Part shown: piece after piece, positions 1-64,000 of the stretch
Position numbering within the stretch: position 1 is the stretch's first letter
Layout of the letters: each line of letters begins with the position of its first letter
Virus record (IMG/VR): IMGVR_UViG_3300027815_000003
Coordinates: 1 to 64,000 of that record
DNA: 64,000 nucleotides
Direction: 5' to 3' (one strand)
Source: a virus
The notes under the pieces: generated by a model
Database searches by the model: none
Told to the model about the DNA's origin: nothing
Seen by the model: the letters and a program-made list of their open reading frames with translations, nothing else
Program-made: the position numbers and the translations under genes

Positions 1-80
1 GCTGTTGCAGACAAGCACCCTTTTCCTTTAAGTCATTTACCGTGATTCTCATTTGTTTTCTCCTGTTTTGTGATTAACCT

Positions 81-125
81 AGTTTAGCACAGCCCAAACT
101 AAAGTACAATACGTAAAACTACGTA
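81..125 (-). promoter_or_regulatory. sigma70-like promoter with upstream TACGTA dyad
   Basis: Minus strand: TACGTA-N4-TACGTA, then TTGTAC-N17-TAAACT. Confidence 0.75.
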
Positions 126-247
126 TTTTTCTTCTTTTTTGTTTTTTGTGAATACAAACAAATACGACATAATCCATTCATTTGAAAAGAATCTGGAGGC
201 ATTGGTTTCCTACATTTTACACATCTTATTAATTTTGTCATATTTTA

Positions 248-562
248 TTATTCTATATCCATTAACAAAAGATTTGTTTTCAAATACGGTTCAATAATCT
301 TTTTAGCCTCACAATATATTTCTTCATCACTAAAAAGACCATTATGGATAATACATATTTCCCCATTAGTTAAATTAATATTTTGGACTCCAGGAAGTTT
401 ATTTATTTTTTCAGCCAATTCAAATTGCCAATTTGATATTTTTTCTTGACTACTTAATCTAGATAAAAATACGCCCTTTACATAAAATGGGTGTACTAAA
501 ATTATAATACAATTATCTCTTATCTTTTTATCCTGACGTACAATAACTTGATTGGTGTCCAA
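248..562 (-). CDS. hypothetical protein
   Basis: 104-aa ORF on the dominant strand, downstream of a motif promoter at 598-642. Confidence 0.6.
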   Translation of the reverse strand: MDTNQVIVRQDKKIRDNCIIILVHPFYVKGVFLSRLSSQEKISNWQFELAEKINKLPGVQNINLTNGEICIIHNGLFSDEEIYCEAKKIIEPYLKTNLLLMDIE

Positions 563-597
563 ATTTTTTTCCCTTTCTTTTTGATTTAATACTTCCT

Positions 598-642
598 ATT
601 TTACTCTAAACTGGACTAAAAGTTAATACGTAGTTTTACTTA
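598..642 (-). promoter_or_regulatory. promoter with TACGTA dyad (degenerate -35)
   Basis: TAAGTA-N4-TACGTA-TTAACT-N17-TAAAAT. Confidence 0.55.
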
Positions 643-924
643 TTTATTATTTACACAGGCCAATTATCTAAAGTTTCTTTTGTTATTTCACAAGGCCAAC
701 AATTTTTTATTCTCAAAGATAGTCTTTCTATTAGTTGTTGTTTATTCCAGAAACCATCATGCCCATTTAATTCCATTATAGCATAAATATTTCCTGTAGA
801 ATCAAATTTCTGATATCGTATAAATCTAATATTTTCTATTTTTACACCTACAGTATGGTATATTTTCTCTTATTTAGAATAATCCAAGCCATATCAACGT
901 GGAGGTAAGAGAATTACACGGCAC

Positions 925-960
925 TCCACCAGGCTGGAATCGAACCAGCGATCACGAATT
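925..960 (-). pseudogene. 3' half of a split tRNA (no encoded CCA)
   Basis: Minus: AATTCGTGATC-GCTGG TTCGATT CCAGC-CTGGTGG-A. The acceptor strand CTGGTGG pairs 7/7 with CCACCAG at 2063-2069. Confidence 0.75.
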
Positions 961-966
961 TATTTT

Positions 967-993
967 TGGTGGGCCTGATTGGATTCAAACCTT
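967..993 (-). pseudogene. 3' fragment of a tRNA (Ile-like acceptor end)
   Basis: Minus: GG-TTTGAAT-CC-AAT-CAGGCCC-A-CCA; no matching 5' half adjacent. Confidence 0.65.
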
Positions 994-1161
994 ATCTTAT
1001 CATATTTAATAGTTAATTGCAATACGTAAAATTACTTATTTTCTAAAACTCATTTATAGTTCATTTTTCAGATATAAAAATAATTGTCTAAAAATGACAC
1101 GAAATCAAAAAATATGATATAATATAACTAATAAGTTCAAATCTTATTAAGGAGAATAAAA

Positions 1162-1872
1162 ATGGGAAAAACAAATGAGGAACTATTACAAATTATTATA
1201 AATTATTATAACGAATTTGGTAAACCACCTAGTAGTAAATGGAATATATCATTAACAAAAACATTAAAACAAAGACTAAATTATTCATGGGAAGATATTC
1301 TCAATTCTATAGGATTACAAACATTAAAACAAATTAATAAAAAGAATAATGAATTAAAATTTGGGTTAAAATTATGTATAGTCTGCAAAAAAGAAACAAA
1401 TAACCCTAAATTTTGTTCACATTCATGTTCTGCTATTTATAATAATACTGGCAAAATATCACATAATAAAAAAATAATAAAGAATTGTTTAAATTGCGAT
1501 ATTTTACTATTACATAATCCTAAATTTTGTTCAATAAAATGTCAACATCTATATGCAAAAAAACAATTTATAAAAAAATGGTTAAATGGAGAAATAACAG
1601 GTACTATAAAAAATAAATGTTCATCTATAATTAGAGATTATTTATTTGAACAAAATAATAACAAATGTGGTGAATGTGGATGGGCTAAGATTAATAAAAC
1701 TTCTGGTAAAATTCCTTTACAAGTAGATCATATTGACGGTAATTGGACAAATAATAAACCAAAAAATTTAAGATTACTTTGTCCTAATTGTCATTCATTA
1801 ACTCCCACATATGGTGCATTAAATAAAAGAATTGATAAAAATAGGACAAAAGGCCAAAGAAAGAAATGGTAG
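1162..1872 (+). CDS. HNH homing endonuclease with Cys-rich N-terminus, antisense to tRNA genes
   Basis: CxxC clusters; LQVDHIDGNWTNN...LRLLCPNCHS HNH motif; AAGGAG SD; own promoter (ATGACA-N18-TATAAT). Confidence 0.9.
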   Translation: MGKTNEELLQIIINYYNEFGKPPSSKWNISLTKTLKQRLNYSWEDILNSIGLQTLKQINKKNNELKFGLKLCIVCKKETNNPKFCSHSCSAIYNNTGKISHNKKIIKNCLNCDILLLHNPKFCSIKCQHLYAKKQFIKKWLNGEITGTIKNKCSSIIRDYLFEQNNNKCGECGWAKINKTSGKIPLQVDHIDGNWTNNKPKNLRLLCPNCHSLTPTYGALNKRIDKNRTKGQRKKW

Positions 1873-1959
1873 GGAGTGTAGGAATCAAACCTACGTTTTG
1901 GATTTATCAGATCCTAGCCTGGTTATAAAACAGGTGTCCTTTCACTGAACGAACTCCCC
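1867..1959 (-). tRNA. tRNA with UAU anticodon and long variable arm (Leu-like body)
   Basis: GGGGAGT/ACTCCCT-A-CCA acceptor; D arm GTTC/GGAC; anticodon arm CCTGT-TTTATAA-CCAGG (one mismatch); long V arm; T arm GTAGG-TTTGATT-CCTAC. Confidence 0.8.
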
Positions 1960-1984
1960 ATATAATGTGATATTTATTCTTCTA

Positions 1985-2040
1985 CTGAACTAATCTTGCA
2001 CGGATAAGAGAATCCTATTCTTTCGTTGAATTAACGTTCC
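1985..2040 (-). pseudogene. degenerate tRNA-like 5' segment
   Basis: TA-ATTC-AACGAAA-GAAT D-arm-like hairpin followed by CCGTGCAA; similar segment at 4030-4068. Confidence 0.4.
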
Positions 2041-2069
2041 TCGCGCTACTACCACTGAGCTACTGGTGG
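2039..2069 (-). pseudogene. 5' half of the split tRNA
   Basis: CCACCAG-TA-GCTCAGTGGTAGTAGC-GCGAGG; acceptor and anticodon-stem strands complement 925-960. Confidence 0.75.
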
Positions 2070-2106
2070 TAGTATTGGATATTTTATATACCATATATTG
2101 TGATAT

Positions 2107-3036
2107 TTACTTTATATTATTTAGATTTTCATTAGCCTCTCTACAATATCTTCCTATCCTTTCAATTGCTAGTTCATTAGCAATCGTTTTTACAGCATAA
2201 CTTTGAGATAATGCCAATTCTACTTCACAACTAACTTTTGAGAGTAATGTTCTTAATTGATATTCTAATTGTTCGGCTTTAGTTAATTTTACCATTTTTA
2301 TTCTCTCTCTCTTTATAATGATACAGTTTCTCTTATTTGGATCCATCCATTAGGCCCGACACGATAAACTACACCATTTTGATTATTTTTATCTATAAGT
2401 TTCCGATATTCTTCTTTTTCTTTCCGTACAAATAACGGGGCATTACTATATGAATAATAATCATATCTCTCTTTATCAATGAAAGAATGTGGTGGATTTA
2501 TTTCCCAGGATGTATTTTTTCGATATCCATAAATCCAATCTGAATCTTCTCTAAAACAATAAACCTCTGGTGAATAATGAGAATAATCACGCCAGATAAA
2601 AACATTTCTTATCAGTAACGATATTAGGTTATCTGGATGCCTAACAACAAGATATCCATTTTTAGTTTTACCCAAATATTCTACCATTTCTCCATCATAC
2701 TCTACTCTATCACCGATATTAATGCTCATTTTTATCACTTTCTTTATGTTATGTTATTAGACAAGTTCACCTGCGTTAGTATATCAGAATCAGTCTTTGT
2801 TGTCTATACGTAATTCTACGTAGGTTTTAGTTTGGTAATTCTGGTACATCTATTGCCATAAACCAACCATTACCTCTTTCAGATTCCCACATAAATACGC
2901 CTTCGCAAACTAAAATAAAACCATTTTTAATTTCTGAAGTTCTTACAAAATAAAGTTTATCATCTTTATCTTGTTTAAATCTCTTCCCATAAAACCAATA
3001 AAGTCCTGGTGTTTTTGGAAGTTCTTTCGTCCACAT
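2107..3036 (-). other. three small hypothetical CDS (2107-2346, 2313-2738, 2827-3036)
   Basis: Closely packed minus-strand ORFs from the ORF track; no recognisable motifs. Confidence 0.55.
2778..2822 (-). promoter_or_regulatory. promoter with TACGTA dyad
   Basis: TACGTA-GAAT-TACGTA-TAGACA-N17-TATACT. Confidence 0.85.
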
Positions 3037-3069
3037 TTTTGTTTATTGTCTCATTTCTTTTTTAATTTT

Positions 3070-3149
3070 TGGTAGCCTGTAAGGGATTTAGACCCTTGAA
3101 TCTTCACTTTGAAAGAGTGATGTCCTAAATCAGACTAGACGAACAGGCC
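3070..3149 (-). tRNA. tRNA-Glu(UUC)
   Basis: GGCCTGT/ACAGGCT-A-CCA; TCACT-CTTTCAA-AGTGA; atypical T loop TCTAAAT. Confidence 0.85.
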
Positions 3150-3155
3150 ATATTT

Positions 3156-3200
3156 AGTTTAGCACAATTGAACATGAAAATCAATACGTAAAAATACTTA
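3156..3200 (-). promoter_or_regulatory. motif promoter positioned to drive tRNA-Glu
   Basis: TAAGTA-N4-TACGTA-TTGATT-N17-TAAACT ending 7 nt upstream of the tRNA. Confidence 0.7.
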
Positions 3201-3234
3201 TCTTTTGGTGTTACTGGTTATAGTTGAAAAACAT

Positions 3235-3263
3235 TTGACAAAAAATCAAAAGTATGATATAAT
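3235..3263 (+). promoter_or_regulatory. consensus sigma70 promoter of the second HNH gene
   Basis: TTGACA-N17-TATAAT with extended TG. Confidence 0.85.
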
Positions 3264-3291
3264 ATATTTAAATAATAAAGGAGTTACCAAA

Positions 3292-3945
3292 ATGAAAGAA
3301 AAAATCCCTAATTGTATTTGTTCAAATTGTCATAAGGAATTTTATAAGAAACCAGTAGAAATTAAACGTTATAAAAATCATTTTTGTTGTAAAGAATGTG
3401 TTAATGTTTTTTACAAGCCACAATTAAGATATTGTATCAATTGTCATAAATTATTAATTAAAGCACAAAAGAAATTTTGTTCTACCTCCTGTGCTGCTAT
3501 AATAAATGGTCATCTTTATCCTAAAAGAAAAAAAATAAAAGAAACAAAATTATGTATAAGCTGTAATAAAATTTTAAATAAAGGTAAAAAATATTGTTCC
3601 AATAAATGCAGATGGGAAAAAAGAAATATAAAACTCATTAATGACTGGTTAGGTAATTTATTTGAAGGGGGTGATAAAACAAATGGTTTAGTAAATCATA
3701 TTATACGTCGTTATCTCTTACAACAAAATAATTATAAATGTTCAAAATGTGAATGGGGAGAAACAAACATTTATTCTAACACAATCCCATTAGAGGTTGA
3801 TCATATTGACGGAGATTGGAGAAACAATAGACCAGAAAATTTAAGGGTTCTTTGCCCTAATTGTCATGCATTAACTCCTACCTATAAAGCTCTAAATAAA
3901 ACTAATTTTGGAAGACCGATTAAAACAGATAGAAAGAAATGGTAA
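3292..3945 (+). CDS. HNH homing endonuclease (paralog of 1162-1872)
   Basis: LEVDHIDGDWRNN...LRVLCPNCHA; start moved to ATG 3292 (MKEKIP) after AAGGAG SD; ends RKKW like its paralog. Confidence 0.9.
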   Translation: MKEKIPNCICSNCHKEFYKKPVEIKRYKNHFCCKECVNVFYKPQLRYCINCHKLLIKAQKKFCSTSCAAIINGHLYPKRKKIKETKLCISCNKILNKGKKYCSNKCRWEKRNIKLINDWLGNLFEGGDKTNGLVNHIIRRYLLQQNNYKCSKCEWGETNIYSNTIPLEVDHIDGDWRNNRPENLRVLCPNCHALTPTYKALNKTNFGRPIKTDRKKW

Positions 3946-4022
3946 TGGTGAAAATGGCGGGGTACGATCCCGCAGTACCCTGTTTAAAAGACAGGTGCTT
4001 TATCCATTTAAGCTACATTTTC
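3946..4022 (-). tRNA. tRNA-Lys(UUU)
   Basis: GAAAATG/CATTTTC-A-CCA; CCTGT-CTTTTAA-ACAGG; T loop ATCGTAC. Confidence 0.88.
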
Positions 4023-4029
4023 ACGAAGT

Positions 4030-4068
4030 CCGTTGCACGGCTACTCTATCGTTGAGTTAGCGGCCCGT
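4030..4068 (-). pseudogene. truncated tRNA-like 5' segment
   Basis: GGGCCGC-TA-ACTC-AACGATA-GAGT-A-GCCGTGCAACGG; no T arm or 3' acceptor strand. Confidence 0.5.
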
Positions 4069-4083
4069 AAATCTCTACTATCT

Positions 4084-4118
4084 AGTTTATCACAGTCTGT
4101 CTTTGTTGTCTATACGTA
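4084..4118 (-). promoter_or_regulatory. motif promoter (single TACGTA)
   Basis: TACGTA-TAGACA-N17-TAAACT. Confidence 0.75.
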
Positions 4119-4147
4119 AACGATCCGTTTCGGATACGCAAAATTAC

Positions 4148-6591
4148 TTATTTACAAGGAACTATATCGCCTAAAGTTATTACATGATGATTACTATACG
4201 TATAATTATCAATTGCTTCATAACATTTATCAGAAATTGGGCTTTTAATAATTTTCCAATCACCATTAGTTTCTCGGACATTAATATCTGGGCCGCAAGA
4301 AACTAAAAATAGTAAAATAACCGATAGCAAAAATAACTTTATATCTATTCTTCTACTTTTTCTATTTCCCATATCGCTGCCCAAAACCATAACCAGTTAA
4401 AATATTTTTTGAATCTGTTGTTATCTAGTATTTATATTGTCCTACAGGAGTTACCTCTTTACAATAATTATGTATTATTAAGGTCGGAGGATCTATGTTA
4501 ACTATTACCCCGTACCCCTTTTTATTTACTACATGACTACGCATATTTATTCCACAAGAACAATAAAATCCACCTTCACCATCACAAACATTATATTTTA
4601 CTTTATCCCCAATTTTAGGTTCCCAAGAAATATTTTCTGGTTGCCAAATTTCTGGATTTTCCTCTTGTGTAATTGGCAAATAATTATTATTTTGCATTAT
4701 CATTATCTCCCATTAAAATTATTGCTATCCCCAAAAAAAAGAAAACACCATGAAAGGCAAGATTGGCAATACTATAATGAATAATATTACAGTCTAGATA
4801 CCATCCAGGAATTCCAAATAGGATAAATATTGTCCCTATAATGTATTTACCAAGTTTCATTTTATTATTATCCTTTATATTGTGCTATTAGTATATCACT
4901 ATCAGTCTTTGTTGTCTATACGTAAAACTACTCAAAAAACCAACTATTTTTTGGTTTATTTTTTTGCATCCATTCTTCGCAATAAGAATGATCATTTCTA
5001 TTACATTTTTGGGAAGAAAAATATACAATTAAAGAGGCAATTAGATTGAGTATCCCACCAATAATGAAAACCCTTGAAATATATTCACAATTATCTGCAC
5101 TTAAATGTTCCTTTTTAAAAGATTTTATTATAATTTTACCACTAATCCACCCACAAATAAACCACAAAGTAATTATCCCTATTATTAGCATTTTTTATCC
5201 TTTCATAAACATAGGTGATTTTATATCTATCCCATCAATATCATAAAAATCAATTTTTATGATAAGCGTATCACTAAATTGCTCCGATAATTTATTTTGT
5301 GCATTTCTTATTGCTTCTTGATGATAAGCACCAAACGCACCAACAGAAATTAATGTATTTTTATCTTTTTGTATCTGATATTCAAACCAACATTGCTTTT
5401 TATCATTTGTCCAAAAAGAAATATATCTTATAATTTTCATTTTCTAAATAAGTATTCCAGCTTTCTTTCTATATTGGGATAATGCTGTTCTCATTTTAAG
5501 AATTTTTGTAATATAAGTTTTATTCATTTTAATATTCCCCGCATCTATGATAATTTTCTGTACTTTCGTCAATTACTATTTCTGAACGACAAAAATTACA
5601 AGAAGTTGTAAGAGATTTAGATAATAGCGTACTACAATTTGTACAACTATACGCTGAAATATAAATACTGTTTTTATCACCAGAATTTTCTCTATGACAT
5701 TTATCACATTCTATTGTATACTTAAAGTTCATATTATTTTACTTTCTAGGTTTATGAATATTCTTTTTCTTTTTAGCTTCTAGTTCTTCTTTTTGCCGTT
5801 GTCTGAATTGTTTTCTATCTTCCAATAAAATCAACCCATAGATATTTGCTTCTTGTTCTGTAGTAAATATTTTACTCTCGTAATAAATATTACCAGATCC
5901 AATCCCAGTTTCCTTACACATATATTCTACTTTATCTTCACTACTGGCAGTATCAATCCTAATAGAACCAATAGTTAGCCGACTAACATCAACAGTTGGA
6001 TTTTCATAATCATTAATAAATCCAGTTGAAAGGAAACCGCTCATACAGGTTTGACACTGTACTTTAAATACTTCGCCTGCTGGAGTTTTTACTTCCCATG
6101 TTTTAAATTCCAAACAATCTGGACAAGGTATCCTCTTTGCTTTGTCGGAAATATATGGATAAAATACTATTTGACCTATTGAATATTTTGGATTAGGTAA
6201 CATCTTCTTTCAAATCCCTTTCATTTATTGTTTCTTTAACCCAATTTTTTGGTAATGATTCTAACAATTGTACCCTTTGTTCAAATTGTCTTTCTTTATG
6301 ACACCATAATTTATTTGTATAGTTATATGGAGACCAAACAGACAAAACTATACCCTCTTTTCCTAGAATAGTCAGAGATAAAGCTAGTCCATTACCATCC
6401 CCTTCTCTAATTGCTTCTTCTAATAATTCTAAACTAATAAAGTATTTTTCATCTTTAGCTCTAAACGACCAAGCATATTCATCATCGCACCAATCCATTA
6501 TTTCTTCTGTATTATCTAAAGTGCTTCTAAATTTATTTAGAACTGCAATAAACCGCAGTTCATATTTTTCTTTAATTTGTTCTACGTCCAT
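4148..6591 (-). other. block of small hypothetical CDS (4148-4390 lipoprotein-like, 4425-4703, 4928-5191 membrane, 5195-5440, 5529-5732 and 5739-6203 Cys-rich, 6193-6591)
   Basis: Contiguous minus-strand ORFs; FLVSC lipobox-like motif in the first; CxxC pairs in two. Confidence 0.55.
4890..4930 (-). promoter_or_regulatory. motif promoter
   Basis: TACGTA-TAGACA-N17-TATACT. Confidence 0.8.
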
Positions 6592-6592
6592 T

Positions 6593-7351
6593 TTATATTC
6601 CTAATCTTATCTTTGCTATATTATAAAATTGCTCATTTTTCTCTATTCCAATAAATTTACGTCCCGTTTCTTTTGCTGCTAATAGAGTTGTCCCAGATCC
6701 AGCGACATTATCTAAAACAATATCACCCTCATTTGAATATGTTAAACAAAGATATTTTAAAAGGGCTAAAGGCTTCTGTGTACTATGTAATTTTTCTTTA
6801 TCAGCAGCAAACCTTAAAACAGATTTAGGATAACGTTTACCATCAGATACAGTAGTATGATGTAAATCTTTTACTTCACCATAATCCATACTATCACCAC
6901 GCCTAGTCATGGTATATGGTTTTCCCTCTTCAAATTGTGGATGATAAACTGGCAATTTCTTATAGAATACAAGAATTTGTTCATGGCTTCTTAATGGCAT
7001 TCTATTGGCATTTAAGAAGCCAGTAGCTAATGGTTTTTCCCAGATTAAATCATAACGAAATAATTTAGGATTACTGTTATAAAGTTCTGCTGAAAATGGA
7101 AACGTAGCATTAAGAATAATAGCACCATTATCTTTAATGATGCGTTCATATTGTTTCCACAATAGTTCTAGATCAATTTCCACATCCCATACCGATCTTT
7201 TGTTTAATACACCTTAACCGTAGGGCAGGTCGCAACAAATCATATCTATAGATTTATCTTCTATATGATTCATAGCAACCAGACAATCTGCATTAATAAT
7301 ATTATTTATCAATTTAGTATTATCTTGCCCTACTAAAATTTCTCCTTTCAT
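6593..7351 (-). pseudogene. beta-class N6-adenine/N4-cytosine DNA methyltransferase interrupted by an in-frame TAA
   Basis: ...DMICCDLPYG*GVLNKRSVWDVEIDLELLWKQYERII...HSTQKP...DNVAGSGTT; TAA at 7214-7216 directly after the catalytic DLPY motif. Confidence 0.85.
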
Positions 7352-7364
7352 ATTTTTTATTATA

Positions 7365-8126
7365 TCATTCATCAATAAATAAATCTCCTTTCAAATTAGC
7401 CTCTATTTTAAATTTTCTCCATTCTTTATCGTTCATAGAAGATTTTGATTTATTCTCAAACCAAGTTAAAAACCTAAGATTGTCTATATTATCTGTACCT
7501 CCGTTTTTTTTACTTATCTTATGGTCTATTGATGGTTGATACCAAATATTTTTATTTTTTAAAAGCCATAAATTATAAATTCTATTAAATTGCTCATCAA
7601 AATAAAATTTATCTAAAAATTGTAGATACCATTCTGTGTTTACATTATATCTTTTATTCCCATTATCATTTCTCGGAGAAATAGTATGATTTAAACACAT
7701 TAATTTTTCTGTATCTTTAAATCTAGATATATCACTTAAGGAAATATTAAATCTAGAATGAGAAATTAAATTCTTTCTTCTGTTTTCGTCAATATTACAC
7801 CAACTTAATCTTTTTATCTTTATCTTATTTTTGTGGTCTTCGGTTAAATGTTTATTTTTATCCCAGGGTATTCTTCCCAATCCAGCTAAACTAATTTTCT
7901 TTTTTGTTTCTTCTGTATGTGGTTTTTGTTTTTCTTTTTTAGGTTTTATTTTCCCCTTATGTTTTCGTAAAGAATCTATTTTGACATTATTTCTTTTTAA
8001 AATTCTTTCGATAAAATGATGATTGGTTTTAAATAAACCAGATATTTGTCTCAAAGAAAAATTTTCTTCCAAATATAATCTTATAATTTCTAATATTTCT
8101 ACCTCTGTAAATATTTTTTGTCCCAT
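7365..8126 (-). CDS. HNH homing endonuclease with NUMOD3-like motif
   Basis: HTEETKKKIS; SIDHKISKKNGGTDNIDNLRFLTWFEN; probable start MGQK, ORF track start 8162. Confidence 0.85.
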   Translation of the reverse strand: MGQKIFTEVEILEIIRLYLEENFSLRQISGLFKTNHHFIERILKRNNVKIDSLRKHKGKIKPKKEKQKPHTEETKKKISLAGLGRIPWDKNKHLTEDHKNKIKIKRLSWCNIDENRRKNLISHSRFNISLSDISRFKDTEKLMCLNHTISPRNDNGNKRYNVNTEWYLQFLDKFYFDEQFNRIYNLWLLKNKNIWYQPSIDHKISKKNGGTDNIDNLRFLTWFENKSKSSMNDKEWRKFKIEANLKGDLFIDE

Positions 8127-8202
8127 TTTATTCTCCCTGTATAATAATTTATACAAGGACATTATAACATATAAATGGGATATTGTAAATGTTTTTGTTT
8201 TT

Positions 8203-8293
8203 TAAAATAATAAATCTGCAAGAATGAGATTTATAGATTTATCTTCTATATCTTTCATTACTTCTAAACAATCACCTAAAATAAGAGAATTTG
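8203..8293 (-). pseudogene. orphan N-terminal fragment of a DNA methyltransferase
   Basis: VIEPNSLILGDCLEVMKDIEDKSINLILADL-LF*; ends exactly before the PY of the catalytic motif. Confidence 0.75.
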
Positions 8294-9007
8294 GCTCAAT
8301 CACTTTACTTTTTTACAACCCAACGCAAAACTTGTGATGTATGAAATAAATTTGATACGACAAGATATAATAGAATTGCATTCCAGTATGATAATGTCGG
8401 AAAAGATAAACTCATATTATCGACAAAAGCGCCCCAACAAACCATTATACCCCAAGCCCTTGAAAAAAAACTTAGTATATTTAAACTATATGTCCAATGT
8501 GGTTCAATTTGCATTTTTATTCTCTTTCTGTATTATCAGTTCTTTATAATGTTTGGAATAATTTACACTTTGATGTTCATGGCTTTTACCATCATTATTT
8601 TGTGTGTGTTCATGTAAATTAACATGAGAATGATCTACCCATAAACCATTATGACCTGGTAATTGTGCGCTATGTTTATGCGAATGAAAATGTTTATAAT
8701 CCATTTGTCTTCCTTTCTTTTCAGGTAAACCATTCCAACCCAGAGAGCCATCCTGGGAGAGGTTTTTTATTGCTTCTGTTTTATTCTTAGCCCACTTGCT
8801 CATTAAGGCAGGTAAGATACATCTTGCGAACCTAAGTTACTAACGACTAGAAGTTGTAAAAGTTACATTACGCCCACAACCCCGACACTTACCCTTTGGC
8901 ATACCAGTATTTTCATCCTTGTTTACTTGTCCCACTGGTGTGGCACGGCAACAATAAGAGACTAGCTTCATCATGTTTTTTATTTTTCCTTTCTGTAAGA
9001 TGTTGGT

Positions 9008-9052
9008 AGTATAACACACGAGGACTTGATTGTCTATACGTAATTTTACTTA
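9008..9052 (-). promoter_or_regulatory. motif promoter
   Basis: TAAGTA-N4-TACGTA-TAGACA-N17-TATACT. Confidence 0.85.
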
Positions 9053-9471
9053 TATATATACTAAATATTGTTCATTCATAAAAAATGAAGCATAATAACA
9101 ATCTAATGGTGTTTTTAGTAAGAGAAATTTTACACCACGATATTCCATTTCATCAATTACTTCAAACTGTTTTTTTGGCGTATGACTCCCAAATAAAATA
9201 TGGGAGGGTATCATAATTTATAATTCTTACCATTTTCTTTTTTGGTGTTGAATGCCTACAATTATATGTATCAAAAAGATTACAATATCCACACCATTTT
9301 TTTGTTACCCCATTTATTATATTAGAACAAAAAATATTACCTTCTTTTTGATGTCCTACCATTTGTGTACAGCCGAATTTACCATCGGGAGAAATAACAC
9401 CACATCTTCCATCATGGTAATTATACATTTTTATTCTCTCTTTCTTTCCCTATCTAAAATCCATTGACATT

Positions 9472-9516
9472 AGTTTATCATAGTCAGACTTGATTGTCTA
9501 TACGTAAAATTACGGA
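9472..9516 (-). promoter_or_regulatory. motif promoter
   Basis: TCCGTA-N4-TACGTA-TAGACA-N17-TAAACT. Confidence 0.8.
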
Positions 9517-10488
9517 TAAATTAGTTTCTTTAACTCTTCCTGTGATATTTTATTTATTGTTTTATTCCCGATTAAAATAATTCCCTCTACATGATAGTCA
9601 TATTTAGAGACCACAGAATAAAGAGCTTCTTTTAGTTTATCTAATTGTTCTTCACCCAATATATCTTTTGATTTTATTACTATAATATCCCCTTCTTGCG
9701 GGGATAATTTTTCTATTTCTAATTGTAAATCTATCATATTCTTTATTGTGGATATACCACATATCCTCTTCCTAAAGTATCAAATAGTAATTTACCAGTA
9801 GTCGCCCTAATTACATCTACCATTTCGTCAAAATCATCACACTCTACGCAAGGGCCAATATAACCATATCTGCCATGATATTCTTCTACTGTAAAATCAG
9901 CCTCCTCACACTCTTCTTCAAATTGTTGATAACGTTTTTCTTTATCCATTTTATTCTCCTTAAAAAATATTCTTATTATTATATAACCATATTGAGATAA
10001 CAACACCCAAAATACAGAACAAAACACCAATAAAACCAAATAAAACAGTTGACGCATCCACACCAAAAGTAGCCATTGGTAAAAACGTAATAGATGAAAC
10101 TATTGCAGTTATTAAAAAGATTATAATACTAGGCATAATTTTATTCATTTTCTTTTCCTCTCTTTATTTTTTCTGACTTTTCTATAATAATTTTATTAAG
10201 TAGCCTGCTACTTTTACCAGATACTTTCATCTTGTTTTTTTTATTTAGTTTTTTATCTCGTCGTTCCCATTTTTCAGACATATTATTTATTTTTCTCTAA
10301 AATTTTTTGACAACTCAAACATTTAGAAAATCCTTTATCATTATTTGAAATTTTTATTCCTTCGCCAATCATAATACCGCATAAAGTTTCTCCCAATATA
10401 GATATAGGAGAAATAAATTTACAATAATGTTCTTTTACACCTATTTGACGCCCACGTTTACCTTTTAGAATATACCAACCATTTTTAT

Positions 10489-11037
10489 TCATTTTATAAT
10501 TACCCTGTTTATCGCATCGCCCAAATCATTTACTCTTAATACATTGTTTGGTAAATCAATTATATTTTTGTTCCACGATTGATTAACTAGATAAAGTTTT
10601 TTATTTGGATAATTTTTTGCTTCTTCAACAGTTTTAGGACTATCATCTATCAAACAATCGATTGGAAACTCAAATTTGCTTAATCCATCACCGACAAATA
10701 ATAAATCGTGATATGGGATATTATAATTATTTAACCAACTTACGACAGAACAATGTGTATTGCTATCCCTATGAGTGATAATAGATATACGATGTTTTTT
10801 CATCAATTTCTTTAGTAATTTATCTGGATATTTATATTCAAGAGATAATTCATTGTCTTGCCACCAATTCCAAACTTGAAAAAATATTTCTCTTTGTTCT
10901 CTTTTAGAATAACCATGTTTTTGAAAAAAATCCCATTCTGTCACATCTTTTTTCGTAAAATCAGATAATCTAGAATTTCTCAATGCGGCAGAAATTAAAT
11001 CAGCCAAAACACCATCTACGTCTATCCCTATATTCAT
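10489..11037 (-). CDS. 5'(3')-deoxyribonucleotidase-like HAD phosphatase (NT5C family)
   Basis: IGIDVDGVLAD HAD motif I; ITHR; LIDDSP motif; NQSWN. Confidence 0.85.
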   Translation of the reverse strand: MNIGIDVDGVLADLISAALRNSRLSDFTKKDVTEWDFFQKHGYSKREQREIFFQVWNWWQDNELSLEYKYPDKLLKKLMKKHRISIITHRDSNTHCSVVSWLNNYNIPYHDLLFVGDGLSKFEFPIDCLIDDSPKTVEEAKNYPNKKLYLVNQSWNKNIIDLPNNVLRVNDLGDAINRVIIK

Positions 11038-11267
11038 GCCATTGCAACTACTTTCTCTGTATATTCCGTTGTTTCGATTTCAGTAAATCCTTGTATAAGC
11101 CATATCCGACGTTCTGGGTATTCTTTAAGAGTTTTTTCTAAGTCTATATTCGCCTGTACAAGTGTATGACATCCAAGCTGTATATCAACTGGACGAAAAT
11201 AGGTCATGTCTACAGTAATAGTTGGAAATACAAAAATTCTAAAGTTACCTTCGTAAGCCATATATCT

Positions 11268-11312
11268 ACTATAACACAATCTACAAACACTGTCAATACG
11301 TAATCTTACTTA
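11268..11312 (-). promoter_or_regulatory. motif promoter
   Basis: TAAGTA-N4-TACGTA-TTGACA-N17-TATAGT. Confidence 0.85.
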
Positions 11313-11313
11313 T

Positions 11314-11355
11314 AAAAAAAGGGGCCAGCAGGGTATTGTAACCCGACACGGCCCT
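11314..11355 (-). terminator. intrinsic terminator
   Basis: GGGCC...GGCCC GC-rich stem with inner GGGT/ACCC pairing, then 7 T. Confidence 0.8.
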
Positions 11356-12140
11356 TGTAGATATGAATTTTCATTATCACTATAATATATCTGTGGAAGA
11401 AAATTCTAAACAAACTTATTTAGGAAACTATCTATTATCGTTTTTTACAAGGTATCGTGATTGTCTTACCAGACTTGTTTCGCCTTGATATTTCATTTTC
11501 ATCCCGCTTGTAGTGGGGCTTATAAAAGAAATAATAACAAAATGTACCACATAGGAAACTAAATGTTTGTTTTTATCCTGGTTACTATTGTGTTTTACAA
11601 AACTTTTTTATCCAGTTGGAAGCCACTGTAATTATTTTTAGTGTATTCTGACTCTTACCAGATTTTTCTTGCACTGTCTACTCGTTTAAGACGATCAAGC
11701 TTGGTAGACCCCTTGATTATTTCCTCCCATCGGGAGGATATTTTTATGCTTCCACCGTATCTTTCGGGATAGCACTGACCAGTATTTTGTTTTATCCTGG
11801 TTTTATTTTAACAGCCCCGCTCAAATCAATGATAAACTCTTTTAGCTGTATTAGTCGTATCATTATTATCTTGCGAGATTTTCTATCTTCGGTGCTTATC
11901 ACACAGAAAGATAAAATTTGCCAACATCTAGAGTTGGACGATTCCGATGGTATTCAGCTTTCGCTAGTTCTTCTTTCAATGATTGACTATTGCCAATCTC
12001 CAGAAGCGTAGATTCGGCTATACCCTAGCCTATTTTTTCAACGGCCTTGTTTAGTCACCGTCTCTTTTCCCTTTTGAAACCCTAAAACTTTTTCTGTGGC
12101 ATTGAGAAGTCACCACATTCTTGTTCTTCAAAAAACAAAA
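11314..12140 (-). ncRNA. candidate large structured ncRNA (~0.83-0.92 kb)
   Basis: No credible ORF; many hairpins with GNRA-type loops; long-range GGGGCT/AGCCCC and GGAAGC/GCTTCC complementarity; bounded by promoter and terminator. Confidence 0.7.
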
Positions 12141-12144
12141 CTAT

Positions 12145-12204
12145 TTACTTCTTAGTCATAGTAGGAGTAGTTGTCTTACCAGCCTTTGTATCATTCTTTG
12201 CCAT
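12145..12204 (-). CDS. 19-aa leader peptide MAKNDTKAGKTTTPTMTKK
   Basis: Strong SD AAGGAAGGTGA upstream of ATG; lies just downstream of the promoter, 5' of the ncRNA candidate. Confidence 0.5.
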   Translation of the reverse strand: MAKNDTKAGKTTTPTMTKK

Positions 12205-12245
12205 TTTTATCACCTTCCTTTCTCAATCTTTCTTTCACTTTTTGT

Positions 12246-12291
12246 ATTATATCACACTTTTGTTGGTTTGTCAAATACGTAAATTTACGTA
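12246..12291 (-). promoter_or_regulatory. consensus sigma70 promoter with TACGTA dyad, driving the ncRNA candidate
   Basis: TACGTA-AATT-TACGTA-T-TTGACA-N17-TATAAT with extended TG. Confidence 0.9.
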
Positions 12292-12412
12292 ATAATCGGA
12301 TAAGCTAAAATAACTCGTTTACATTTACGGCAACTTTCCATATATTTGCTGTTATCTATAATAACTTTAGGATTATTTAATTTATTTCGGCAATAAATAC
12401 AATACTTCATTA

Positions 12413-14994
12413 TTATCTCCTCACTTCCCAATCTTGTTTATTCCCAATAATATATCTTTCCCAGTGATCAAGTTCTTTCTTTAGATTGTTCCTGGCTTTT
12501 TCTTCATCAAAAAATTGAGTTTGAAAAATTTTGGGTTTAGTTAAAAATTCCTGTAGCCATTTTATCCTACCGTTTTTGAATTGTTCTTCTGTATATATCT
12601 GACTATATTCCTTCCAGATATTTTCTGTATTTTCTTTATATATTTCCCAGTCTTCAGTCAACCCAGCTAAATCACAGTCAACCATAATTTTAGATGGGAT
12701 ATTAAACAAATTTTTCCCATCATGTCTAGTCGCTAAAATATAAGAGAAAATATTATCTTTACGATCTTTATTATATTCGTCATTATACTTATAGGTTCAC
12801 CGAAAACTTGTATTTGATAAGGAGTTACATAATCTTTTCTAATACTTGGATTATGTTTTGACCACAGAATATAACAACCACATTTCATTACCAATCTCCT
12901 AAAGGGCCATTACCATTAACCCAATTACAACAAGGAGAGCCTAAATGTTGTCTTTTATCACAATAACGACATTTTCTTCTAGCATTTCCAGAATAAGCTA
13001 AAACCTTACCGTTTTTATAATAAAATCTATCATTTTTATTTTCTCTATAAAAATGTAATCCAATATAACAACCGCATTTCATGTTACTACTTCTATCATT
13101 ATATATCTTTTCGCATAAGGTGCTTCGTACTTATCACAATAATATTTTCCATGTTCATCTTCAACTAAATACATTTCTTTTTTATATCTAAATTTAGTCC
13201 CACAGCGACAACATATAATATCTTTTGTATTATAAAATTTACCATCATAATCATACATAGGACATTGGCAACAACAGAAATATCCATTACTATTTAGATA
13301 CACATAGATATCTGAAGTAGACCATCTTGCATAAGCCATATTGTTATTATACACCAATAGCCCTTTATAGTCTATAAGTAATTTTACGTATTAAAAGAAA
13401 AGTTGCACATGCCGCCCATCCAAAAACAAAACCAAAAATAAATAAAAACATATTTATATTTCTTCTATACGTAAAATAAATCTATTCTTCTCATTATCAT
13501 TACAAGAATAACTAAAAATATCTCCTATCTCTTCATTACCTGTTTTTTTAAAAAGTAACATTCTGTTACAATCGCAAGAATAATCACCTTCTTCCCAATT
13601 AAATTGTTCCACTTTTGTATAGTTATCTAAAGATTTTATTTTTCGTTCTTCACCAGTTAAAGAGTCTGTTAAATATATATTAAACATATTAATCTTTCTT
13701 TACAAAAAATAACTTTACACCAGTAACTTGGCCTTCTTCAAAATAATTTTTACCAGAAGTAGATATTTCTAAAATACCAGTTAATTGATATTTATTAAAA
13801 TCATCATAATCAACATATGATTTAAGAGTATCTAAAATTTGCTGTAAAGTATCTCCTTTATGTAAAACCAGAGTAAATCTAACTGGTTCTTTTTCTATCA
13901 TTTAACACAAACCTCCAACATATAATCATTGTTTTCATAATGTGCGTCAATTATAAAGAAAACACTTTTTGTTTGTTTTATCCAATTTTCAGAATTTGTT
14001 TTTGCCGTATTATTCCAACTTTTCTCAAATAATGAAGTTACGACAATACCGTTTTCTTCTTTACATTTATTTTCTAGTTCAATTATTATATCTTTATTAA
14101 TATAATAATTAGAATATTTTTCTGTGTTACTACAAGCACATACTATAGTTAATAAAATCAATATAAAGTAAATATAATAAATTTATTCATTATCTCACTG
14201 TTTCCCTGTCTTGTTTATACGTATTTTTACATAACCTGTATCCTGCAAGTAAAAAATATGTTGAAAAAATAGCACCGCCACTAACTACACCAAAACAAAA
14301 TAAAAATAAATAACTCATTATACCACACCAATTAAATCTTTTTCATCATCGTCTGGTTCTACATCTTCCATATTATATTTTCTTTTATATTGTTTTAGTA
14401 CGCCATCAAAATTATTTCCAGTTGATAACACTAAATAATCATAAATATGTTGTACCGCATATTCTGTAGCTTTTCGCCATTGTTCATTAAGTAATGCTTC
14501 ACCCACTCTAGCATTATCTAGCTTTTCACTATTTCCTCTAACCTTTTTAATTACTTCAATTTGTTCATCACTGGTTAGTTTACTATTTTCAAGTTCTTTT
14601 ATATCCATTATTTTACTTCTTTCTCATTAGAATAAATTGCCAAGAATTTATTTCCATCTGTATGAGTATCTACGCATATCATTGTAAAATCTTTTCCTCT
14701 ATATGCCCATTTTTTAAGAAAACGTTGTGTATAAATTTCATCAGAATAAAAACTACCAGATATATTATTTCTTTCCCATTCAAAATCACAATCAACTAAA
14801 TCTTTCATTATTTTCTTTGATTCGCAATAATAAATACCCCAGTTATATCTATTTTTTATATTCTTTAAGTTATAACTAATAGTCCAATAATAATTGCGCC
14901 TATCGTCAATTGGAATAACAACCCAATCCTCTTTATATCCAAAATAATTGTATATTTGCTTCTGTAACTCTAAATAATCGTCAAGTAATTTCAA
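12413..14994 (-). other. block of small hypothetical CDS (12413-12709, 12888-13082, 13079-13357, 13454-13687, 13689-13901, 13898-14161, 14318-14608, 14608-14994)
   Basis: Packed minus-strand ORFs with overlapping start/stop codons; motif promoters near 13346-13390 and 14190-14226. Confidence 0.55.
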
Positions 14995-15676
14995 TTTTAT
15001 TGCCTTTCTCTAAATTACATTTTTCACACATTGGTTGTAAATTATCTAAACTATCATTACCGCCTAAAGATTTAGGGTAAATATGATCAATTGTTAACAT
15101 TTGTCCATTATCAGCGTATAGATTTAAATGATAATTTTTATCACCAAAAGTTCTTTCTTTTATAAAATGAGTTCCAGTTAATCCACATTTTACACAAGAT
15201 GTCCCTTTATTATGGAAAACTGAATATCTTATTGACGGACTTATTCTATCATTACTAACATAAAAATTTTTATCTAAATTTAATCTAAAGATAAAGGATG
15301 GGGTATAGATATCTGGTTTACGATACAAACATCTTCTATTATAAAAAATAAATTCATTATCTCTTAAGTCAACCAATTCTGTATGAGATTTTATTTTTGC
15401 TGAATTATTATTAAGTGTATCATTAAGAATAATTCCAAGTTCTTTTTTCTCTTTAGGATAAGAAATAAATTTCATGTTCCAAAAAATATGATTGTCAATA
15501 ATTACTTTCTCAAATCCATATTTTTGTGGATTTTTATTTTCAAATAGTTGTGTTAGTTTTTCTTTAACAAAAATTAATTCATCTTTACATTGAAACAAAG
15601 CCCAGGTATTTAATTGTATTTTATTAATAATATGTTTAGATATATTATTTCGTTCTGTGAAAGTTATTAATGTCAT
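14981..15676 (-). CDS. HNH endonuclease directly downstream of a tRNA
   Basis: CVKCG...LTIDHIYPKSLGGNDSLDNLQPMCEKCNLEKG; probable start MTLITF (the longer ORF runs into the tRNA). Confidence 0.85.
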   Translation of the reverse strand: MTLITFTERNNISKHIINKIQLNTWALFQCKDELIFVKEKLTQLFENKNPQKYGFEKVIIDNHIFWNMKFISYPKEKKELGIILNDTLNNNSAKIKSHTELVDLRDNEFIFYNRRCLYRKPDIYTPSFIFRLNLDKNFYVSNDRISPSIRYSVFHNKGTSCVKCGLTGTHFIKERTFGDKNYHLNLYADNGQMLTIDHIYPKSLGGNDSLDNLQPMCEKCNLEKGNKIEIT

Positions 15677-15689
15677 TTTATTTTTCTTT

Positions 15690-15783
15690 TGGCAGGGGTG
15701 GAAAGAATCGAACTTTCTAATATGATTTTTCATCACACCAGTTTTGGAGACTGGCTTACTTCACCAAACAGTAATGCACCCCT
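15690..15783 (-). tRNA. tRNA with CCA (Trp) anticodon and long variable arm (Ser-like body)
   Basis: AGGGGTG/CACCCCT-G-CCA; TTAC/GTAA D stem; CCAGT-CTCCAAA-ACTGG; V arm TGTGAT-GAAAA-ATCATA; GAAAG-TTCGATT-CTTTC. Confidence 0.85.
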
Positions 15784-15798
15784 CTATAAAAATTATTA

Positions 15799-16590
15799 TT
15801 ACACTTCATTTTTCTTTTCCATTTTTGGAAATAATCTAGGAGGCCAAGCCCAATTCCCAGTTCCCGCAAAAGATGTCAGGAAATTAATTGGCCCAGTTAG
15901 CGCCATTAAAAAAGCAAAAATTGTATCTTCATTCTTTAATGCATATTTCTTTTCCAAACCAGCTAAAGTAATAGCAGAGGCAAAAAGACCAGCAGAATAC
16001 CATAGAATAACTAAAATTATAATTATAAATACACTCATTTTTTATCCTTTTATAATACCCCTAGCCATAATCATATATTCAGGTGAATAATAAAATTTAT
16101 CATAATTCTATTAATCTATAGCTTCGGGGATTATTATTTTCTAGCAATTACAATCTATGCTAGTCCCTCTAGCAATACTTTCTACCTCACAAGAACAAAG
16201 CCCCACATCATCTGGATCTTTGATATATCCATTAACTACCGCCCATTCTTTTAGAGCCCGAGCAAAACTTATCTGTCGCCCGATTCTTTCTACAAAGCGA
16301 GTATCCTTTGGATTAAAGAATGCCATTCCCTCATAAGAACCCTCTTGTGCTTCAATTATACAGCGAATAAAATCTTCCCCAAAAAAATAATGAGTAGATA
16401 CATGACGAGAACGCATCATTTCTACAAACTTTTGTAGATTACATTTAGGATACATCGTCTCAAGTTCCCCCAGAACATGAAATTCTTGCCTGTCTAAAAT
16501 TCCTCTTTCAATAAAAACATTAATTTTATTGTTTAGCTTAAAATTTTCAGACAATAATTCTTCAATTTTATCTTCTTTCTCTAAATACAT
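15799..16590 (-). other. two hypothetical CDS (15799-16038 membrane; 16141-16590)
   Basis: Hydrophobic N-terminus in the first; second starts at MYLEK (16590) after the HNH stop. Confidence 0.6.
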
Positions 16591-16591
16591 T

Positions 16592-17611
16592 TTAAATATA
16601 TCCTTTCTTATTTTTAGTTTCTTTTGTTGTTTTAATCCTATGACAGTTACCACAACGAATTTCACATTTTTCTATTTCTTTAAAAATTTTTTCTAATTTT
16701 ATCCCACATCCTATCATATTAGAGATATCATTATCTTTTTTACCATAAATATGGTCAAATTCTAACATTAATATATTAGTCTCTTTACAATCTACACAAG
16801 GATGAATCTGTAAATATTCTATAATTTTTAATGTATTTTGATATCTTACATATCTTGATTTTTCTAATTCTCTCAAATTTCTAGTTTTTCTTAAAGAAAG
16901 TGATTTATAAATATCTTGGCATCCATAACAATAATAATTCAAAGTATCTCGTGTTTTATTGTTAGGAAAAAATTGCTTATTTTCTTTTTTACAAATAACA
17001 CACTTTTTATTAAATTCTTTCTTGTTTAAAAAATTAACTTTAATACTTTGTTTTTCTTTATGTGTTTTTACTAAATGACAATTTACACATCTTATAACAC
17101 ATTTTTGTATTTCTCTATATATACTATCCCAAGAATATCTACCACCATACATTATAGCTATCCCAAATTTTTTATTTCCAAGATGATCAAATTCTAAAAC
17201 TAATGGATTTTTTTCTCCACAATCAATACAAGGATGTAAAAGTTTATATTCTAAAAGTTTTTGGTTTACATTTTTTTTATTTTTGTGATAAAAAATATAA
17301 TTACTATGTTGTATTATTTTCTTATTTTTCCCCCTATATTTCTCCCCACATTTTTTACAAGACGAATACAATCCATCTATCTTAGTTTTATCTCTCAAAA
17401 ATTCATTTTTATTTTTTATTATTTTACATTTTGTACAAAGTTTAAATCCTTCTGTTATAATTGGTTTCTCTGGAATAAAACCATATTTTTTAATAAAATA
17501 ATCATTAGATATACATTCTTTACACCAGTATCTTAATCCATCTTTATGTTTTTTACTTTTACTAAATTCACTTTCATTTTTCACAATTTTACATTTTGTA
17601 CATATTTTCAT
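16592..17611 (-). CDS. endonuclease with Zn-finger N-terminus and two tandem HNH domains
   Basis: MKICTKC...; two copies of HPC(I/V)DC.E.N...LEFDH...(K)C.IRC.NCH..KT; AAGGAG SD and GTATGATATAAT promoter. Confidence 0.85.
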   Translation of the reverse strand: MKICTKCKIVKNESEFSKSKKHKDGLRYWCKECISNDYFIKKYGFIPEKPIITEGFKLCTKCKIIKNKNEFLRDKTKIDGLYSSCKKCGEKYRGKNKKIIQHSNYIFYHKNKKNVNQKLLEYKLLHPCIDCGEKNPLVLEFDHLGNKKFGIAIMYGGRYSWDSIYREIQKCVIRCVNCHLVKTHKEKQSIKVNFLNKKEFNKKCVICKKENKQFFPNNKTRDTLNYYCYGCQDIYKSLSLRKTRNLRELEKSRYVRYQNTLKIIEYLQIHPCVDCKETNILMLEFDHIYGKKDNDISNMIGCGIKLEKIFKEIEKCEIRCGNCHRIKTTKETKNKKGYI

Positions 17612-17707
17612 TCTTGATATAACTCCTTGTACATTATTTCTGTACAATTACATTATATCATACTTTTCTATATTGTGCTTGAAAATCTATATCTATTAAA
17701 ACGAGTT

Positions 17708-17854
17708 TTAACGAGTTTTTAAAAGAAGTTCAATTGCTTCATCTAGAAGCCTTGTCATCGGAATATGAGAATTTTCAGAAAGCTCTTGAAGTTTTTGGTA
17801 AAGTTCTTTATTAAGATGAGTCCCCACCTTAATTCTATTTTTTAATTTAAACAT
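17708..17854 (-). CDS. ribbon-helix-helix protein (48 aa, below ORF-track cutoff)
   Basis: MFKLKNRIKVGTHLNKELYQKLQELSENSHIPMTRLLDEAIELLLKTR; beta-strand plus two helices with the IPMxRLLDEAI signature. Confidence 0.75.
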   Translation of the reverse strand: MFKLKNRIKVGTHLNKELYQKLQELSENSHIPMTRLLDEAIELLLKTR

Positions 17855-18011
17855 GATATTCTGTATTATTTTCCCTGTTCGTTTAGAACTTCTAACCTTT
17901 CTAGTTTACGCTTATTTTTATATGCCTCATCTAGTAGTTGCTCTAGTCGGTCTTCAATTGTAGGTTTATCCATTATATTTTCCCTTTCTTTCCTTTCTTT
18001 TATTTACCATT

Positions 18012-18056
18012 AGTTTATCACAATCTATTGCCTTTGTCTATACGTATTTTTACGTA
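18012..18056 (-). promoter_or_regulatory. motif promoter
   Basis: TACGTA-AAAA-TACGTA-TAGACA-N17-TAAACT. Confidence 0.85.
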
Positions 18057-18346
18057 TATTTTTAGACTTTTATTCTCCTATAACCTCTATAATTAATTCT
18101 GGATATTTACCAGTATCAAAATCTTTGATAAACTGTCTTACATTTTCTGGTAAGATATATCTTTGTTTTCTTACTACAAGATATTCCCATCCAGTTTCAA
18201 TTAGAGTATTCTTGTCAAAAGAGCGGTGTAATGTATTAGAAATTGGATCACTCCAGGGATTATAAAGTCGTCCTCTTGATAAACGCTTAATATTTAAATT
18301 AAATGTTTTATTAAGATATTGTATTACTTCCGTCTTAGAGGACATA

Positions 18347-18565
18347 TTATCTCGGCCAATCTTCCCAAGTAAGTCCAGCCCTATCCAAAAGCAATGATTT
18401 AAATTGCTCTTCCGTCATCACGTCTTTATGTGCTAAAGTCCAACTAGATAACATTCTACCTAATTTTTCCATAGATTCAAATAAAGTAGAGCCGTATGCG
18501 GTTAAACCAAATTCTTCAATTCGTGCAACCCAAGTTCCGCCAACTGGATGTTTACTAATTACCAT
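18347..18565 (-). CDS. HicB-like N-terminal domain protein
   Basis: GTWVARIEEFGLTAYGSTLFESMEKL resembles the HicB/UPF0150 pattern. Confidence 0.45.
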   Translation of the reverse strand: MVISKHPVGGTWVARIEEFGLTAYGSTLFESMEKLGRMLSSWTLAHKDVMTEEQFKSLLLDRAGLTWEDWPR

Positions 18566-18744
18566 TTCATTTACTCTCTCTTTTCGTAACCTGGAACATG
18601 TTTGGCAGCATTACGCTTTCTAGTTTTAATCATTGAATTATTTTTACGTTTAGAACTGGTTTGTGCGAACCTAATATTTTTCCGTTGTCCATGTTCAGTT
18701 TTCTTTTCTTGTGTCATTTTTATTTATCCTTTCTTATTTCCTAT

Positions 18745-18789
18745 AGTCTATTATATTCAACTCTGATTGTCTATACGTAAAACTACGTA
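18745..18789 (-). promoter_or_regulatory. motif promoter
   Basis: TACGTA-GTTT-TACGTA-TAGACA-N17-TAGACT. Confidence 0.8.
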
Positions 18790-19353
18790 TTTACAAAATT
18801 CACCACCATTTTATTCTCTCCGCTCCAATAAATTTCAAAATTCATTCTAATTTTTGTAAGATATTGAGAAACTTCTAAAACAAAAGCATTAGTTACTGCG
18901 ATATTTTTACCATAACCATCAATAATCCTACACACCAAACTTTCACTTCTCCCTGATTCGTTTATCTCATATTTTTTTTCTAAATCAGTTATTACCCGTT
19001 CTACATCTTTATTAATAATCTTACCATAATTATAATAATATATACAAAATTTTTGTTTCATTACCAACACCATTTCTTATCTAATTCTTTTTCAGTAAAT
19101 TGCTCTGGTCTTTCATTTTCCTTTAATGCTACTTTTTGGATATAGTCTTCATTAACTTTTTTATATCCACATTGAGTACAAATATTATATCTTAATCTAT
19201 ACCAAAAATACATTTGCCCTTTTGGATTATATTTTCCCCCATATTTACCACCATAAATCCATTTTCCTTCCTCTAAAAAAACATAATTTTCTGTAAATTC
19301 GTGAAAAATCTTATGCCAATTAATTTTCATTTTATTTATCCTTTCTATATTCT

Positions 19354-19872
19354 TTATTGTAATGCAGCCAAATAACCTTTTTCTGGCTCAAATATATGTG
19401 AAAATGCTGCAATAAAAGTCCCACCTAACCGTCCGTTCCCGTCTTGCCAGGGGTGCAAGGTCTCTATGTCTCCGAACCACCCCAACAAACTATCTATATC
19501 TTTTATATTACCACGCCACGCTTCCTCAAAATTATTCATTAATCTTTCTATATTTTCATATCTAGGAGGTAAATGATTCCCAACAATTACATTACATTCT
19601 CTAAAATATCCAGACCAACTTTTATCTATAAAAATAAATGCATGGATAGAATTTAAATAAATGTTTAGAGGATATGTCATTTTACTTGTTACAATAATAT
19701 CAATTGCATCTTCTGTATTCTTTACATACTTTGGATAATCTTCATGCCAAGAATTGATAATATCTGCGGCAACAGAAATAGAGGATACCCATTTGAATTT
19801 AGGTATCCAGATATTTTGTCTCAAATCACCGAACTTATATAGTTTCGGATTTGCCTCTATTATATTTTCCAT
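19354..19872 (-). CDS. Fic/Doc family protein
   Basis: LHPWQDGNGRLGG, a variant of HPFxDGNGRxxR lacking the last Arg. Confidence 0.8.
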   Translation of the reverse strand: MENIIEANPKLYKFGDLRQNIWIPKFKWVSSISVAADIINSWHEDYPKYVKNTEDAIDIIVTSKMTYPLNIYLNSIHAFIFIDKSWSGYFRECNVIVGNHLPPRYENIERLMNNFEEAWRGNIKDIDSLLGWFGDIETLHPWQDGNGRLGGTFIAAFSHIFEPEKGYLAALQ

Positions 19873-20868
19873 TTAATCCCACCAACTGTTTAAATGTTTT
19901 CTTAAGATTTTATAAAGTAATTCTTTATCTTGTTCTTGTAAATAAACGACAAAAGCATAGCGTCTTTTAATATCATTAGGATAAGGATAACGTAAATCAG
20001 CATTACTAAAATATTGTGAATCGTTTAACATTCTTTCCAATAGATGTTCAGCAATTAACATTTGTTTTAGTTTATGTTTAGGTACTATATTATGTTCATC
20101 TAAATGAAGCCTTGTTTTTTGGATCTGAAATTTCATTAATTGTAGAATTGTAGAATAATCATAATCTGGTTTGTTCCAATAAAATATAGAAATTTCTACA
20201 CTTCGTTTTATTTTATACGGAAAATTTTTTATAAAACGCCAAAAATTATTAAGTTTTTTAAACCACATATTAATCTAATCTTTCTTTTTGATAAAATGCA
20301 AAGGTAAAATTATCCAACTCATAAATAAAAGTACAAACGAAGTAATAGCAATAATTTCCATTTGTGACACCATCCTTTCTATCTTTAGTATAACAGAAAG
20401 ATGTTACATTGATATTACACTGGTGTTACTTTTTTGTTAAAGCCCTAATCGCTTAAATAATTCTCTTGCTTGATCTCCAGTAAGACCATATTTTATAAGG
20501 GCGTTAAAAACAACAATTTTATCCATTTCATTTTTATCTATTATTTTATTATTTATCATTTTGAAATCCTTTTCCAATCTTCTAATACCTTTTCTGAATC
20601 AGTGCCACAATCATATTCTTTGAGATATGTAATGGCATAAATCATATTTTCTCCACCTAAACCACTATGTCTAAGATAATCAAGTAGACCAAATGCTCTA
20701 GTTTGAGATACTTTATTATTATATATAATGTCTGGATTTGATTTTGTTTCTGTTAGCATATTTCTCATTATTATTTCTTTCTGGTTAATCTAGGCTTCGT
20801 CATATATTAGCTTGCTTTTAGCTTTCGCTTTCACGCTTTTTGGTATCCGCCTTCGATTGACTATAACA

Positions 20869-20913
20869 AGTATACTATATTTGAGAATTAAAAACAATAC
20901 GTAATTTTACGTA
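20869..20913 (-). promoter_or_regulatory. motif promoter
   Basis: TACGTA-AAAT-TACGTA-TTGTTT-N17-TATACT. Confidence 0.75.
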
Positions 20914-20922
20914 TTTATAAAA

Positions 20923-20955
20923 GCTCCAGATAGGATTTGAACCTATAACCAGTCG
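20923..20955 (-). pseudogene. 3' remnant of a tRNA
   Basis: GTT-ATAGG-TTCAAAT-CCTAT-CTGGAGC-T; 5' half absent. Confidence 0.65.
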
Positions 20956-20974
20956 AAATAAAATTATTATATTG

Positions 20975-21072
20975 GCCTCCAATGTAAGATAAGATAAAGT
21001 CATATCATCTACAATTAGACATGGATAAAAATTTGAAAGAAACCTATATTTACCTGTAAAACTATTAATCAT
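20975..21072 (-). pseudogene. N-terminal fragment of a NADAR family protein
   Basis: MINSFTGKYRFLSNFYPC..V.D..Y.TLEA matches the NADAR N-terminus, then runs into the tRNA remnant. Confidence 0.65.
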
Positions 21073-23471
21073 CCAAATAAATCCTTCTTTTCCTGTTCCC
21101 AATCTATATTTACTAATGATCTTGGTGCATTATACATTTTATCATATTTTTCTTTTATATTGTTCGCGGTTTCTTGCGTCATTTTAATAATTGAATTGTT
21201 GCATCCGCAATACCAACATTCTTTTTCTTTTGTTGGGAATGGACATCCACAACCAGCACAAGCTAGAATCATTTAATTATTCCTCATAATTTGACCTTAT
21301 AGTTGGTAATTTTCTTTCTTCCCAATTATTTTTAGCTTCCCAACCAGAGACAAAAGCTCTTACTAATTCCTTTATTTTATCTTCATTTGAAGGATGCATT
21401 AAAACATCAATTCTTTTTAATGTTACTCTTTCTGCCCGATGTCCTTCTTCTACCAAAAAATTATATAGATAATCTATAAATATTGTTTCGCTTATCCAGT
21501 CATCTCGTTCAAAAACAGTTATCCATTTAATTTTACCAGACATTTACATTATTCCTTCCTGAACTAAAAATTCCTTTATGTCCGACATTTTAATAAAAAC
21601 AGATGATTTGCTTCCAAAATTTCTCCCTCCCACATCTATATACAACTGTTTTTCTTTTTCAAAATCCCAAGTCAAAACACCATAATTATTCCCTCTAATA
21701 GTATATAATAAATTATATTGTATCGGAAATCCAAAATCTAATATTTTTTCTTTAGTACCATCTATATTTATATATTCACCAATTTTAATAGGGATATCCC
21801 ATTGCTTCCCTTCTTCATTGTAGGCTGTTATTTGGTTAATCATTTCTTTTTAGTTTTTCTCTTTTTAGATGTACTTTCTTTTCTTACTATTTGTTTAGGC
21901 TTTATAATTTCTGGTTCTTTTTCTTCACCGTCTGTCTCTGTTTTTTGTTCTACTGGTTTATTATTTGATTCCCAATCCGTTATTATATTATTACTTTTTG
22001 CCCAGGATAAAACTTCGCTTATCTTTTCATGTAATTTCTCAATTACTTTTTCACTGGTATGACCAAAAGAGAATTGATAATTAGCAAATTTTATTTTTGA
22101 AGAATCATATACCTTTGTATCATTTTCTAGTGTATGAATTATAATTCCATTTTTTTGTTTTTCAATTTTTTTTGCATGAATTTTTGTCAATTTTTATTAT
22201 ACCGCCTTAAAATCTTTTTCTAAAAAATCACTATATATTTTTTCGTAACCTGTAATCGGGCCACCAATCATTCCCATAATCCAGAGTTTTTTATCTTCGA
22301 AACAATCAAATAAATAATAGGCACAATTTCCCATACTTGGGATGCGCTCAATTAAAAGTTCACCATTTATACTATTACAATTTGGACAAGATATTTCTTT
22401 TGTCATTTTTTTACTTTTTCAACCAGATACAAGTGTCACCCATAGATATATTTTTTTTCCACGCTGATTCTTCTTTTATTACCAAACAAATATATTTATC
22501 TTCTAATCTCTGCGAAGTAGAAAAATAAATATAACTAGATAAAGCTAAAACAACAATAATAACTAAAAATAAACCAAAACAAAAGTTACTTTTCATTCTG
22601 AAAGTATACCACAAATAGGTTACTATGTCAATAGACCTATATCACAATAGCCCCATCTCTTCTGATGATAGGCCAGTCCGACTCTTTTTCAGGCCAAGCA
22701 CCTTCTGGGATATGGACTATTTTTTTATTGGTAGCTATCATTATTGCTTCTTTTATTCTTTGGATAAATCCATCCTCTTGCATTATTGGTTTAATAATTT
22801 TTTTATCACCCCAAATTTGCATCACCAAAATACCTTGTAAATCTTTATCTTGTTTTTTCTCTGGATAAAATTCAGTATCTATATCATACTGGATAATAAG
22901 TTTAATATCTTGTTTTAAGTATCTTATTAAAAATGGTTTTGTTTGTATCAAAATTACCTGCTTTCTTTCATTTTTGTTTCTATTACTGATCCCATTATAG
23001 TTTTATTATTCTGTGGCATTCCACGAAAATAATTTGCAAAATCTTTTTCTATATCTTCTCTCATTTTTTCTAAATTTTTATCATCTATATTTTCCCTATC
23101 TACAAAAACCTTGATGTTGACTTCAATCGTTTCTGTTGTCACGGTAAACTCCTTTTTGGGAATTCCTTTTAATAAATAGCTAGTTTGTTTTATTCTTTAG
23201 AAAGCTGTAATTCCTTTAGAAAATCTGCAAAAATTGGAGGAACTGGTTCACCAAAAATTTCATCATAATTAGCAGCCAAATACATACCAAAAAGAATAAA
23301 CGTCTGTAAATAAAATTCACCAAAATTAGCAATAGAATTATTATATAGTAATTCCGCAGCCATACTTATATCTTGTCTTGCTTGCATTTTATCTAATAAT
23401 TCATTATGCTGTTGTAAAAATTCACCGAATTTATTAAGGATATTATTTGATTCACTAAATGCCTGTTCCAT
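21069..23471 (-). other. block of small hypothetical CDS (21069-21272, 21277-21543, 21544-21843, 21840-22190, 22197-22406, 22411-22614, 22637-22951, 22954-23142, 23190-23471)
   Basis: Contiguous minus-strand ORFs, several with CxxC. Confidence 0.55.
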
Positions 23472-23565
23472 TATCCTCCTTTAAATCTTCATTTCTGCGA
23501 AACTACCATTACTGGTAGAATAAATAATTATCTTTAGATTTGCTGTACGAATAAACGTACACTCA

Positions 23566-23952
23566 TTATATTTTTATTACTCCGAATCCATTTTCGGTTG
23601 TAAAAACGATTCTCTTTATCCCATGTTTTATAGCTTCATTATAACACATTTCACACGGTTTAGCCATTCCAAATTTACCATTTGCACATAATCTAAATAC
23701 ATATAAAATACTACCTTTCATCTTTTCTATAGAAGCGTGTAAATATGTATTTATTTCTGCGTGTATCTTTTTTTTGGGATTATAAGAATTTACTAATGGA
23801 TGAGATTTAAGTGGTAAATTTGGCATAATTGATATAATTTTCCCGTGATTTATAACAATAGCTACAAGACGCCAATGTTGATCAATTAATCTTTCCATAA
23901 TACTCATTGCTAATTTTTGTAGTCGCAGAGAAGGCTCCATATTATTTTTCAT
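23566..23952 (-). CDS. CMP/dCMP deaminase-like zinc-dependent deaminase
   Basis: IHAEIN...MAKPCEMC (HxE...PCxxC). Confidence 0.8.
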   Translation of the reverse strand: MKNNMEPSLRLQKLAMSIMERLIDQHWRLVAIVINHGKIISIMPNLPLKSHPLVNSYNPKKKIHAEINTYLHASIEKMKGSILYVFRLCANGKFGMAKPCEMCYNEAIKHGIKRIVFTTENGFGVIKI

Positions 23953-24026
23953 TTAACTAACCTGCTCATTATTTCTATCGCAAATTCTTTTAACCGCTTT
24001 GGCGGGTCAATAGTATCCATATTGTT

Positions 24027-24233
24027 TTACTCACTTTCTATTTTACTTGTATTATAATTAATTGTTATTACTCTATTATGGTTATCCATAATAATAATTA
24101 ATCTTTGCCAGTTAATTACTATCTCTTTATTCTGTTTTACTCTTTTCCCATTAGCTATAGCATTCATAGCCAAACCATAACTAATTCCATGCTCTTCCAT
24201 TCTTTGTATGGCATGTTTTGTGAAGTATATCAT
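24027..24233 (-). CDS. DUF4258-like small protein
   Basis: IYFTKHAIQRMEEHGIS...VITI pattern. Confidence 0.5.
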   Translation of the reverse strand: MIYFTKHAIQRMEEHGISYGLAMNAIANGKRVKQNKEIVINWQRLIIIMDNHNRVITINYNTSKIESE

Positions 24234-24239
24234 ATACCT

Positions 24240-24284
24240 ATTATACCACATAAACAGATAAAAAGAAATACGTATTTCTACGTA
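24240..24284 (-). promoter_or_regulatory. motif promoter
   Basis: TACGTA-GAAA-TACGTA-TTTCTT-N17-TATAAT. Confidence 0.7.
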
Positions 24285-24460
24285 TTTCCTTGTGAAATCT
24301 GAACTCCAGCCTCGTGTTTATGTCCTATCAAATGGCCTTTTCTTTCTACTGTACCAAGCCCATCTAAAAGAAATTTCAAGCGTTTCTCTGCGTTTTGTCC
24401 AGGTTCATCTTGAATGGTTACAGACCCATCCTTTAGAAATAACAGTGTTATGGTTTCCAT
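24278..24460 (-). CDS. DUF2997-like small protein
   Basis: METITLLFLKDGSVTI...LLDGLG; synteny with DUF1257-like and Ycf46-like genes. Confidence 0.4.
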   Translation of the reverse strand: METITLLFLKDGSVTIQDEPGQNAEKRLKFLLDGLGTVERKGHLIGHKHEAGVQISQGNT

Positions 24461-25114
24461 TTATTTTACCTTCTCTAAATCTTCGTAGCTATGCCAATAA
24501 AAATGACCATTATCTCGTGCTTCATCTAATTCACACAATGACCAATTATTAGCGCGGTTTGTTCTCTCTATATTATAATCAGAGAATTCTATTAAACATT
24601 GTTTATATGATATATTTACCACCTTACCGCATTTTTGGTAATCAAATAGTCTATTATTATTTACTCTTACATAATCACCAATAGAAAATTCAGGCTCTTC
24701 TATTTTAGTAAGTTCTGTAATATCAATGTATGATATACACTCATCTTTATAGCGTATCGTACATTTCGCATTTATAGTGTCTATATAAACAATTTTACCA
24801 TAACCATAATGATATTTACATTTTACATAATCCCCAACCTTAAATTGTGGTTCATCTATTTTTATAAGTTCATTTTGATAAACACTCTGTAATTCATCCC
24901 CAAATTTAATAAAAGCAACAATGCCATAAGAGGGGTATTTAACTACACCAATTTCATTTATACGTTTAGACCATCTCACTTTATCTCCAACTTTTAGTTC
25001 TTTTGCTTCTTTCCACCAAACAACTTTACCATCTATCATAATTCTATCTGCATCCAAATTATGTGAATAAAGTTCTCTCTCACCATCAAAATATGTTATT
25101 TTTGTCATTTTCAT
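24461..25114 (-). CDS. protein with three KOW/SH3-like repeats
   Basis: ELKVGDKVR, QFKVGDYVK and EFSIGDYVR repeats. Confidence 0.6.
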   Translation of the reverse strand: MKMTKITYFDGERELYSHNLDADRIMIDGKVVWWKEAKELKVGDKVRWSKRINEIGVVKYPSYGIVAFIKFGDELQSVYQNELIKIDEPQFKVGDYVKCKYHYGYGKIVYIDTINAKCTIRYKDECISYIDITELTKIEEPEFSIGDYVRVNNNRLFDYQKCGKVVNISYKQCLIEFSDYNIERTNRANNWSLCELDEARDNGHFYWHSYEDLEKVK

Positions 25115-25127
25115 TTCTCTCTTTCTA

Positions 25128-25412
25128 TTATCTAGATAACGTAAGCATTATTGCCCCGTCCTCTTGAACCTTTCTATTTGTTCTATATCCTTTACGTCTT
25201 GCTTCTCTTTCCGCTTTAATTAGACCATATCTTTGTCTTATATCATTTTGAAAAGATAAAGACTTTAATGTAATAATATCTTTTCTTATTGTATAATCTT
25301 TCCCTTCTACTAAAGATAATTCATCCATAGCTTTTTTAGCTAATTCTATATTGTCTAAATCTAATTGTACAGACGTAACTTCTCTTATTCTAACCGATAA
25401 ATAACATGGCAT
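25128..25412 (-). CDS. DUF1257/Ycf35-like protein
   Basis: IRQRYG...EARRKGYR...QEDGAIMLTL C-terminal pattern; next to a Ycf46-type ATPase. Confidence 0.55.
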   Translation of the reverse strand: MPCYLSVRIREVTSVQLDLDNIELAKKAMDELSLVEGKDYTIRKDIITLKSLSFQNDIRQRYGLIKAEREARRKGYRTNRKVQEDGAIMLTLSR

Positions 25413-25428
25413 TAAATATATTCTCCTA

Positions 25429-25671
25429 TCATAATATCAATCTCCGTTTAATTTCACCATTGTCAGTAAGTATTAACTTGTCGTTTTCTTTTTCAAGCAT
25501 TTTTTCTAATCTCTTTTTTAATATTACTAAATATTCAGAAGATGCTATTGAGAGATCCTGTAAAAATACAGGGCCTTTATAACCATGTACTGTTTTTTCG
25601 TAGTTATAATTATAGATAGCTCTCTCTAATGTTGTTATTTTTGTTTGAAGAATAACAATATTTTTATTCAT
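25429..25671 (-). CDS. hypothetical protein ending in GEIKRRLIL
   Basis: 80-aa ORF whose C-terminus is shared with its neighbours. Confidence 0.65.
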   Translation of the reverse strand: MNKNIVILQTKITTLERAIYNYNYEKTVHGYKGPVFLQDLSIASSEYLVILKKRLEKMLEKENDKLILTDNGEIKRRLIL

Positions 25672-26033
25672 TATAAAATTAATCTTCTCTTAATTTCCCC
25701 ATCTTCAGTTAATTCTATGGGTGACTGAGTTTGTTGTACATTTATTTTTGTTCCACCACCACCACCTTTATCTATATAATTTTTAAGAACAGTTAAAGTA
25801 TGGATACAAGAACGTTCCATTTTATTATATACCCATCCAGGACAATCACATGTGTATTCTTCGGTGTCTAATCGTTGTTTTACGGTATAAACTTTCCCAG
25901 TTTTACTAGATTTAGATGGAAATTGTTGGATAACAATATATTCTGACATTATTTTTTTAGCCTTTTCATATTCATCTTTATATTTTATTTTACCCAAGAA
26001 TAAAGGATAAAAATAATCAATTTCTTTATTCAT
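25671..26033 (-). CDS. SWIM zinc-finger protein
   Basis: YTCDCPGW...SCIHT (CxC-xn-CxH). Confidence 0.75.
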   Translation of the reverse strand: MNKEIDYFYPLFLGKIKYKDEYEKAKKIMSEYIVIQQFPSKSSKTGKVYTVKQRLDTEEYTCDCPGWVYNKMERSCIHTLTVLKNYIDKGGGGGTKINVQQTQSPIELTEDGEIKRRLIL

Positions 26034-26039
26034 AAAAAC

Positions 26040-28988
26040 TTATACTTTGATTAACCTTTTTATTTCTCCCTGTTCCACTATCTCTTTTTCTTTTGAAGCA
26101 AATACGGCCCTAGTAGAAGCCCAATCTCGTAATGCTCCAATTTCCTCTTTACGCATTACAGCGAGAGGAACAGTTTTAGAAATAGCCTTTAATATATCTT
26201 CTGTAGTAAACTCTCTATTTTCCGCAAAAGCATAAGTCATAGCTTTTATAATAATAGATTCTAATTCAGCCCCAGAAAATTGTTCTGTAACACTTACTAT
26301 TTTCTGGATATTATAATCTTTAGGTTTTCTATTTTTTCTTGTTATATGGATTTTTATAATTTCTTCACGTTCATTTTCATTAGGTAGGTCAATAAAAAAT
26401 ATTTCATCCCAACGACCAGCCCGCATAAGTTCAGGTGGAAGGTTTTGAATTTGATTTGCTGTAGCCACAACAAATACTGGTCTTTTTTTCTCCTGAAGCC
26501 ATGTTAATAAAGAACCAAAAACACGACTTGTCACTCCAGAATCAGTATTACCACTTCCCCCAACTCCAGACATCCCTTTTTCTATTTCATCTATCCAAAC
26601 AACGCATGGAGCAACAGCATCACATAATTCTATTGCCTTTCTAGTTCTTTCTTCGCTTGCTCCAACCAACCCTTGAAACAATTTGCCAAGATCAAAACGG
26701 ATTAATGGTAATCCCCAATCACTTGCAATAGATTTAGCGCAAAGAGAATTATGATTTATAAATCCATTAGCCACAAATGAATTATTATCTGTGACAGAAA
26801 TATCATATAGATCAACATTACATTGATCAATTTTATTTACTTTGAACCAAAATATGTCACCATGACCATAATAATTTTGTAATTCTTTATTGTCATACGC
26901 ATTCATTTCATTTATAAATGTTTTTAACATATTAGGAGATATAGTTCTATGATTCCCAGAATCCATATAATATCTTCCCCATTTTGTCGCAGCCTTTCTA
27001 TTTGTATTATTGGTTGTAACATAATGTGTGATATCTACCCCGCGTGTTTTTCTACTCAAAAAAAGATTTTTAATAACTTTAGATAAACCAGGAGGATACA
27101 AAGGAAGATTATTTCCTCTATTTAATGGTAATTTATTTTCATTATTTTGTTTCCTAGCTAATCTAAACCCTATATTGTTATAAAATATTTTGGCTTTTTC
27201 ACCAAAAATATCTATATTCCACGCTCCTAAACATTTATTATTTTTAAAATAAAGTCTAGAAATAATACCAAATGACAAAAGTAAATTATGAACATCTCTT
27301 GCTAGTTCTTCACTAGCAGAACAATATTGAATATTACCTCTTTTTTTATCACTATATCCATCCGTATCAAACAATCCCTGTATAAATGCCCTTATTACAG
27401 ATTTTGGAGACTCAAAAATTATATCAGGAACACCTTTATTTTCTGAACGACAACACGCCTGTAATAATCTTAATAATGCCGCTAATTTTGCACTTGAAAT
27501 AATATATCCATATTTAGATGTTTTTAATTTTTTAACCTCTTTAGTATCATTAAATTCAGAAGATAATATATTTTTTACATATTCTAAAATTTCATCATCA
27601 GCAGTAGTAAAACCTAAAGTTGTATTATGTTGATGTTCTGGTTTATCTAATTGTGATAAACTACCGTCTCCATACAGAACCCCTAATAAATATGCTATAT
27701 TTTCATTTATAATAATGGTATCGTTATGTTCTGTTAATATTGTTTTAATTATACCATTACCACCTAAAACTCTACCATTTAATATATTTTTGCTAGTGTC
27801 ATATTTTAAAGATAACGTCTGATAAACACCTTCATAATTATGTCCAACCTTTAATGGTATCCAGACTTCTTGATTTGGATTAATATCTTCGACTTTATGA
27901 TAATCTAAAACACCATCTATTTCGCACCAAATAGGATGCCAGGGAGATGTTTTTATTTGGTAGCCCTGATTAAGATTAATACAATAACCTTGTTTTACAT
28001 CATTTTTAAATATATTTGTTGCATTTTTGATTTCAAATTTATTGGTTCCAGTATTAAATGATACAACATCAATATTTATATTAGATTCTTGTTTTGTGGT
28101 ATTTAATAATGATTTAATTCTTTTCATACCATTACTATACCACAAAATTGAATTTTTGTCAATGCACTTTCCCGTTCCTGGGATACCTATTAATAAAATT
28201 CCTTTAGGGAAAGGCAATCCATATTTCTGCGCCTCCAAACCAAAAGATTCTCTACGATGGGTTAACCATTCTTTTAAATTTTCTAATCCACCAACATCAC
28301 TCATATTAACATCTGGTCTATAAAATTCAAGAATACCACTTTTTGCTACTGTTTTTGCTTTTTCTTCACCTATAAATTTAGAATCTATTCTTTTGTTTTT
28401 TATAATAGATAAAGAAAGAGAATTTTCAAATTCCCAAGTGGTCATTCCTAATCCAGCTTCAACAATTAATTCTCTTTCTTCTTTATTTGGTCTAATTAAT
28501 TTACTATTGACCTCTGAAATACTCTTTAAAATAAAACTAATTTTATCATCTAAAAGTTTTTTATCTGGTAAAGAAAAATCAATTCTTGTTATGTCTCCAA
28601 CAAGTTCTTCTGGAATCTTCCAAATATTCGAAACAAAAATTAAGATTTGTCCTTTTGATCTACCAATTTGAACACAATCTTTTATTAATTGAATCATTTC
28701 TGGGGTATCTATAATTGATGGATAATGGAAATTAACTAGACAATAAACACCATCATCTGGTTTAAGTCTAGTTTTGATAAAATCAACAGGATCTGTTAAC
28801 TTTTTATCTATTGGTCTTGACAAATTATAATCCAAACCATTAGTAATAGACCATGTATGAGATATTCTATTAATAGATTTACAGGCTTCTTCTATTTCTT
28901 TTATAGCCCGCCATTCTTCACGGGCAACGACATAAATACAAGGATATGAAGCCTTAATATAATCCTGTATTTCTTCTTGAAAAGACAT
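26040..28988 (-). CDS. Ycf46-like AAA+ ATPase with intein
   Basis: DVGGLENLKEWL, GIPGTGK[intein]SLCAK Walker A, VVWIDEIEK Walker B, PELMRAGRWDE; probable start MSFQ at 28988. Confidence 0.9.
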   Translation of the reverse strand: MSFQEEIQDYIKASYPCIYVVAREEWRAIKEIEEACKSINRISHTWSITNGLDYNLSRPIDKKLTDPVDFIKTRLKPDDGVYCLVNFHYPSIIDTPEMIQLIKDCVQIGRSKGQILIFVSNIWKIPEELVGDITRIDFSLPDKKLLDDKISFILKSISEVNSKLIRPNKEERELIVEAGLGMTTWEFENSLSLSIIKNKRIDSKFIGEEKAKTVAKSGILEFYRPDVNMSDVGGLENLKEWLTHRRESFGLEAQKYGLPFPKGILLIGIPGTGKCIDKNSILWYSNGMKRIKSLLNTTKQESNINIDVVSFNTGTNKFEIKNATNIFKNDVKQGYCINLNQGYQIKTSPWHPIWCEIDGVLDYHKVEDINPNQEVWIPLKVGHNYEGVYQTLSLKYDTSKNILNGRVLGGNGIIKTILTEHNDTIIINENIAYLLGVLYGDGSLSQLDKPEHQHNTTLGFTTADDEILEYVKNILSSEFNDTKEVKKLKTSKYGYIISSAKLAALLRLLQACCRSENKGVPDIIFESPKSVIRAFIQGLFDTDGYSDKKRGNIQYCSASEELARDVHNLLLSFGIISRLYFKNNKCLGAWNIDIFGEKAKIFYNNIGFRLARKQNNENKLPLNRGNNLPLYPPGLSKVIKNLFLSRKTRGVDITHYVTTNNTNRKAATKWGRYYMDSGNHRTISPNMLKTFINEMNAYDNKELQNYYGHGDIFWFKVNKIDQCNVDLYDISVTDNNSFVANGFINHNSLCAKSIASDWGLPLIRFDLGKLFQGLVGASEERTRKAIELCDAVAPCVVWIDEIEKGMSGVGGSGNTDSGVTSRVFGSLLTWLQEKKRPVFVVATANQIQNLPPELMRAGRWDEIFFIDLPNENEREEIIKIHITRKNRKPKDYNIQKIVSVTEQFSGAELESIIIKAMTYAFAENREFTTEDILKAISKTVPLAVMRKEEIGALRDWASTRAVFASKEKEIVEQGEIKRLIKV
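26748..28166 (-). mobile_element. LAGLIDADG-containing intein (473 aa) in the Walker A loop
   Basis: Starts CIDKNS; LLGVLYGDGS and FIQGLFDTDG motifs; ends FVANGFINHN followed by Ser. Confidence 0.92.
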
Positions 28989-29026
28989 ATTATTTATTAT
29001 CCTAATCATTAAATTATTTTTATTTT

Positions 29027-29100
29027 TGGTTCCCGATGAGAGATTCAAACTCCCCTTTAATGATCCAGAATCATTCGTGTTATCGCTGCACTAATCGGGA
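29027..29100 (-). tRNA. tRNA-Gln(CUG)
   Basis: TCCCGAT/ATCGGGA-A-CCA; AATGA-TTCTGGA-TCATT; T loop TTTGAAT. Confidence 0.85.
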
Positions 29101-29113
29101 AAATTTATATTAT

Positions 29114-29187
29114 TGGAGCGAGTTATCGGATTTGAACCGATGAATCAACTTTGGAAGAGTTGCATATTGCCACTATATTAAACCCGC
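29114..29187 (-). tRNA. tRNA-Gly(UCC)
   Basis: GCGGGTT/AACTCGC-T-CCA; CAACT-CTTCCAA-AGTTG; T loop TTCAAAT. Confidence 0.9.
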
Positions 29188-29188
29188 A

Positions 29189-29263
29189 TGGCTCCTTCTG
29201 CTGGTGACGCTCCAGCCACATCCAAATTAACAGTTTGGCGTTCTACTGCTGAACTAAGAAGGA
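29189..29263 (-). tRNA. tRNA-Asn(GUU)
   Basis: TCCTTCT/AGAAGGA-G-CCA; CCAAA-CTGTTAA-TTTGG; T loop AGCGTCA. Confidence 0.88.
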
Positions 29264-29315
29264 ATGTTATTATATTAATTTATTTATTATCAATCTTCTC
29301 TTTACTTACAAAGAT

Positions 29316-29360
29316 AGTTTATCACAATAGTAATGACTTGTCTATACGTAATCCTACGTA
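29316..29360 (-). promoter_or_regulatory. motif promoter driving the Asn-Gly-Gln tRNA cluster
   Basis: TACGTA-GGAT-TACGTA-TAGACA-N17-TAAACT. Confidence 0.85.
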
Positions 29361-29367
29361 TTTACTT

Positions 29368-29619
29368 TTATTCAGTACTCATACAAAAAGTTACAATAAC
29401 CCCAGCACCAGGGGCAATATTAACAGAACTAAGTATTACTGCACCAGGATGATGTTTTAACCATGAATTTATATATATTTCAGAACTAACTTTTTCAAAA
29501 GCCTTCTGTTCTATTTTTGTACATTTATCTAATTTTAGTGGATCTACTATTACTGGAATAGGAGCAACAGAAGAAGTACATCCAACAAATAAAAATAAAG
29601 CTAAAAATAAAAATTTCAT
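29368..29619 (-). CDS. putative lipoprotein
   Basis: MKFLFLALFLFVGC signal/lipobox. Confidence 0.55.
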   Translation of the reverse strand: MKFLFLALFLFVGCTSSVAPIPVIVDPLKLDKCTKIEQKAFEKVSSEIYINSWLKHHPGAVILSSVNIAPGAGVIVTFCMSTE

Positions 29620-29670
29620 ACTATACCCTTTCTTATCTAAGTCATTTATCTATACGTAAAACTACGTAGT

Positions 29671-30117
29671 TTAACTATAAACCTTCTTATTATGTTCTTG
29701 CCATTCTTCATAATTGTCATATTTTATCCAAGCTATTCTGTTTTCCGCCTCTGGTCTTATTTTTTTTACGATATCAAAAGAATCCAATAAAGATAAATTA
29801 TGATATTTATGCAAATACCAATAAACTACCAATGGACTTCTTTCTATACCCATTGTACAATTTATATTTATATTTGTATTTACAATTATATCATTTATTA
29901 CTGATGCAACCGCATCTAATCTAATTTTAGATATAGATATAGGTTTATCCCAACTTAGCCAATCTTGTTTAGAAAGTAAAGGAATATTAATTGTAGAATT
30001 GGGGACTTCATCTGGTTCTGCCACATTAATTACGACCCAATTATCTTTATCACAATAATATTTTGCTCTTTCGGCAGAAGTAATTTGTATTCTTTTTATA
30101 ACATTTTCTATCAACAT
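29671..30117 (-). CDS. dual-specificity/tyrosine phosphatase-like protein
   Basis: ININCTMGIERSP (CxxGxxRS). Confidence 0.7.
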   Translation of the reverse strand: MLIENVIKRIQITSAERAKYYCDKDNWVVINVAEPDEVPNSTINIPLLSKQDWLSWDKPISISKIRLDAVASVINDIIVNTNININCTMGIERSPLVVYWYLHKYHNLSLLDSFDIVKKIRPEAENRIAWIKYDNYEEWQEHNKKVYS

Positions 30118-30123
30118 AAGGAC

Positions 30124-30168
30124 AGTATACCATATCTAGGAAATAAAAACAATACGTATTTCTACGTA
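30124..30168 (-). promoter_or_regulatory. last motif promoter seen in the window
   Basis: TACGTA-GAAA-TACGTA-TTGTTT-N17-TATACT. Confidence 0.75.
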
Positions 30169-30247
30169 TCTTTTACCTTATAAGTTCTATGATAACATCC
30201 AGGTCATTGTATTATAACAATTATCAAATTTCTTTTCTAAATTATCT

Positions 30248-30415
30248 TTACAATTGTCTACCATATTTCCTTATTTTACTAGCCTCACAATAATCTGGAC
30301 AATGATTTACACAATATCCGCACTCTTCACATTGGCCTCTAATTGGTCTGTCGCAACCTCTAGGACAATACTCTCCAGGTAAAATATGTATATTGCAACA
30401 GCCACATTTATCCAT
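30248..30415 (-). CDS. 55-aa Cys-rich protein
   Basis: MDKCGCCNIHILPGEYCPRGCDRPIRGQCEECGYCVNHCPDYCEASKIRKYGRQL; GGAG SD. Confidence 0.6.
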   Translation of the reverse strand: MDKCGCCNIHILPGEYCPRGCDRPIRGQCEECGYCVNHCPDYCEASKIRKYGRQL

Positions 30416-30617
30416 TTTTATTCTCCAAATAATCTATATATAGCTTACCTAATAAATGATCTGTTTCATGTTGTAAAACTTGGGCTAATAATCCAGTAGC
30501 TTTTTCTATTTTTATCACATCCCAATTTTGTTTACCTAAAACATTTAATAAAATTTGCATTCTTTCTATATCATCTTTTCCATCGCTTTGTAATTCATTT
30601 ACATAATATTCAAACAA
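30408..30617 (-). pseudogene. chimeric ORF carrying only the C-terminal motif of peptide deformylase
   Basis: ATGLLAQVLQHETDHLLGKLYIDYL; GxGxAAxQ and EGCLS motifs absent. Confidence 0.6.
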
Positions 30618-31235
30618 ATTTTATATTTCTTTCATAAACGAACTTTTACCAATCGTATCTGCATCTATACTTACTGGTATTTCTATAAAAACTACTTTCT
30701 TGTTTACCATTTTTTCAAAACAATGAGAACATACAGAAAAACCACTTATCATCATTTCTGTTGGTTGAGAGCAAGTAGTATTACTTTTTTTTGTTATTAC
30801 TGAACATCTCATATCTTCAAATTCCTCCAATAATAATCGTTTATCATCTTCCGTTTTTACAAGCATCACAAAAATCATTACCACCTTTTGTATTTTTTAA
30901 ACACATTTCATAAACATCATCTATTAATTTTATTTTCTTACAAAATTTATTTTTCATTTTTTATTTTCTCTAGAAATTTCATAATATCAAAACTATCATC
31001 TTGTCCAGTAGTACAACTATCCCAGAACATTTTACTTAATCCTTGTTGATCTTTTTCTAATTGTTCTAACTCTATTTTATCTATAGAAATGGATATATCA
31101 GAGATATTTTGTTTTTTCTTCATTTTATTTTACAATTTTTATCGTAATCAATGGCACATCTATTGCCAATGGTTGATCTGAAACAGTTGTTTTAAATCTT
31201 GTCTCGACTAATGCGTTGGTAGTAACCACTTTTAT

Positions 31236-31264
31236 AGTATACCATGTTTAGTTATGGTTGTCAA
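31236..31264 (-). promoter_or_regulatory. sigma70 promoter
   Basis: TTGACA-N17-TATACT. Confidence 0.8.
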
Positions 31265-31282
31265 TACCTCAAAAACAGAATC

Positions 31283-31301
31283 GGCGGGATTTTCACCCGC
31301 C
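31283..31301 (-). terminator. hairpin terminator after the TROVE gene
   Basis: GGCGGG-7nt-CCCGCC followed by a T-rich tract. Confidence 0.65.
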
Positions 31302-31307
31302 TTTCAC

Positions 31308-32930
31308 CTAAATCTGTATTTTTTCTATTTCCTTTATCAAAGCATTTTTATCAGTTTCAGCAAACTTAATAAGATCAAATATTTTTTCTGACCACCCAGC
31401 AACAAGAACTACATTTTTATCAAACATTTTATTACCATAACCTTTTAGGTCTACAGAATATATTTTTGTTTCTGGACTAAATTTTAGATAATTCTGAACT
31501 AATTTGTCAAAGTGTGGGCCACCTTTTACTCTTGTGGTATCATACCATCTACAACCATCACCAACTTGACAATCAGAAAAAATAATTACTCTTTCTACTT
31601 TTTCTTTTTCCTCTATTAATTTTTCAAAGGCAGTAAAAATTCCAGTTTCGGTACTACCACCGACAGTAGCTGCCACTTTATTTATTTCACTAAAATTCTT
31701 AAAAACACCGTTTTCTCTATTTAATTTTGGCGTCTTTAGTGTATCCCCAAATAATCCAACCCATGTATTTTCAGCTTTTGCCCAATATAATGTAGCAAAA
31801 AGATTAGCAATATCAGCCGAAGTTCTCTTTGACAAAGCTGATACTAAAGAGCCACCGCCAATATCTCCTCTCATGCTTCCACTATTATCTGAAAGAATGA
31901 CTGTTTTCCCTAGTAATTCTGGTATATTATCTACTGATTTTAATACAGCAGATTCTATGGCTCTTTTTACTAATTCAATTCTTGATATATCATTTTTCTC
32001 AAAAATGATAGTTTTGTTTAAATATGGGGTACTTAATTTTTCTACTTCTGCATAGGCCGAAAGAAATCTAAATGGTAATTGTTTTGAATTCAAAACAGCT
32101 TTTTTGTTAGCAACAGCCTTTAATATTTTATTAAAATGTATATCATCTACTTCTACCTGAAGTATATTTCTTAGATTTCTCAATAAAGCCATATAATTTT
32201 TCACAACTAAATTTTGCCCATCATAAGTTACCCAGATATCAATCTGTTTTTCCCAAGCATCTTTTTTGAGTTCTATTTTTTCTTCTTCATTAAGATTTTG
32301 TTCTTTGGCTACCTGCCCAACACCAGAAATATTTACTTCCCATGTTGTGTCAGATTGTTTAAGTTTACCATTCATTAAATCATTATATGTTTTTGACATA
32401 GTATCATTAATGGGTTTAGGATGGACTAAATTAAAAACATCAACCAATGATACTTTTCTATTTTCTCCCCGATAATGTGAAAGCTGATATGTATCAAACT
32501 TTATTAAGGCAGAAGCTACACCCTTTTTAACAGCATTAGGAACTGGTTTACCGACATAGGCAACCAATTCAGTTAAATCATCGACTCTTTCTGCACCAGC
32601 AAAAATAGCATTTTTTACAATACTATCACCTTTATGAACTTTAGATAATTCCCCCATAATAACCGAAAAGGCAGAACGCATATGAAAAACATTTCTTACA
32701 TAAATAGCTAATTTAGCTACAAATAATGGATCTCTTTTTGCTATTTCTTTAATTAATCCAGAAACCCTTTCTATTCTTGACTCTTTTGATTCATAATAGG
32801 AATCTTCAAAAAATGAAGTTAAAACAGAAAAAATAAGTTCTTCTTTGGGAGTTTGTTTGTAACTTTCTTCTCCCATATAATTAGTTGTTAAATTTGTTCT
32901 TGTTTCTTTCTTTTCATTAAATTTAGCCAT
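31308..32930 (-). CDS. Ro60/Rsr-like TROVE domain RNA-binding protein
   Basis: TNYMGEESY, TSFFEDSYY, LAIYVRNVFHMRS, TWEV, ALLRNLRNI, QLPFRFLSAY, vWA DNSGSM, IIFSDCQ. Confidence 0.92.
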   Translation of the reverse strand: MAKFNEKKETRTNLTTNYMGEESYKQTPKEELIFSVLTSFFEDSYYESKESRIERVSGLIKEIAKRDPLFVAKLAIYVRNVFHMRSAFSVIMGELSKVHKGDSIVKNAIFAGAERVDDLTELVAYVGKPVPNAVKKGVASALIKFDTYQLSHYRGENRKVSLVDVFNLVHPKPINDTMSKTYNDLMNGKLKQSDTTWEVNISGVGQVAKEQNLNEEEKIELKKDAWEKQIDIWVTYDGQNLVVKNYMALLRNLRNILQVEVDDIHFNKILKAVANKKAVLNSKQLPFRFLSAYAEVEKLSTPYLNKTIIFEKNDISRIELVKRAIESAVLKSVDNIPELLGKTVILSDNSGSMRGDIGGGSLVSALSKRTSADIANLFATLYWAKAENTWVGLFGDTLKTPKLNRENGVFKNFSEINKVAATVGGSTETGIFTAFEKLIEEKEKVERVIIFSDCQVGDGCRWYDTTRVKGGPHFDKLVQNYLKFSPETKIYSVDLKGYGNKMFDKNVVLVAGWSEKIFDLIKFAETDKNALIKEIEKIQI

Positions 32931-32976
32931 TTTCTTTTCCTTTCACTTTCTTTTATTTATTAGAAGATATTTTATG

Positions 32977-33078
32977 TGGGTAGTGTAGGATTCGAACCTA
33001 CAGGAGAACCAACTTAACTAACGAATCGAACATTATTTCTGGGAATTACCACAGTGCAGCCAATTGCAAGACTACCCA
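32977..33078 (-). ncRNA. tRNA-shaped RNA with the anticodon arm replaced (Y-RNA-like)
   Basis: TGGGTAGT/ACTACCCA stem, D arm TGC-AATTGGCT-GCA, canonical T arm GTAGG-TTCGAAT-CCTAC; no 7-nt anticodon loop; no CCA. Confidence 0.7.
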
Positions 33079-33086
33079 TATTTTTC

Positions 33087-33240
33087 ATAACAGAGAAAAA
33101 TATAATTAGTGTTTTCTATTTTCCGTTGCTCTTCCAATTGAGCTATATTGATTTTTGATTTCTATTATATCAAAAAGGAGACTCGAACTCCTAACCTACA
33201 GTTTGACTTTTCGATGAAACTAATTACTAACTTCTGTTAT
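33087..33240 (-). ncRNA. YrlA-like Y RNA (circularly permuted tRNA mimic)
   Basis: Terminal stem ATAACAG...CTGTTAT and TAATTAGT/ACTAATTA; order T arm (AGGAG-TTCGAGT-CTCCT), loop-closed acceptor, D arm (GCTC-AATTGGAA-GAGC); upstream of the Ro60 gene. Confidence 0.8.
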
Positions 33241-33735
33241 ATTTTTATTATTTTGAGGCTTCTATTGCAGCAACCAAATCTTCATTATATCCACCCCTAC
33301 AAATATATAGTTCTTGTGCGGTTTCTGAAGCATTTGCACACCCTACAGCCCTCTGTGTAATATTTTTAATATTTGTTGTTACCATAATAGTAACAACAAT
33401 TAACGCTACTATAATAACAGAAGTAATACCCAATATAAGAACCTTATCATTATCCAATTTATTTTATTCCTTTCTCTATATTATCTAATTCAATAATTCT
33501 ATTTATATCTTCTTTAGTTTTTCTACTTCCGACATGCCATCCATTACAAAATGGACAAGGATATGCTTCTAAATTTCTTCCCTTTTTGTTATTTATCTCT
33601 AATGCTTTTTTATTTGCAGTTTCTTCACTCTTATAATTTATTTTTGATCCACAAGAATTTTGTTTACCACAAAGATAAGCTATTTTTAATTGTAAATTAT
33701 ATTCATCTATATCCATATATTTATTTTTGTCTCAG

Positions 33736-34383
33736 TTATTTTCCTGCCGCATTTTTCCTATCTTCGTCCGTCACTAATGAATCTAAAGTTGTATTACCAC
33801 CAGAATATCTTTGTCTAGCAATTGTAGCTGTAGAATAAGCTGCCGAAACACCTGCGGCACCAGAAGTGTTTAAGAAATTACTAGCAGTAGTTGTACCAAT
33901 AAAATTATTTACTTGGCTCCAGGCATCTACAGCTACACCAAGATACATAAATGCCCATCCTAGTGTTTCTTTATCTTTCATCATGGTTTTAAGTTTATCC
34001 AATGTCATTTCTTTACTGGAATTTTCTTGACCGTCAGTAAAAATAACAGTCAATACTTTATCACCAGATTTTACTTTATCTTCTATATTTCTCAAAGAAT
34101 GAGAAATTGCATCATATAAGGGTGTCATTGCTCCAGGGCGATATGATTTATTATCCAAATGATTTACTATAGATGGCAATACATCATCATAAACTTGCTC
34201 TAATTTTGTAGAATCAAACTTTAATAGACTAAATCTATATAATTCATCTCCATCAGCTTTTAAATCATCAATATATTTATTAAATCCAGTCATTACTTCG
34301 TGTTCTATATTAGACATAGAACCAGTTTCATCTAATACAAAATTGATATGAGTTAGCCCCTTTGTTATTTTCTTTTTTGCCAT
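33736..34383 (-). CDS. von Willebrand factor A (vWA) domain protein
   Basis: FVLDETGSM MIDAS, TPLYDAI, IFTDGQENSS; start MAKK at 34383. Confidence 0.85.
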   Translation of the reverse strand: MAKKKITKGLTHINFVLDETGSMSNIEHEVMTGFNKYIDDLKADGDELYRFSLLKFDSTKLEQVYDDVLPSIVNHLDNKSYRPGAMTPLYDAISHSLRNIEDKVKSGDKVLTVIFTDGQENSSKEMTLDKLKTMMKDKETLGWAFMYLGVAVDAWSQVNNFIGTTTASNFLNTSGAAGVSAAYSTATIARQRYSGGNTTLDSLVTDEDRKNAAGK

Positions 34384-34406
34384 TTTATTTTTCTTTCTTT
34401 TTATAT

Positions 34407-34468
34407 CTAGAAGAAACTTTAGTTTAGTATTTTTCATAATCCGAAGTAACTAAACAATAACTATCTAG
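34407..34468 (-). ncRNA. minimal Y-RNA-like hairpin
   Basis: CTAGATAG...GTTTAGTTACTTCG / ACTAAAC...TTTCTTCTAG; same end motifs as 33087-33240. Confidence 0.5.
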
Positions 34469-34475
34469 ATTTTTT

Positions 34476-34698
34476 AATTGCAATTTAGATTCTTTCACTC
34501 TAAAACTATGGACTTGTTAGTAATGTGGTCTGATCGCTGACTTTTACAGCGTCATTTTATGCTGTTTCCCTACGTTATTTCTTTGGGTTGCCACATTCGG
34601 CCTTTTTTAGGCTTGCCTTGTTAATTCAGGGTCTGCGTAATAACTACACATTTGTCCATTCAACCGTTACCTTAGCGTCTTATTCCGCCATTGCAATT
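34476..34698 (-). ncRNA. tRNA-like/Y-like RNA with large insertion
   Basis: AATTGCAAT terminal stem; TGGCGGAATAAGACGC D-loop-like segment; shares TGTGG(C/T)AA..C.CA(A)AGAAATAA(C/T)G with 32977-33078. Confidence 0.55.
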
Positions 34699-34907
34699 TT
34701 TTATTAATTAGTCTACTTGATTTAGTAGAGAAATAAGATTTGCTTTTATTCTATCTATATTTTTTTCTGATAATTGCCCGCATCCAGAGCACATACCATT
34801 AATTTGGTATGTTTTTCTGGCACAATTATTACAGTTAGAAATTCTATAGTTTTTAATCATAATATTTCCTTTCATAATTTATCACCCTCTTTTTGTCTGT
34901 ATCTCTT

Positions 34908-34936
34908 AGTATATCACATTTTACTGTTCTTGTCAA
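34908..34936 (-). promoter_or_regulatory. sigma70 promoter heading the Ro60/Y-RNA unit
   Basis: TTGACA-N17-TATACT with extended TG. Confidence 0.85.
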
Positions 34937-35905
34937 ACGGCGGTTATATCTGGTTATCAAATGATCTTTAGATAATAGTATCTATCTTTATGATAATATC
35001 TTTATCTCATAAATTTCTGTTAAATCTTTTTCTGTTACAGTATAGTATTCAAGACTTTTAGTTATATTTATTAACATTGATAAATAACCAGGTAAAGAAT
35101 CATAGTATAGAAACTTTTCTTTTGTTTTATTTATATCACAAAATTTGTTTTCTAATTTAACTATTTTATTTCTTGTGACAACGACACAAATACTTCTAAT
35201 AAAAAAGTATATAAGAATTATATTAATTATCCACATGTTAATTCTTGATAGTATTTAGCCTTTTCTTGCTTTCCGCAAAATTCACATATATTTGCCCAAC
35301 TTGTTAGTTCTCTACATCTAAAACAAACATCTATAAATTCTTCTGCAGGTATACTATGGCAACATACACTTCTCAACATAAAATTATGAGAACATTTATT
35401 TTCTATTTTATCCCAAATTTCTTCTGCTCTTTTTATATCTTTTTCTGATAGTGGTGATAAATCAATATAAATAAGTGCATATAATGGAGATAATTGTTCC
35501 GTAGAAACATTAAATTCATTTCTTATACAATCAGCAATTTCCAATAGATATTCTTTTTGTTCTTTTGTAAATGTTAAATGTTTTTCTTTATTTGGTATAA
35601 ACATTATATTTTACCATTCATTAAACTCTTTTCTATAATCTGGATATCCATGTGCTATATTTTCTCCAAAACTTTCTTTTAATTTTTCTTGTTCTTTTTC
35701 TAAAAATTCCCAATTATATTTCAAACCAGGATTTTCTTTTGTTATTACATAAATAGCAGGTTCCCCACCAGATATACTATCCTCAATCTCACTCACTGTC
35801 GCTTTACCGCCAACAAAATAATCTATCCCGTGACTTAAATAAAAAGAAGACGGTATATAAATAGTATCTCCAACTTCAGGTAACATATTTTTAATTCTTT
35901 CTTTA

Positions 35906-35993
35906 TGGCTGGGAATAATGGGGTCGAACCATTGTAGTATTTCTACTAATTTTAGTTTAGCAAACTAATACATTGCCTCTCTGTCAATTCCCA
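35906..35993 (-). tRNA. tRNA-Ser(GCU)
   Basis: TGGGAAT/ATTCCCA-G-CCA; TTAGT-TTGCTAA-ACTAA; long V arm AGTA-GAAA-TACT; AATGG-TTCGACC-CCATT. Confidence 0.88.
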
Positions 35994-36017
35994 ACAGCCA
36001 ACAGTATATCATATCCT

Positions 36018-36365
36018 TCACAGATTGTCAAGCCCATAGACTGTCATTCCAGCAGCCCATTTATTTTCATTACATAATCCAGCATTCATTTCTATAATAA
36101 AGTTTGAACTAGGAAGAACAATCATTATTTTCCCTTTTTCTACGTTCTTTTCTATATGAATTATTTTCTTATCTCTTACACAAACAATATCTATAGGAAA
36201 AAGCATTTTTGTTGTATTAAAAAGATGTTTTGGAAGAGTATAAACAAACGGGAAAACAAGACATTTATCCATAGGTAATGATTCTAAATCTGACAGCCCT
36301 TGTGCTTGTTCTTCTGGTGTTCTAGCTACTATTATATCTAATTGTTTGTTACCTATTTTAATCAA
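36018..36365 (-). CDS. DUF192 family protein
   Basis: VARTPEEQAQGL...CLVFPF...TTKMLFPIDIV...IIEMNAG. Confidence 0.75.
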   Translation of the reverse strand: MIKIGNKQLDIIVARTPEEQAQGLSDLESLPMDKCLVFPFVYTLPKHLFNTTKMLFPIDIVCVRDKKIIHIEKNVEKGKIMIVLPSSNFIIEMNAGLCNENKWAAGMTVYGLDNL

Positions 36366-37352
36366 TTATTTCTCCTTTTTTTGTATAGCTAATTTTTTAT
36401 TTTGTAAAATATTTTTTAAATGATATAGTGTATTTTCGTCATCAAAATCACTAGCAAATCCCTGTAAAATATAAAGTTTTTGCCAAAATTCTAATTCATC
36501 TTTTCCATTAATATAATCTACAGAATCTAAATATCTTTTTGTTATATTACCTATTACACCAGATATCGCACCATCAGGCCAAAATTCAACAGATAAATTA
36601 ATCCACTCGTATCCAATAACTATTGTATCTTTTAACTCATTTTTTAATAAATTAAAAAATGGATGAACTTGAATTTCTAATAAATCTTTTACTTCTTGTA
36701 ATAATTTATAATTATTTTTATCCATCGTATTCCTTATTTATTTTCATTTGCCTTCTATGTTTTTGTAATTCATTAATCGCTACATCTAAATTATCTAATA
36801 AAGTTTCCTCTATTTTATCATTATTAGTATAATCTTTATTATAATAGGGAATAGGTTGAAATGCAGCAAATCTTTCATTTCTTCTATCAGCAATATTAAT
36901 ATCTAATACATAATCATTGTCGCAATCTATTATATTATGTTCTATTCTCCAATTATACAATGACTCTAAAATTTGTTGTATTTGTTCATCGGTTATATCT
37001 TGCCAAGAATAAACTTGTTTAGTCATTTTTACCCCTAAACTTTTCTGGTAAACTATTTATACCAGTGTGTTCTTTTCTAAAATCAACATATTCATCTATT
37101 TCCCACATTTCGCCATCATTAATTCCACCTTCTGTACAAGAAGTATCATCTATATCTTTTATGTAAATATTACACCATTTACACCAGTAAGATATTAAAA
37201 AATCTCCGCCATCTTTTTGTACCAAATAATTAGCTTGTTCCCCTATATAAATAATATCTGGGCATCCAAAACATTTATGTTCTTTCCTAACTTTTACAAC
37301 ACTATCTCTAAATATTATCATTTACCCCATCTATCTAAAGCGATTAGTTTAT

Positions 37353-38060
37353 TCATTCCCAATAATTTCTCCTTATATTAATAAGAAAATCGTTGACAGG
37401 TTCAAGGTTCTTTTCTTTATTTGGATTTTCTTGATATGCTTTTTCTAATTCAGCTTTTAATAATTCAGAAGTATTTATAATTTGTCCTATATCAATTACA
37501 CCATTTTTAACATCCATTAAATAAGCATTCCAAGCATGATGTTCTTTTAATCCGATTAAGACATCATATTTATTTAATACCTCTACTGAAAAAGTCCCAG
37601 TTCTTAGTAATTCAATACCCTGGATTAAAACACGCAAATGCGCTACAGCAAGTTTTGAACGTTCTTTAAAAGCATTTGATTCATTAAACATCCTCTTCTG
37701 CTGTGAATGTGAGTAGCCCGTATAGGCATTATATATACCCTTACTACTCCAAACATAAGGAAACAAACTTCTTAATTCTTCTGCCATTTTTATATTATCA
37801 GATTCAAGAATTGGAGATTTAAATAATTCTAAAATAGTGGGGTTGCTGGATAGTCCCAAACGCAAAAGATGTTCGACTTCCATAGACATATTATCCTCAT
37901 CTTCTCTTATTGTTTGTTTTATTTTTGGTTCTGGCCCAATTTCTAATAATCTAGATGTAGGCCAGAGAAATACAGATTTAGTATCTATATCGCTAAATTC
38001 ATTCGCCAAATTATAAGCCCGACTTCCAACAAGGCATTTCATTATTGTAAAATTTTTCAT
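37353..38060 (-). CDS. predicted nucleotidyltransferase (polymerase-beta superfamily, YcgL/RlaP-like)
   Basis: VGSRAYNLANEFSDIDTKSVF (GS...DxD); SSNPTILELF; AHLRVL. Confidence 0.85.
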   Translation of the reverse strand: MKNFTIMKCLVGSRAYNLANEFSDIDTKSVFLWPTSRLLEIGPEPKIKQTIREDEDNMSMEVEHLLRLGLSSNPTILELFKSPILESDNIKMAEELRSLFPYVWSSKGIYNAYTGYSHSQQKRMFNESNAFKERSKLAVAHLRVLIQGIELLRTGTFSVEVLNKYDVLIGLKEHHAWNAYLMDVKNGVIDIGQIINTSELLKAELEKAYQENPNKEKNLEPVNDFLINIRRNYWE

Positions 38061-38063
38061 AAT

Positions 38064-39070
38064 TTAACTAAACGGCTCCCATTTTGATTTTAAAATAATA
38101 TCATAACAATCAGCACATATATCATCTTTTTTATCTAGATAAATAAGAGGAGATAAGGTATGATTATCTTTAGTTTTTACAAATATTTTAAATCCACTTA
38201 ATCTAACTTTAACCTCTTTATTGCAAATATCACAATTTATTATTTTCATTTTTTCTTTGTCTGTTTCTATACTCTTCTATTTTTCTATCTTCCTCTTCGT
38301 CTTCTTTCTCCCATTTTTCTTTTGTTTTTTTAATTATTTCTCTTAGTTTTTTCCCTAAATTTTCAAACAAAACATTTTCTGGTCGATAATAAACTGTCCT
38401 TTCATAATTAATAGAAATATAATATCTTACATTGATATTATCATTGTCTATATCAATATCTATATATAATGTTCTATCTTCATCACGACAAATTTTAATA
38501 CCATAAGAATTTTTATAAAAACTTATCCAACAATTATAATCCTCTTTTGCCAAATCAATAACAATAGATTCTATAGTTAATAAATCATGTTTTATTTCAA
38601 AATCACTAGGCATTAGCTTCTTTTACCCCATCTTCATAACCATAATCTCTACCATATTGATATTCTTTTTTTAGTTCTTTTTTATGGTTTTCTTTTAAAT
38701 CTTCAATTTGTTTTGTTAATTCATCTATTCGTTCTTGTGCCCTATATTCTATTTCTGCTATTTTTTCTTTCGCCTCTAATTCAGCTTCATTAAATCCTTC
38801 TTTATATCCCTCGTCTGAAGCATCATCAATCTCATCTCTCATTCCATCTTCACATTCATCATATCCTTTTTGCCATTCGTCTTGTATATTTTTCTCATAT
38901 TCATCTAAAGAATATAACACGAAATCAGTGCTATTTAAATGATCTACAATTTCTTTTATCTCTTCTTGCTCTAAATAAACGATATATCCATCATTTAATC
39001 TAATACTTATCCCACCATATAAACTTTCTGGTGTGGAAATTATACTATAATCTTTATTATTTATACGCAT
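38064..39070 (-). other. three hypothetical CDS (38064-38249, 38230-38613, 38606-39070 with GY(D/K)EG repeats)
   Basis: Contiguous minus-strand ORFs. Confidence 0.55.
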
Positions 39071-39102
39071 TATTTAATTTTCCTTTCTTTCATTTTCTTG
39101 TT

Positions 39103-39180
39103 TGGTCTGGGTAGAAAGCTCCGCCCTTTCAAGATTTCTAGAGTCCAAGTCTAGTGGCCTTCTAAATGGCCCTTACCCAG
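39103..39180 (-). tRNA. tRNA-Pro(UGG)
   Basis: CTGGGTA/TACCCAG-A-CCA; GGCC/GGCC D stem; CTAGA-CTTGGAC-TCTAG; T loop GGCGGAG. Confidence 0.82.
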
Positions 39181-40298
39181 AAATATTAACTATTTATTCT
39201 ATTACTCATTTTACACCCCTAAAAATCATATTAAGAATTGTTTTATCGTTCCAATAACAATTGGGACATTCAATTGAATGTAAAGACATAATTATTTCAA
39301 AATTATTTTGTACTTCTTTTTCAAAAATTCTCCAACTTATTCCATAAACCCCCAAAACATTTTTATAATTTTCCGTTCTCTATCATATCTATTTTTTATC
39401 CTGTAACATCCCATTTTTTGCCATTAACTCACAAATATATTCACATTTAGCAATTATATCTTTCTTTTCTGCTTCATCTAATTTTAAGTGCCAAATATCT
39501 ATTACAAGATTTTCTATAGCTTCTTCTACATCATTAAATTCTGATAATACCGCTTTTATTTGTTTTTGTGTTTTCTTACTCATATTTCATCACATCTATA
39601 ATCCCATTTAATACTGGTTGCCAAATCTGTTTCGGGTAATCATTGCCTATATTTTTAGCAAATGCAAACATTTTTGCCTCTCCTTGTATTCTAGAATCGT
39701 GATGAATTAAACTAAACCTTTTTATAATATCGTTGGAAATAGATTCACTAGAAATTGTTTCTATAAAATAATTGTGTGCCTTTTCGCACACATAGCATTT
39801 TTTCTTTTCAGTTGTACTTTCCATAAATTCCCTTTCAGTCATTATAGCACTTTCAGTTTCAGATGTCAAGTACCATTTTTCTTATTTTCTGAAACAAAAT
39901 GCATCGCTACTAAAAAAGTATCTGGGCCACTTAAAATAAAATCATCTGGAACAGAAGATAATGCCTCTTTAATTTCTTTTATATTTATATTTTTACTACT
40001 ATATAATTTGACAAAAACATCACCAGGCATATAATCTATTTCATACTTATCTGTTTTAGGTATATCTCCTCTTATTACTCTTGTATTCCTATATAATTTT
40101 ATATCCTCTTCGTTTCTTTTTGCTTTTTCTGGGTCAGGTTTACCATCATTAAGAAACATTTCTCTAAAACGTTTAGCATCGTTACCTGTTAAAACTGGAT
40201 TAGAGAAAGTGTCAAATTTTGCTTTATCATTTTTTAATTGATTATTTAGCTTTTTTACTTCTCTATCTAATTCTTCTTTTTGTGTATGCCTTTTCATA

Positions 40299-40697
40299 TT
40301 ATTTTATTCTTTCTACACATAATTTTTGAACACCCTTATCATTTATCAATATTGTCTTTATCCCCATTGTAATCGCACGATTTAAACAATCTTTCGTCCC
40401 GTTTGATTCTTCTATATTCGCACTATATCCAATTACGAGGTCTGGTATAAAAAACAATAACATCGCTTGGTTTCTTAAAAATCCAGCAGCTTTCATATGA
40501 TAATCCCATAAAGCATTACATTCAAAAACATAAATACCAAGAGATTGTGCAATTTCTTTAGATATACTATCTAGCCCTTTCGCTCCACCCTCGCACAGGC
40601 ATAAATCATCTTTATATTTCTCTTTTAGTTTTATTAGGACATCTTTAACTATATCTTTATTTGTCCAGGTACGACTGCCAGTGAAAAGTACCTTCAT
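40299..40697 (-). CDS. SLOG (YspA/DUF2493-like) family protein
   Basis: MKVLFTGSRTW, EGGAKGLD, AAGFLRNQAM, SNGTKDC. Confidence 0.8.
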   Translation of the reverse strand: MKVLFTGSRTWTNKDIVKDVLIKLKEKYKDDLCLCEGGAKGLDSISKEIAQSLGIYVFECNALWDYHMKAAGFLRNQAMLLFFIPDLVIGYSANIEESNGTKDCLNRAITMGIKTILINDKGVQKLCVERIK

Positions 40698-42318
40698 TTA
40701 CTCATCCATATCCCTTTCTAACAAATGTTTTATTAATGCCTTGTTTGCATTTTTATTTTCTTCAAAATATTTTTCTAATAACCATTGCATTAAACCAGTA
40801 CATTTCTCGCAGAATTGTTTATCAAGAATTTCTCCATCACTATTAGAGAAATAACCCCAATTTGCTTTTAGTGTAGCATGTTCTGCAGAAAAAAATGGTA
40901 ATGTCTCTTTTGTTACGCAACTTCTGCCACACCCATCACAGATTACATCTACGGTTACTTCTTGTTCAATTGATTGTATTTGTGTTTTAATCATCTATTT
41001 CTTATTATAAAATATATCCCCACAACATCCATTTTCTTTATCATATATTTTTCCACAATGACCACAATAATTAGAAAGCAACTCAACTCTTTGTTCGTCT
41101 GTCAGTAAAGTATCAACAAGATATTGTATTTGATCTAAAAAATTATCATTTTTGCCACAAGAACAACTTCCACAATCACATTCTTCTAATTCTGTCTTGT
41201 TTCCTGAATCTTCTGCTTCTACACATTCTCTATTCTTCATTATTCTTTCTCCTTTACAATAATTTTGAATACCTTTGTCTGACCAATTTCATCTGCATTC
41301 AATTGTACCATATCAAGGTTACAGTTGTCAAGTACCTTAAGAAATTGTTCTATTATTTCTTTCATAGTTTTTGGTTTTGTAGGCGAAAAGACAAATGATG
41401 GATAAGTATTTAAACACACGCATGAATTTTTAAAACATATCCCGCAAATATAATAATAATTACCACCAGTTGTCGTTACTGTTTGTAATGATGGTTTACA
41501 TGTACATTGAAAACTACCGCATGTAGTACAGGCTATTTGATAATAATAATTTGTCATTTTATTCTTTTACCTCTTCTTTTTTATTTTCTATTATTTTCCC
41601 TTGTTTTTGTAATTCTAGCCTTATAAGAAAATCAATTATTTTTGTTACATCTTTTTCATTTAGAATTTCATCTGGGACTTGGGATAAAACATTAAGAGCA
41701 TTTACAATTCTATTTGCCAATTGAACACTTTTTTCATCTCTCCCAACTAAAAACTCATCATATCCAGTAATCTTTATATACGGTGCATCCCCACCAACAA
41801 ACATTGGTTTCATGTAAAAAGAAGCCAATTGACTTTTTGTAAAAATAAGTTTATCTAAAACTTCATTTACATTATTTGTTTTTGTAGAAACTATATTATT
41901 GTCAATATCCACAGAAGCCATTTCTTCTTGTATATTATATATCATCTCAAATGTTTTATCTTTACTTACTATATTATACATAACTAAAGTATCTGAAAAT
42001 GAATTTCCAGATGTAAGACAAAAATCAAACCATTCTTTGATTTTGTTTTTTAATAAAATAGAATCTATCTTTTTGACTAAAACAATTTGATATGGAGAAA
42101 ATCCTTGCGGTTGTAAATTAGAATAACTATTTTGTTCTTGCTGTTGACCTTGTAAGTTATTAATAAAATTTTGTCTTACTTCAAATGGATCAGTTCCCTC
42201 ATCAACAACTCTAGGCTGCACAGCAGCGTTTTGTGGGCCACCAGTTACAGCTAAACGTTTCTTTAATAATTGTTCTTTTAGTAATTCTATATCCACATTA
42301 TTTCCTTTTCTTTATTTA

Positions 42319-42612
42319 TCATTTCTTTATTAAGAGTATACTTACGCTATTTTCTTTTATACTTGGACTTCCTGCTACCTTTGCGAACAATACAATTTTA
42401 CCCATTATATTATCATAACATAATTTAAGATTATTTGCGATTCTATCTCTTTGTGTTATAACAAGATTTATCTCACAATCTTTTTCTAACAATTGTTGTA
42501 TTTTTTTTATTTTTATTTCTAGATCGTGATTAAAAATACGACTTGAAATTTGAATTTCTTTACGTTTTTTAGTTTTTTGTCTTGGTGTCTGTACTATTAC
42601 TGACTGTTCCAT
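42319..42612 (-). CDS. translation initiation factor IF3 C-terminal-domain-like protein
   Basis: KEIQISSRIFNHDLEIKIKKIQQLLEKDCEINLVI resembles IF3-C. Confidence 0.55.
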   Translation of the reverse strand: MEQSVIVQTPRQKTKKRKEIQISSRIFNHDLEIKIKKIQQLLEKDCEINLVITQRDRIANNLKLCYDNIMGKIVLFAKVAGSPSIKENSVSILLIKK

Positions 42613-42988
42613 GTTCTCCTTTCTTTATTTGTTCTTTATAATAATTTTCCAAAGAATTAATAGAATCACTATATTTTCCTTTTAATAACTTTAATTCTTC
42701 TGTCTCTTGTGGCTTATTATTTGTTGCCATCCCAATATTTACTTGTTGTTTCATATCCGAACATTCCCACCAAGCATCACACAATTCTTTAAATCCAGAA
42801 ACATTCATTCTTTCTATTAAATTTTTTCTATCTTGTTCTATTCTTTCAATATCTTTTTTCTGTTCATTTTCCCAATTTATTCTCATGCGAGAATAAAGAA
42901 CATCATAAATTTTTTTATTCTTTAATGCGCTATTTCTTATCCATTTTATATTAAATATTTTCTCTAACATTTCCTATATCCTTTCTTA

Positions 42989-44659
42989 TTATTTTGATAA
43001 ATCCCTAAAGACTCTCTTTATTTTTTCTACATCATGTGGCTTATCTTTCTCGTCATAATTATTAGTTACAATGTTCGCATTCGGAAAATTATGCTTAAAT
43101 GGTTTACTAAAATCCTCTTCTTTTACATCTGGCATCCCCAATTCTTTTCTAAACTGTTCAAATTTCTCCATCCTACTTTCGTGGTCTTTTAGAATATTCC
43201 TTTCTTTTTCTTTTTTCTGTTTTTGTATCATTTCATTAAATACCTCTAAGGCATTTTTTGACATATCTATTGTCCCTCCATTTTTTATGTTCAGATTTTC
43301 TGAAACATCTACATAACTATTTGATTCATCAATACCAATAGGCTCTAATATTACTCTAAAAATAGGGATTTCTTCCCCAGTCATTAATTCTTCACTTAAT
43401 ATTTCTATCGGTATTTCTCCGTCTATTTCTTCTCTTATTTCACTTATTATATTTTCAATTAAAGAATTTGTTCTATCTGTTTTTATAATTATCTTAGGTG
43501 TTTCAGAATCATCTAAATAAACATAAAATCCTGGAACTTCTAAACCATGTTCACTAATTACATCTACTATTTCATCAATACTTATCTCTGTTTTTTCTTC
43601 TTGATTGTCATCACTTTTTATAATATTAAAAACAGCACCTTCATTCGCTGGATGAGAACATATACTCAATTCAAGGAGATCTAGTCCGCCAACTTTTGAA
43701 TAACTTTTCCCATTTTTTTCTATTTTTTCAATATCTTTTCCACTTCCAGCTATAGAATAAGAGCGTAATGACCCATTTTCTATTTCTTCTCTTACTTTTT
43801 TAGAAATAGAAACATCGTCACGTATCTCCCCTATACACCAAAGTTGTTTATCATCAACACCAGATTTATAAATATACCCACTTTTTGATATATATGCAGG
43901 TAAAACCCATCCACATTGAGCGTCAGAATGGAGAATATTTAAATTTCTACCTCTAAAATTTAACATAAAACGACGGAAAGCATCATCTAATACTTCAGTT
44001 GGGATTAGATGTCCTTCTTTATCAATCATTTCTACTGATGCTGGACCACCAATTACAAGAGGTTCACTCCCTGGTTGATCTAAGCCCATTTTTATAACCG
44101 CTTGTGCATATTTAGGTTCATCTGGATAAAATCTAAATAACGTTAATAATTCCGCTTTTGAAATAAGTCCAGCTTTAAATAAATTTTCATATTCTTTTAT
44201 TGCTGGAAGAATATCTTCTTTTATTGTACGCCCTACATGCTTTTCTTGTTTTTCTAGTTGAACAAATCCAGTATCTTCAGTAAAAAATGCATTAAAATAA
44301 CCTCTATTTACTTGTCTTACTGGACTTATTGCATCATTCCCAGCTAAAGCATCTAATTCTTTCTTTATAAATACATAATCTGCAGATGGATAAATTTTTT
44401 GTAAAATTTCTTCTCCGCCCTGATGAATAGCATGTGCTACAGAATCTATAGCAAGACTAGCATTTAAATTACTCGGAACTGATTCTACGAAATTTTTCTT
44501 TATTTCATGCGATTTGTTATGTTGTTTACAAATAAAATCTGGGATATTTCCTATTCTATTTTGTAAATCCCAATAAAGGTCAATAATTTCTTCATCTCTT
44601 ACTATTTTATTAGAAGCAATTTGCTTATAAATTCTAACAAATGAATTAGCGTTACTCAT
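42989..44659 (-). CDS. prohead protease (HK97/XkdF-type) with N- and C-terminal extensions
   Basis: IGGPASVEMIDKEGH, LNILHS, IENGSLRSYSIAG, LLELSICSHPAN. Confidence 0.8.
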   Translation of the reverse strand: MSNANSFVRIYKQIASNKIVRDEEIIDLYWDLQNRIGNIPDFICKQHNKSHEIKKNFVESVPSNLNASLAIDSVAHAIHQGGEEILQKIYPSADYVFIKKELDALAGNDAISPVRQVNRGYFNAFFTEDTGFVQLEKQEKHVGRTIKEDILPAIKEYENLFKAGLISKAELLTLFRFYPDEPKYAQAVIKMGLDQPGSEPLVIGGPASVEMIDKEGHLIPTEVLDDAFRRFMLNFRGRNLNILHSDAQCGWVLPAYISKSGYIYKSGVDDKQLWCIGEIRDDVSISKKVREEIENGSLRSYSIAGSGKDIEKIEKNGKSYSKVGGLDLLELSICSHPANEGAVFNIIKSDDNQEEKTEISIDEIVDVISEHGLEVPGFYVYLDDSETPKIIIKTDRTNSLIENIISEIREEIDGEIPIEILSEELMTGEEIPIFRVILEPIGIDESNSYVDVSENLNIKNGGTIDMSKNALEVFNEMIQKQKKEKERNILKDHESRMEKFEQFRKELGMPDVKEEDFSKPFKHNFPNANIVTNNYDEKDKPHDVEKIKRVFRDLSK

Positions 44660-44749
44660 ATTTATTTTTGGGGGGCATTACAATTTGGACATATAAATAC
44701 CCCATCTTTAATCCTCCATGTACTCAAATGATTTTTTTGAGTACATTTA

Positions 44750-45400
44750 TTACAGGTTTTGTACATTATTTCCCAACATTGTTTTCATAGTTTCTCTGTC
44801 CATTATTTTGTCTGCAAGACCATAAGAAATAGTTTGGGATGCGTCAAAATAAGATTCATCAAGTAAATCTTTTTCTATTTGTTTTTTGGTTCTAATGATT
44901 CCATTTTCTAACATAACATTGACTAAAGAATCAGTTAAAATTCTTAAGTCTTTTGTTATTTTGTCCATTTTTTTAACATTTCCACCCTCAGTATGTGTAA
45001 TTTGGGGAAAATGCACCATTGACCATGAATTTTTAAAAATATACCTATGTCCAGGCTCCCCAGCAAGCAATAAAAATGCACCCATAGATAAACACATCCT
45101 ACCAATGGTATAAATTGGTGCTTGTGACGTTTTCATAGCATCATATAATATCATTCCTTGATTCACATCACCGCCAGGACTATTTATTATTAACCAAATA
45201 GGATCATTAGAAATCATATTTAATGCCATAATTGTATCGGCAATTACAGGCGCATTAAATATATCTTGTCTACTGTAATATTCTGGTGAACTATGACTTC
45301 CAACGATAGGGCCATCTAAAAATAGAATACGTTTTTCACCAAGAACCTCATAAAGTCCTTTAAGTTGATCCTGTCTTTCATTTCTCGTACCAAATATCAT
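44750..45400 (-). CDS. clpP: ATP-dependent Clp protease proteolytic subunit
   Basis: IINSPGGDV, CLSMGAFLLLAG, MVHFP, YFDASQTISYGLADKI. Confidence 0.9.
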   Translation of the reverse strand: MIFGTRNERQDQLKGLYEVLGEKRILFLDGPIVGSHSSPEYYSRQDIFNAPVIADTIMALNMISNDPIWLIINSPGGDVNQGMILYDAMKTSQAPIYTIGRMCLSMGAFLLLAGEPGHRYIFKNSWSMVHFPQITHTEGGNVKKMDKITKDLRILTDSLVNVMLENGIIRTKKQIEKDLLDESYFDASQTISYGLADKIMDRETMKTMLGNNVQNL

Positions 45401-45673
45401 TAATTATTTTCCCTTTCTTTCTTCTATTTATTTTACAAACTTATTTAGAAATTCTTCTTCAAAACCATAAAGTTTTGAATTTAATAATGTCCTTACACTC
45501 GTCCATTGTCTATCATTGGTTGTTTCTGGAATAGAAGCCTGAACCACTTCTAAAATTTCTCTTATTAAATCTCTATAACGATAATCAAATTTTTCTTGAT
45601 TTTCAGTTGTTATTAAATGTGCTAATGAACTTGGTTTTTTCTTTCTTTCTTCTACCATATTATCTACTCCTTT

Positions 45674-46171
45674 TTATTTTAATCCTGCTTTAAGATTTTT
45701 TCTTAAATCTTTTATAAAACTCTGAAACCCTTCTTGTATCGCCCTAGTTAGGAAAAATTTACCTTCTATTTTGGGCCATTTACTTATTACTCTGAACAGT
45801 GTTTTTCCACCTAGATGTAGTGGGATTAATCTTTTATTTTTATATGTTACTGTATATCCTGGGATTACAGATTCAGCTATTCTTACCCCATCCTTTCTAA
45901 GATAACCTTTTCTTTTATGAGATTTAACATTTATGGTCTGATTACCTTTTATCTTTCTTTCTGGTCTCCCAAATTCTTGTGTTGCAGCATACGGAGAATT
46001 ATAATTAATAATAGCACCATTGCTTATTACTGTATATGAACCACTTTTTTTAAGTTTTCCAGATTTTTCTGGTACATTTTGTTGTGACAAGTAAAATATA
46101 TTTTGACTTGTATTTTGTACAGTAGAAATAACTACCTCTCTTATTAATTTAATCAATTCTCTATTATTCAT
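45674..46171 (-). CDS. HK97 gp10-like neck/tail-completion protein
   Basis: VPEKSGKLKKSG...YNSPYAATQEFG...FFLTRAI. Confidence 0.6.
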   Translation of the reverse strand: MNNRELIKLIREVVISTVQNTSQNIFYLSQQNVPEKSGKLKKSGSYTVISNGAIINYNSPYAATQEFGRPERKIKGNQTINVKSHKRKGYLRKDGVRIAESVIPGYTVTYKNKRLIPLHLGGKTLFRVISKWPKIEGKFFLTRAIQEGFQSFIKDLRKNLKAGLK

Positions 46172-46280
46172 TATATATATTATATCATATATTTATAAAT
46201 ATAAAATAGTTTTTTATCATATTATACTTTTCGCCCAAACAGAATCTATTCCCATAGGTAATCCCAAATCTTTTCTACTG

Positions 46281-47207
46281 TTATAAACCAGAATTATACG
46301 GTAAAACAGTCCCATTTCTATCGGTTTTTATATCCCAATTGGGAACAAGATATTGATATATACTTTTAAGCATTTTATAATTTTCTCTGTCTATTTTAAG
46401 AACTCTATTCCCTGTTTCCAAAATAAATTTATCTGTTTTTTCAAAAGACAATTCTTTCCCTTTATAATTGCCCTTGACCTCTATCCATAAATTAATTTTT
46501 TCTATATAGAAATCTGGAATATATGTTATTTCATTTTTTAAAATAAATACCTTTGGTTCATATTCGTAACTTAAATTATTAAATTTAATAATTCTTGCCA
46601 CGTTAGCTTCCCACATACTTCTTACATAATGACCTATATCTATGGCAAAAAACCCTAAAACAACTTTAGATGGTTTACCACCATTTTTACGCCATTCTAA
46701 ATTACCTTCTACCATTTTAGCAATTGAAGCATCAGTTTCTTTAGTTTTACCTTTTCTTGGATGTATTCTTTTACCCGTAGCATATTCTATTATCATTTTT
46801 TCTGATTTATCTATTTTTGATTGTTCAGTCCATTTTCTATCTTTACTTTTTTCACCGACATCTTTTCTCATTTTTTCAGTCCAAATTTTATTCTTATTAC
46901 GATATATTAAATTACACGAATGACATCTAGTAGCTTTAACTCCTATTTTTTTATTACAATCAATACAATTATTTATTTTTGTTTTAATATAATCTTCGCT
47001 TACATTAAATATTCCTAAACTTTTTGATTTGTTATAACATTCCATAGAACAATATCTATTATCTTTAGATTTTACAAAATTATTACAAATTAAACATTTT
47101 CTCATTTGTATTATTTTTAATCTATTATTACAACTTCTACATCTTTTAGATCTAAAATTTATTTCTATATTACAATTTATACAAAAATTTTTAATTTTTT
47201 CTTTCAT
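46281..47207 (-). CDS. putative homing endonuclease (Zn fingers, NUMOD3-like, PD-(D/E)xK domain)
   Basis: CxxC repeats; VRSMWEANVA...YEYEP...YIPDFYI...WIEVKG. Confidence 0.75.
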   Translation of the reverse strand: MKEKIKNFCINCNIEINFRSKRCRSCNNRLKIIQMRKCLICNNFVKSKDNRYCSMECYNKSKSLGIFNVSEDYIKTKINNCIDCNKKIGVKATRCHSCNLIYRNKNKIWTEKMRKDVGEKSKDRKWTEQSKIDKSEKMIIEYATGKRIHPRKGKTKETDASIAKMVEGNLEWRKNGGKPSKVVLGFFAIDIGHYVRSMWEANVARIIKFNNLSYEYEPKVFILKNEITYIPDFYIEKINLWIEVKGNYKGKELSFEKTDKFILETGNRVLKIDRENYKMLKSIYQYLVPNWDIKTDRNGTVLPYNSGL

Positions 47208-48565
47208 TATTTTATATTATCTGCCCATATGTCTGGTAAAGCATCAACAAATTTATTATTAGACTTATCATATTCTTGTAAATAAATAATCTCTTTATCT
47301 ATATAACCTAAACGTGGATGCCAGGTTGTTAATATTTGTGTGGGTTTTGATATTGTATGTAATTTAGAGAAGGAATATTCATCTCCGCCTTTCATACAAG
47401 GGCAAATAAATAACGTCCCAGTTCCGATATCTATTTCTGAATTATTATGAAAATGGCCCACCATTACACTATCAAAAAATTCAGCCATTACACCCAAAAC
47501 ATCTTGTTCTGTTGCTTTATTCGCAACCAATTTTTCTATTTCATATTCAAGGCCCCTTCTAAACTGGAAAACTTGACGTAATTGTGCAATAGCCCTCAAT
47601 AAACCATAAAAAGGGATCCCGTTCCAGGCTTTAGCAGAATCTCCATGCATAATAAGTATATTTTTCCCAGCGACAGTAAATACATTCAAAAAACTTTTAG
47701 GGATAGAAAAATGTATATTTTTTTGATTTTTACAATAAGCAGCAATCCATTGATATAGTAAATAATCCCAAGAAGAATAAATCTCTTTAGCTGGTGGTTT
47801 TTGAGTCATTCTTCCATGATTCCCTACGACACATGGAACATATACATTTTCATAATTAGAAGAAATATAGACTAACGCCTGACTGATTAAATTAGCCCCT
47901 CGTATCATCTGCCCCATCGCATTATCCGCATTTGTTTTCATTAGCTCTAGATGAATATCCCCACTAATCATATCCCCAAGCATAGGAACATATAAATCTG
48001 GAACATTGGCATAAGTTCTTCTGAAACCAGTAAGCGTCACAACCTCTTCGGCCCATCCCCGTAAACGTTTATTAAAAATATCCATATTATAAGAATTAAG
48101 CCCAGCCATTTCTTCTCTATTTACTTTTTCTCCAATATGAGTATCACTTAATGGGGCTACAATATATTGTTTAGAAGACGCCTTTACTAATTTAGGTGTA
48201 TAAGTAACTGGGATAGAAGGAATAGCATTTGTTACTCTAGTGGCAACATCTATCATTTTATCTATAGCAGCAGCATCTTTTACTAAATTATTATATTGTT
48301 GTTTATAATAAGCTGCTTCATTTCTGGCAGTAACTAAATTTTTATCTAATTCAAACTGATTTTTGGAATTTATAAACTGTTCATTAACTGGTATATTTTC
48401 TTTCCCCTTTCTTTTTTCAAATCCGCCATTAAGCCAATCATTAATTGTACTTTGAGGAATTTTTTCCCCTGTTTCTGTTTCTATCAGTCTAGATAACATA
48501 CGATAGCTCATATGTTCTGTATCACGTTTTTTCTTTAATCCATCTATATACTCTTTAGTAATCAA
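47207..48565 (-). CDS. calcineurin-like metallophosphoesterase with N-terminal HTH-like region
   Basis: LSDTHIG, LGDMISGDIH, VGNHG, MHGD, VGHFH. Confidence 0.85.
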   Translation of the reverse strand: MITKEYIDGLKKKRDTEHMSYRMLSRLIETETGEKIPQSTINDWLNGGFEKRKGKENIPVNEQFINSKNQFELDKNLVTARNEAAYYKQQYNNLVKDAAAIDKMIDVATRVTNAIPSIPVTYTPKLVKASSKQYIVAPLSDTHIGEKVNREEMAGLNSYNMDIFNKRLRGWAEEVVTLTGFRRTYANVPDLYVPMLGDMISGDIHLELMKTNADNAMGQMIRGANLISQALVYISSNYENVYVPCVVGNHGRMTQKPPAKEIYSSWDYLLYQWIAAYCKNQKNIHFSIPKSFLNVFTVAGKNILIMHGDSAKAWNGIPFYGLLRAIAQLRQVFQFRRGLEYEIEKLVANKATEQDVLGVMAEFFDSVMVGHFHNNSEIDIGTGTLFICPCMKGGDEYSFSKLHTISKPTQILTTWHPRLGYIDKEIIYLQEYDKSNNKFVDALPDIWADNIK

Positions 48566-49287
48566 CTCTTTTTTATCCTTTCAATCTTATAATCATTATC
48601 TATCAGTAAACATAAATCATCATAATCTACCATTTTTGAGATTCTATTTTCATTTTTAGCTACATATAAATAATCTTCTTTTTCATCATCCCAACTTAAA
48701 ACTTCTGACTTCTTTAACATCTTTTTTAGAATTGCATTTATACCATTATACGACACTTTCTCTTTTCTGTCAAATACAAGTTCTAATTCATGCTTTGTCT
48801 CTTCAAACATATCTGATTTTTGCATTTTAGATAGTGAATCTTCCATAAGTCTTTTTGTTGGTTCTTCTGGTAATATTTTATTTGTTATTATAAAAAATAT
48901 TATATTATCTTTTTGTTTTTGATCTATCAAATCCCAAAAATCTTTTCTTTCCATTGTTTTTAATCTTTCATAATAATCTGGGAATTCCTTAAGATGCGCT
49001 AAAGCAATTTTAGCTACCATAACCAAATCATCTCCAACAACATCTTTATGTTCTGTTTCTATTTCTATCCCGTTTTTTAGTTGTTCTTTATTTATAACAT
49101 TCCAATCTATTCCTAAAACATCACCAACATATTCTAAATCTTCTATTGTAATATTATTTATAGATTTTTCAATTTGGGTATCTTCTTTTTGACCTAATAA
49201 TTGTTCAAAAAAAGATTGTTCAAAATTAGGATCATTTAATTCTTCAAACAAATAAGAAGAATTTTCATTAGATTTTTGTTGTTGCAT
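48562..49287 (-). CDS. DUF5661-containing protein
   Basis: QLKNGIEIETEH...KIALAHLKEFPDYYERL. Confidence 0.7.
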   Translation of the reverse strand: MQQQKSNENSSYLFEELNDPNFEQSFFEQLLGQKEDTQIEKSINNITIEDLEYVGDVLGIDWNVINKEQLKNGIEIETEHKDVVGDDLVMVAKIALAHLKEFPDYYERLKTMERKDFWDLIDQKQKDNIIFFIITNKILPEEPTKRLMEDSLSKMQKSDMFEETKHELELVFDRKEKVSYNGINAILKKMLKKSEVLSWDDEKEDYLYVAKNENRISKMVDYDDLCLLIDNDYKIERIKKS

Positions 49288-52200
49288 TTTTTCTCTCCCT
49301 ATATTGTTTCCCTATTCTATATCCCTCATTATCATCGCTAAGAATTTTTCTCCCTCTCCAGGGTGTATTTAATAACCATGCTTTCCCTATATGTTTACCC
49401 CATTGTGTTTTTGTGGGATTCCAAGAAGCAAATTCCCAAGAATGTGTAAAATTTCCAACTTCTTTAATCATTTTCTCAAATTGTACCTGATTTATAATAT
49501 TTTTTGATAATTTAATTCTTAATGTTTTAATAAAATGATTTTTTATCTTATCTAGATTATATTTACTAACAAAATCATATCCTTGTAATGCCCAAGCATA
49601 ACAACCTATTTCATCTGTATCTAAATCTATTGCATAAACACCGTTTTTTTTATATTCATCTTCCATACTATCCAATAATTTACTTGATATTCCTTTGCCC
49701 TGATAAGATTTTAAAAGACTTAATTGATCGTGTTTTATTATTATTCTTTGTATTCCTTTATTATCTAATTCTCTACTAAATGTTCTTACCATACTACCAA
49801 ATGGGCCACCACTAGAAGGTGTTCGTTCTTTAGTATTATCAAGTAAATCAAAAGAAATACTCATTTCTACATCTAAACTATTTGTTAATTGCGTCATTTC
49901 AACATCTACGTTGTCCATATTGGAGGCAAACATATTTTGTATCGTATCTAATCCCCAGTTTCCTTTTGAAAAACTTCGTATATCTTTGTCATACATACTT
50001 TTAGATGTTTGTAATGTACTATGTAACTGTACAGGTTTCTTCTTTGGTTCTTCTGTTTTTACACTTTCTTCTTTATATTTTTCTGCTTCTTCTGGTAAAA
50101 CCCATCTATCTGGGTGTTGCCAATCTCCGCTTTGTGGGACAAGTCCTGGTCTTGGCGGATTTTGATTTTCTATTTTTTCTTCGCTACCATCTTCTATTAA
50201 ATCTGGTAAATTTGGATTAAATATTCCAACACCTTTAGGGTCTATAAATATTTTCTTATTATCTTCGGATTTTAATATACCAGTAGATAAAAATACATCA
50301 TCTGCATCCCTAAAATACTCAAATATTTCATGCACAGCATCATACATCTGTCTATTTCTTTTTTGGAAATGTTTATTTTGTGTTACAAAAGAAGCATAAC
50401 ATTCTGCAAAAAATTCATAAGCATCTTCTCTTGCATAATCTGTAGGAAAACCAGAATCAGTATTAATACAATGATCATAAATAGACTCTATCTTATCAAA
50501 ATATCTATCTTTAACTTGTCTTCCTACTGTACCATGTAATAGAGAATGCCCTATTTCATGTATTAAATCAAATGAATCTGCACCTTTACTTAACCGAATA
50601 CTATTATTGTCTGGATAATATATTCCAGAAATAGATTTTATTCCTTTACCTAAATTTTTAACCACATCCTCTTCATTATCTAACCAATATTCATTACTTA
50701 TACTTATTTTTGATATTTTTAATAAATGACTGGCTGGTGGGCCACCACTTATTATATTTTTATAATGTGGCCCATTAAACATATCTTTAGAAAAATCATC
50801 AACAACAAGTTGTTTATAAAGAGTTTTTCTTCTCTCTAATTCAAATTCACTTGGTTTAAATAAATCCCCTCTATTTTGGACTTCTCCAGTTTTTCCTTGT
50901 TTTTCTTTCTGTTCTTCAAACCATCTTTGATGAAAATCTACACTAACTGGATGTAAAGGGAAAATCATATTCCCATCTGGATGATTTTGTGGATGTTCTT
51001 CGTGTGTGTGTTGTGCTAATTTACCACTTGTTTCATGTTTAAAGGCAGAAGTAAGAGTCCTAATAGGATTGAAATTTTTAGGAGTAAATTGTTTTTCAAT
51101 TTGCTCATCTTTTCCTAAATTTGGCAATCCCTCTTCAAATCTACCAACACCTTTTGGATCACCAATAGATTCTTTTTCTTTATTTTCTGATTTTGCAATA
51201 CCAAAATTCAAATAATTATCATCAATCCCTTTCATGTGTTCAAATACTTTTTCCATGAAAAGAAATGCTTTATAGTTTCTATCTTTAAATGAAGTTTTTG
51301 AAGTCAAATACGAAGCGTAACATTCGGCAAAAAATTCTCTTTCATTTGTTTTAGAATAATTAGACGGGAAACCCATATTTCTATCTGACGCTTCTTCAAA
51401 TAATTTATGATTTTCTTCCATCAAATCCATCCCTAAAATTCTTCCAATAGTAGAAAGATGGACTGCATGACCTATTTCATGGATTAAAGAAAAATAATCT
51501 GCATCACCATAAAGTTCTATACCATTATTTATAGGATGAAAAAATCCGATATATTGCATCTTTTTAATTTCACCTTTATAGATTCCAACTTCTTTTTCAA
51601 CAAAATCATTTGGATTTAATGATATCCCAGTGAATTTATGTAAATGGTCTGACGGAACCCAGGAAATAATAGCATCGTAGTTTTTGTCATAAAAAACTCT
51701 TTTATCCTGGTCTTGTATTTTATTTTCAAGAATATCTCTTCTTCTCCCTATTTCAAAGTCTTCGGTGTTTCCGTCCTTATCATATCTTTTTTCTGTAATA
51801 TGATGATCTAATTTATAATCATCATTTGACGGGACACCAAAATTAAAAACAGGACTATCTTGTGGTCTCACATTATTTTCTACTTTTCTAAAAAATATAT
51901 TCTCATCTTTAGTTAAATAAATATGATAGGTATCTCCATTAAAACCAAATGGTACAACTAATACTCGTTCTTGTTCATTTATACCAAAATCTTTATCATT
52001 TTTAGGATAATAAAATTGATAGTCCCAAGTAGCCGCGTTAAATATTCTTTCTTTTATTATAGTTTTGTCTAATTCTGAGAGATCAGTTTTATTTCCTATA
52101 AAATCTACTACTTTATTAAATAACCAATTAATTGGTAATTTTTGCTCACCATTATTTTTATACCTTAACTTATTTTTTTCTTCAAATCTTCTTAAAGATT

Positions 52201-54499
52201 CATCTAATTGTTTCTCTTTTATTTTATTAAAATATTCTTCATGGTATTTCACTCTTACTGGATGATATGACATTGGAATATTTCCATCTGGGTGATTTGT
52301 TGGTGTATTAGATTCTGTATGATTATGTAATCCAGAACCTTGCGCCTCTATTGCAATAAACTCACTTTTTTGTAATGGTACTTCTTCAAAAGTATCTCTA
52401 TTTATTTTATGTGTAAAATTTACACTATTGATATCAAAGGCAATTACCTCATTGGATGGAACAGAATTAGAATATTTATCATCTATAATATTGTTCAAAA
52501 TAAGACCGTCATAACCAGAACTTTTAGCCTTATCTATTAATTTTTTCATTGGCAAATTTAACCAAGATACATTTTTAACATCAATTACAAATGGATTTTT
52601 TAATGAAACTTCTCCAGAATAAATATTTTTGCCATACCCATGTGCAGATGTCCAATTATCAGTTAAAAATACACCCTCACCAGTTTCCGAAACATTTACT
52701 TTTGGATTTATGAAATCTGAATCAGAACCATGAAAAATTTTTGCAACAATAGGCTCCCCAGTTTTAGCTTTATGTAATTCTGGAATTTTTTTCGGTTTAT
52801 TTATATTTTCTTGTTTTGCCTGTTCTTTATATTTATTGTGTTGTTCAATAAAATAATCTGGATGATTTTCAACAGATATTGGATGCCTATACCATCCATC
52901 ATGTTCATGTGTTGGTGCAACGCCAGGAACCCCAGCTTCTATCTTAATACTTTTTTGTAAATATTTTTCCTTTACATATTTTAATGCTTCATCTTTATTT
53001 GTTAAAACACCATTTTCTTGTTTATCTTTTATATCTAAAAGAACATTACCTAATTCTTTCCCAGTTTTCATACCTAAGCCAAGTAGATCATTGCCAGTAA
53101 TTAATGGAATTACTTTACCACTTTCTGTCACACCAAATTGTTTAGAAACTTCTTCTAGTTTATTATTAAACCAATCTATTTCTTCTTTTCCAGGATTTAT
53201 TACTGTCCCGTCTTCATTTCTATGTAATCTACCCGTAACATCTGCCTCTGATACGGCAGATAATAATTGAAGTTTGTGCATTCCGTATTTATTTATAGCT
53301 TTTCTAAAAGCCGAATCAGAAGCTCCATCTCCATGAAAAGAAGCTGGCATTAAATGATGTTCTACTATAAATAAAACATTATCTACAATATCAGATTCAT
53401 TAGTTAATTTATCTAAAAATTTCTTAGCAGGTTCTACACCAGCCTCTTCGTGTCCTGGTTGAACTGGATAACCCTTATCACTTATTTTTGTAACTAGAGG
53501 TTTACCAATATCATGTAATAAAGAAGCATACATTATTATTTGTTTGTCTTTTAAATCTGTAAATCTTTTCGCAATTTCTGTAGCTTTATCAACAGTTAAA
53601 AGTATATGGTTCCATACATTTCCTTCTGCATGATAATCTGGTCTTTGTTCTGTTTCATGTAAAACATAAAATTCTGGATAATATCTTCTTAATACATCCA
53701 TAGAATCTAAAGCCTCTAATCCAACAGAAGGTTTAGGAGATTTTAATAATAATTTATTAAACTCTTCAAAAATTCTTTCTTTGGGAAGCTGAGATAAATC
53801 CATAGATGATGCTAATTTTATTGTTTCTGGAGCAATTGTAAATCCAAATCTAGCAGCAAACTGAGATGCACGATATACTCTTAATGCATCTTCCACAAAT
53901 GTTTTATCATCTATATGTCTGATAACTTTATTTTTTAAATCTTCTTCTCCTCCAAAAAAATCTAGCAATTGATTAGATTTTATATCAAACATTAATGCAT
54001 TTATTGTAAAATCACGTCTTCGTGCGGCACTCTCTGGTTGCATAAATGGATCTTCGGTTACTTCAAAATCTGTATGTTTTTCACCAATTTTTGATTCTTT
54101 TCTTGGTAAAGAAATATCAAAATTACCCACTTTAAATACAGCAAATTGAGCACCCACCTGCTCACTTTTTGCTCCCAATTCGTTATTTAATATATATCCT
54201 AATTTGTCTTTAGGAATTCCATAAACTTCTATATCAAAATCTTTAGGAGCAATTCCAAGTAAGGCATCTCTTACACCACCACCTACTAAACAAGGATTGC
54301 CATATTTTGATAAAACATTTGTTACTTTCGTTAAATCTACATCATTAAAAATAAATTGTTGTATATTTTTAACCGCAGTAAAAAAATCTTGATGATAAAC
54401 CACTCTTACAGGATGCTCTAACCAGCCATCATGTTTATGATAAGCAACTTTTTGCTTCATTATTAAGTTTTCCAGTATATTTAATTTATTTATTGTCAT
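49268..54499 (-). CDS. 1743-aa polyvalent protein: CCA-adding enzyme (NTase+HD), ART-like domain, two zincin metallopeptidases, GNAT acetyltransferase
   Basis: VGGGVRD..DFDIEV, RRDFTINA, EDALRVYR, HDIGK; FHGS...GVFLTD; two LIHEIGH...Y...EFFAECYAS; YQGKGISSKLL. Confidence 0.85.
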   Translation of the reverse strand: MTINKLNILENLIMKQKVAYHKHDGWLEHPVRVVYHQDFFTAVKNIQQFIFNDVDLTKVTNVLSKYGNPCLVGGGVRDALLGIAPKDFDIEVYGIPKDKLGYILNNELGAKSEQVGAQFAVFKVGNFDISLPRKESKIGEKHTDFEVTEDPFMQPESAARRRDFTINALMFDIKSNQLLDFFGGEEDLKNKVIRHIDDKTFVEDALRVYRASQFAARFGFTIAPETIKLASSMDLSQLPKERIFEEFNKLLLKSPKPSVGLEALDSMDVLRRYYPEFYVLHETEQRPDYHAEGNVWNHILLTVDKATEIAKRFTDLKDKQIIMYASLLHDIGKPLVTKISDKGYPVQPGHEEAGVEPAKKFLDKLTNESDIVDNVLFIVEHHLMPASFHGDGASDSAFRKAINKYGMHKLQLLSAVSEADVTGRLHRNEDGTVINPGKEEIDWFNNKLEEVSKQFGVTESGKVIPLITGNDLLGLGMKTGKELGNVLLDIKDKQENGVLTNKDEALKYVKEKYLQKSIKIEAGVPGVAPTHEHDGWYRHPISVENHPDYFIEQHNKYKEQAKQENINKPKKIPELHKAKTGEPIVAKIFHGSDSDFINPKVNVSETGEGVFLTDNWTSAHGYGKNIYSGEVSLKNPFVIDVKNVSWLNLPMKKLIDKAKSSGYDGLILNNIIDDKYSNSVPSNEVIAFDINSVNFTHKINRDTFEEVPLQKSEFIAIEAQGSGLHNHTESNTPTNHPDGNIPMSYHPVRVKYHEEYFNKIKEKQLDESLRRFEEKNKLRYKNNGEQKLPINWLFNKVVDFIGNKTDLSELDKTIIKERIFNAATWDYQFYYPKNDKDFGINEQERVLVVPFGFNGDTYHIYLTKDENIFFRKVENNVRPQDSPVFNFGVPSNDDYKLDHHITEKRYDKDGNTEDFEIGRRRDILENKIQDQDKRVFYDKNYDAIISWVPSDHLHKFTGISLNPNDFVEKEVGIYKGEIKKMQYIGFFHPINNGIELYGDADYFSLIHEIGHAVHLSTIGRILGMDLMEENHKLFEEASDRNMGFPSNYSKTNEREFFAECYASYLTSKTSFKDRNYKAFLFMEKVFEHMKGIDDNYLNFGIAKSENKEKESIGDPKGVGRFEEGLPNLGKDEQIEKQFTPKNFNPIRTLTSAFKHETSGKLAQHTHEEHPQNHPDGNMIFPLHPVSVDFHQRWFEEQKEKQGKTGEVQNRGDLFKPSEFELERRKTLYKQLVVDDFSKDMFNGPHYKNIISGGPPASHLLKISKISISNEYWLDNEEDVVKNLGKGIKSISGIYYPDNNSIRLSKGADSFDLIHEIGHSLLHGTVGRQVKDRYFDKIESIYDHCINTDSGFPTDYAREDAYEFFAECYASFVTQNKHFQKRNRQMYDAVHEIFEYFRDADDVFLSTGILKSEDNKKIFIDPKGVGIFNPNLPDLIEDGSEEKIENQNPPRPGLVPQSGDWQHPDRWVLPEEAEKYKEESVKTEEPKKKPVQLHSTLQTSKSMYDKDIRSFSKGNWGLDTIQNMFASNMDNVDVEMTQLTNSLDVEMSISFDLLDNTKERTPSSGGPFGSMVRTFSRELDNKGIQRIIIKHDQLSLLKSYQGKGISSKLLDSMEDEYKKNGVYAIDLDTDEIGCYAWALQGYDFVSKYNLDKIKNHFIKTLRIKLSKNIINQVQFEKMIKEVGNFTHSWEFASWNPTKTQWGKHIGKAWLLNTPWRGRKILSDDNEGYRIGKQYRERKNATTKI

Positions 54500-54974
54500 T
54501 TAGATAAACAATCATATTATTGAGAGATTTTATATCTTCATTTAAAATACCAATAGCTTGATTACAATTGTTGCAAAGTAACCCACGTACCTTACCAGTA
54601 ATATGGTCATGATCAATACAACACCTTATTTTTTTTGTCAAAATATTTCCACATATAAGACATAAATTACATTGTTGAATTACCAAAAAATTATATTCTT
54701 CTATAGTCAAATTATATAATTTTTTAAGCCTATATTTTAAATATCTATCATCAGATAATTCAGAATGATTACTTCTTTTTGTGGCATCTTTACCTTTATT
54801 AGAAAGATAATATCTTAAATCTTTTTCTTTACCTTTATTACTTTTACGATATTTACTTCTGGTATTATAAAAACAAATTTTACATCTTAGACTTAGGATA
54901 TTATATTTAACTCCTCTATCATTATCAATATTTATTTCATGCATATTTTTACAATACAATATATCTTCAGTCAT
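54486..54974 (-). CDS. endonuclease VII family protein
   Basis: QCNLCLICG...IDHDHITGKVRGLLCNNCN. Confidence 0.85.
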   Translation of the reverse strand: MTEDILYCKNMHEINIDNDRGVKYNILSLRCKICFYNTRSKYRKSNKGKEKDLRYYLSNKGKDATKRSNHSELSDDRYLKYRLKKLYNLTIEEYNFLVIQQCNLCLICGNILTKKIRCCIDHDHITGKVRGLLCNNCNQAIGILNEDIKSLNNMIVYLNDNK

Positions 54975-55404
54975 TATTACTATCCAAATATTTTATAGCA
55001 TTATTTATAATTTCAGGATTTTCTTTAAATAAACCTAATCCAGTATTACAATCTTTACATAATAATCCTCTAACATTATTTCTAATATGATCATGATCTA
55101 TACAACAAATTATTTCTTTATCAAACAACCTTCCACAAATTAAACAAGAATTACACTGTGTCATAATTAAAACTAAATATTGTTCAAAAGAAATGTTATA
55201 TTCATTTTTTAGCCATGAATTAACCAAATTACCAGATTCTTTTCTTTTTAATACGTTCTCTTTTCCCTTTTCAGAATTATTATATTTATCAGATGATTTT
55301 TTCTTAGTTAAACAATAACATAGTTTACATCTATTGCTTAGTTCTTTATATTTTTCCCCTCTATCATTATTTCCATCTATTAAATGATTATGTTTACAAT
55401 ACAT
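54967..55404 (-). CDS. endonuclease VII family protein (tandem paralog)
   Basis: QCNSCLICG...IDHDHIRNNVRGLLCKDCN. Confidence 0.85.
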   Translation of the reverse strand: MYCKHNHLIDGNNDRGEKYKELSNRCKLCYCLTKKKSSDKYNNSEKGKENVLKRKESGNLVNSWLKNEYNISFEQYLVLIMTQCNSCLICGRLFDKEIICCIDHDHIRNNVRGLLCKDCNTGLGLFKENPEIINNAIKYLDSNND

Positions 55405-55422
55405 TTTAAGTTTTCTAGGATT

Positions 55423-56454
55423 TTAGTTTTTGAAAGCACCAATATAATACTCTAATTTTTCTTCATTTTCAGATATAATAGATTTGTTTATTTTCCACCA
55501 GTTTATTCTATCTATTAAATCCATTTTTCTTATTTCTTGTATTTCATTATTCCAATTACTTTTTTCTACATCTTTTGTAAAATCTTTTACTATTATTTTT
55601 TTATCTTTATCCCAAACTTCTATTCTATCAAATTCAAATTCGTCTTGTGGTATCTCTTTATTAGGTAATTCTTCATCTTTTTCTATATATTTTAATGTAA
55701 TATGTGGTGTAAAAATTGGGAAATCGTTACTTACAATTAATCTTTTTTCTTCCATTACTGGGATGAGTGCATTTCTCCATTCGTCTATTCCAGGAATAAC
55801 AAGTGTCGCAACTACTGCAGATTTAACATCACTTTCTTTTGTCCCAAATTTTTCTAACTTCCCAGTTAATTTACCAATAGAAGGGGGTAAAGAGAAACTA
55901 GATATAATTTCTACTACATTAGAATTCCAGGGATAAGGAAGAAAAACAAGAGTAACATGCATATTCTCTTTTTTCTCTCCACCATCTATATATAATTTAT
56001 CTTTTATGTTTTGTGGGGGGATTAATACAATAACTCCACCTTTATAATCTATTTTATTATCATCTTTTACTTTAGTTTGAGATAACTCATTACTTTTTTT
56101 TGGTTTATCTACTTTATTACCGCTTCCTATTTTAACCCATCTAGTTCCCCAAGTAATACCCTTTGCTGTTTTTATTGGAACTTTTCTTTTTATTAATTTT
56201 GATCTATCTCTATGTGGTGCGGAGTCTATTCTGGGTCTACCTTCCATAGTTTCTGGGATAGTATGTTGTTTATTCAAAGTTTCTACAAATTCATCTAGCT
56301 TTTTCTTTTTTTTATCTGGGCCAAGTCCAAATGTAGGGGTAAAAACATTACTATCTGTAGTTACAAAACTACCAGAATCACCACCATCTTGTTTTTGGAT
56401 ATCTTCTTCTTTGTTTTTTATTAATTCAATAAATTTATTTAACTGTTCTCCCAT
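55423..56454 (-). CDS. 2H phosphoesterase (Acb1-like) with N-terminal extension
   Basis: GGEKKENMHVTL and FTPHITL (two HxT motifs); next to the portal gene. Confidence 0.8.
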   Translation of the reverse strand: MGEQLNKFIELIKNKEEDIQKQDGGDSGSFVTTDSNVFTPTFGLGPDKKKKKLDEFVETLNKQHTIPETMEGRPRIDSAPHRDRSKLIKRKVPIKTAKGITWGTRWVKIGSGNKVDKPKKSNELSQTKVKDDNKIDYKGGVIVLIPPQNIKDKLYIDGGEKKENMHVTLVFLPYPWNSNVVEIISSFSLPPSIGKLTGKLEKFGTKESDVKSAVVATLVIPGIDEWRNALIPVMEEKRLIVSNDFPIFTPHITLKYIEKDEELPNKEIPQDEFEFDRIEVWDKDKKIIVKDFTKDVEKSNWNNEIQEIRKMDLIDRINWWKINKSIISENEEKLEYYIGAFKN

Positions 56455-56459
56455 ATTTA

Positions 56460-59400
56460 TTATTCCTCTTCAAAATAATCATTATCTAATGGTTTCTTGG
56501 GTATAAGTTTAGGTCTAATAGGTTGGGTCTGAACTGGTCTTTGTATATTAATTTCTTCAATTTTTATTAATTTACCAATAGCATCAAAAGAAGATACATA
56601 ATCTTTCCCATTCATTACAAAATAAACTCTATTCCCTTCATTATTAACATATTTTATTACTGGTGCGGTATACCCAGAACTAATTATTTGATTTATCCAC
56701 CCTCTTTGTTGTGTATCTACATCTGTAGAAAGGGCAATAGGAGGTGTAGATTCACCACCACCAATATCATCAGTACCAGTTGGATTAGTACCACCGAACA
56801 TAGCTTGTTGTGGATTCATTGCTTTACCAGAAACAATAAAATCAATATCATCAACACTACTTCCACTAGAGCGGATTTCCACATTAAATCCCATATTATG
56901 TAATTGGGAAGCTATTGCAGTTCTTTGTTGTGCAAAAGCAATTCTAGTCTGTTCTGATTTTTCTTCTGGTTGTGGTAAATATAATATCCAATCTGTTATT
57001 CCAAAAGCATAAAGAATTTTAGGGAATACTTTTTCGTGATATATTCTTTGATATCCTTCAACAACACGAGACATGACCACAAGCTGCTGGCTCTGTGAAC
57101 CGATACCACCACCAGAATCGGATGATGCCTGCCATACTGGAGTAACACCCCAAATTTCTGCAATTCTTTCTCTTATTTCTTGACGAACTGGTAAATACTC
57201 CATCTCTTGTAAAGTATGGAATAATCTTACCATATCAACACGACCTCTTTGATTTCTAGAGGATACCGCAACCATAGGGATATAATTATTATCCTGTCTG
57301 GTTTTGTTTTCCATTTCCTTTTGTGCTTTACGAACACTCTCAGGATCGTCCGTAAATACCATTATCATGGAATTTTTTCCCCAAACAGATTTACCATTTC
57401 TTCTTATAAATAAATTACCATGTGGAATTTCGACACAATAAACTTTACCATTATAATCTATCCATTCGTCATCATTTCTTTGTGTATTGACAGCTGCATT
57501 AAGAACTTTGGTAGAAAATTCCAAATAGTACATTCTATGCCAAGAAGGGTGCTCTGGGAAATCAATTATTCTATAATTACATGCCATTCCCAATTTAATA
57601 GCTATTTCCATTAAATCGTCTTTTAGCTGTATAGAACTTGTACAACAAACATCACCAAGTACCCAAGCATCAAATAATATTCTAAGTTGATCCTTAGATA
57701 ACGATAAATATTCTTTGGGAATAAATCTATCTACAGAATGACCAAATTGTTTTACATAATTTGATAATCTTACATCGTCGCAATGAAAACCACCTTTATC
57801 TACTCTCCATTTAAAAGGAAGTTCATTTAAATCTTTTTCTATTATAATTCGTTTATCTGGTGTTGTTTGTGCTATTGTAACACAAGTTTTTCTTACGCTA
57901 CCTTCTGATAAATAATAACCAAGAAATTTTAACCAAGAATTCATATTAATAATTAATTCTGGGTGATAGACTTCTTTATTAAAAGTAGGAAGAATAAATT
58001 TTTCATTATTATTAAATTCTTTAATATCATTATAAACATAATTATCAACACTTCTTTTTAATTCATTTCTATGTTTAGAATTATACTTAGAATCAATTTG
58101 TAAAAATGATACAGCAGTATCAACGAAAATCTTTTGAATATCAATTGGCAATAACTTGATATAATCTAATAGTTTTACTTTATCTATTTTATATAGAGAT
58201 AACCAATCATATAGTTGTTTACTACATGCTGATATTTTCGCATCACCATTTACCCAATTAAGTTTTATATTAGATATTATTTCCATTACTTTATCTAGAT
58301 AAACTTTATTTTTACCAGTAGATAAATAAACACGATTACCATTAACTATATAACCAAGAGAATACCAACAACCTAAAAATTTAGCCCAATCAACATAAGA
58401 CAAATTTATTTCATCCACATATCCATTAATATGGGAACCTTCTCTTAACACAAAATTATCTTTATTCTCTCCATTCCATTTAGCCCCACCACGAAGATGA
58501 TAAAGTTTTTTACCTTTTGCTTCTTCAGCCGTAATAGTAAAAAACTTTCCCACACTCCCGCTTTGTTTTTTAACCATCATTCTATGATTTGGTGTAACCA
58601 ATAAATTTATATAATGATTCTTTACAGAATACATTTTTCCATTATAATCATATTCATATACTTTATTGGGTTTTTCATATAATAAATTTTTATCATCATC
58701 TATTGTTATAAATTCACTATTATAATCAATATCTTTAAAATACTTCCAACCATCTTTTGTTAAAACTTCTGTTTGTTCATCATAACAGGCTGGCATTTTA
58801 CGGTTCCAAAAATAATTATACATATTTGAGTCCATCCCGATTAACGTCATCGCTTTATCCATGATAGTAAACACTGGACTTATACCCCAAAGTTCACCTG
58901 GGGTTAAATGTGAGGCATGTATAATCTCTGAATCAGTTAAATAGACATCTTTTCCCCTATGATGTAAGATATACATTGCTGGAACTAATTTTCTTCCGCA
59001 CTGTAAACAATTACCAGGTAATGAAGAAATTTCTTCATCTCTATGTAAATAACAAATAAAATGATTATTTTTAGGAAGTCCTTTTGCGTCTAGATCAAAG
59101 TCTATATCGGCTGGACTCATATTCCTTATTTCTATAACTTTAGAACGAACACTTCCCGTAATATCATCACTAAAATACTCTTTTACAACATAAAGGAGAC
59201 CATCATCTAATACCGCTAAATTAATATTAAATGCTTTTAATATTTCTTCAAACGAATTATCAAAAATATTAGCATCATTTAAATATAAATTAAATCTCTC
59301 TTTTTGTTTTTCATCTGGTTTAACTAAAGATTCGCTTCCGCATTTTTCGCATAATTCTTTTGTTTCACTATATTCTGTATTACAATTTTCACATTTTACA

Positions 59401-59708
59401 ACAAAACGAGGCTTCCAGGTTATCCCTCTTCTAAATACTTCCGAAGTTACATGCTGTATCGGGGCGCGAATTTCTGAAACTCTTGCATATAAACGAATAA
59501 ATTCTCTTAATGTCTGCATTCTTGCAGGCCCCTGATAAATACCATAAACACCCCAGTTCATGGTAACATCATTACCTATCGTTGGGGATTGAGCAGTTTC
59601 ATTTATAGCTTTTGTTATATTAACAAATTCAGTAATTTCATTTAACTTAGAAGTAGCCTTACTGAATTCTGACATTTCTGGAAATAAATCTTTTACCTTT
59701 TTAACCAT
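56460..59708 (-). CDS. phage portal protein with intein and Zn-ribbon insertions
   Basis: DDGLLYVVKEY, YLTDSEIIH, LWGISPV, MEYLPVRQEIRERIAEIWGVTP; position next to head genes. Confidence 0.8.
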   Translation of the reverse strand: MVKKVKDLFPEMSEFSKATSKLNEITEFVNITKAINETAQSPTIGNDVTMNWGVYGIYQGPARMQTLREFIRLYARVSEIRAPIQHVTSEVFRRGITWKPRFVVKCENCNTEYSETKELCEKCGSESLVKPDEKQKERFNLYLNDANIFDNSFEEILKAFNINLAVLDDGLLYVVKEYFSDDITGSVRSKVIEIRNMSPADIDFDLDAKGLPKNNHFICYLHRDEEISSLPGNCLQCGRKLVPAMYILHHRGKDVYLTDSEIIHASHLTPGELWGISPVFTIMDKAMTLIGMDSNMYNYFWNRKMPACYDEQTEVLTKDGWKYFKDIDYNSEFITIDDDKNLLYEKPNKVYEYDYNGKMYSVKNHYINLLVTPNHRMMVKKQSGSVGKFFTITAEEAKGKKLYHLRGGAKWNGENKDNFVLREGSHINGYVDEINLSYVDWAKFLGCWYSLGYIVNGNRVYLSTGKNKVYLDKVMEIISNIKLNWVNGDAKISACSKQLYDWLSLYKIDKVKLLDYIKLLPIDIQKIFVDTAVSFLQIDSKYNSKHRNELKRSVDNYVYNDIKEFNNNEKFILPTFNKEVYHPELIINMNSWLKFLGYYLSEGSVRKTCVTIAQTTPDKRIIIEKDLNELPFKWRVDKGGFHCDDVRLSNYVKQFGHSVDRFIPKEYLSLSKDQLRILFDAWVLGDVCCTSSIQLKDDLMEIAIKLGMACNYRIIDFPEHPSWHRMYYLEFSTKVLNAAVNTQRNDDEWIDYNGKVYCVEIPHGNLFIRRNGKSVWGKNSMIMVFTDDPESVRKAQKEMENKTRQDNNYIPMVAVSSRNQRGRVDMVRLFHTLQEMEYLPVRQEIRERIAEIWGVTPVWQASSDSGGGIGSQSQQLVVMSRVVEGYQRIYHEKVFPKILYAFGITDWILYLPQPEEKSEQTRIAFAQQRTAIASQLHNMGFNVEIRSSGSSVDDIDFIVSGKAMNPQQAMFGGTNPTGTDDIGGGESTPPIALSTDVDTQQRGWINQIISSGYTAPVIKYVNNEGNRVYFVMNGKDYVSSFDAIGKLIKIEEINIQRPVQTQPIRPKLIPKKPLDNDYFEEE
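57372..58787 (-). mobile_element. intein (472 aa) in the portal protein
   Basis: Starts CYDEQTEVLTKDGWK; VTPNH block B; ends FIRRNGKSVWGKN followed by Ser. Confidence 0.88.
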
Positions 59709-60214
59709 ATTCTATTATTTTTGAACAGCATCCATACCAATTATTTTTAGAATACTATCCATTCCTCTCATTTTTAATTGTGCGCTTTCTGTTATAGTTA
59801 ATTTAGATTCTAATTCTAATATTTTTTTATCTTTAACTAATAATTCATTTTTTAAACTATCTACCTCTTCTGTGTTTTTTTCTTCATCTGAAAAATTCAT
59901 TTTTTGGAGTAAATTAAGATTTTTAGCCTCTTTCATTAATTCAAAAAATGCACTTTCAGTTAAGATGGTAACACAAGGATGGTCATCTAAAGGTAAATCA
60001 TCATCTTGTGACAATGTATCCCAAACAGGATCATTTAGATCATAAATTCTCCATGTTTTTGTAATTTTATCCATATCTACCATATATGGAGATCCTTTAC
60101 TTTTTGCTAATGCTCTCGCTTCTCCCATTTAATTTATTCTCCTTATTATATTATACCATATTTTTTTAGTTATTTAAATCTAATCACATTTATTCCATCC
60201 GCATTTTTTACACT

Positions 60215-61147
60215 TCATAAAATAAATTCATTTAACTTACTCAATAATTTATCTAATAATTTGTCCGACTTAATTTCATTATACCACACAACTAATGTTT
60301 CATATCCGAATTTTCTAAAATGTTCTATTCTCTGTGTTTCTTCTTCTGGTTTGTGCCAATATTCTCCAAATAATTCAATCAATTTTTTATTATCATCATC
60401 AACAAAATCTGGACATTTTCCTCCCAAAATCAATTTTCCATCTCCAACAAATTTATATTTATTAGGAAAATTATAACTTAAAATTTTTAGTAGTAATAAT
60501 TCAGCTTTATTTGGGGAAATACTGCTTTTCCTGATTAAATTTCTAACATAATCCTCATCTTGCCATAATTGTTTTATACTAACAGATAGCAATTTTCTCG
60601 TTTTATCTGTTACTTCATGCCCCATATGTCCTTCTGAATTATGTCTCTTCCTCTCATCTGAATGTTTTTTACCCCTTTGTTTATTTGCTCTTTTTATAAC
60701 ACTTTCTATTGGCTGTTTTCTTCCTTTAGATTTTATCCCTATTTTTATTTTTTGCGCTTCAGATTCTTCTCTCCCTCTACATCCATGTCCAGATACATAT
60801 TTGTTTTTGCAATAATTTCCACAACCACATTGGCATAAATTATTTTTAACCTGTTTACTTCTTAGTTCTCTTATCTCTGCCACTCTACAAAATTTACAAT
60901 TATAATTTAATCCATCTTTTGTATTTTTAAGTTTACCAAATTCATTCTTACTTTTTATAATTTTACATTTAGAACATTTTTTAAATCCATCTAATATGAT
61001 TGGTTTTTCTGGGATAAAACCATATTTTTTGATATATTGATAATTAGATTTACATATTTTACAACAAGATCTAGTGCCATTTTTACCATTTCCTTTATTA
61101 AACTCGCTTTCATCTTTTTCAATTTTACATTTTGTACAAACTTTCAT
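60215..61147 (-). CDS. homing endonuclease: Zn-finger N-terminus, NUMOD3-like repeats, Vsr/DUF559-like nuclease
   Basis: MKVCTKC...; HSDERKRHNS; CPDFVDD...IELFGEYWH...LVVWYNE. Confidence 0.8.
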   Translation of the reverse strand: MKVCTKCKIEKDESEFNKGNGKNGTRSCCKICKSNYQYIKKYGFIPEKPIILDGFKKCSKCKIIKSKNEFGKLKNTKDGLNYNCKFCRVAEIRELRSKQVKNNLCQCGCGNYCKNKYVSGHGCRGREESEAQKIKIGIKSKGRKQPIESVIKRANKQRGKKHSDERKRHNSEGHMGHEVTDKTRKLLSVSIKQLWQDEDYVRNLIRKSSISPNKAELLLLKILSYNFPNKYKFVGDGKLILGGKCPDFVDDDNKKLIELFGEYWHKPEEETQRIEHFRKFGYETLVVWYNEIKSDKLLDKLLSKLNEFIL

Positions 61148-61206
61148 ATTTCATTTCACTCTCCTTATATATATAATATCATACTTTTTATATATAAGAA
61201 ATGTTT

Positions 61207-61359
61207 TTATTGATATTTTTGTACTAAATCATAAATTGCTTCATCAAGAAGTCTGGACATCGGAATTTTTAATTGTTTTGAAAGTTGTTGTAAAAGAAGA
61301 ACGGTTCTTTTATCAAGGGTATTACTAACTCGTATTCTGGTTTTTAGATCATTTTTCAT
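61207..61359 (-). CDS. ribbon-helix-helix protein (50 aa), paralog of 17708-17854
   Basis: MKNDLKTRIRVSNTLDKRTVLLLQQLSKQLKIPMSRLLDEAIYDLVQKYQ. Confidence 0.75.
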   Translation of the reverse strand: MKNDLKTRIRVSNTLDKRTVLLLQQLSKQLKIPMSRLLDEAIYDLVQKYQ

Positions 61360-61361
61360 AA

Positions 61362-62534
61362 TCAATCACAACGAGACCAACCGCATTTCTTGCACCTCAT
61401 ACATCCCTCTTCAAATACTAATTTACTATTACACTGTAAACAAACCTCTCCTTTAGGAACTTCTGTACCATCTTTTATGTATTTTTTAAGTGTCCTTGCG
61501 ACACCAGATTGCCAAGAAGATAATGGACTTTCTCCATTAGTAAATGAAAGGGACTGTACGGTTGATATAACATATTGTAATGGTTGTCCATGTCTTAATG
61601 CCGCCGAAATTAATTTACCGTATCCCCAGTATTCTTTATTAAAAGCTGTCCCTAAGCCCTTTATAGATATTTCATTCCCATTTTTATCTATATAAATAAA
61701 CTCATATCTCCCTTCCCCCTGTATCCCGCTATTTTTTCTTATTTTACCTTTTTCTACATAAAGAGGAATTGGAAATTGCTCTAATTTACCAGTAAATATC
61801 TCATATGGCTTATTATTTAAAAGTCCCGTAAAAGCAACCCATTTTTCTTTATTATTAATAAATCTATTTACATCAGCATCCAAAATTTTAGGACGTTTCG
61901 GAGCATTATTTTCTTTAAAAATATTTTCTATTTGCACAATTCCAGTATCATTTTCATCTACCAATACACCAGATCTAGAACCATCTCTATAAATAGTAGC
62001 CCCTTTACAACCAGATTCCCAAGCAAAAAAATAAACATCACTAACCATTTCTGGTGTAACTGTTTTAGGTAAATTTTGGGTGCTGCTTATACTATGTGTA
62101 ATTTTAGATTGTATTGCCGACTGTATTTCAATTCTTTTTTTCCAATCTATATCCATAGCTGTAGATTTATAATATGGACTGTCTATTATATTATTTTTAC
62201 CAGTTAAATCCATCCATAATTTTAACTTATTGTGATAAACAACATACTCTTGCCAAGAATCTCCATTTTGGTCTACAAAATCAATTTTTATATTTTTATC
62301 ACTAGGATTTATTTTTCTTCTACGTTTATAAGAAAGAGAATAAACTGGTTCTATTCCAGAAGATGTCTGAGAAAGAATTGACAAACTATTATGAGAAATT
62401 ATTTTATTTTCTAATAAATAGTTATGTGTATTCTCAACTTCTATATCCATAGTATATTCTATACAATCTTGTTTACTTATTATTTCTATTTCTTCGTATT
62501 TTAAATTTGAAATATTAATTATGTTTTCCATCAT
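61362..62534 (-). CDS. nrdJ: split-intein C-fragment fused to the C-terminal part of a class II ribonucleotide reductase
   Basis: 49-aa IntC ending NKIISHN, then SLSILSQTSSGIEP, ITHSISST, GCKGATIYRDGSR, TSCPD-like region, EEGCMRCKKCGWSRC. Confidence 0.9.
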   Translation of the reverse strand: MMENIINISNLKYEEIEIISKQDCIEYTMDIEVENTHNYLLENKIISHNSLSILSQTSSGIEPVYSLSYKRRRKINPSDKNIKIDFVDQNGDSWQEYVVYHNKLKLWMDLTGKNNIIDSPYYKSTAMDIDWKKRIEIQSAIQSKITHSISSTQNLPKTVTPEMVSDVYFFAWESGCKGATIYRDGSRSGVLVDENDTGIVQIENIFKENNAPKRPKILDADVNRFINNKEKWVAFTGLLNNKPYEIFTGKLEQFPIPLYVEKGKIRKNSGIQGEGRYEFIYIDKNGNEISIKGLGTAFNKEYWGYGKLISAALRHGQPLQYVISTVQSLSFTNGESPLSSWQSGVARTLKKYIKDGTEVPKGEVCLQCNSKLVFEEGCMRCKKCGWSRCD

Positions 62535-62535
62535 A

Positions 62536-63726
62536 TTAATTACCCCTTTTTTGATAAATTTGTTTCAATAAACTATTTATTACAATTTCTGGTTCTTTTA
62601 CAAAATCACTTTGCCAAATTATAATAAATTCAACACCAAATTTTTCTTGTGCAATTTCAATTCTTTTTTTATCTTTTTCTCTTATTAAGATATCTTCATC
62701 TTTATTAAATTTTTGTGGATTTCTATGCCAATAATCTCCATAAAATTCAATAGCTAAATTTATATCTTTTATATAAAAATCTGGTTTTATCATTTTAATT
62801 TTTTCACTATTAATAAAAAACATATATTCATTTTTACCATAATATATATATTTAAAATCACTAATTATTAAATCAAATAACCAATTAAATAATTCTAAAG
62901 AAATTTTAGATACTGGTAATATTCTGCTTCTTAACCAGCTAATATATTTATCAAGCCCATTCTTATCCCCATATTTTTTTATTAATTTTTCTAAAGTAAT
63001 TGCATGAGATTTACATATTTCATTATATTTAACTATACCATATTTTTTAATTAAAACTTCTCTATTTTTAGATTGTTTTTGTATCTCCAACCATTTTAAA
63101 TATTTTTCATCACCTATAATTTCACCGTATTTATCTATAAAATTTTCAAGAGAGTTTGATTTTTTCTTATTAGTTTCTATATATTTTTCTTTTCCTTTTT
63201 CTTCGCCGTATATATTAATAAATTTTTCTAAAGTAGACGTACTTTGTCTTTCTGCTAATATTTTTTCTGATTCTTCTTTTGAAAATCCTTTTTCAATATA
63301 ATAACATATTCTGGTGTTATGTTTTCTGTTATTATATTTAGAGTCTTTATTTATTTTTATTTCATCTTTAACTATACATTTCTTACAAAAATCATCATAT
63401 TTTATTTTACCTAATTCTTCGCCATATCGTTTAATAAAATTATCCAAAGAACCAGCTACATTTTTTCTCCAATTATTATAAACTTCTGTCCCTTTTTTAA
63501 TGCCATACTGCTTAATACTTCTTTCTAAAGACATACCAAATTCTCTTTTATTCCTTTTTTCTAAATATAATTTTTCTCCTTCTTCTTTACCATATTTTAA
63601 AATATATTTTTCTAATAAAAAAGCTCTACAAAATTTCCAATATTTTTCTATTGCTTCTTCTTCGCCAAACTCCGATAATAATGCTGCCCATTTTGTTGGA
63701 TATAAAGATATATTTATTTTTCTCAT
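62536..63726 (-). CDS. free-standing Vsr-like homing endonuclease between the split-intein halves
   Basis: KYG.E.G repeats; KPDFYI...AIEFYGDYWH...KDKKR...IIWQSD. Confidence 0.85.
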   Translation of the reverse strand: MRKINISLYPTKWAALLSEFGEEEAIEKYWKFCRAFLLEKYILKYGKEEGEKLYLEKRNKREFGMSLERSIKQYGIKKGTEVYNNWRKNVAGSLDNFIKRYGEELGKIKYDDFCKKCIVKDEIKINKDSKYNNRKHNTRICYYIEKGFSKEESEKILAERQSTSTLEKFINIYGEEKGKEKYIETNKKKSNSLENFIDKYGEIIGDEKYLKWLEIQKQSKNREVLIKKYGIVKYNEICKSHAITLEKLIKKYGDKNGLDKYISWLRSRILPVSKISLELFNWLFDLIISDFKYIYYGKNEYMFFINSEKIKMIKPDFYIKDINLAIEFYGDYWHRNPQKFNKDEDILIREKDKKRIEIAQEKFGVEFIIIWQSDFVKEPEIVINSLLKQIYQKRGN

Positions 63727-63797
63727 AACTAAAGCTCCTATAATATTCTTAATTATATTATATCATACTTTAGTGCTTTAGTAAACATTTTATTATT

Positions 63798-63998
63798 TTA
63801 TTGAAGTTTTAATATTTTATCACCTATATTTAAATCTTTTGATTCTTTCCAAATTGCTTCTTTATCGTTTATCTTAACTAAAAATTTATGAGTTTGAGAT
63901 GTCTTTATTACAGAAAAATCATCAAATTTAAATTGATAACCTTTTGTTATCCCATTCCAATATAATTTTGTTATTTTTTGTTTTTGATTATTAAAATC
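63798..63998 (-). CDS. nrdJ: 3' end of nrdJ N-fragment carrying the split-intein N-half (partial; runs off the window)
   Basis: ...KITKLYWNG...KTSQTHKFLV...WKESKDLNIGDKILKLQ* (block B TxxH, then stop). Confidence 0.85.
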   Translation of the reverse strand, partial: DFNNQKQKITKLYWNGITKGYQFKFDDFSVIKTSQTHKFLVKINDKEAIWKESKDLNIGDKILKLQ

Positions 63999-64000
63999 AA

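Follow-up and report, generated by a model that had tools for sequence, protein, structure and literature searches.

The DNA analysed here (the window) is a stretch of 64,000 nucleotides from a virus (IMG/VR record IMGVR_UViG_3300027815_000003, positions 1 to 64,000). It contains a tRNA gene in two halves, termed the outer tRNA, which are encoded on the minus strand and separated by an insert of approximately 1.08 kb (2038-964) inside the anticodon loop (Table 1). The two halves had been predicted at these positions, and this is borne out by our analysis: the acceptor stem is paired at 7/7 positions, the T arm is perfect and the discriminator base is A73. The next three nucleotides are GTG, so that a CCA end is not encoded, as had also been proposed. 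The CCA-adding domain attributed to this phage is indeed present (53918-54289).

Table 1. Features of the split tRNA locus and of the second cassette (positions in the window).
Feature	Position	Strand	Description
19-nt direct repeat, copy 1	2091-2109		TAAATATCACAWTATATGG
Outer tRNA, 5′ half	2069-2039	minus	tRNA positions 1-31; CCACCAG TA GCTC AGTGGTAG TAGC G CGAGG (acceptor CCACCAG, U8 A9, D arm, G26, anticodon-stem 5′ strand CGAGG)
Left-end remnants	2038-1977	minus	two remnants of tRNA 5′ parts, D-arm-like, each TA + 4-bp stem + 7-nt loop
19-nt direct repeat, copy 2	1976-1958	minus	TAAATATCACAWTATATGG
Nested tRNA(UAU)	1959-1867	minus	ARAGORN; Rfam RF00005, 46 bits; MFE cloverleaf
HNH1 gene	1162-1872	plus	236 aa; antisense to the tRNAs
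HNH1 promoter-like site	1094-1123	plus	ATGACA-18-TGnTATAAT; 11/12 matches, consensus match only
Phage early-promoter member	1037-1003	minus	ATAAGTAATTTTACGTA TTGCAA-N-TGATAAGAT
Orphan tRNA 3′ fragment	991-967	minus	GGTTTGAATCC AAT CAGGCCC A CCA
ATAA	963-960	minus	fits A35 U36 A37 A38 of the outer tRNA; extends the 3′ half to 963-925
Outer tRNA, 3′ half	959-925	minus	tRNA positions 39-73; ATTCG TGATC GCTGG TTCGATT CCAGC CTGGTGG A (ATTCG = positions 39-43, variable loop TGATC, T arm GCTGG TTCGATT CCAGC, acceptor CTGGTGG, A73)
Paralogous cassette	3292-4075		HNH2 + tRNA-Lys(UUU) + D-arm-like leader
HNH2	3292-3945	plus	47% aa identity to HNH1
tRNA-Lys(UUU)	4022-3946	minus	second cassette
D-arm-like leader	4075-4028	minus	second cassette
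tRNA-Glu	3149-3070	minus	after the next early promoter

The remaining parts of the outer tRNA are less regular. The D stem contains one extra base in its 3′ strand, and the anticodon stem in the canonical register (CGAGG/ATTCG) consists of three Watson-Crick pairs, one G-U pair and one G31.A39 mismatch. An anticodon stem had been predicted and exists, but the pairing given for it (CGCGAG/TTCGTG) is out of register, because it uses positions 25-26 and leaves a variable loop of 3 nucleotides. Alignment to tRNA-Ile genes revealed that positions 32-34 (C32-U33-N34) are missing from both flanks, therefore the halves do not sum to a whole tRNA. The original prediction of a gene split at the anticodon arm thus holds for the two halves and not for a clean and complete tRNA.

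In the 190-kb genome, only four canonical T arms are located outside called tRNAs, among them the T arm of the outer 3′ half, and the 5′ half can be aligned to real tRNA-Ile genes (L014, L011, L016) through G31. Since T arms are so rare outside tRNAs and the 5′ half aligns that far, the two halves are beyond chance and represent real halves of a split tRNA. When the halves were joined artificially, as had been suggested for a check, 216 of 396 joins yielded an ARAGORN tRNA call that runs from position 1 to A73. The unjoined native locus gave no tRNA call with ARAGORN, with the intron option on or off, nor with Rfam.

The insert has the contents originally listed for it: tRNA-like remnants, a tRNA(UAU), an HNH gene and a tRNA 3′ fragment with CCA. 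No ORF of 60 or more amino acids besides HNH1 was found in it. At its left end, the first of the two remnants is homologous to the tRNA-Lys leader of the second cassette (4059-4033); CCGTGCAA is common to both, and one hairpin pair is compensatory. The two sequences are homologous from G30-G31 of the outer 5′ half onwards, and for this reason we placed the left junction there; junction and start of the homology agree within 2 nucleotides. The 19-nt direct repeat has its first copy just upstream of the outer 5′ half, so that its two copies bracket 133 bp including that half, and no further copy is present in the genome. The nested tRNA(UAU) is 93 nucleotides long and has five arms, A73 and an encoded CCA; it contains a U31.C39 mismatch and the extra arm GGAU-CUGAUAA-AUCC. 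HNH1 overlaps its end: the final TGG and the stop codon TAG of the ORF are the complement of the A73-CCA of the nested tRNA. The HNH2 ORF likewise ends on ACCA-TTTCTTTCT, and in both cassettes the HNH ORF finishes exactly on the ACCA of a tRNA.

The early promoter in the insert belongs to a class with approximately 44 sites in the phage (ATA[AC]GTAATTTTACGTA-TTGaca-N-TGnTAtAcT) and can be aligned with those that precede tRNA-Glu and tRNA-Lys. It points at the orphan 3′ fragment and at the outer 3′ half and lies about 35 nucleotides upstream of the latter. The orphan fragment (25 nt) corresponds to half a T arm, the 3′ strand of an acceptor and CCA. It begins exactly at the promoter end and contains a repeat similar to the T loop of the nested tRNA.

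The sequence AATTC is present at 2032-2028 and again at 960-956, that is at both junctions, as had been noted before together with the caution that this could be chance; we also consider it best taken as chance or microhomology. Its interpretation as a target-site duplication was rejected, since the loop restored in this way would be AACGTTA, which is without U33 and not tRNA-like. An integrase-type island with attL and attR sites was considered as well. No integrase gene is located in the insert, the sequence after the 5′ half does not correspond to a tRNA 3′ part and the outer gene is not restored, which led us to reject an integrase-mediated insertion.

Identity and state of the outer tRNA gene

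Similarity of the isolated halves to known sequences does not reveal the isotype: BLAST of each half against phage records returned generic, insignificant tRNA similarity only. Metagenomes were scanned for intact tRNAs sharing the first 15 and the last 8 bases with the outer gene. Four real tRNAs were found, tRNA-Ile(UAU) in L011 and L014, tRNA-Ile(GAU) in L016 and tRNA-Phe(GAA) in L009, so that three of the four look-alikes with the same acceptor and the same start of the D stem are tRNA-Ile. The 5′ half matches these genes through G31 and continues with AAC in place of their CTT, and in the 3′ half the match resumes at A35 with ATAA as positions 35-38. The latter is a weak fit, a match of 4 nucleotides in AT-rich DNA, and position 34 is lost. 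Because three of the four look-alikes are tRNA-Ile and ATAA fits positions 35-38, the outer gene was probably a tRNA-Ile with the anticodon NAU, of which UAU is favoured. The tRNA array in L011 has the order Lys, Glu, Ile, which is also the order on the minus strand here. The resemblance originally proposed between the C1-G72/A73 acceptor and a tRNA-Tyr of the archaeal/eukaryotic type is not supported by these look-alikes, two tRNA-Ile(UAU), one tRNA-Ile(GAU) and one tRNA-Phe.

The original prediction left two options, that the gene is an insertion scar or that it encodes a spliced tRNA. The group I model RF00028 gave no match at E<=10, neither in the region 800-4200 with the insert, for which such a search had been suggested, nor, in a search run with positive controls, anywhere in the genome. 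A candidate for the omega-G is missing, as the stretch from 973 to 956 contains no G. EndA (PF01974) is absent from the genome, again judged with positive controls, and RtcB was not found in it. A BHB structure was not found either, and the cofolded flanks were no better than shuffled flanks (z = +0.85). Cofolding suggested a helix of GGAUUCUCUUAUC (2011-1999) with GAUAAGG..GAAUCC (997-982), which was rejected since its total energy is at the level of shuffled flanks. The model search and the cofolding of the flanks confirm the earlier statement that neither a group I nor a BHB structure is recognisable. Furthermore, no cut-and-join of the flanking letters gives a canonical loop with U33, because C32-U33-N34 are missing.

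With no join that contains U33 and with ribozyme, omega-G, BHB and EndA all lacking, we read the outer gene as most likely dead rather than spliced. Signs of decay are the absence of C32-U33-N34, G31 facing A39 and the extra base in the D stem. The scar is thus the better supported of the two options, as group I intron, omega-G, EndA and a closing helix are lacking and loop bases are missing. The perfect acceptor stem and T arm in a genome of 30% GC point to a recent event or to some retained use.

Other contigs carrying this stretch match it, and two that were compared at the DNA level are 100% identical over positions 1-8729 of the window. The phage occurs in JGI sample 3300000574 and in ENA ERZ27253376. 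An intact or endonuclease-free allele, for which a comparison with relatives had been suggested, was not found with exact patterns in viral contigs and prokaryotic genomes, nor in metagenomes searched with the 3′ half. Pattern scans identified no near relatives, and a search for homologues of the flanking 141-aa ORF returned nothing beyond that protein itself, whose other contigs contain the present stretch as well.

The HNH family and its tRNA neighbours

HNH1 consists of two zinc-ribbon repeats and an HNH_3 domain, with a Pfam HNH_3 match of 27.3 bits (cutoff 24.8). It carries every invariant Cys, His and Asn column of an alignment of 28 family members, and its nuclease domain is accordingly intact. 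A total of 854 homologues were found at E<=1e-5. In a survey of the viral family, which comprised 66 IMG/VR loci with a recognisable ORF, a tRNA is located within 300 nt of the HNH-family gene in 56 loci and within 2.5 kb in 64. All eight loci obtained by protein look-up (L004-L008, L019-L021) are in or beside tRNA genes or arrays. The members are found mostly between tRNA genes, and some are inside them. Together with the intact nuclease domain, the promoter-like site and the lack of an intron-model match, this distribution suggests that HNH1 is a free-standing homing endonuclease of phage tRNA clusters, with a lifestyle similar to that of SegB and an HNH fold.

Several of the members inside tRNA genes are relevant for the locus described here. 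The inserts in L029 and L043 interrupt the anticodon arm or loop of a tRNA-Ile(GAU). The L029 insert breaks its tRNA between positions 32 and 33, with a clean junction and with ends that form an 11-bp helix. In L072 and L046 the members are located at U34|A35 of a tRNA-Leu(UAA), the classic group I intron site, with a G before the 3′ exon. A group I core was not detected with Rfam in the inserts of L029, L043, L046 and L072, even at E<=0.05. Clean inserts without a recognised ribozyme, as in L029, may reflect a splicing route of a new type in this family of elements, although the lost loop bases speak against such a route at the present locus. In L055, L070 and L006, pieces of an outer tRNA surround a nested tRNA and an ORF, and these loci are as untidy as the present one.

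Comparison with known systems

Group I introns occur in the anticodon loops of bacterial and phage tRNA genes, for instance in tRNA-Leu(UAA), and some of them contain homing-endonuclease ORFs. The locus resembles them in the interruption of the anticodon loop and its association with a homing endonuclease, and relatives of the family (L072, L046) are located at U34|A35. In contrast to group I introns it has no ribozyme core, no omega-G and no loop that could be restored, and its ORF is antisense with its own promoter-like site.

In Nanoarchaeum and other archaea, the half-genes of split and permuted tRNAs have complementary leaders and trailers that form a BHB, which is cut by EndA (PMC4033280, PMC4090602). 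Here, too, the break between two half-genes lies in the anticodon region and a separate promoter for each is conceivable, but BHB and EndA were not found and the loop is incomplete. The Lak megaphages contain "enigmatic" tRNA introns, one of which possibly encodes a tRNA (Devoto et al. 2019, PMC6784885). In both cases the anticodon region of a phage tRNA contains an insert with a tRNA-like gene, and no known intron class can be assigned. The Lak inserts are short, cleanly bounded and identical across cohorts, and relatives with and without them exist, whereas the insert described here is 1.08 kb long and contains an HNH gene, junction bases are lost and no insert-free allele was found.

Close parallels are seen with SegB of T4 and T6, a free-standing GIY-YIG endonuclease. 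T4 SegB recognises the T arm, cuts behind the CCA at tRNA 3′ ends and co-transfers the flanking tRNA genes during homing (PMC2330249), and it drives microhomology-bounded amplification (PMC13096335). In both systems a selfish nuclease gene is located between phage tRNA genes, neighbouring tRNA genes are inherited together with it and rearrangements are bounded by microhomology. SegB has a conserved target in tRNA genes, and here both HNH ORFs end on the ACCA of a tRNA. The nuclease of the present locus differs in being an HNH protein with zinc ribbons that is encoded antisense to the tRNAs and whose cleavage activity is predicted. A further difference is that the resident tRNA is physically split around a tRNA of the same anticodon type, which has not been described for SegB.

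Origin of the split gene

The reading we favour, with a probability of roughly two thirds, is that the outer gene is what remains of a tRNA-Ile gene once resident in the phage; a tRNA-targeting homing-endonuclease cassette would have disrupted this gene, and the tRNA(UAU) carried by the cassette would now stand in for it. Together the halves cover positions 1-31 and 35-73 without overlap, and the acceptor is paired 7/7, which fits a single break in a single gene. A double-strand break in or beside the tRNA gene would have been repaired from a donor array, and this repair would have brought in the HNH gene with its own promoter, the tRNA(UAU) with its different architecture and pieces of neighbouring tRNAs. 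In this way a block with a free-standing HNH gene at its core would have parted the halves of the outer tRNA-Ile inside the anticodon loop; the family of this HNH gene appears to live in phage tRNA gene clusters and to cut into them. Three bases of the anticodon loop would have been lost during the repair, leaving the outer gene as a pseudogene incapable of giving a canonical tRNA. By analogy with T4 SegB, break and repair from a donor array is the most likely course. The insert is untidy, and its 19-nt repeat and multiple tRNA scraps require that more than one event shaped the locus.

The nested tRNA(UAU) would assume the decoding of AUA. This codon is the sixth most common of the phage (45 per 1000 codons) and accounts for 51% of its Ile codons, and the nested tRNA is the only tRNA-Ile that ARAGORN finds in the genome; it therefore plausibly compensates for the lost outer gene. 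Since the nested tRNA would take over AUA decoding, the cost of the invasion to the phage would be low. Since the sequences of the two genes differ, the nested gene would probably escape an endonuclease aimed at the outer one. From the sequence data we infer the order of events in this scheme, the specificity and site of cleavage, the charging of the nested tRNA with isoleucine, compensation and immunity, as well as the lack of a repair at the RNA level.

A different origin would be local scrambling. Here, repeated endonuclease breaks in the phage's own tRNA array, together with microhomology duplications and deletions of the SegB type, would have been followed by decay, and the halves would have drifted 1.08 kb apart; the outer gene would be dead in this case too. 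The genome-unique 19-nt repeat, which brackets 133 bp including the 5′ half, fits such a history, as do the two tandem D-arm remnants, the orphan 3′ fragment and the diverged second copy of the unit 2 kb away, and microhomology-bounded repeat units of this kind are made by SegB in T6 (PMC13096335). The halves, however, meet at one point of the loop without overlap, as a single insertion would give. HNH1 and HNH2 have just 47% amino acid identity, and a duplication would thus be old in comparison with the still perfect acceptor and T arms. In addition, true insertions of the HNH family into tRNA-Ile loops are found in relatives (L029). We consider scrambling unlikely for these reasons and similarly doubt that the halves became separated without an outside cassette. 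A functional outer tRNA that is rejoined as RNA, either by excision of the insert or by pairing of separately promoted halves and sealing by a phage RNA ligase, would explain the perfect acceptor stem and T arm and the early promoter close to the 3′ half. The genome encodes three PF09414 RNA-ligase matches and the CCA-adding domain that a gene without CCA needs. Relatives whose tRNA-Ile and tRNA-Leu loops contain clean HNH inserts with no recognised ribozyme, and the Lak phage tRNA "introns" possibly containing a tRNA (PMC6784885) point in the same direction. Nevertheless, neither flank supplies C32-U33-N34, and no cut-and-join loop with U33 can result; group I core, omega-G, EndA and RtcB are all absent, flank pairing is at the shuffled level (z = +0.85), both the D stem and the 31-39 pair have defects, and the outer tRNA is dispensable given a nested tRNA for the same kind of codon. 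Rejoining of any kind is accordingly very unlikely.

One form of such a pathway would be a working split tRNA-Ile that involves separate promoters, pairing of the stems, trimming, sealing by one of the three RNA-ligase-family proteins and CCA addition, which we regard as highly improbable. That the 5′ half would be transcribed from an upstream promoter and the 3′ half from the early promoter at 1037-1003 for this purpose seems just as far-fetched. If it were true, it would be a protein-dependent route of tRNA splicing or trans-joining new to bacteria and their viruses. The halves might also have been repurposed, for example as a promoter-driven minihelix formed by CCACCA from the orphan fragment and UGGUGG from the 3′ half beside the T arm. 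In agreement with this, CCACCA at 972-967 pairs 6/7 with the 3′ acceptor strand, the early promoter lies directly upstream and tRNA-like modules without anticodon occur elsewhere in the genome, with orphan T arms at ~33.0-33.2 kb. The six-base match is mostly explained by a CCA end after CC, though, and the helix is absent from the MFE fold of the transcript, so we give the minihelix very little credence. The same low expectation applies to the roles it might have, in which tRNA-targeting defences, the CCA-adding enzyme or the phage Ro60/Y-RNA system would encounter it as a decoy or as a substrate.

Should disruption by the cassette be correct, the locus would represent a naturally occurring element of the type "cut the resident gene, bring your own copy": its nuclease would break a needed tRNA gene, and the element would supply a divergent tRNA of the same codon type that the nuclease should not recognise. 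This would account for a cheap spread of the cassette, for the tRNA scraps that litter phage arrays and for odd-shaped phage tRNAs. It is a single case, limited by its untidy junction and by having no insert-free relative. Phage tRNA clusters are already known to contain free-standing homing endonucleases, and "enigmatic" phage tRNA introns that may hold a tRNA have been described (PMC6784885); no report was found, in the literature searched, of a tRNA gene split by a nuclease cassette that itself brings a tRNA with the same type of anticodon. The locus provides a pair of substrates for cleavage assays, an intact tRNA-Ile gene of the outer type and the nested tRNA gene.

Two further relationships between tRNA pieces at the locus were considered and rejected. 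A second split tRNA nested inside the first, composed of the 5′ remnant at ~2000 and the fragment 991-967, would have the acceptors GCAAGAT and CAGGCCC, which do not pair. The nested tRNA (1923-1910) is complementary to the outer 3′ half (941-928) over 14 nucleotides, which a rough calculation places at about the chance level. The leader of the other cassette contains GGGCCGC, which could pair 5/7 with the orphan fragment 991-967; this is suggestive only.

A clean HNH insertion in a tRNA-Ile(GAU) gene

At locus L029, fetched for comparison, a homologue of HNH1, the antisense HNH gene beside the nested tRNA(UAU), lies inside a tRNA-Ile(GAU) gene (Table). This insert has a clean junction, and its two ends pair in a helix of 11 bp (AAAACTTAATA / TATTAAGTTTT). 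A search with Rfam for a group I core in the insert gave no match, even at E ≤ 0.05. We regard L029, more than the present split locus, as the better candidate for an unknown tRNA splicing route.

Table. Locations of the tRNA, repeat, promoter and assembly features (G000: numbering on the whole phage genome)
Feature	Location	Strand	Remark
HNH-family gene inside tRNA-Ile(GAU)	L029:2287-3008		break exactly at positions 32/33
Nested tRNA(UAU)	window 1867-1959	minus	five-arm fold
tRNA(UAU), 94 nt	L056:4495-4588		HNH-family locus in another phage
19-nt direct repeat	window 1958-1976 and 2091-2109		copies 18/19 identical
tRNA-Glu	window 3070-3149	minus	non-canonical elbow
tRNA-Lys	window 3946-4022	minus	non-canonical elbow
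Early-promoter class	~44 sites in window and G000, e.g., 124, 1037, 3199, 4933, 9515	minus (examples)	upstream double TACGTA motif
Orphan canonical T arm ATAGG TTCAAAT CCTAT	window 20930-20946	minus	followed by CTGGAGC
11-kb tail	G000 179299-190284 (outside window)		missing from JGI and ENA assemblies

The nested tRNA(UAU) and its neighbours

The extra arm of the nested tRNA(UAU) consists of a 4-bp stem carrying the 7-nt loop CUGAUAA, which is identical at every base to the anticodon loop of tRNA-Ile(GAU). The tRNA(UAU) at L056 has the same five-arm layout, and its extra loop contains GAUA. Because of this loop and this counterpart, the sequence points to a body of the nested tRNA that is Ile-related and not Leu-like. 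Its D loop is devoid of GG and its T loop contains U56, possibly an A19-U56 swap. The first base of this tRNA adjoins one copy of the 19-nt repeat, while the stop codon of the open reading frame at 2107-2346 falls within the other; the genome contains no further copy.

In the second cassette, the T loop is UCUAAAU in tRNA-Glu, where the D loop likewise is without GG, and AUCGUAC in tRNA-Lys. In contrast to the non-canonical elbows of these two, the elbow of the broken outer tRNA-Ile is fully canonical.

Early promoters, the 11-kb tail and adjoining RNAs

In the early-promoter class, an upstream double motif (TACGTA-N5-TACGTA) is followed by TTGACA as a −35-like element and then by TGnTAtAcT as an extended −10. 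The sites cluster at 169-190 kb and 1-30 kb, most of them on the minus strand. One such motif adjoins the orphan T arm; a matching 5′ half was looked for nearby and not found.

We compared two other assemblies of the phage, one a 50-kb contig from JGI and the other a contig of 179,140 bp from ENA. In both, 179298 is immediately contiguous with window position 1, and the last 11 kb of the present record are therefore absent. This tail contains genes for tRNA-Arg(UCU) and tRNA-Leu(UAA) and is flanked by repeats of approximately 130-320 bp (178980-179298 versus 190152-190284 plus window 1-127). The difference stems either from natural presence/absence variation or from an assembly path through two strains.

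On other phage contigs, HNH-bearing tRNA arrays adjoin further RNAs: a GOLLD RNA at L070:1703-2166 (200.8 bits) and tmRNA genes at L023:3221-3653 and L024:1552-1993.

Follow-up and report, generated by a model that had tools for sequence, protein, structure and literature searches.

The IMG/VR record studied here comprises 190,284 bp of a phage genome, estimated to be 94% complete and recovered from groundwater metagenomes, and the window (the whole stretch of DNA analysed) is its first 64 kb, positions 1 to 64,000. Within the window, a 0.9-kb unit is surrounded by genes that all lie on the minus strand, as do its own promoter, ORF, scaffold and terminator. The features of the unit, in the direction of transcription, are:

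12274..12246, minus strand: sigma-70 promoter TTGACA-17-(TG)TATAAT, scoring 12/12, with TG extension
about 12211-12221, minus strand: strong ribosome-binding site (RBS) AAGGAAGGTGA, upstream of the 19-aa ORF
ATG at 12204, through the stop codon to 12145, minus strand: 19-aa ORF MAKNDTKAGKTTTPTMTKK, by direct reading of the sequence
12144..12038, minus strand: spacer with a TGTGG/CCACA hairpin, without excess structure and unlike the tnpB 3' coding end
12037..11947, minus strand: very probable stand-alone omega-RNA scaffold, with hairpin A, an outer stem enclosing hairpin B, hairpin C and the tail AUACCAU
11946..11927, minus strand: putative guide CGGAATCGTCCAACTC plus TAGA, directly 3' of the scaffold and adjoining the transposon right end
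11937..11921, minus strand: hairpin CCAAC-UCUAGAU-GUUGG followed by CAAAUUUUAU, a weak terminator-like site in the terminator scan
11920..11660, minus strand: structured core with AAUGAUA/UAUCAUU, ACCAG/CUGGU, UCCUCCC/GGGAGGA and GUCUAC/GUAGAC pairings, z weaker on the plus strand
11659..11355, minus strand: A/U-rich 3' part with the short motifs CUGGUAAGA and GGAU[AG]AAA, z -0.4 to +1.6
11354..11314, minus strand: intrinsic terminator, a 12-pair interrupted stem (11354..11322) and U7 (11320..11314)
11296..11268, minus strand: promoter of the next gene, directly after the terminator

The first-pass annotation had described this stretch as free of ORFs, richer in GC than its flanks and bounded by a perfect promoter and an intrinsic terminator, and our analysis agrees with it on each of these points. 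On the minus strand no ORF longer than 40 aa was found between 11306 and 12285, with about 800 nt downstream of the 19-aa ORF being ORF-free, and the promoter reaches the full score at the position listed. The terminator (11354..11314) folds with -19.6 kcal/mol (z -2.4), and the GC content of the region is 0.32-0.39 compared to 0.25-0.30 in most flanks, a real but modest difference. The 19-aa leader ORF proposed in that annotation is present behind its RBS and is kept in a sibling phage with a single change, M16T at 12158. Alternative genetic codes did not lengthen the coding capacity appreciably: with TAG=Q and TGA=W no spanning minus-strand frame was opened and with TAA=Q the longest reading was at most 74 aa. 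Searches of Pfam and PHROGs with six stop-to-stop pieces of the region returned nothing above noise. A replication origin with iterons was also considered and rejected, as there was no GC-skew turn and the spacing of the motifs was irregular. About 30 promoters of the same type as that at 12274..12246 were found in the phage, this one included, and none in a reversed-pattern control; the promoter of the phage tnpB gene (134826-134854) is of the same type and AAAAGTGTGATATAAT is common to both. Judged by its sequence, the promoter of the unit is thus the standard strong promoter of this phage and the unit is of early type. As the stretch is non-coding and has its own promoter and terminator, the natural reading is that its product is probably a non-coding transcript.

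The same annotation had proposed that this transcript is one ornate structured RNA of ~0.9 kb and of a new class, possibly multimerising via ACCAG/CUGGU repeats. The hairpins and long-range complements that it named all exist in the sequence, and the 13-mer AACCAGGATAAAA is repeated at 11571-11583 and 11790-11802 exactly as claimed. The motif CTGGTAAGA does occur three times, with two of the three coordinates off by one (the actual positions are 11464-11472, 11653-11661 and 12174-12182). It had also been unable to assign the stretch to GOLLD, ROOL or OLE, and neither could we: at the gathering threshold, Rfam 15 matched only tRNAs elsewhere in the window, and with E values up to 10 the region gave only chance snoRNA-like matches and no GOLLD, ROOL, OLE, HEARO or group I/II intron. 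The failure of Rfam to match, the ORF-free unit with its own promoter and terminator, the many hairpins and the enrichment of short motifs all speak for an ornate RNA, as does the folding of the whole 936 nt on the minus strand (z -2.4). Yet overall the plus strand folds as well (z -2.5). Furthermore, among 120-nt windows of the minus strand those covering 11660-11960, the scaffold and the terminator beat shuffled sequences (z -2.3 to -3.4), and those covering 11360-11660 and 12020-12260 were no better than shuffles. About half of the unit is therefore without excess structure; only a stretch of about 300 nt, the scaffold and the terminator show it.

The ~300-nt core is structured in a strand-specific manner and could be followed in sibling phages, represented by contigs from two independent groundwater studies (runs X3 and X4). 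Within the core region, 11741-11948 is about 97% identical in siblings, which differ from our phage at six positions. Two of the four differences listed fall at predicted pairs and both turn a wobble pair into a Watson-Crick pair (11907, U.G to C-G; 11856, G.U to A-U); these pair-keeping changes, a far too small sample, are compatible with a structured RNA of ~300 nt. The siblings also have one U fewer after the CCAAC/GUUGG hairpin (deletion at 11913). That hairpin, lying after the putative guide, was evaluated as an internal terminator and rejected, its fold being no better than shuffles (z -0.47).

What the siblings do not share is one fold across the whole unit. In a sibling contig, position 11480 is followed directly by 11611; the block in between (about 11481-11610), missing there, contains an arm of the proposed GGGGCT/AGCCCC long-range helix and one 13-mer repeat, and its absence speaks against one fold conserved over 0.9 kb. 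Taken together, close relatives replace or lack the blocks 11949-12034 and about 11481-11610. Homologs were found neither in INPHARED phages (blastn with the region), nor in IMG/VR (exact patterns of a scaffold 19-mer, a guide 20-mer and a motif pair), nor in JGI metagenomes (leader 32-mer and guide 20-mer), and hence covariation lends no support; a search of IMG/VR with the flanking small proteins was equally empty. In addition, one module of the unit is a transposon-derived insert that is absent from the siblings. We therefore regard one ornate RNA of a new class as highly improbable: of the original proposal the bounded non-coding unit stands, and the single ornate RNA and the new class do not.

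That module was identified by a search of the phage's own genome, in which 11947..12037 (minus strand) matched G000:C1:135991-136081 (plus strand) with 87% identity over 91 nt. The matching segment takes in the last 10 nt ahead of a TnpB gene's stop codon and continues past the 3' end of the gene. The gene (G000:C1:134870-136003) is a 377-aa ORF encoding the sole TnpB of the phage, with the Pfam domains OrfB_IS605, Cas12f1-like TNB and HTH_OrfB. The protein aligns end to end with ISDra2 TnpB (8h1j/8bf8; residues 4-367, E 6e-75) and retains the RuvC catalytic set D, E, D; at the second zinc knuckle it has CPC instead of the CPxC of ISDra2. From its sequence the enzyme is apparently active. No Y1 transposase was found in the phage. 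The closest TnpB relatives in GTDB genomes are only 55% identical, and a covariance model built from the two scaffold copies (R1) gave no meaningful match there. HEARO is an IscB-type omega RNA, and the 91-nt module is the TnpB counterpart of HEARO, a family on the list of candidates that the first-pass annotation itself had drawn up; this module very probably belongs to a known class, being the omega-RNA scaffold that serves the TnpB of this phage.

The omega RNA is the guide RNA of TnpB and derives from the 3' end of tnpB together with the transposon right end (PMC10691335, PMC10278001). Processed scaffolds measure 79-466 nt, and the one feature conserved among them is a subterminal hairpin, located no more than about 10 nt from the scaffold 3' end (PMC10278001). 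The 91 nt found here lie inside the published range, and in both copies 7 nt separate hairpin C from the end of the scaffold. When each copy was folded alone, the minimum free energy (MFE) folds of the solo and the tnpB-linked copy contained the identical four helices. Their alignment comprises 22 pairs with 97.7% of cells paired, two of the pairs being compensatory on both sides and two on one side; with only 2-3 sequences the statistics of compensatory change are weak, and the observed value was reached by 124 of 500 shuffles. The two copies differ at 12 positions, five of them in the stem of hairpin B, where every difference preserves pairing (G-C/C-G, G.U/C-G, U-A/U.G). Hairpin C has lost its basal pair in the solo copy (C.A), and in the tnpB-linked copy of a sibling it exists in a third, fully compensated version (CCUAA-GAAA-UUAGG versus CUAGC-AAAA-GCUAG in our phage). 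At position 38 the solo copy has the family-typical GGAG and the tnpB-linked copy GUAG. Used on the phage itself, R1 recovered only these two copies at E<=10. It also matched the 3' flanks of distant tnpB genes (L005, L006, L025 and L008), the TnpB proteins of which are only 47-53% identical, and the tnpB 3' ends of these relatives, folded individually, show the same layout as the phage scaffold. The relatives finish in a hairpin and TAGTTCA[CT], and the copies of this phage in a hairpin and ATACCAT. Rfam matched no family in the tnpB 3' ends of this phage and 10 relatives. The fold, the position of hairpin C, the location of the tnpB-linked copy and the reach of R1 make it very probable that 12037..11947 is a TnpB omega-RNA scaffold.

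The solo scaffold is not accompanied by a nuclease gene. Upstream of 12037 the alignment showed no similarity to the tnpB-linked copy. A decayed tnpB in the region was sought by tblastn with 27 TnpBs and rejected, since only matches of E 0.07-0.9 (in a 1.2-kb database) were obtained, not colinear at gene scale. With no tnpB adjoining, similarity ending at 12037 and tblastn at noise level, the solo scaffold falls into the stand-alone subclass. The 5' part of a TnpB omega RNA that overlaps the tnpB coding end is missing from it. Beside the scaffold no similarity to a left end was found, so that only a right-end piece is common with the tnpB locus and the scaffold is not a PATE. A compatible effector exists, namely the intact TnpB of the same genome, the own scaffold of which is 87% identical to the solo copy.

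The loss of the coding-overlap part, together with the lost stem pair and the missing transposase, is what would be expected of an inert relic, i.e. a dead IS200/IS605 right end within a non-essential intergenic transcript, neither loaded into TnpB nor selected, with any function of the unit lying in the 19-aa peptide or in the older RNA. This is the main rival to a functional scaffold, and we consider it somewhat unlikely. The mosaic character of the region between siblings and the occurrence of tandem partial right ends elsewhere too (e.g. L017) are in its favour, as is a guide that is plain flanking sequence. Against it, all four helices still fold and the solo copy, not the tnpB-linked one, retains the family-typical GGAG; moreover, a perfect promoter lies ahead of the scaffold, the genome encodes a compatible TnpB and published stand-alone omega RNAs act in trans (PMC10691335). 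Nevertheless, the compensatory changes may date from a time when both copies resided in intact elements and thus are no proof of present-day selection on the solo copy. The guide, too, is no more than the adjoining DNA, just what every defunct right end would have next to it.

The sibling phages reveal what the locus looks like without the scaffold. A sibling contig of 857 nt from run X3 covers 11741-11948 and 12035-12540 at about 97% identity and carries 80 other letters in place of the 86-nt scaffold block 11949-12034 (joint 11948 to 12035). On the minus strand, the last 30 of these 80 letters contain the hairpin AGGTT-TCTAGAC-AACCT, followed by TCTAT and then by the shared CGGAATCG, and a loose end from run X4 reads ...AACCTTCTAT ahead of CGGAATC. 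The left junction lies in an A-run that is likewise present at the start of the tnpB-linked copy. In IS200/IS605 omega RNAs the guide lies immediately 3' of the scaffold (PMC10691335, PMC10055086). Here this position is occupied by CGGAATCGTCCAACTC, which occurs nowhere else in the phage even with 3 mismatches allowed, and the DNA matching it is intact in the scaffold-less siblings. The TCTAT preceding it in the siblings is one letter off TTTAT, the sequence bordering related elements at their left ends, and also one letter off the TAM of ISGst2, which is proven for the ISGst2 TnpB (PMC10055086). TCTAT occurs again 17 nt upstream of the -35 box of tnpB, where it precedes CTTAGCAAAAAA, a sequence similar to one half of the right-end hairpin. 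On sequence grounds TCTAT may therefore be a TAM-like site, a reading that is suggestive only, being drawn from two sites of which the second has a chance of about 1 in 6 of being a coincidence.

We propose that the unit contains the right end of a second IS200/IS605-type element that has lost its tnpB, that transcription of this remnant continues and that it may direct TnpB to the sibling allele; we give this reading as a whole about an even chance. A second copy of the element would have inserted after ...TCTAT, ahead of CGGAATCG..., and a deletion between two A-runs would then have taken the native 80 nt, the left end and tnpB, so that the right end alone was left over. Insertion followed by deletion is the simplest history; the swap is unpolarised, and it may instead be the siblings that have the derived state. 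The older host transcript into which the element came would include both the ~300-nt structured core and the tail rich in motifs. The scaffold would be transcribed from the strong promoter at 12274, and TnpB made from the 136-kb locus would bind it and trim its 5' side, leaving the following 16-20 nt (CGGAATCGTCCAACTC..) as the guide. The phage would be spared cleavage of its own copy of the matching DNA, because there the place of the TAM is taken by ACCAT, the scaffold tail. In sibling phages this DNA is preceded by TCTAT, and owing to this difference the complex would be expected to cut the sibling allele in a mixed infection. TnpB is known to cleave transposon-less sites and to drive homing (PMC10055086), and cutting of the sibling allele could in the same way favour its replacement, i.e. 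RNA-guided homing or competition. Once the identity of the scaffold is granted, such a trans-guiding function of the solo copy is a tentative proposal, which we would place somewhat below even chances.

In a bolder version of this proposal, TnpB would have become a weapon or homing device by acquiring a dedicated guide gene with a promoter, aimed in mixed infections at the scaffold-less allele of siblings (TCTAT and CGGAATCGTCCAACTC). The cut sibling would be repaired from this phage, the 91-nt scaffold would spread as a minimal selfish element, and the ~300-nt core would be a separate, undescribed phage RNA. We find this version rather doubtful.

The short motifs of the unit call for separate consideration. 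Three of the five copies of CTGGTAAGA in the 190-kb genome lie in this unit, all on one strand, and GGAT[AG]AAA occurs four times in 941 nt as against 19 times over the remaining 63 kb of minus strand. The motifs are thus truly enriched; they could be protein sites, pairing sites or decayed right-end tails. A tandem duplication behind the repeats was rejected, as the two candidate units are unalignable outside the short motifs, and further diverged scaffolds at the CUGGUAAGA sites were rejected as well, a scan of the phage with R1 at E<=10 having yielded none. As a side observation, '..UCAGAAUACAC' resembles the scaffold tail, an unproven idea. Sites of the CsrA/RsmA type have the form A(N)GGA, which NGGAU[AG]AAA resembles. 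The transcript might accordingly serve as a protein sponge or regulatory RNA, with single-stranded CUGGUAAGA (three copies) and NGGAU[AG]AAA (four copies) titrating an RNA-binding protein of host or phage early in infection. The enrichment of both motifs and the strong early-type promoter fit this idea. However, the CsrB/Rsm families of Rfam gave no match, there are only 3-4 sites and some are partly buried in stems of the MFE fold, a sibling contig skips the block with two of the sites, and the repeats could equally be DNA-level sites or decayed right-end tails. We judge a sponge to be improbable.

Of the systems described so far, the solo scaffold comes closest to the stand-alone omega RNAs of OMEGA systems, which act in trans (Altae-Tran et al. 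2021, as summarised in PMC10691335), and to the PATEs bearing omega RNAs, a related case (PMC10055086). They share with our locus a scaffold without an adjacent effector or transposase, an effector-linked copy in the same genome and a guide formed by the DNA that flanks the right end. Unlike them, the solo scaffold is phage-borne and lies inside a promoter-to-terminator unit behind a 19-aa ORF. It further differs in being without a left end, for which reason it is no PATE, in being truncated where the tnpB coding region would begin and in having a possible natural target, the scaffold-less sibling allele. The phage TnpB resembles ISDra2 TnpB (8h1j, 8bf8, 8exa) in its D/E/D triad and in an RNA formed from the tnpB 3' end and the right end with a subterminal hairpin. 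In contrast to ISDra2, the scaffold is of unrelated nucleotide sequence, the tail of the right end reads AUACCAU, the solo copy is without the coding-overlap part and the second zinc knuckle of the protein is CPC; the TAM of ISDra2 is TTGAT (PMC10278001), and the candidate for the phage TnpB is TCTAT. TldR and other TnpB-derived systems (PMC10705468) likewise combine a guide-RNA gene decoupled from transposition with a promoter of its own and a mobile-element or phage context. In contrast to TldR, the phage TnpB keeps its catalytic residues, and we saw no sign of a promoter target or a repressor role. With regard to the large RNAs, HEARO is functionally the same kind of guide scaffold, and GOLLD and ROOL are large phage-borne RNAs of tRNA-rich phages like this one. 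Unlike HEARO, GOLLD, ROOL and OLE, the unit is modular and variable between siblings and is not one conserved fold.

The solo scaffold hence belongs to an already published kind, the stand-alone TnpB omega RNA, and not to a new class of giant RNAs, and with this a false lead is removed, as the stretch is not a new giant ornate RNA. What it offers is a clean natural case of a guide-RNA scaffold apart from its nuclease gene, in a large phage of virulent type, with the added interest that the presumed target allele is visible in siblings from other groundwater samples. If the proposed trans-guiding is true, the homing logic of TnpB would work between competing phages with a cargo of 91 nt alone. 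It would then also bear on how guide RNAs become independent genes, in the course that led from transposon nucleases to CRISPR-Cas12.

Opposite the non-coding unit, which lies on the minus strand (window 12274..11314), two plus-strand signals were recognised by their sequence patterns:

11358-11386, plus strand: promoter-like site, TAGATA-17-TATAAT
11722-11747, plus strand: good terminator, TCCTCCC-ATC-GGGAGGA followed by TATTTTTAT

Judged from sequence, this pair of sites could produce an antisense RNA of ~350 nt that covers the unit's 3' half. A further swapped block directly adjoins the unit: the sibling phage (run X3) carries 139 other letters in place of 145 nt (window 11067-11213), within an 81-aa ORF (11034..11279). 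Inside the unit, a 36-nt stretch (window 11654-11689) is matched with 5 differences by a separate 1143-nt contig from the source sample (runs X1/X2, depth ~25), and the shared stretch contains one CTGGTAAGA copy. Because a second copy of this block is absent from the phage itself, a related motif block is carried by another genome in the sample.

The single tnpB gene of the phage lies outside the window:

G000:C1:134805-136097 (whole phage record; L002:315-1607): tnpB locus, the sole tnpB in the phage

Upstream of this gene we found a phage-type promoter, TAGACA-17-TGaTATAAT, which has AAAAGTGTGATATAAT in common with the promoter of the unit (window 12274..12246). Across the whole record G000, ~30 promoters match TTGACA-N14-TGnTATAAT almost perfectly, and the minus strand carries 26 of these. 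The phage appears to depend heavily on host sigma-70 through extended -10 promoters.

Solo right-end pieces adjoining other elements seem to recur. At the locus of a TnpB relative from IMG/VR (L017:2684-2738) we observed a tandem pair of right ends, each consisting of the hairpin plus TTCA[CT], the second being a 48-nt partial piece of a different subfamily.

In the phage tnpB element a possible TAM (TCTAT) lies only ~60 nt ahead of the tnpB start codon (ATG). Half of the left-end hairpin seems to be missing, with CTTAGCAAAAAA as its putative remnant. The second zinc knuckle of ISDra2 TnpB reads CPxC, whereas the phage protein has CPC at the same place. The element looks immobilised, and its tnpB has possibly been domesticated.

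Follow-up and report, generated by a model that had tools for sequence, protein, structure and literature searches.

A single open frame at 49268..54499 on the minus strand of the window, the 64,000-nucleotide stretch of viral DNA analysed here, encodes a 1,743-aa protein (P0001) that is best read as a variant of the polyvalent (capsid-cargo) proteins with a previously undescribed header tag. The source genome is that of an uncultured phage (190 kb, 94% complete), and the modules, tags and linkers of P0001 and the 2H, portal and protease genes described below lie on the same minus strand. The five-module chain led by a CCA-type enzyme that the initial annotation had proposed was borne out by the open frame and by domain searches: in order, a CCA-type nucleotidyltransferase (NTase) with an HD domain, an ART-PolyVal-like domain, two zincins that form a paralogous pair, and a GNAT-fold domain. 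At least two unrelated catalytic domains are therefore joined in one chain (NTase, HD, two zincins and the GNAT fold, plus the ART-like domain), as in the polyvalent proteins of phages and conjugative elements (Iyer, Burroughs, Anand, de Souza, Aravind 2017, PMC5512222). The module borders are marked by four copies of a His-rich tag (tag A) and one different, Trp/Pro tag (tag B).

The four copies of tag A were located by motif. Copy 1 (54380..54499, aa 1-40), for which the AlphaFold (AF2) model was also used, consists of an N-terminal helix, the His hairpin YHKHDGWLEHPVRVVYH and then ..FF; it is followed by copy 2 (52850..52951, aa 517-550), copy 3 (52229..52360, aa 714-757), a long form with an NHPDGN insert, and copy 4 (50918..51049, aa 1151-1194). 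Four matches to the pattern HP[VI][RS]V..H lie in this ORF, and the six frames of the 190-kb genome contain no others. The initial annotation had suggested searching phage proteomes with a profile of the tag; run against 1.84 billion representatives, the profile retrieved 54 proteins at E<=1e-3, so the tags are not a product of chance. In 35 of the 54 the tag lies within the first ~50 residues, and the domain behind such an N-terminal tag is NUDIX, topoisomerase IB, ART, kinase-like, 2H, zincin or SNF2. Counting tags ahead of or between domains, tag-bearing proteins include kinase-like, NUDIX, ART, TopoIB, 2H, zincin, DRAT, SNF2, HNH and GNAT types, and many consist of one enzyme alone, lacking a zincin. 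The solo tag proteins P0138, P0158 and P0167 are found on short contigs only. Seven positions are invariant in 30 sequences (H, H, H-P, V, H, [YW]F: four His with one Pro, one Val and one Phe), and across 66 unique copies this core does not vary. The AF2 model (pLDDT 82) is a mini-fold of helix 5-15, hairpin 20-30 and helix 36-49, in which the invariant residues probably form a metal site; Foldseek of this model against the PDB gave nothing below E=4.6. Tag A is absent from 50,697 GenBank phage records, and therefore no cultured model is at hand. The residues ahead of the tag, W-[IL]-[EK]-K-Q-[KR], are majority residues only, and no invariant residue that could mark a protease cut site was found there in the 66 aligned copies, so the sequence does not reveal a cleavage site. 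Cutting after hydrophobic-x-Lys, the specificity of the HK97 protease, is at most a candidate here.

Tag B (50087..50182, aa 1440-1471) was likewise located by motif; it has the sequence PPRPGLVPQSGDWQHPDRWVLPEE and the variant motif PPRPGLVPQSGDWQHPDRW. We considered it as a variant of the tag A motif and dropped this assignment at an hhalign probability of 0.45%; the earlier view of a tag at each module start, four of them related, holds, while the fifth is a different element. A strict tag B DNA pattern was found in 18 IMG/VR stretches, many with multiple copies inside giant ORFs, and His and Trp/Pro tags co-occur within proteins and also within contigs. In our zincin alignment (A6), every zincin core is preceded by a tag of one type or the other at constant spacing. 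That two tag types without relationship take equivalent positions argues against one simple shared receptor.

The ART-PolyVal-like domain (52352..52774, aa ~576-716) was assigned from a sub-threshold PF18760 match on aa 580-647 (22.2 bits against a Pfam cut-off of 31.2, 2.6e-4) together with atlas features: its language-model look-alikes score 0.92, and 25 of 30 matches are PF18760 clusters. With respect to the H-Y-D triad, His 590 is kept (IFHGSD starts at aa 588), the strand-2 Tyr position is occupied by Phe, and an acidic residue is present in NEVIAF; given the Phe at the family's catalytic Tyr position, the domain may be inactive. Module 3 had been taken for a zincin only. The zincin is there, and ahead of it lies an overlooked region of ~150 aa (51785..52228, aa 758-905) that has no domain assignment, with no Pfam match, no BLAST relatives and no atlas match above 0.79. 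Zincin 1 (51170..51784, aa 906-1110; P..H at 949, HEIGH at 1007, EFFAE at 1055) was identified by ATLF/Peptidase_Mx1 matches and alignment A6, and zincin 2 (50252..50914, aa 1196-1416; P..H at 1255, HEIGH at 1314, EFFAE at 1362) by Pfam and the same alignment; the two are 40% identical (E 3e-34). HExxH, the downstream Glu and P..H, which contains the strand-2 His, are all invariant in alignment A6 and present in both, placing them in the phage-type clade, whose polyvalent zincins have this conserved His (Iyer 2017, PMC5512222). The repeated linker noted earlier behind both zincins was confirmed, with the pattern DPKGVG..F...LP.L, as IGDPKGVGRFEEGLPNLGKD (51107..51166, aa 1112-1131) and FIDPKGVGIFNPNLPDLIED (50189..50248, aa 1418-1437), and P0002, P0003, P0006, P0014 and P0016 have this element behind their zincins too. 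The C-terminal GNAT-fold domain (49271..50005, aa ~1499-1743) falls just under the Pfam cut-off (19.3 bits against 20.7). Its AF2 model (pLDDT 76, pTM 0.72) retrieves exclusively GNATs as top Foldseek matches (best 5.5e-5), including NatC, AAC(3) and TacT/AtaT, and it carries the Q/R-x-x-G-x-G/A acetyl-CoA motif as QGKGIS at aa 1600. Homologous C-terminal modules occur in P0002, P0003, P0129 and P0141.

The P0001 gene has the virion and packaging gene context typical of polyvalent proteins, lying between a portal gene and a neck protein with two head-maturation proteases (42989-46171). The portal gene (56460..59708) is interrupted by an intein and matches phrog_18178 portal at 1.8e-29; its Pfam portal and intein-splicing matches are both sub-threshold, and by tblastn it matches annotated archaeal-virus portal genes. 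The protease genes (42989..45400) are of S78 type (42989-44659) and ClpP type (44750-45400). A 2H/Acb1-like phosphoesterase gene (55423..56454; LigT_PEase 7.8e-5, Acb1 5.3e-4) has a long-hairpin header, LIKRKVPIKTAKGITWGTRWVK, at 56131-56196 and likely belongs to the same cargo set as P0001; 2H domains are fused to a CCA enzyme in P0072 and P0082. Non-structural genes, for HNH endonucleases and an SbcD-like exonuclease, are interspersed here as well. A MuF domain (PF04233) was found neither in P0001 nor in a six-frame translation of the genome, and no major capsid gene was recognisable near the locus, in the window or by PF05065.

The relatives P0007, P0014 and P0013 share the gene order RNR, portal, cargo genes, prohead protease, their cargo genes being DUF192, NUDIX, TopoIB, SNF2 and CCA. 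The CCA part of P0007 is 58% identical to that of P0001 and has MuF in the same chain (33.1 bits against a Pfam cut-off of 29.6), and P0005 combines MuF with the same zincin type as P0001. The closest GenBank phage CCA enzymes (H1-H3) are stand-alone proteins of ~450-500 aa without tags, and stand-alone phage CCA enzymes (loci L002-L004) show 35% identity and have no header. To the initial annotation, a CCA-adding enzyme as cargo with a repeated tag was unfamiliar. This agrees with the published literature searched, where such cargo is unusual, but not with sequence space, where more than 100 metagenomic protein clusters join a CCA enzyme to polyvalent-protein domains.

Like P0001, the polyvalent proteins of Iyer 2017 have many catalytic domains per chain, a central zincin, and ART-PolyVal and GNAT domains, and their genes lie among portal and head genes; fusion to MuF, as in relatives of P0001, is a further likeness. 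Unlike P0001, they are described in the text of that paper with no class II CCA enzyme and no short header peptide at module borders (PMC5512222); the only NTase listed in that text is a minimal Pol-beta in conjugative elements (PMC5512222). In phiKZ-like giant phages such as SPN3US, ejection and inner-body proteins are processed by a prohead protease (PMC5694885, PMC10052503). These phages resemble what we propose for P0001 in that their particles take up numerous proteins along with the genome and that precursors encoded in the head locus are cut by a head protease. Their propeptides end in short cleavage motifs, whereas no invariant cut-site residue was found for tag A, and their cargo differs in enzyme content from the tRNA repair, zincin and GNAT modules of P0001.

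The capsid-targeting sequence of T4 is carried by the internal proteins IPI-III and Alt and removed by the prohead protease gp21 (review PMC9026906). Like tag A it is a short N-terminal peptide common to unrelated proteins of one phage, and T4 cargo includes an ADP-ribosyltransferase as P0001 includes an ART-like module. The sequences are unrelated, however: tag A spans ~35 aa, folds as a helix-hairpin-helix and has four invariant His, and it recurs within polyproteins. Where T4 has a gp21-type protease, the P0001 phage has head proteases of S78 and ClpP type, and it shows no T4-type leader that ends in an (L/I)-x-E site and is paired with a protease of the gp21 family. Any likeness would be one of function only.

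The CCA-type class II NTase module (52982..54289) has a PolyA_pol head (aa 71-194, 3.4e-20), an RNA-binding neck (219-277), an HD domain (295-420) and a tail (467-506). PF01743, PF12627 and PF01966 all score above cut-off, and the PF01743 match is the only one to the PolyA_pol head in the 94%-complete genome. The class II CCA head motifs GGxVRD, DxD, RRD and EDxxR are present with the HD domain (GGGVRD at 73, DFD at 87, RRD at 160, EDALR at 202, LLHD at 327). Class II head motifs, neck and HD phosphohydrolase domain are shared with the E. coli-type CCA-adding/repair enzyme (NF008137), from which P0001 differs in that they make up module 1 of a 1,743-aa chain and follow a His-rich header. Among the NCBIfam models this multifunctional CCA addition/repair protein (NF008137) is also the best match, aligning through the HD domain at 179.7 bits, far under its equivalog cut-off of 451 bits. 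From these features we infer that the module is a predicted CCA addition/repair enzyme. All ten phage tRNA genes (10/10) end in a genomically encoded CCA, and because of this repair fits better than maturation. We consider it very unlikely that the NTase is instead an offensive or regulatory RNA-tailing enzyme, poly(A)-polymerase-like or adding partial CCA, that targets host RNAs early in infection. In favour of a tailing enzyme, E. coli poly(A) polymerase heads the PDB sequence matches at 2.2e-22, marginally ahead of CCA-adding enzymes (3.6e-21), although PDB scores do not separate the two, and the PcnB subfamily model also matches (114.9 bits). Such an enzyme accords poorly with the higher-scoring NF008137 model, the match to PHROG 2244 tRNA nucleotidyltransferase (7e-71), the HD domain and the weak Pfam match to a tRNA_NucTran2_2 tail, and the Pfam scan of P0001 gave no PcnB C-terminal domain.

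We give about an even chance to the reading that P0001 is a head-locus polyvalent effector chain with a tag ahead of each module. The chain would be expressed late from the head locus, would most likely enter the procapsid and would reach the host together with the DNA. A portable header of ~35 aa would mark each module as a unit, four being tag A and one an unrelated Gly-Leu-Val-Pro...Trp/Pro hairpin, and these headers would be the likeliest handles for capsid loading, module separation, or both. The two zincins within the chain, or else the S78/ClpP head proteases of the phage, could carry out the separation. The freed NTase+HD module would then rebuild damaged tRNA 3' CCA ends, aided by the neighbouring 2H phosphoesterase, while the ART-like and GNAT modules would alter host targets. 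The initial annotation had likewise proposed a virion-delivered kit that repairs tRNA ends and modifies host proteins, and this is backed in part, by the polyvalent hallmarks, the head-gene context, a tag common to unrelated effector-type enzymes, and the preference for repair over maturation. Tag A, which heads dozens of further enzymes in related uncultured phages, is thus probably a label for capsid-carried enzymes. More tentatively, it may be a portable, metal-dependent "load (and release)" label sufficient to bring any protein into the capsid in this clade of uncultured phages, with a pre-loaded 2H, HD and CCA kit countering, in the first minute, host defences that damage or block tRNA 3' ends, for example toxins that pyrophosphorylate, tail or trim them.

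P0001 could also act unpackaged, as a cytoplasmic multi-enzyme for tRNA upkeep and host takeover, its tags being metal-stabilised spacers, folding units or nucleic-acid binders and its place in the head locus reflecting late co-expression. The lack of MuF or any other known head-anchoring domain in P0001 or elsewhere in the genome speaks for this, as do the interspersed HNH endonucleases and SbcD-like exonuclease and the two tag types at equivalent positions, which would suit a generic structural role. We nevertheless judge it unlikely: the portal-cargo-protease order is kept in three relatives, relatives fuse MuF to the same CCA module and the same zincin, the set of domains corresponds to that of proteins for which injection has been proposed, and single-domain proteins, which need no spacer, have the tag at their very N-terminal end as well. 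Another explanation makes the tags mainly processing or latency elements, either zincin recognition sites or pro-peptide-like inhibitors, with capsid loading by other means. Among polyvalent proteins the zincin is the shared, central domain, and it has been proposed to free the other domains (Iyer 2017, PMC5512222); HExxH, the downstream Glu and the invariants of the family are conserved in both zincins of P0001, and the fixed tag spacing ahead of each zincin core and the conserved DP.GVG..F.P.LP linker after it would fit such a role. That many tag-bearing proteins are solo enzymes without a zincin, and that no residue near the tag is invariant as expected of a scissile site, make this explanation improbable, and the invariant four His, Pro, Val and Phe in a folded hairpin look more like a structural or metal site.

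How phages choose the proteins that they pack and inject is understood for few model phages only. Tag A, standing ahead of dozens of unrelated enzymes, would be a testable candidate for an address or release label, and headers occur on stand-alone enzymes as well as at each junction within giant polyproteins. If the tag works in this way, it could become a tool for putting cargo into capsids. A predicted injected tRNA 3'-end repair enzyme, combined with phage tRNA genes that have their CCA encoded from the start, suggests that tRNA-end damage is a common first-line host defence, for which such phages would prepare before any gene expression.

The window spans the first 64 kb of one virus contig, 190,284 bp in length (GC ~30%, CheckV completeness estimate 94%); nearly all genes lie on the minus strand. 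P0001, encoded at 49268-54499 (-), comprises 1,743 aa in an uninterrupted reading frame. The modules and tags described in the initial annotation are real, and the four His-rich tags (aa 1-40, 517-550, 714-757 and 1151-1194), the fifth tag (the PPRPGLVPQSGDWQHPDRW element, aa 1440-1471) and the two DPKGVG linkers (aa 1112-1131 and 1418-1437) lie where it had placed them. Pfam matches identified a class II nucleotidyltransferase head (aa 71-194, 3.4e-20), an RNA-binding neck (aa 219-277), an HD domain (aa 295-420) and two zincin regions with ATLF/Peptidase_Mx1/M78-like matches (around aa 1006-1084 and 1302-1393), along with sub-threshold matches to ART-PolyVal (aa 580-647) and GNAT (aa 1587-1630). 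The ART assignment is strengthened by language-model look-alikes of this module, which score 0.92 and are mostly PF18760 clusters (25/30). The GNAT assignment is strengthened by an AlphaFold model (pLDDT 76, pTM 0.72) whose best Foldseek matches are all GNATs, among them NatC, AAC(3) and the tRNA-acetylating toxins TacT and AtaT. Judged by their sequences, the two zincins are paralogues (40% identity, E 3e-34). In each, the HEIGH and EFFAE motifs are conserved along with a P..H upstream of them, the last corresponding to the extra strand-2 histidine of the phage-type polyvalent metallopeptidase (Iyer et al. 2017, PMC5512222). Relatives of region 758-905 were searched for and none was detectable.

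The initial annotation had called for a search of the tag across proteomes. A profile built from six copies of the His tag retrieved 54 proteins at E<=1e-3, 7 of them at E<=1e-10, among 1.84 billion representative proteins. The best copy begins within the first ~50 residues in 35 of the 54, and other proteins hold two to four copies at internal positions. The core H-x-H ... H-P-[VI]-x-V-x-x-H-x-x-[YW]-F is invariant in 66 unique copies, while the preceding W-[IL]-[EK]-K-Q-[KR]-[VR]-[AG]-Y is a majority pattern only and offers no invariant site in support of cutting at the tag; the tag usually runs into a low-complexity linker. An AlphaFold model of the tag with 30 aligned copies as input (pLDDT 82) has a helix at 5-15, a beta-hairpin at 20-30 and a helix at 36-49, and no matching fold was found in the PDB. 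The four invariant histidines around the hairpin suggest a putative metal site. The core HP[VI][RS]V..H was not found outside the P0001 tags in six frames of the whole genome, and the His tag is absent from 50,697 GenBank phage records.

The fifth, Trp/Pro tag of P0001 is by sequence a different element, since hhalign gives a probability of 0.45% for its match to the His tag. It is widespread: a strict DNA pattern matched in 18 IMG/VR stretches, often repeated inside single ORFs of 1,000-3,400 aa, and single proteins, as well as single contigs, can carry both tags. The 92-kb viral contig IMGVR_UViG_3300037722_000409 carries at least seven Trp/Pro copies across several large ORFs (loci L017, L022, L024 and L026), and is a rich locus for study of this header.

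We surveyed 45 tag-bearing proteins with Pfam, in which the tag lies ahead of or between domains. The domains include PI3/PI4-kinase-like (5 proteins), NUDIX (4), ADP-ribosyltransferase exoenzyme (3), topoisomerase IB, 2H phosphoesterase, ATLF zincin and DRAT-like (2 each), as well as DUF72, SNF2/ResIII helicase, HNH and GNAT, which is the effector repertoire given for polyvalent proteins. For the non-CCA part of P0001 the sole homologue of near-equal length is P0002, whose order is zincin, linker, Trp/Pro tag, GNAT, Trp/Pro tag, unassigned stretch, His tag and topoisomerase IB. This order and the variety of tagged enzymes argue that the headers travel with modules, whichever enzyme follows.

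Fusion of CCA enzymes to other domains is common in sequence databases. A search for long proteins with a CCA part gave 113 matches, ~100 of which are proteins of 911-2,540 aa with the CCA(+HD) module N-terminal, internal or C-terminal. Their fusion partners are MuF, DUF192, NUDIX, topoisomerase IB, ART-PolyVal, GNAT, SprT, 2H/Acb1, ParB, NDK, ligases and DUF5661. P0007, whose CCA part shows 58% identity, has in its chain a MuF domain that exceeds the Pfam cut-off, and P0005 combines MuF with a P0001-type zincin. Among GenBank phages, the nearest CCA enzymes are stand-alone proteins without the tag. A literature search found no published paper on CCA fusion, and a 2021 jumbo-phage survey treats CCA enzymes solely in the context of RNA repair.

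P0001 has the features of polyvalent proteins that can be tested from sequence, and neither a class II CCA enzyme nor a header peptide is listed in the text of Iyer et al. 2017 (PMC5512222). The His tag resembles the T4 capsid-targeting sequence in being common to unrelated cargo but is without the defining features of that family. The proposal of a virion-delivered kit, with the tag as a packaging or ejection signal, is plausible but unproven.

Upstream of P0001 are a portal gene, apparently intein-split, a gene for a 2H/Acb1-like protein and two for endonuclease VII/HNH proteins; downstream are DUF5661, an SbcD-like exonuclease, a neck protein and head proteases of the ClpP and S78 types. 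In three relatives (P0007, P0014 and P0013) the order is ribonucleotide reductase, portal, cargo genes and prohead protease. The portal gene (56460-59708, -) appears from its sequence to be split by a candidate intein of roughly 440 aa: aa 329-769 give a sub-threshold Intein_splicing match, and tblastn of this stretch matches large-phage records without portal annotation. A ribonucleotide reductase large-subunit C-terminal piece (61362-62534, -) starts with the end of an intein splicing domain, so this gene also seems to be intein-split, and endonuclease-like ORFs lie near it. The two tandem paralogous endonuclease VII/HNH-like genes (54486-55404, -; 162 and 145 aa), which separate the 2H gene from P0001, resemble insertions of homing endonucleases into the cargo locus. 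The 2H/Acb1-like protein (55423-56454, -) has yet another header beyond the His and Trp/Pro tags, the long hairpin LIKRKVPIKTAKGITWGTRWVK (56131-56196), which is like headers in P0002 and P0015. Its motif GGDSGSFVTTDSNVFTPTFG...KKKKK (around 56326-56346) is also present in P0006, a zincin protein unrelated to it. Directly 3' of P0001, the DUF5661 gene (48562-49287, -) probably encodes another member of the cargo set; this domain is fused into the CCA polyproteins P0038, P0053 and P0097. The two different head-maturation proteases adjoin at 42989-45400 (-): one is ClpP-type (216 aa), the other an S78-type within a protein of 556 aa. The presence of two proteases may be linked to that of two tag types. 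A 540-aa protein at 31308-32930 (-; PHROG 850 'RNA-binding protein', 3.5e-41) and a separate 235-aa nucleotidyltransferase at 37353-38060 (-; phrog_388, 1.2e-24) suggest by these matches further RNA-handling functions.

The GGGVRD, DFD, RRD, EDALR and LLHD motifs of the first module are intact, and its nucleotidyltransferase domain is the only one of its kind in the genome. PHROG 2244 (tRNA nucleotidyltransferase) matches P0001 at 7e-71. Among NCBIfam models, that of the multifunctional CCA addition/repair protein scores best, at 179.7 bits with an alignment that extends into the HD domain, but far below the equivalog cut-off; the PcnB model is behind it at 114.9 bits. Sequence scores against PDB entries do not distinguish CCA enzymes from poly(A) polymerase. 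Each of the ten tRNA genes predicted for the phage (10/10) has its 3' CCA in the genome sequence, and hence the P0001 enzyme is not needed for their maturation. Seven of the ten are within the window (for example 1867-1959 and 29027-29263), and two, Ile-tat and Trp-cca, are unusually long (93-94 nt). For a CCA-adding enzyme, a predicted role in the repair of trimmed or damaged tRNA ends, as carried out by E. coli Cca, fits better. The 2H enzyme would open cyclic-phosphate ends, and together with an HD phosphatase and a CCA-adding head it may make up a coherent tRNA end-healing path.
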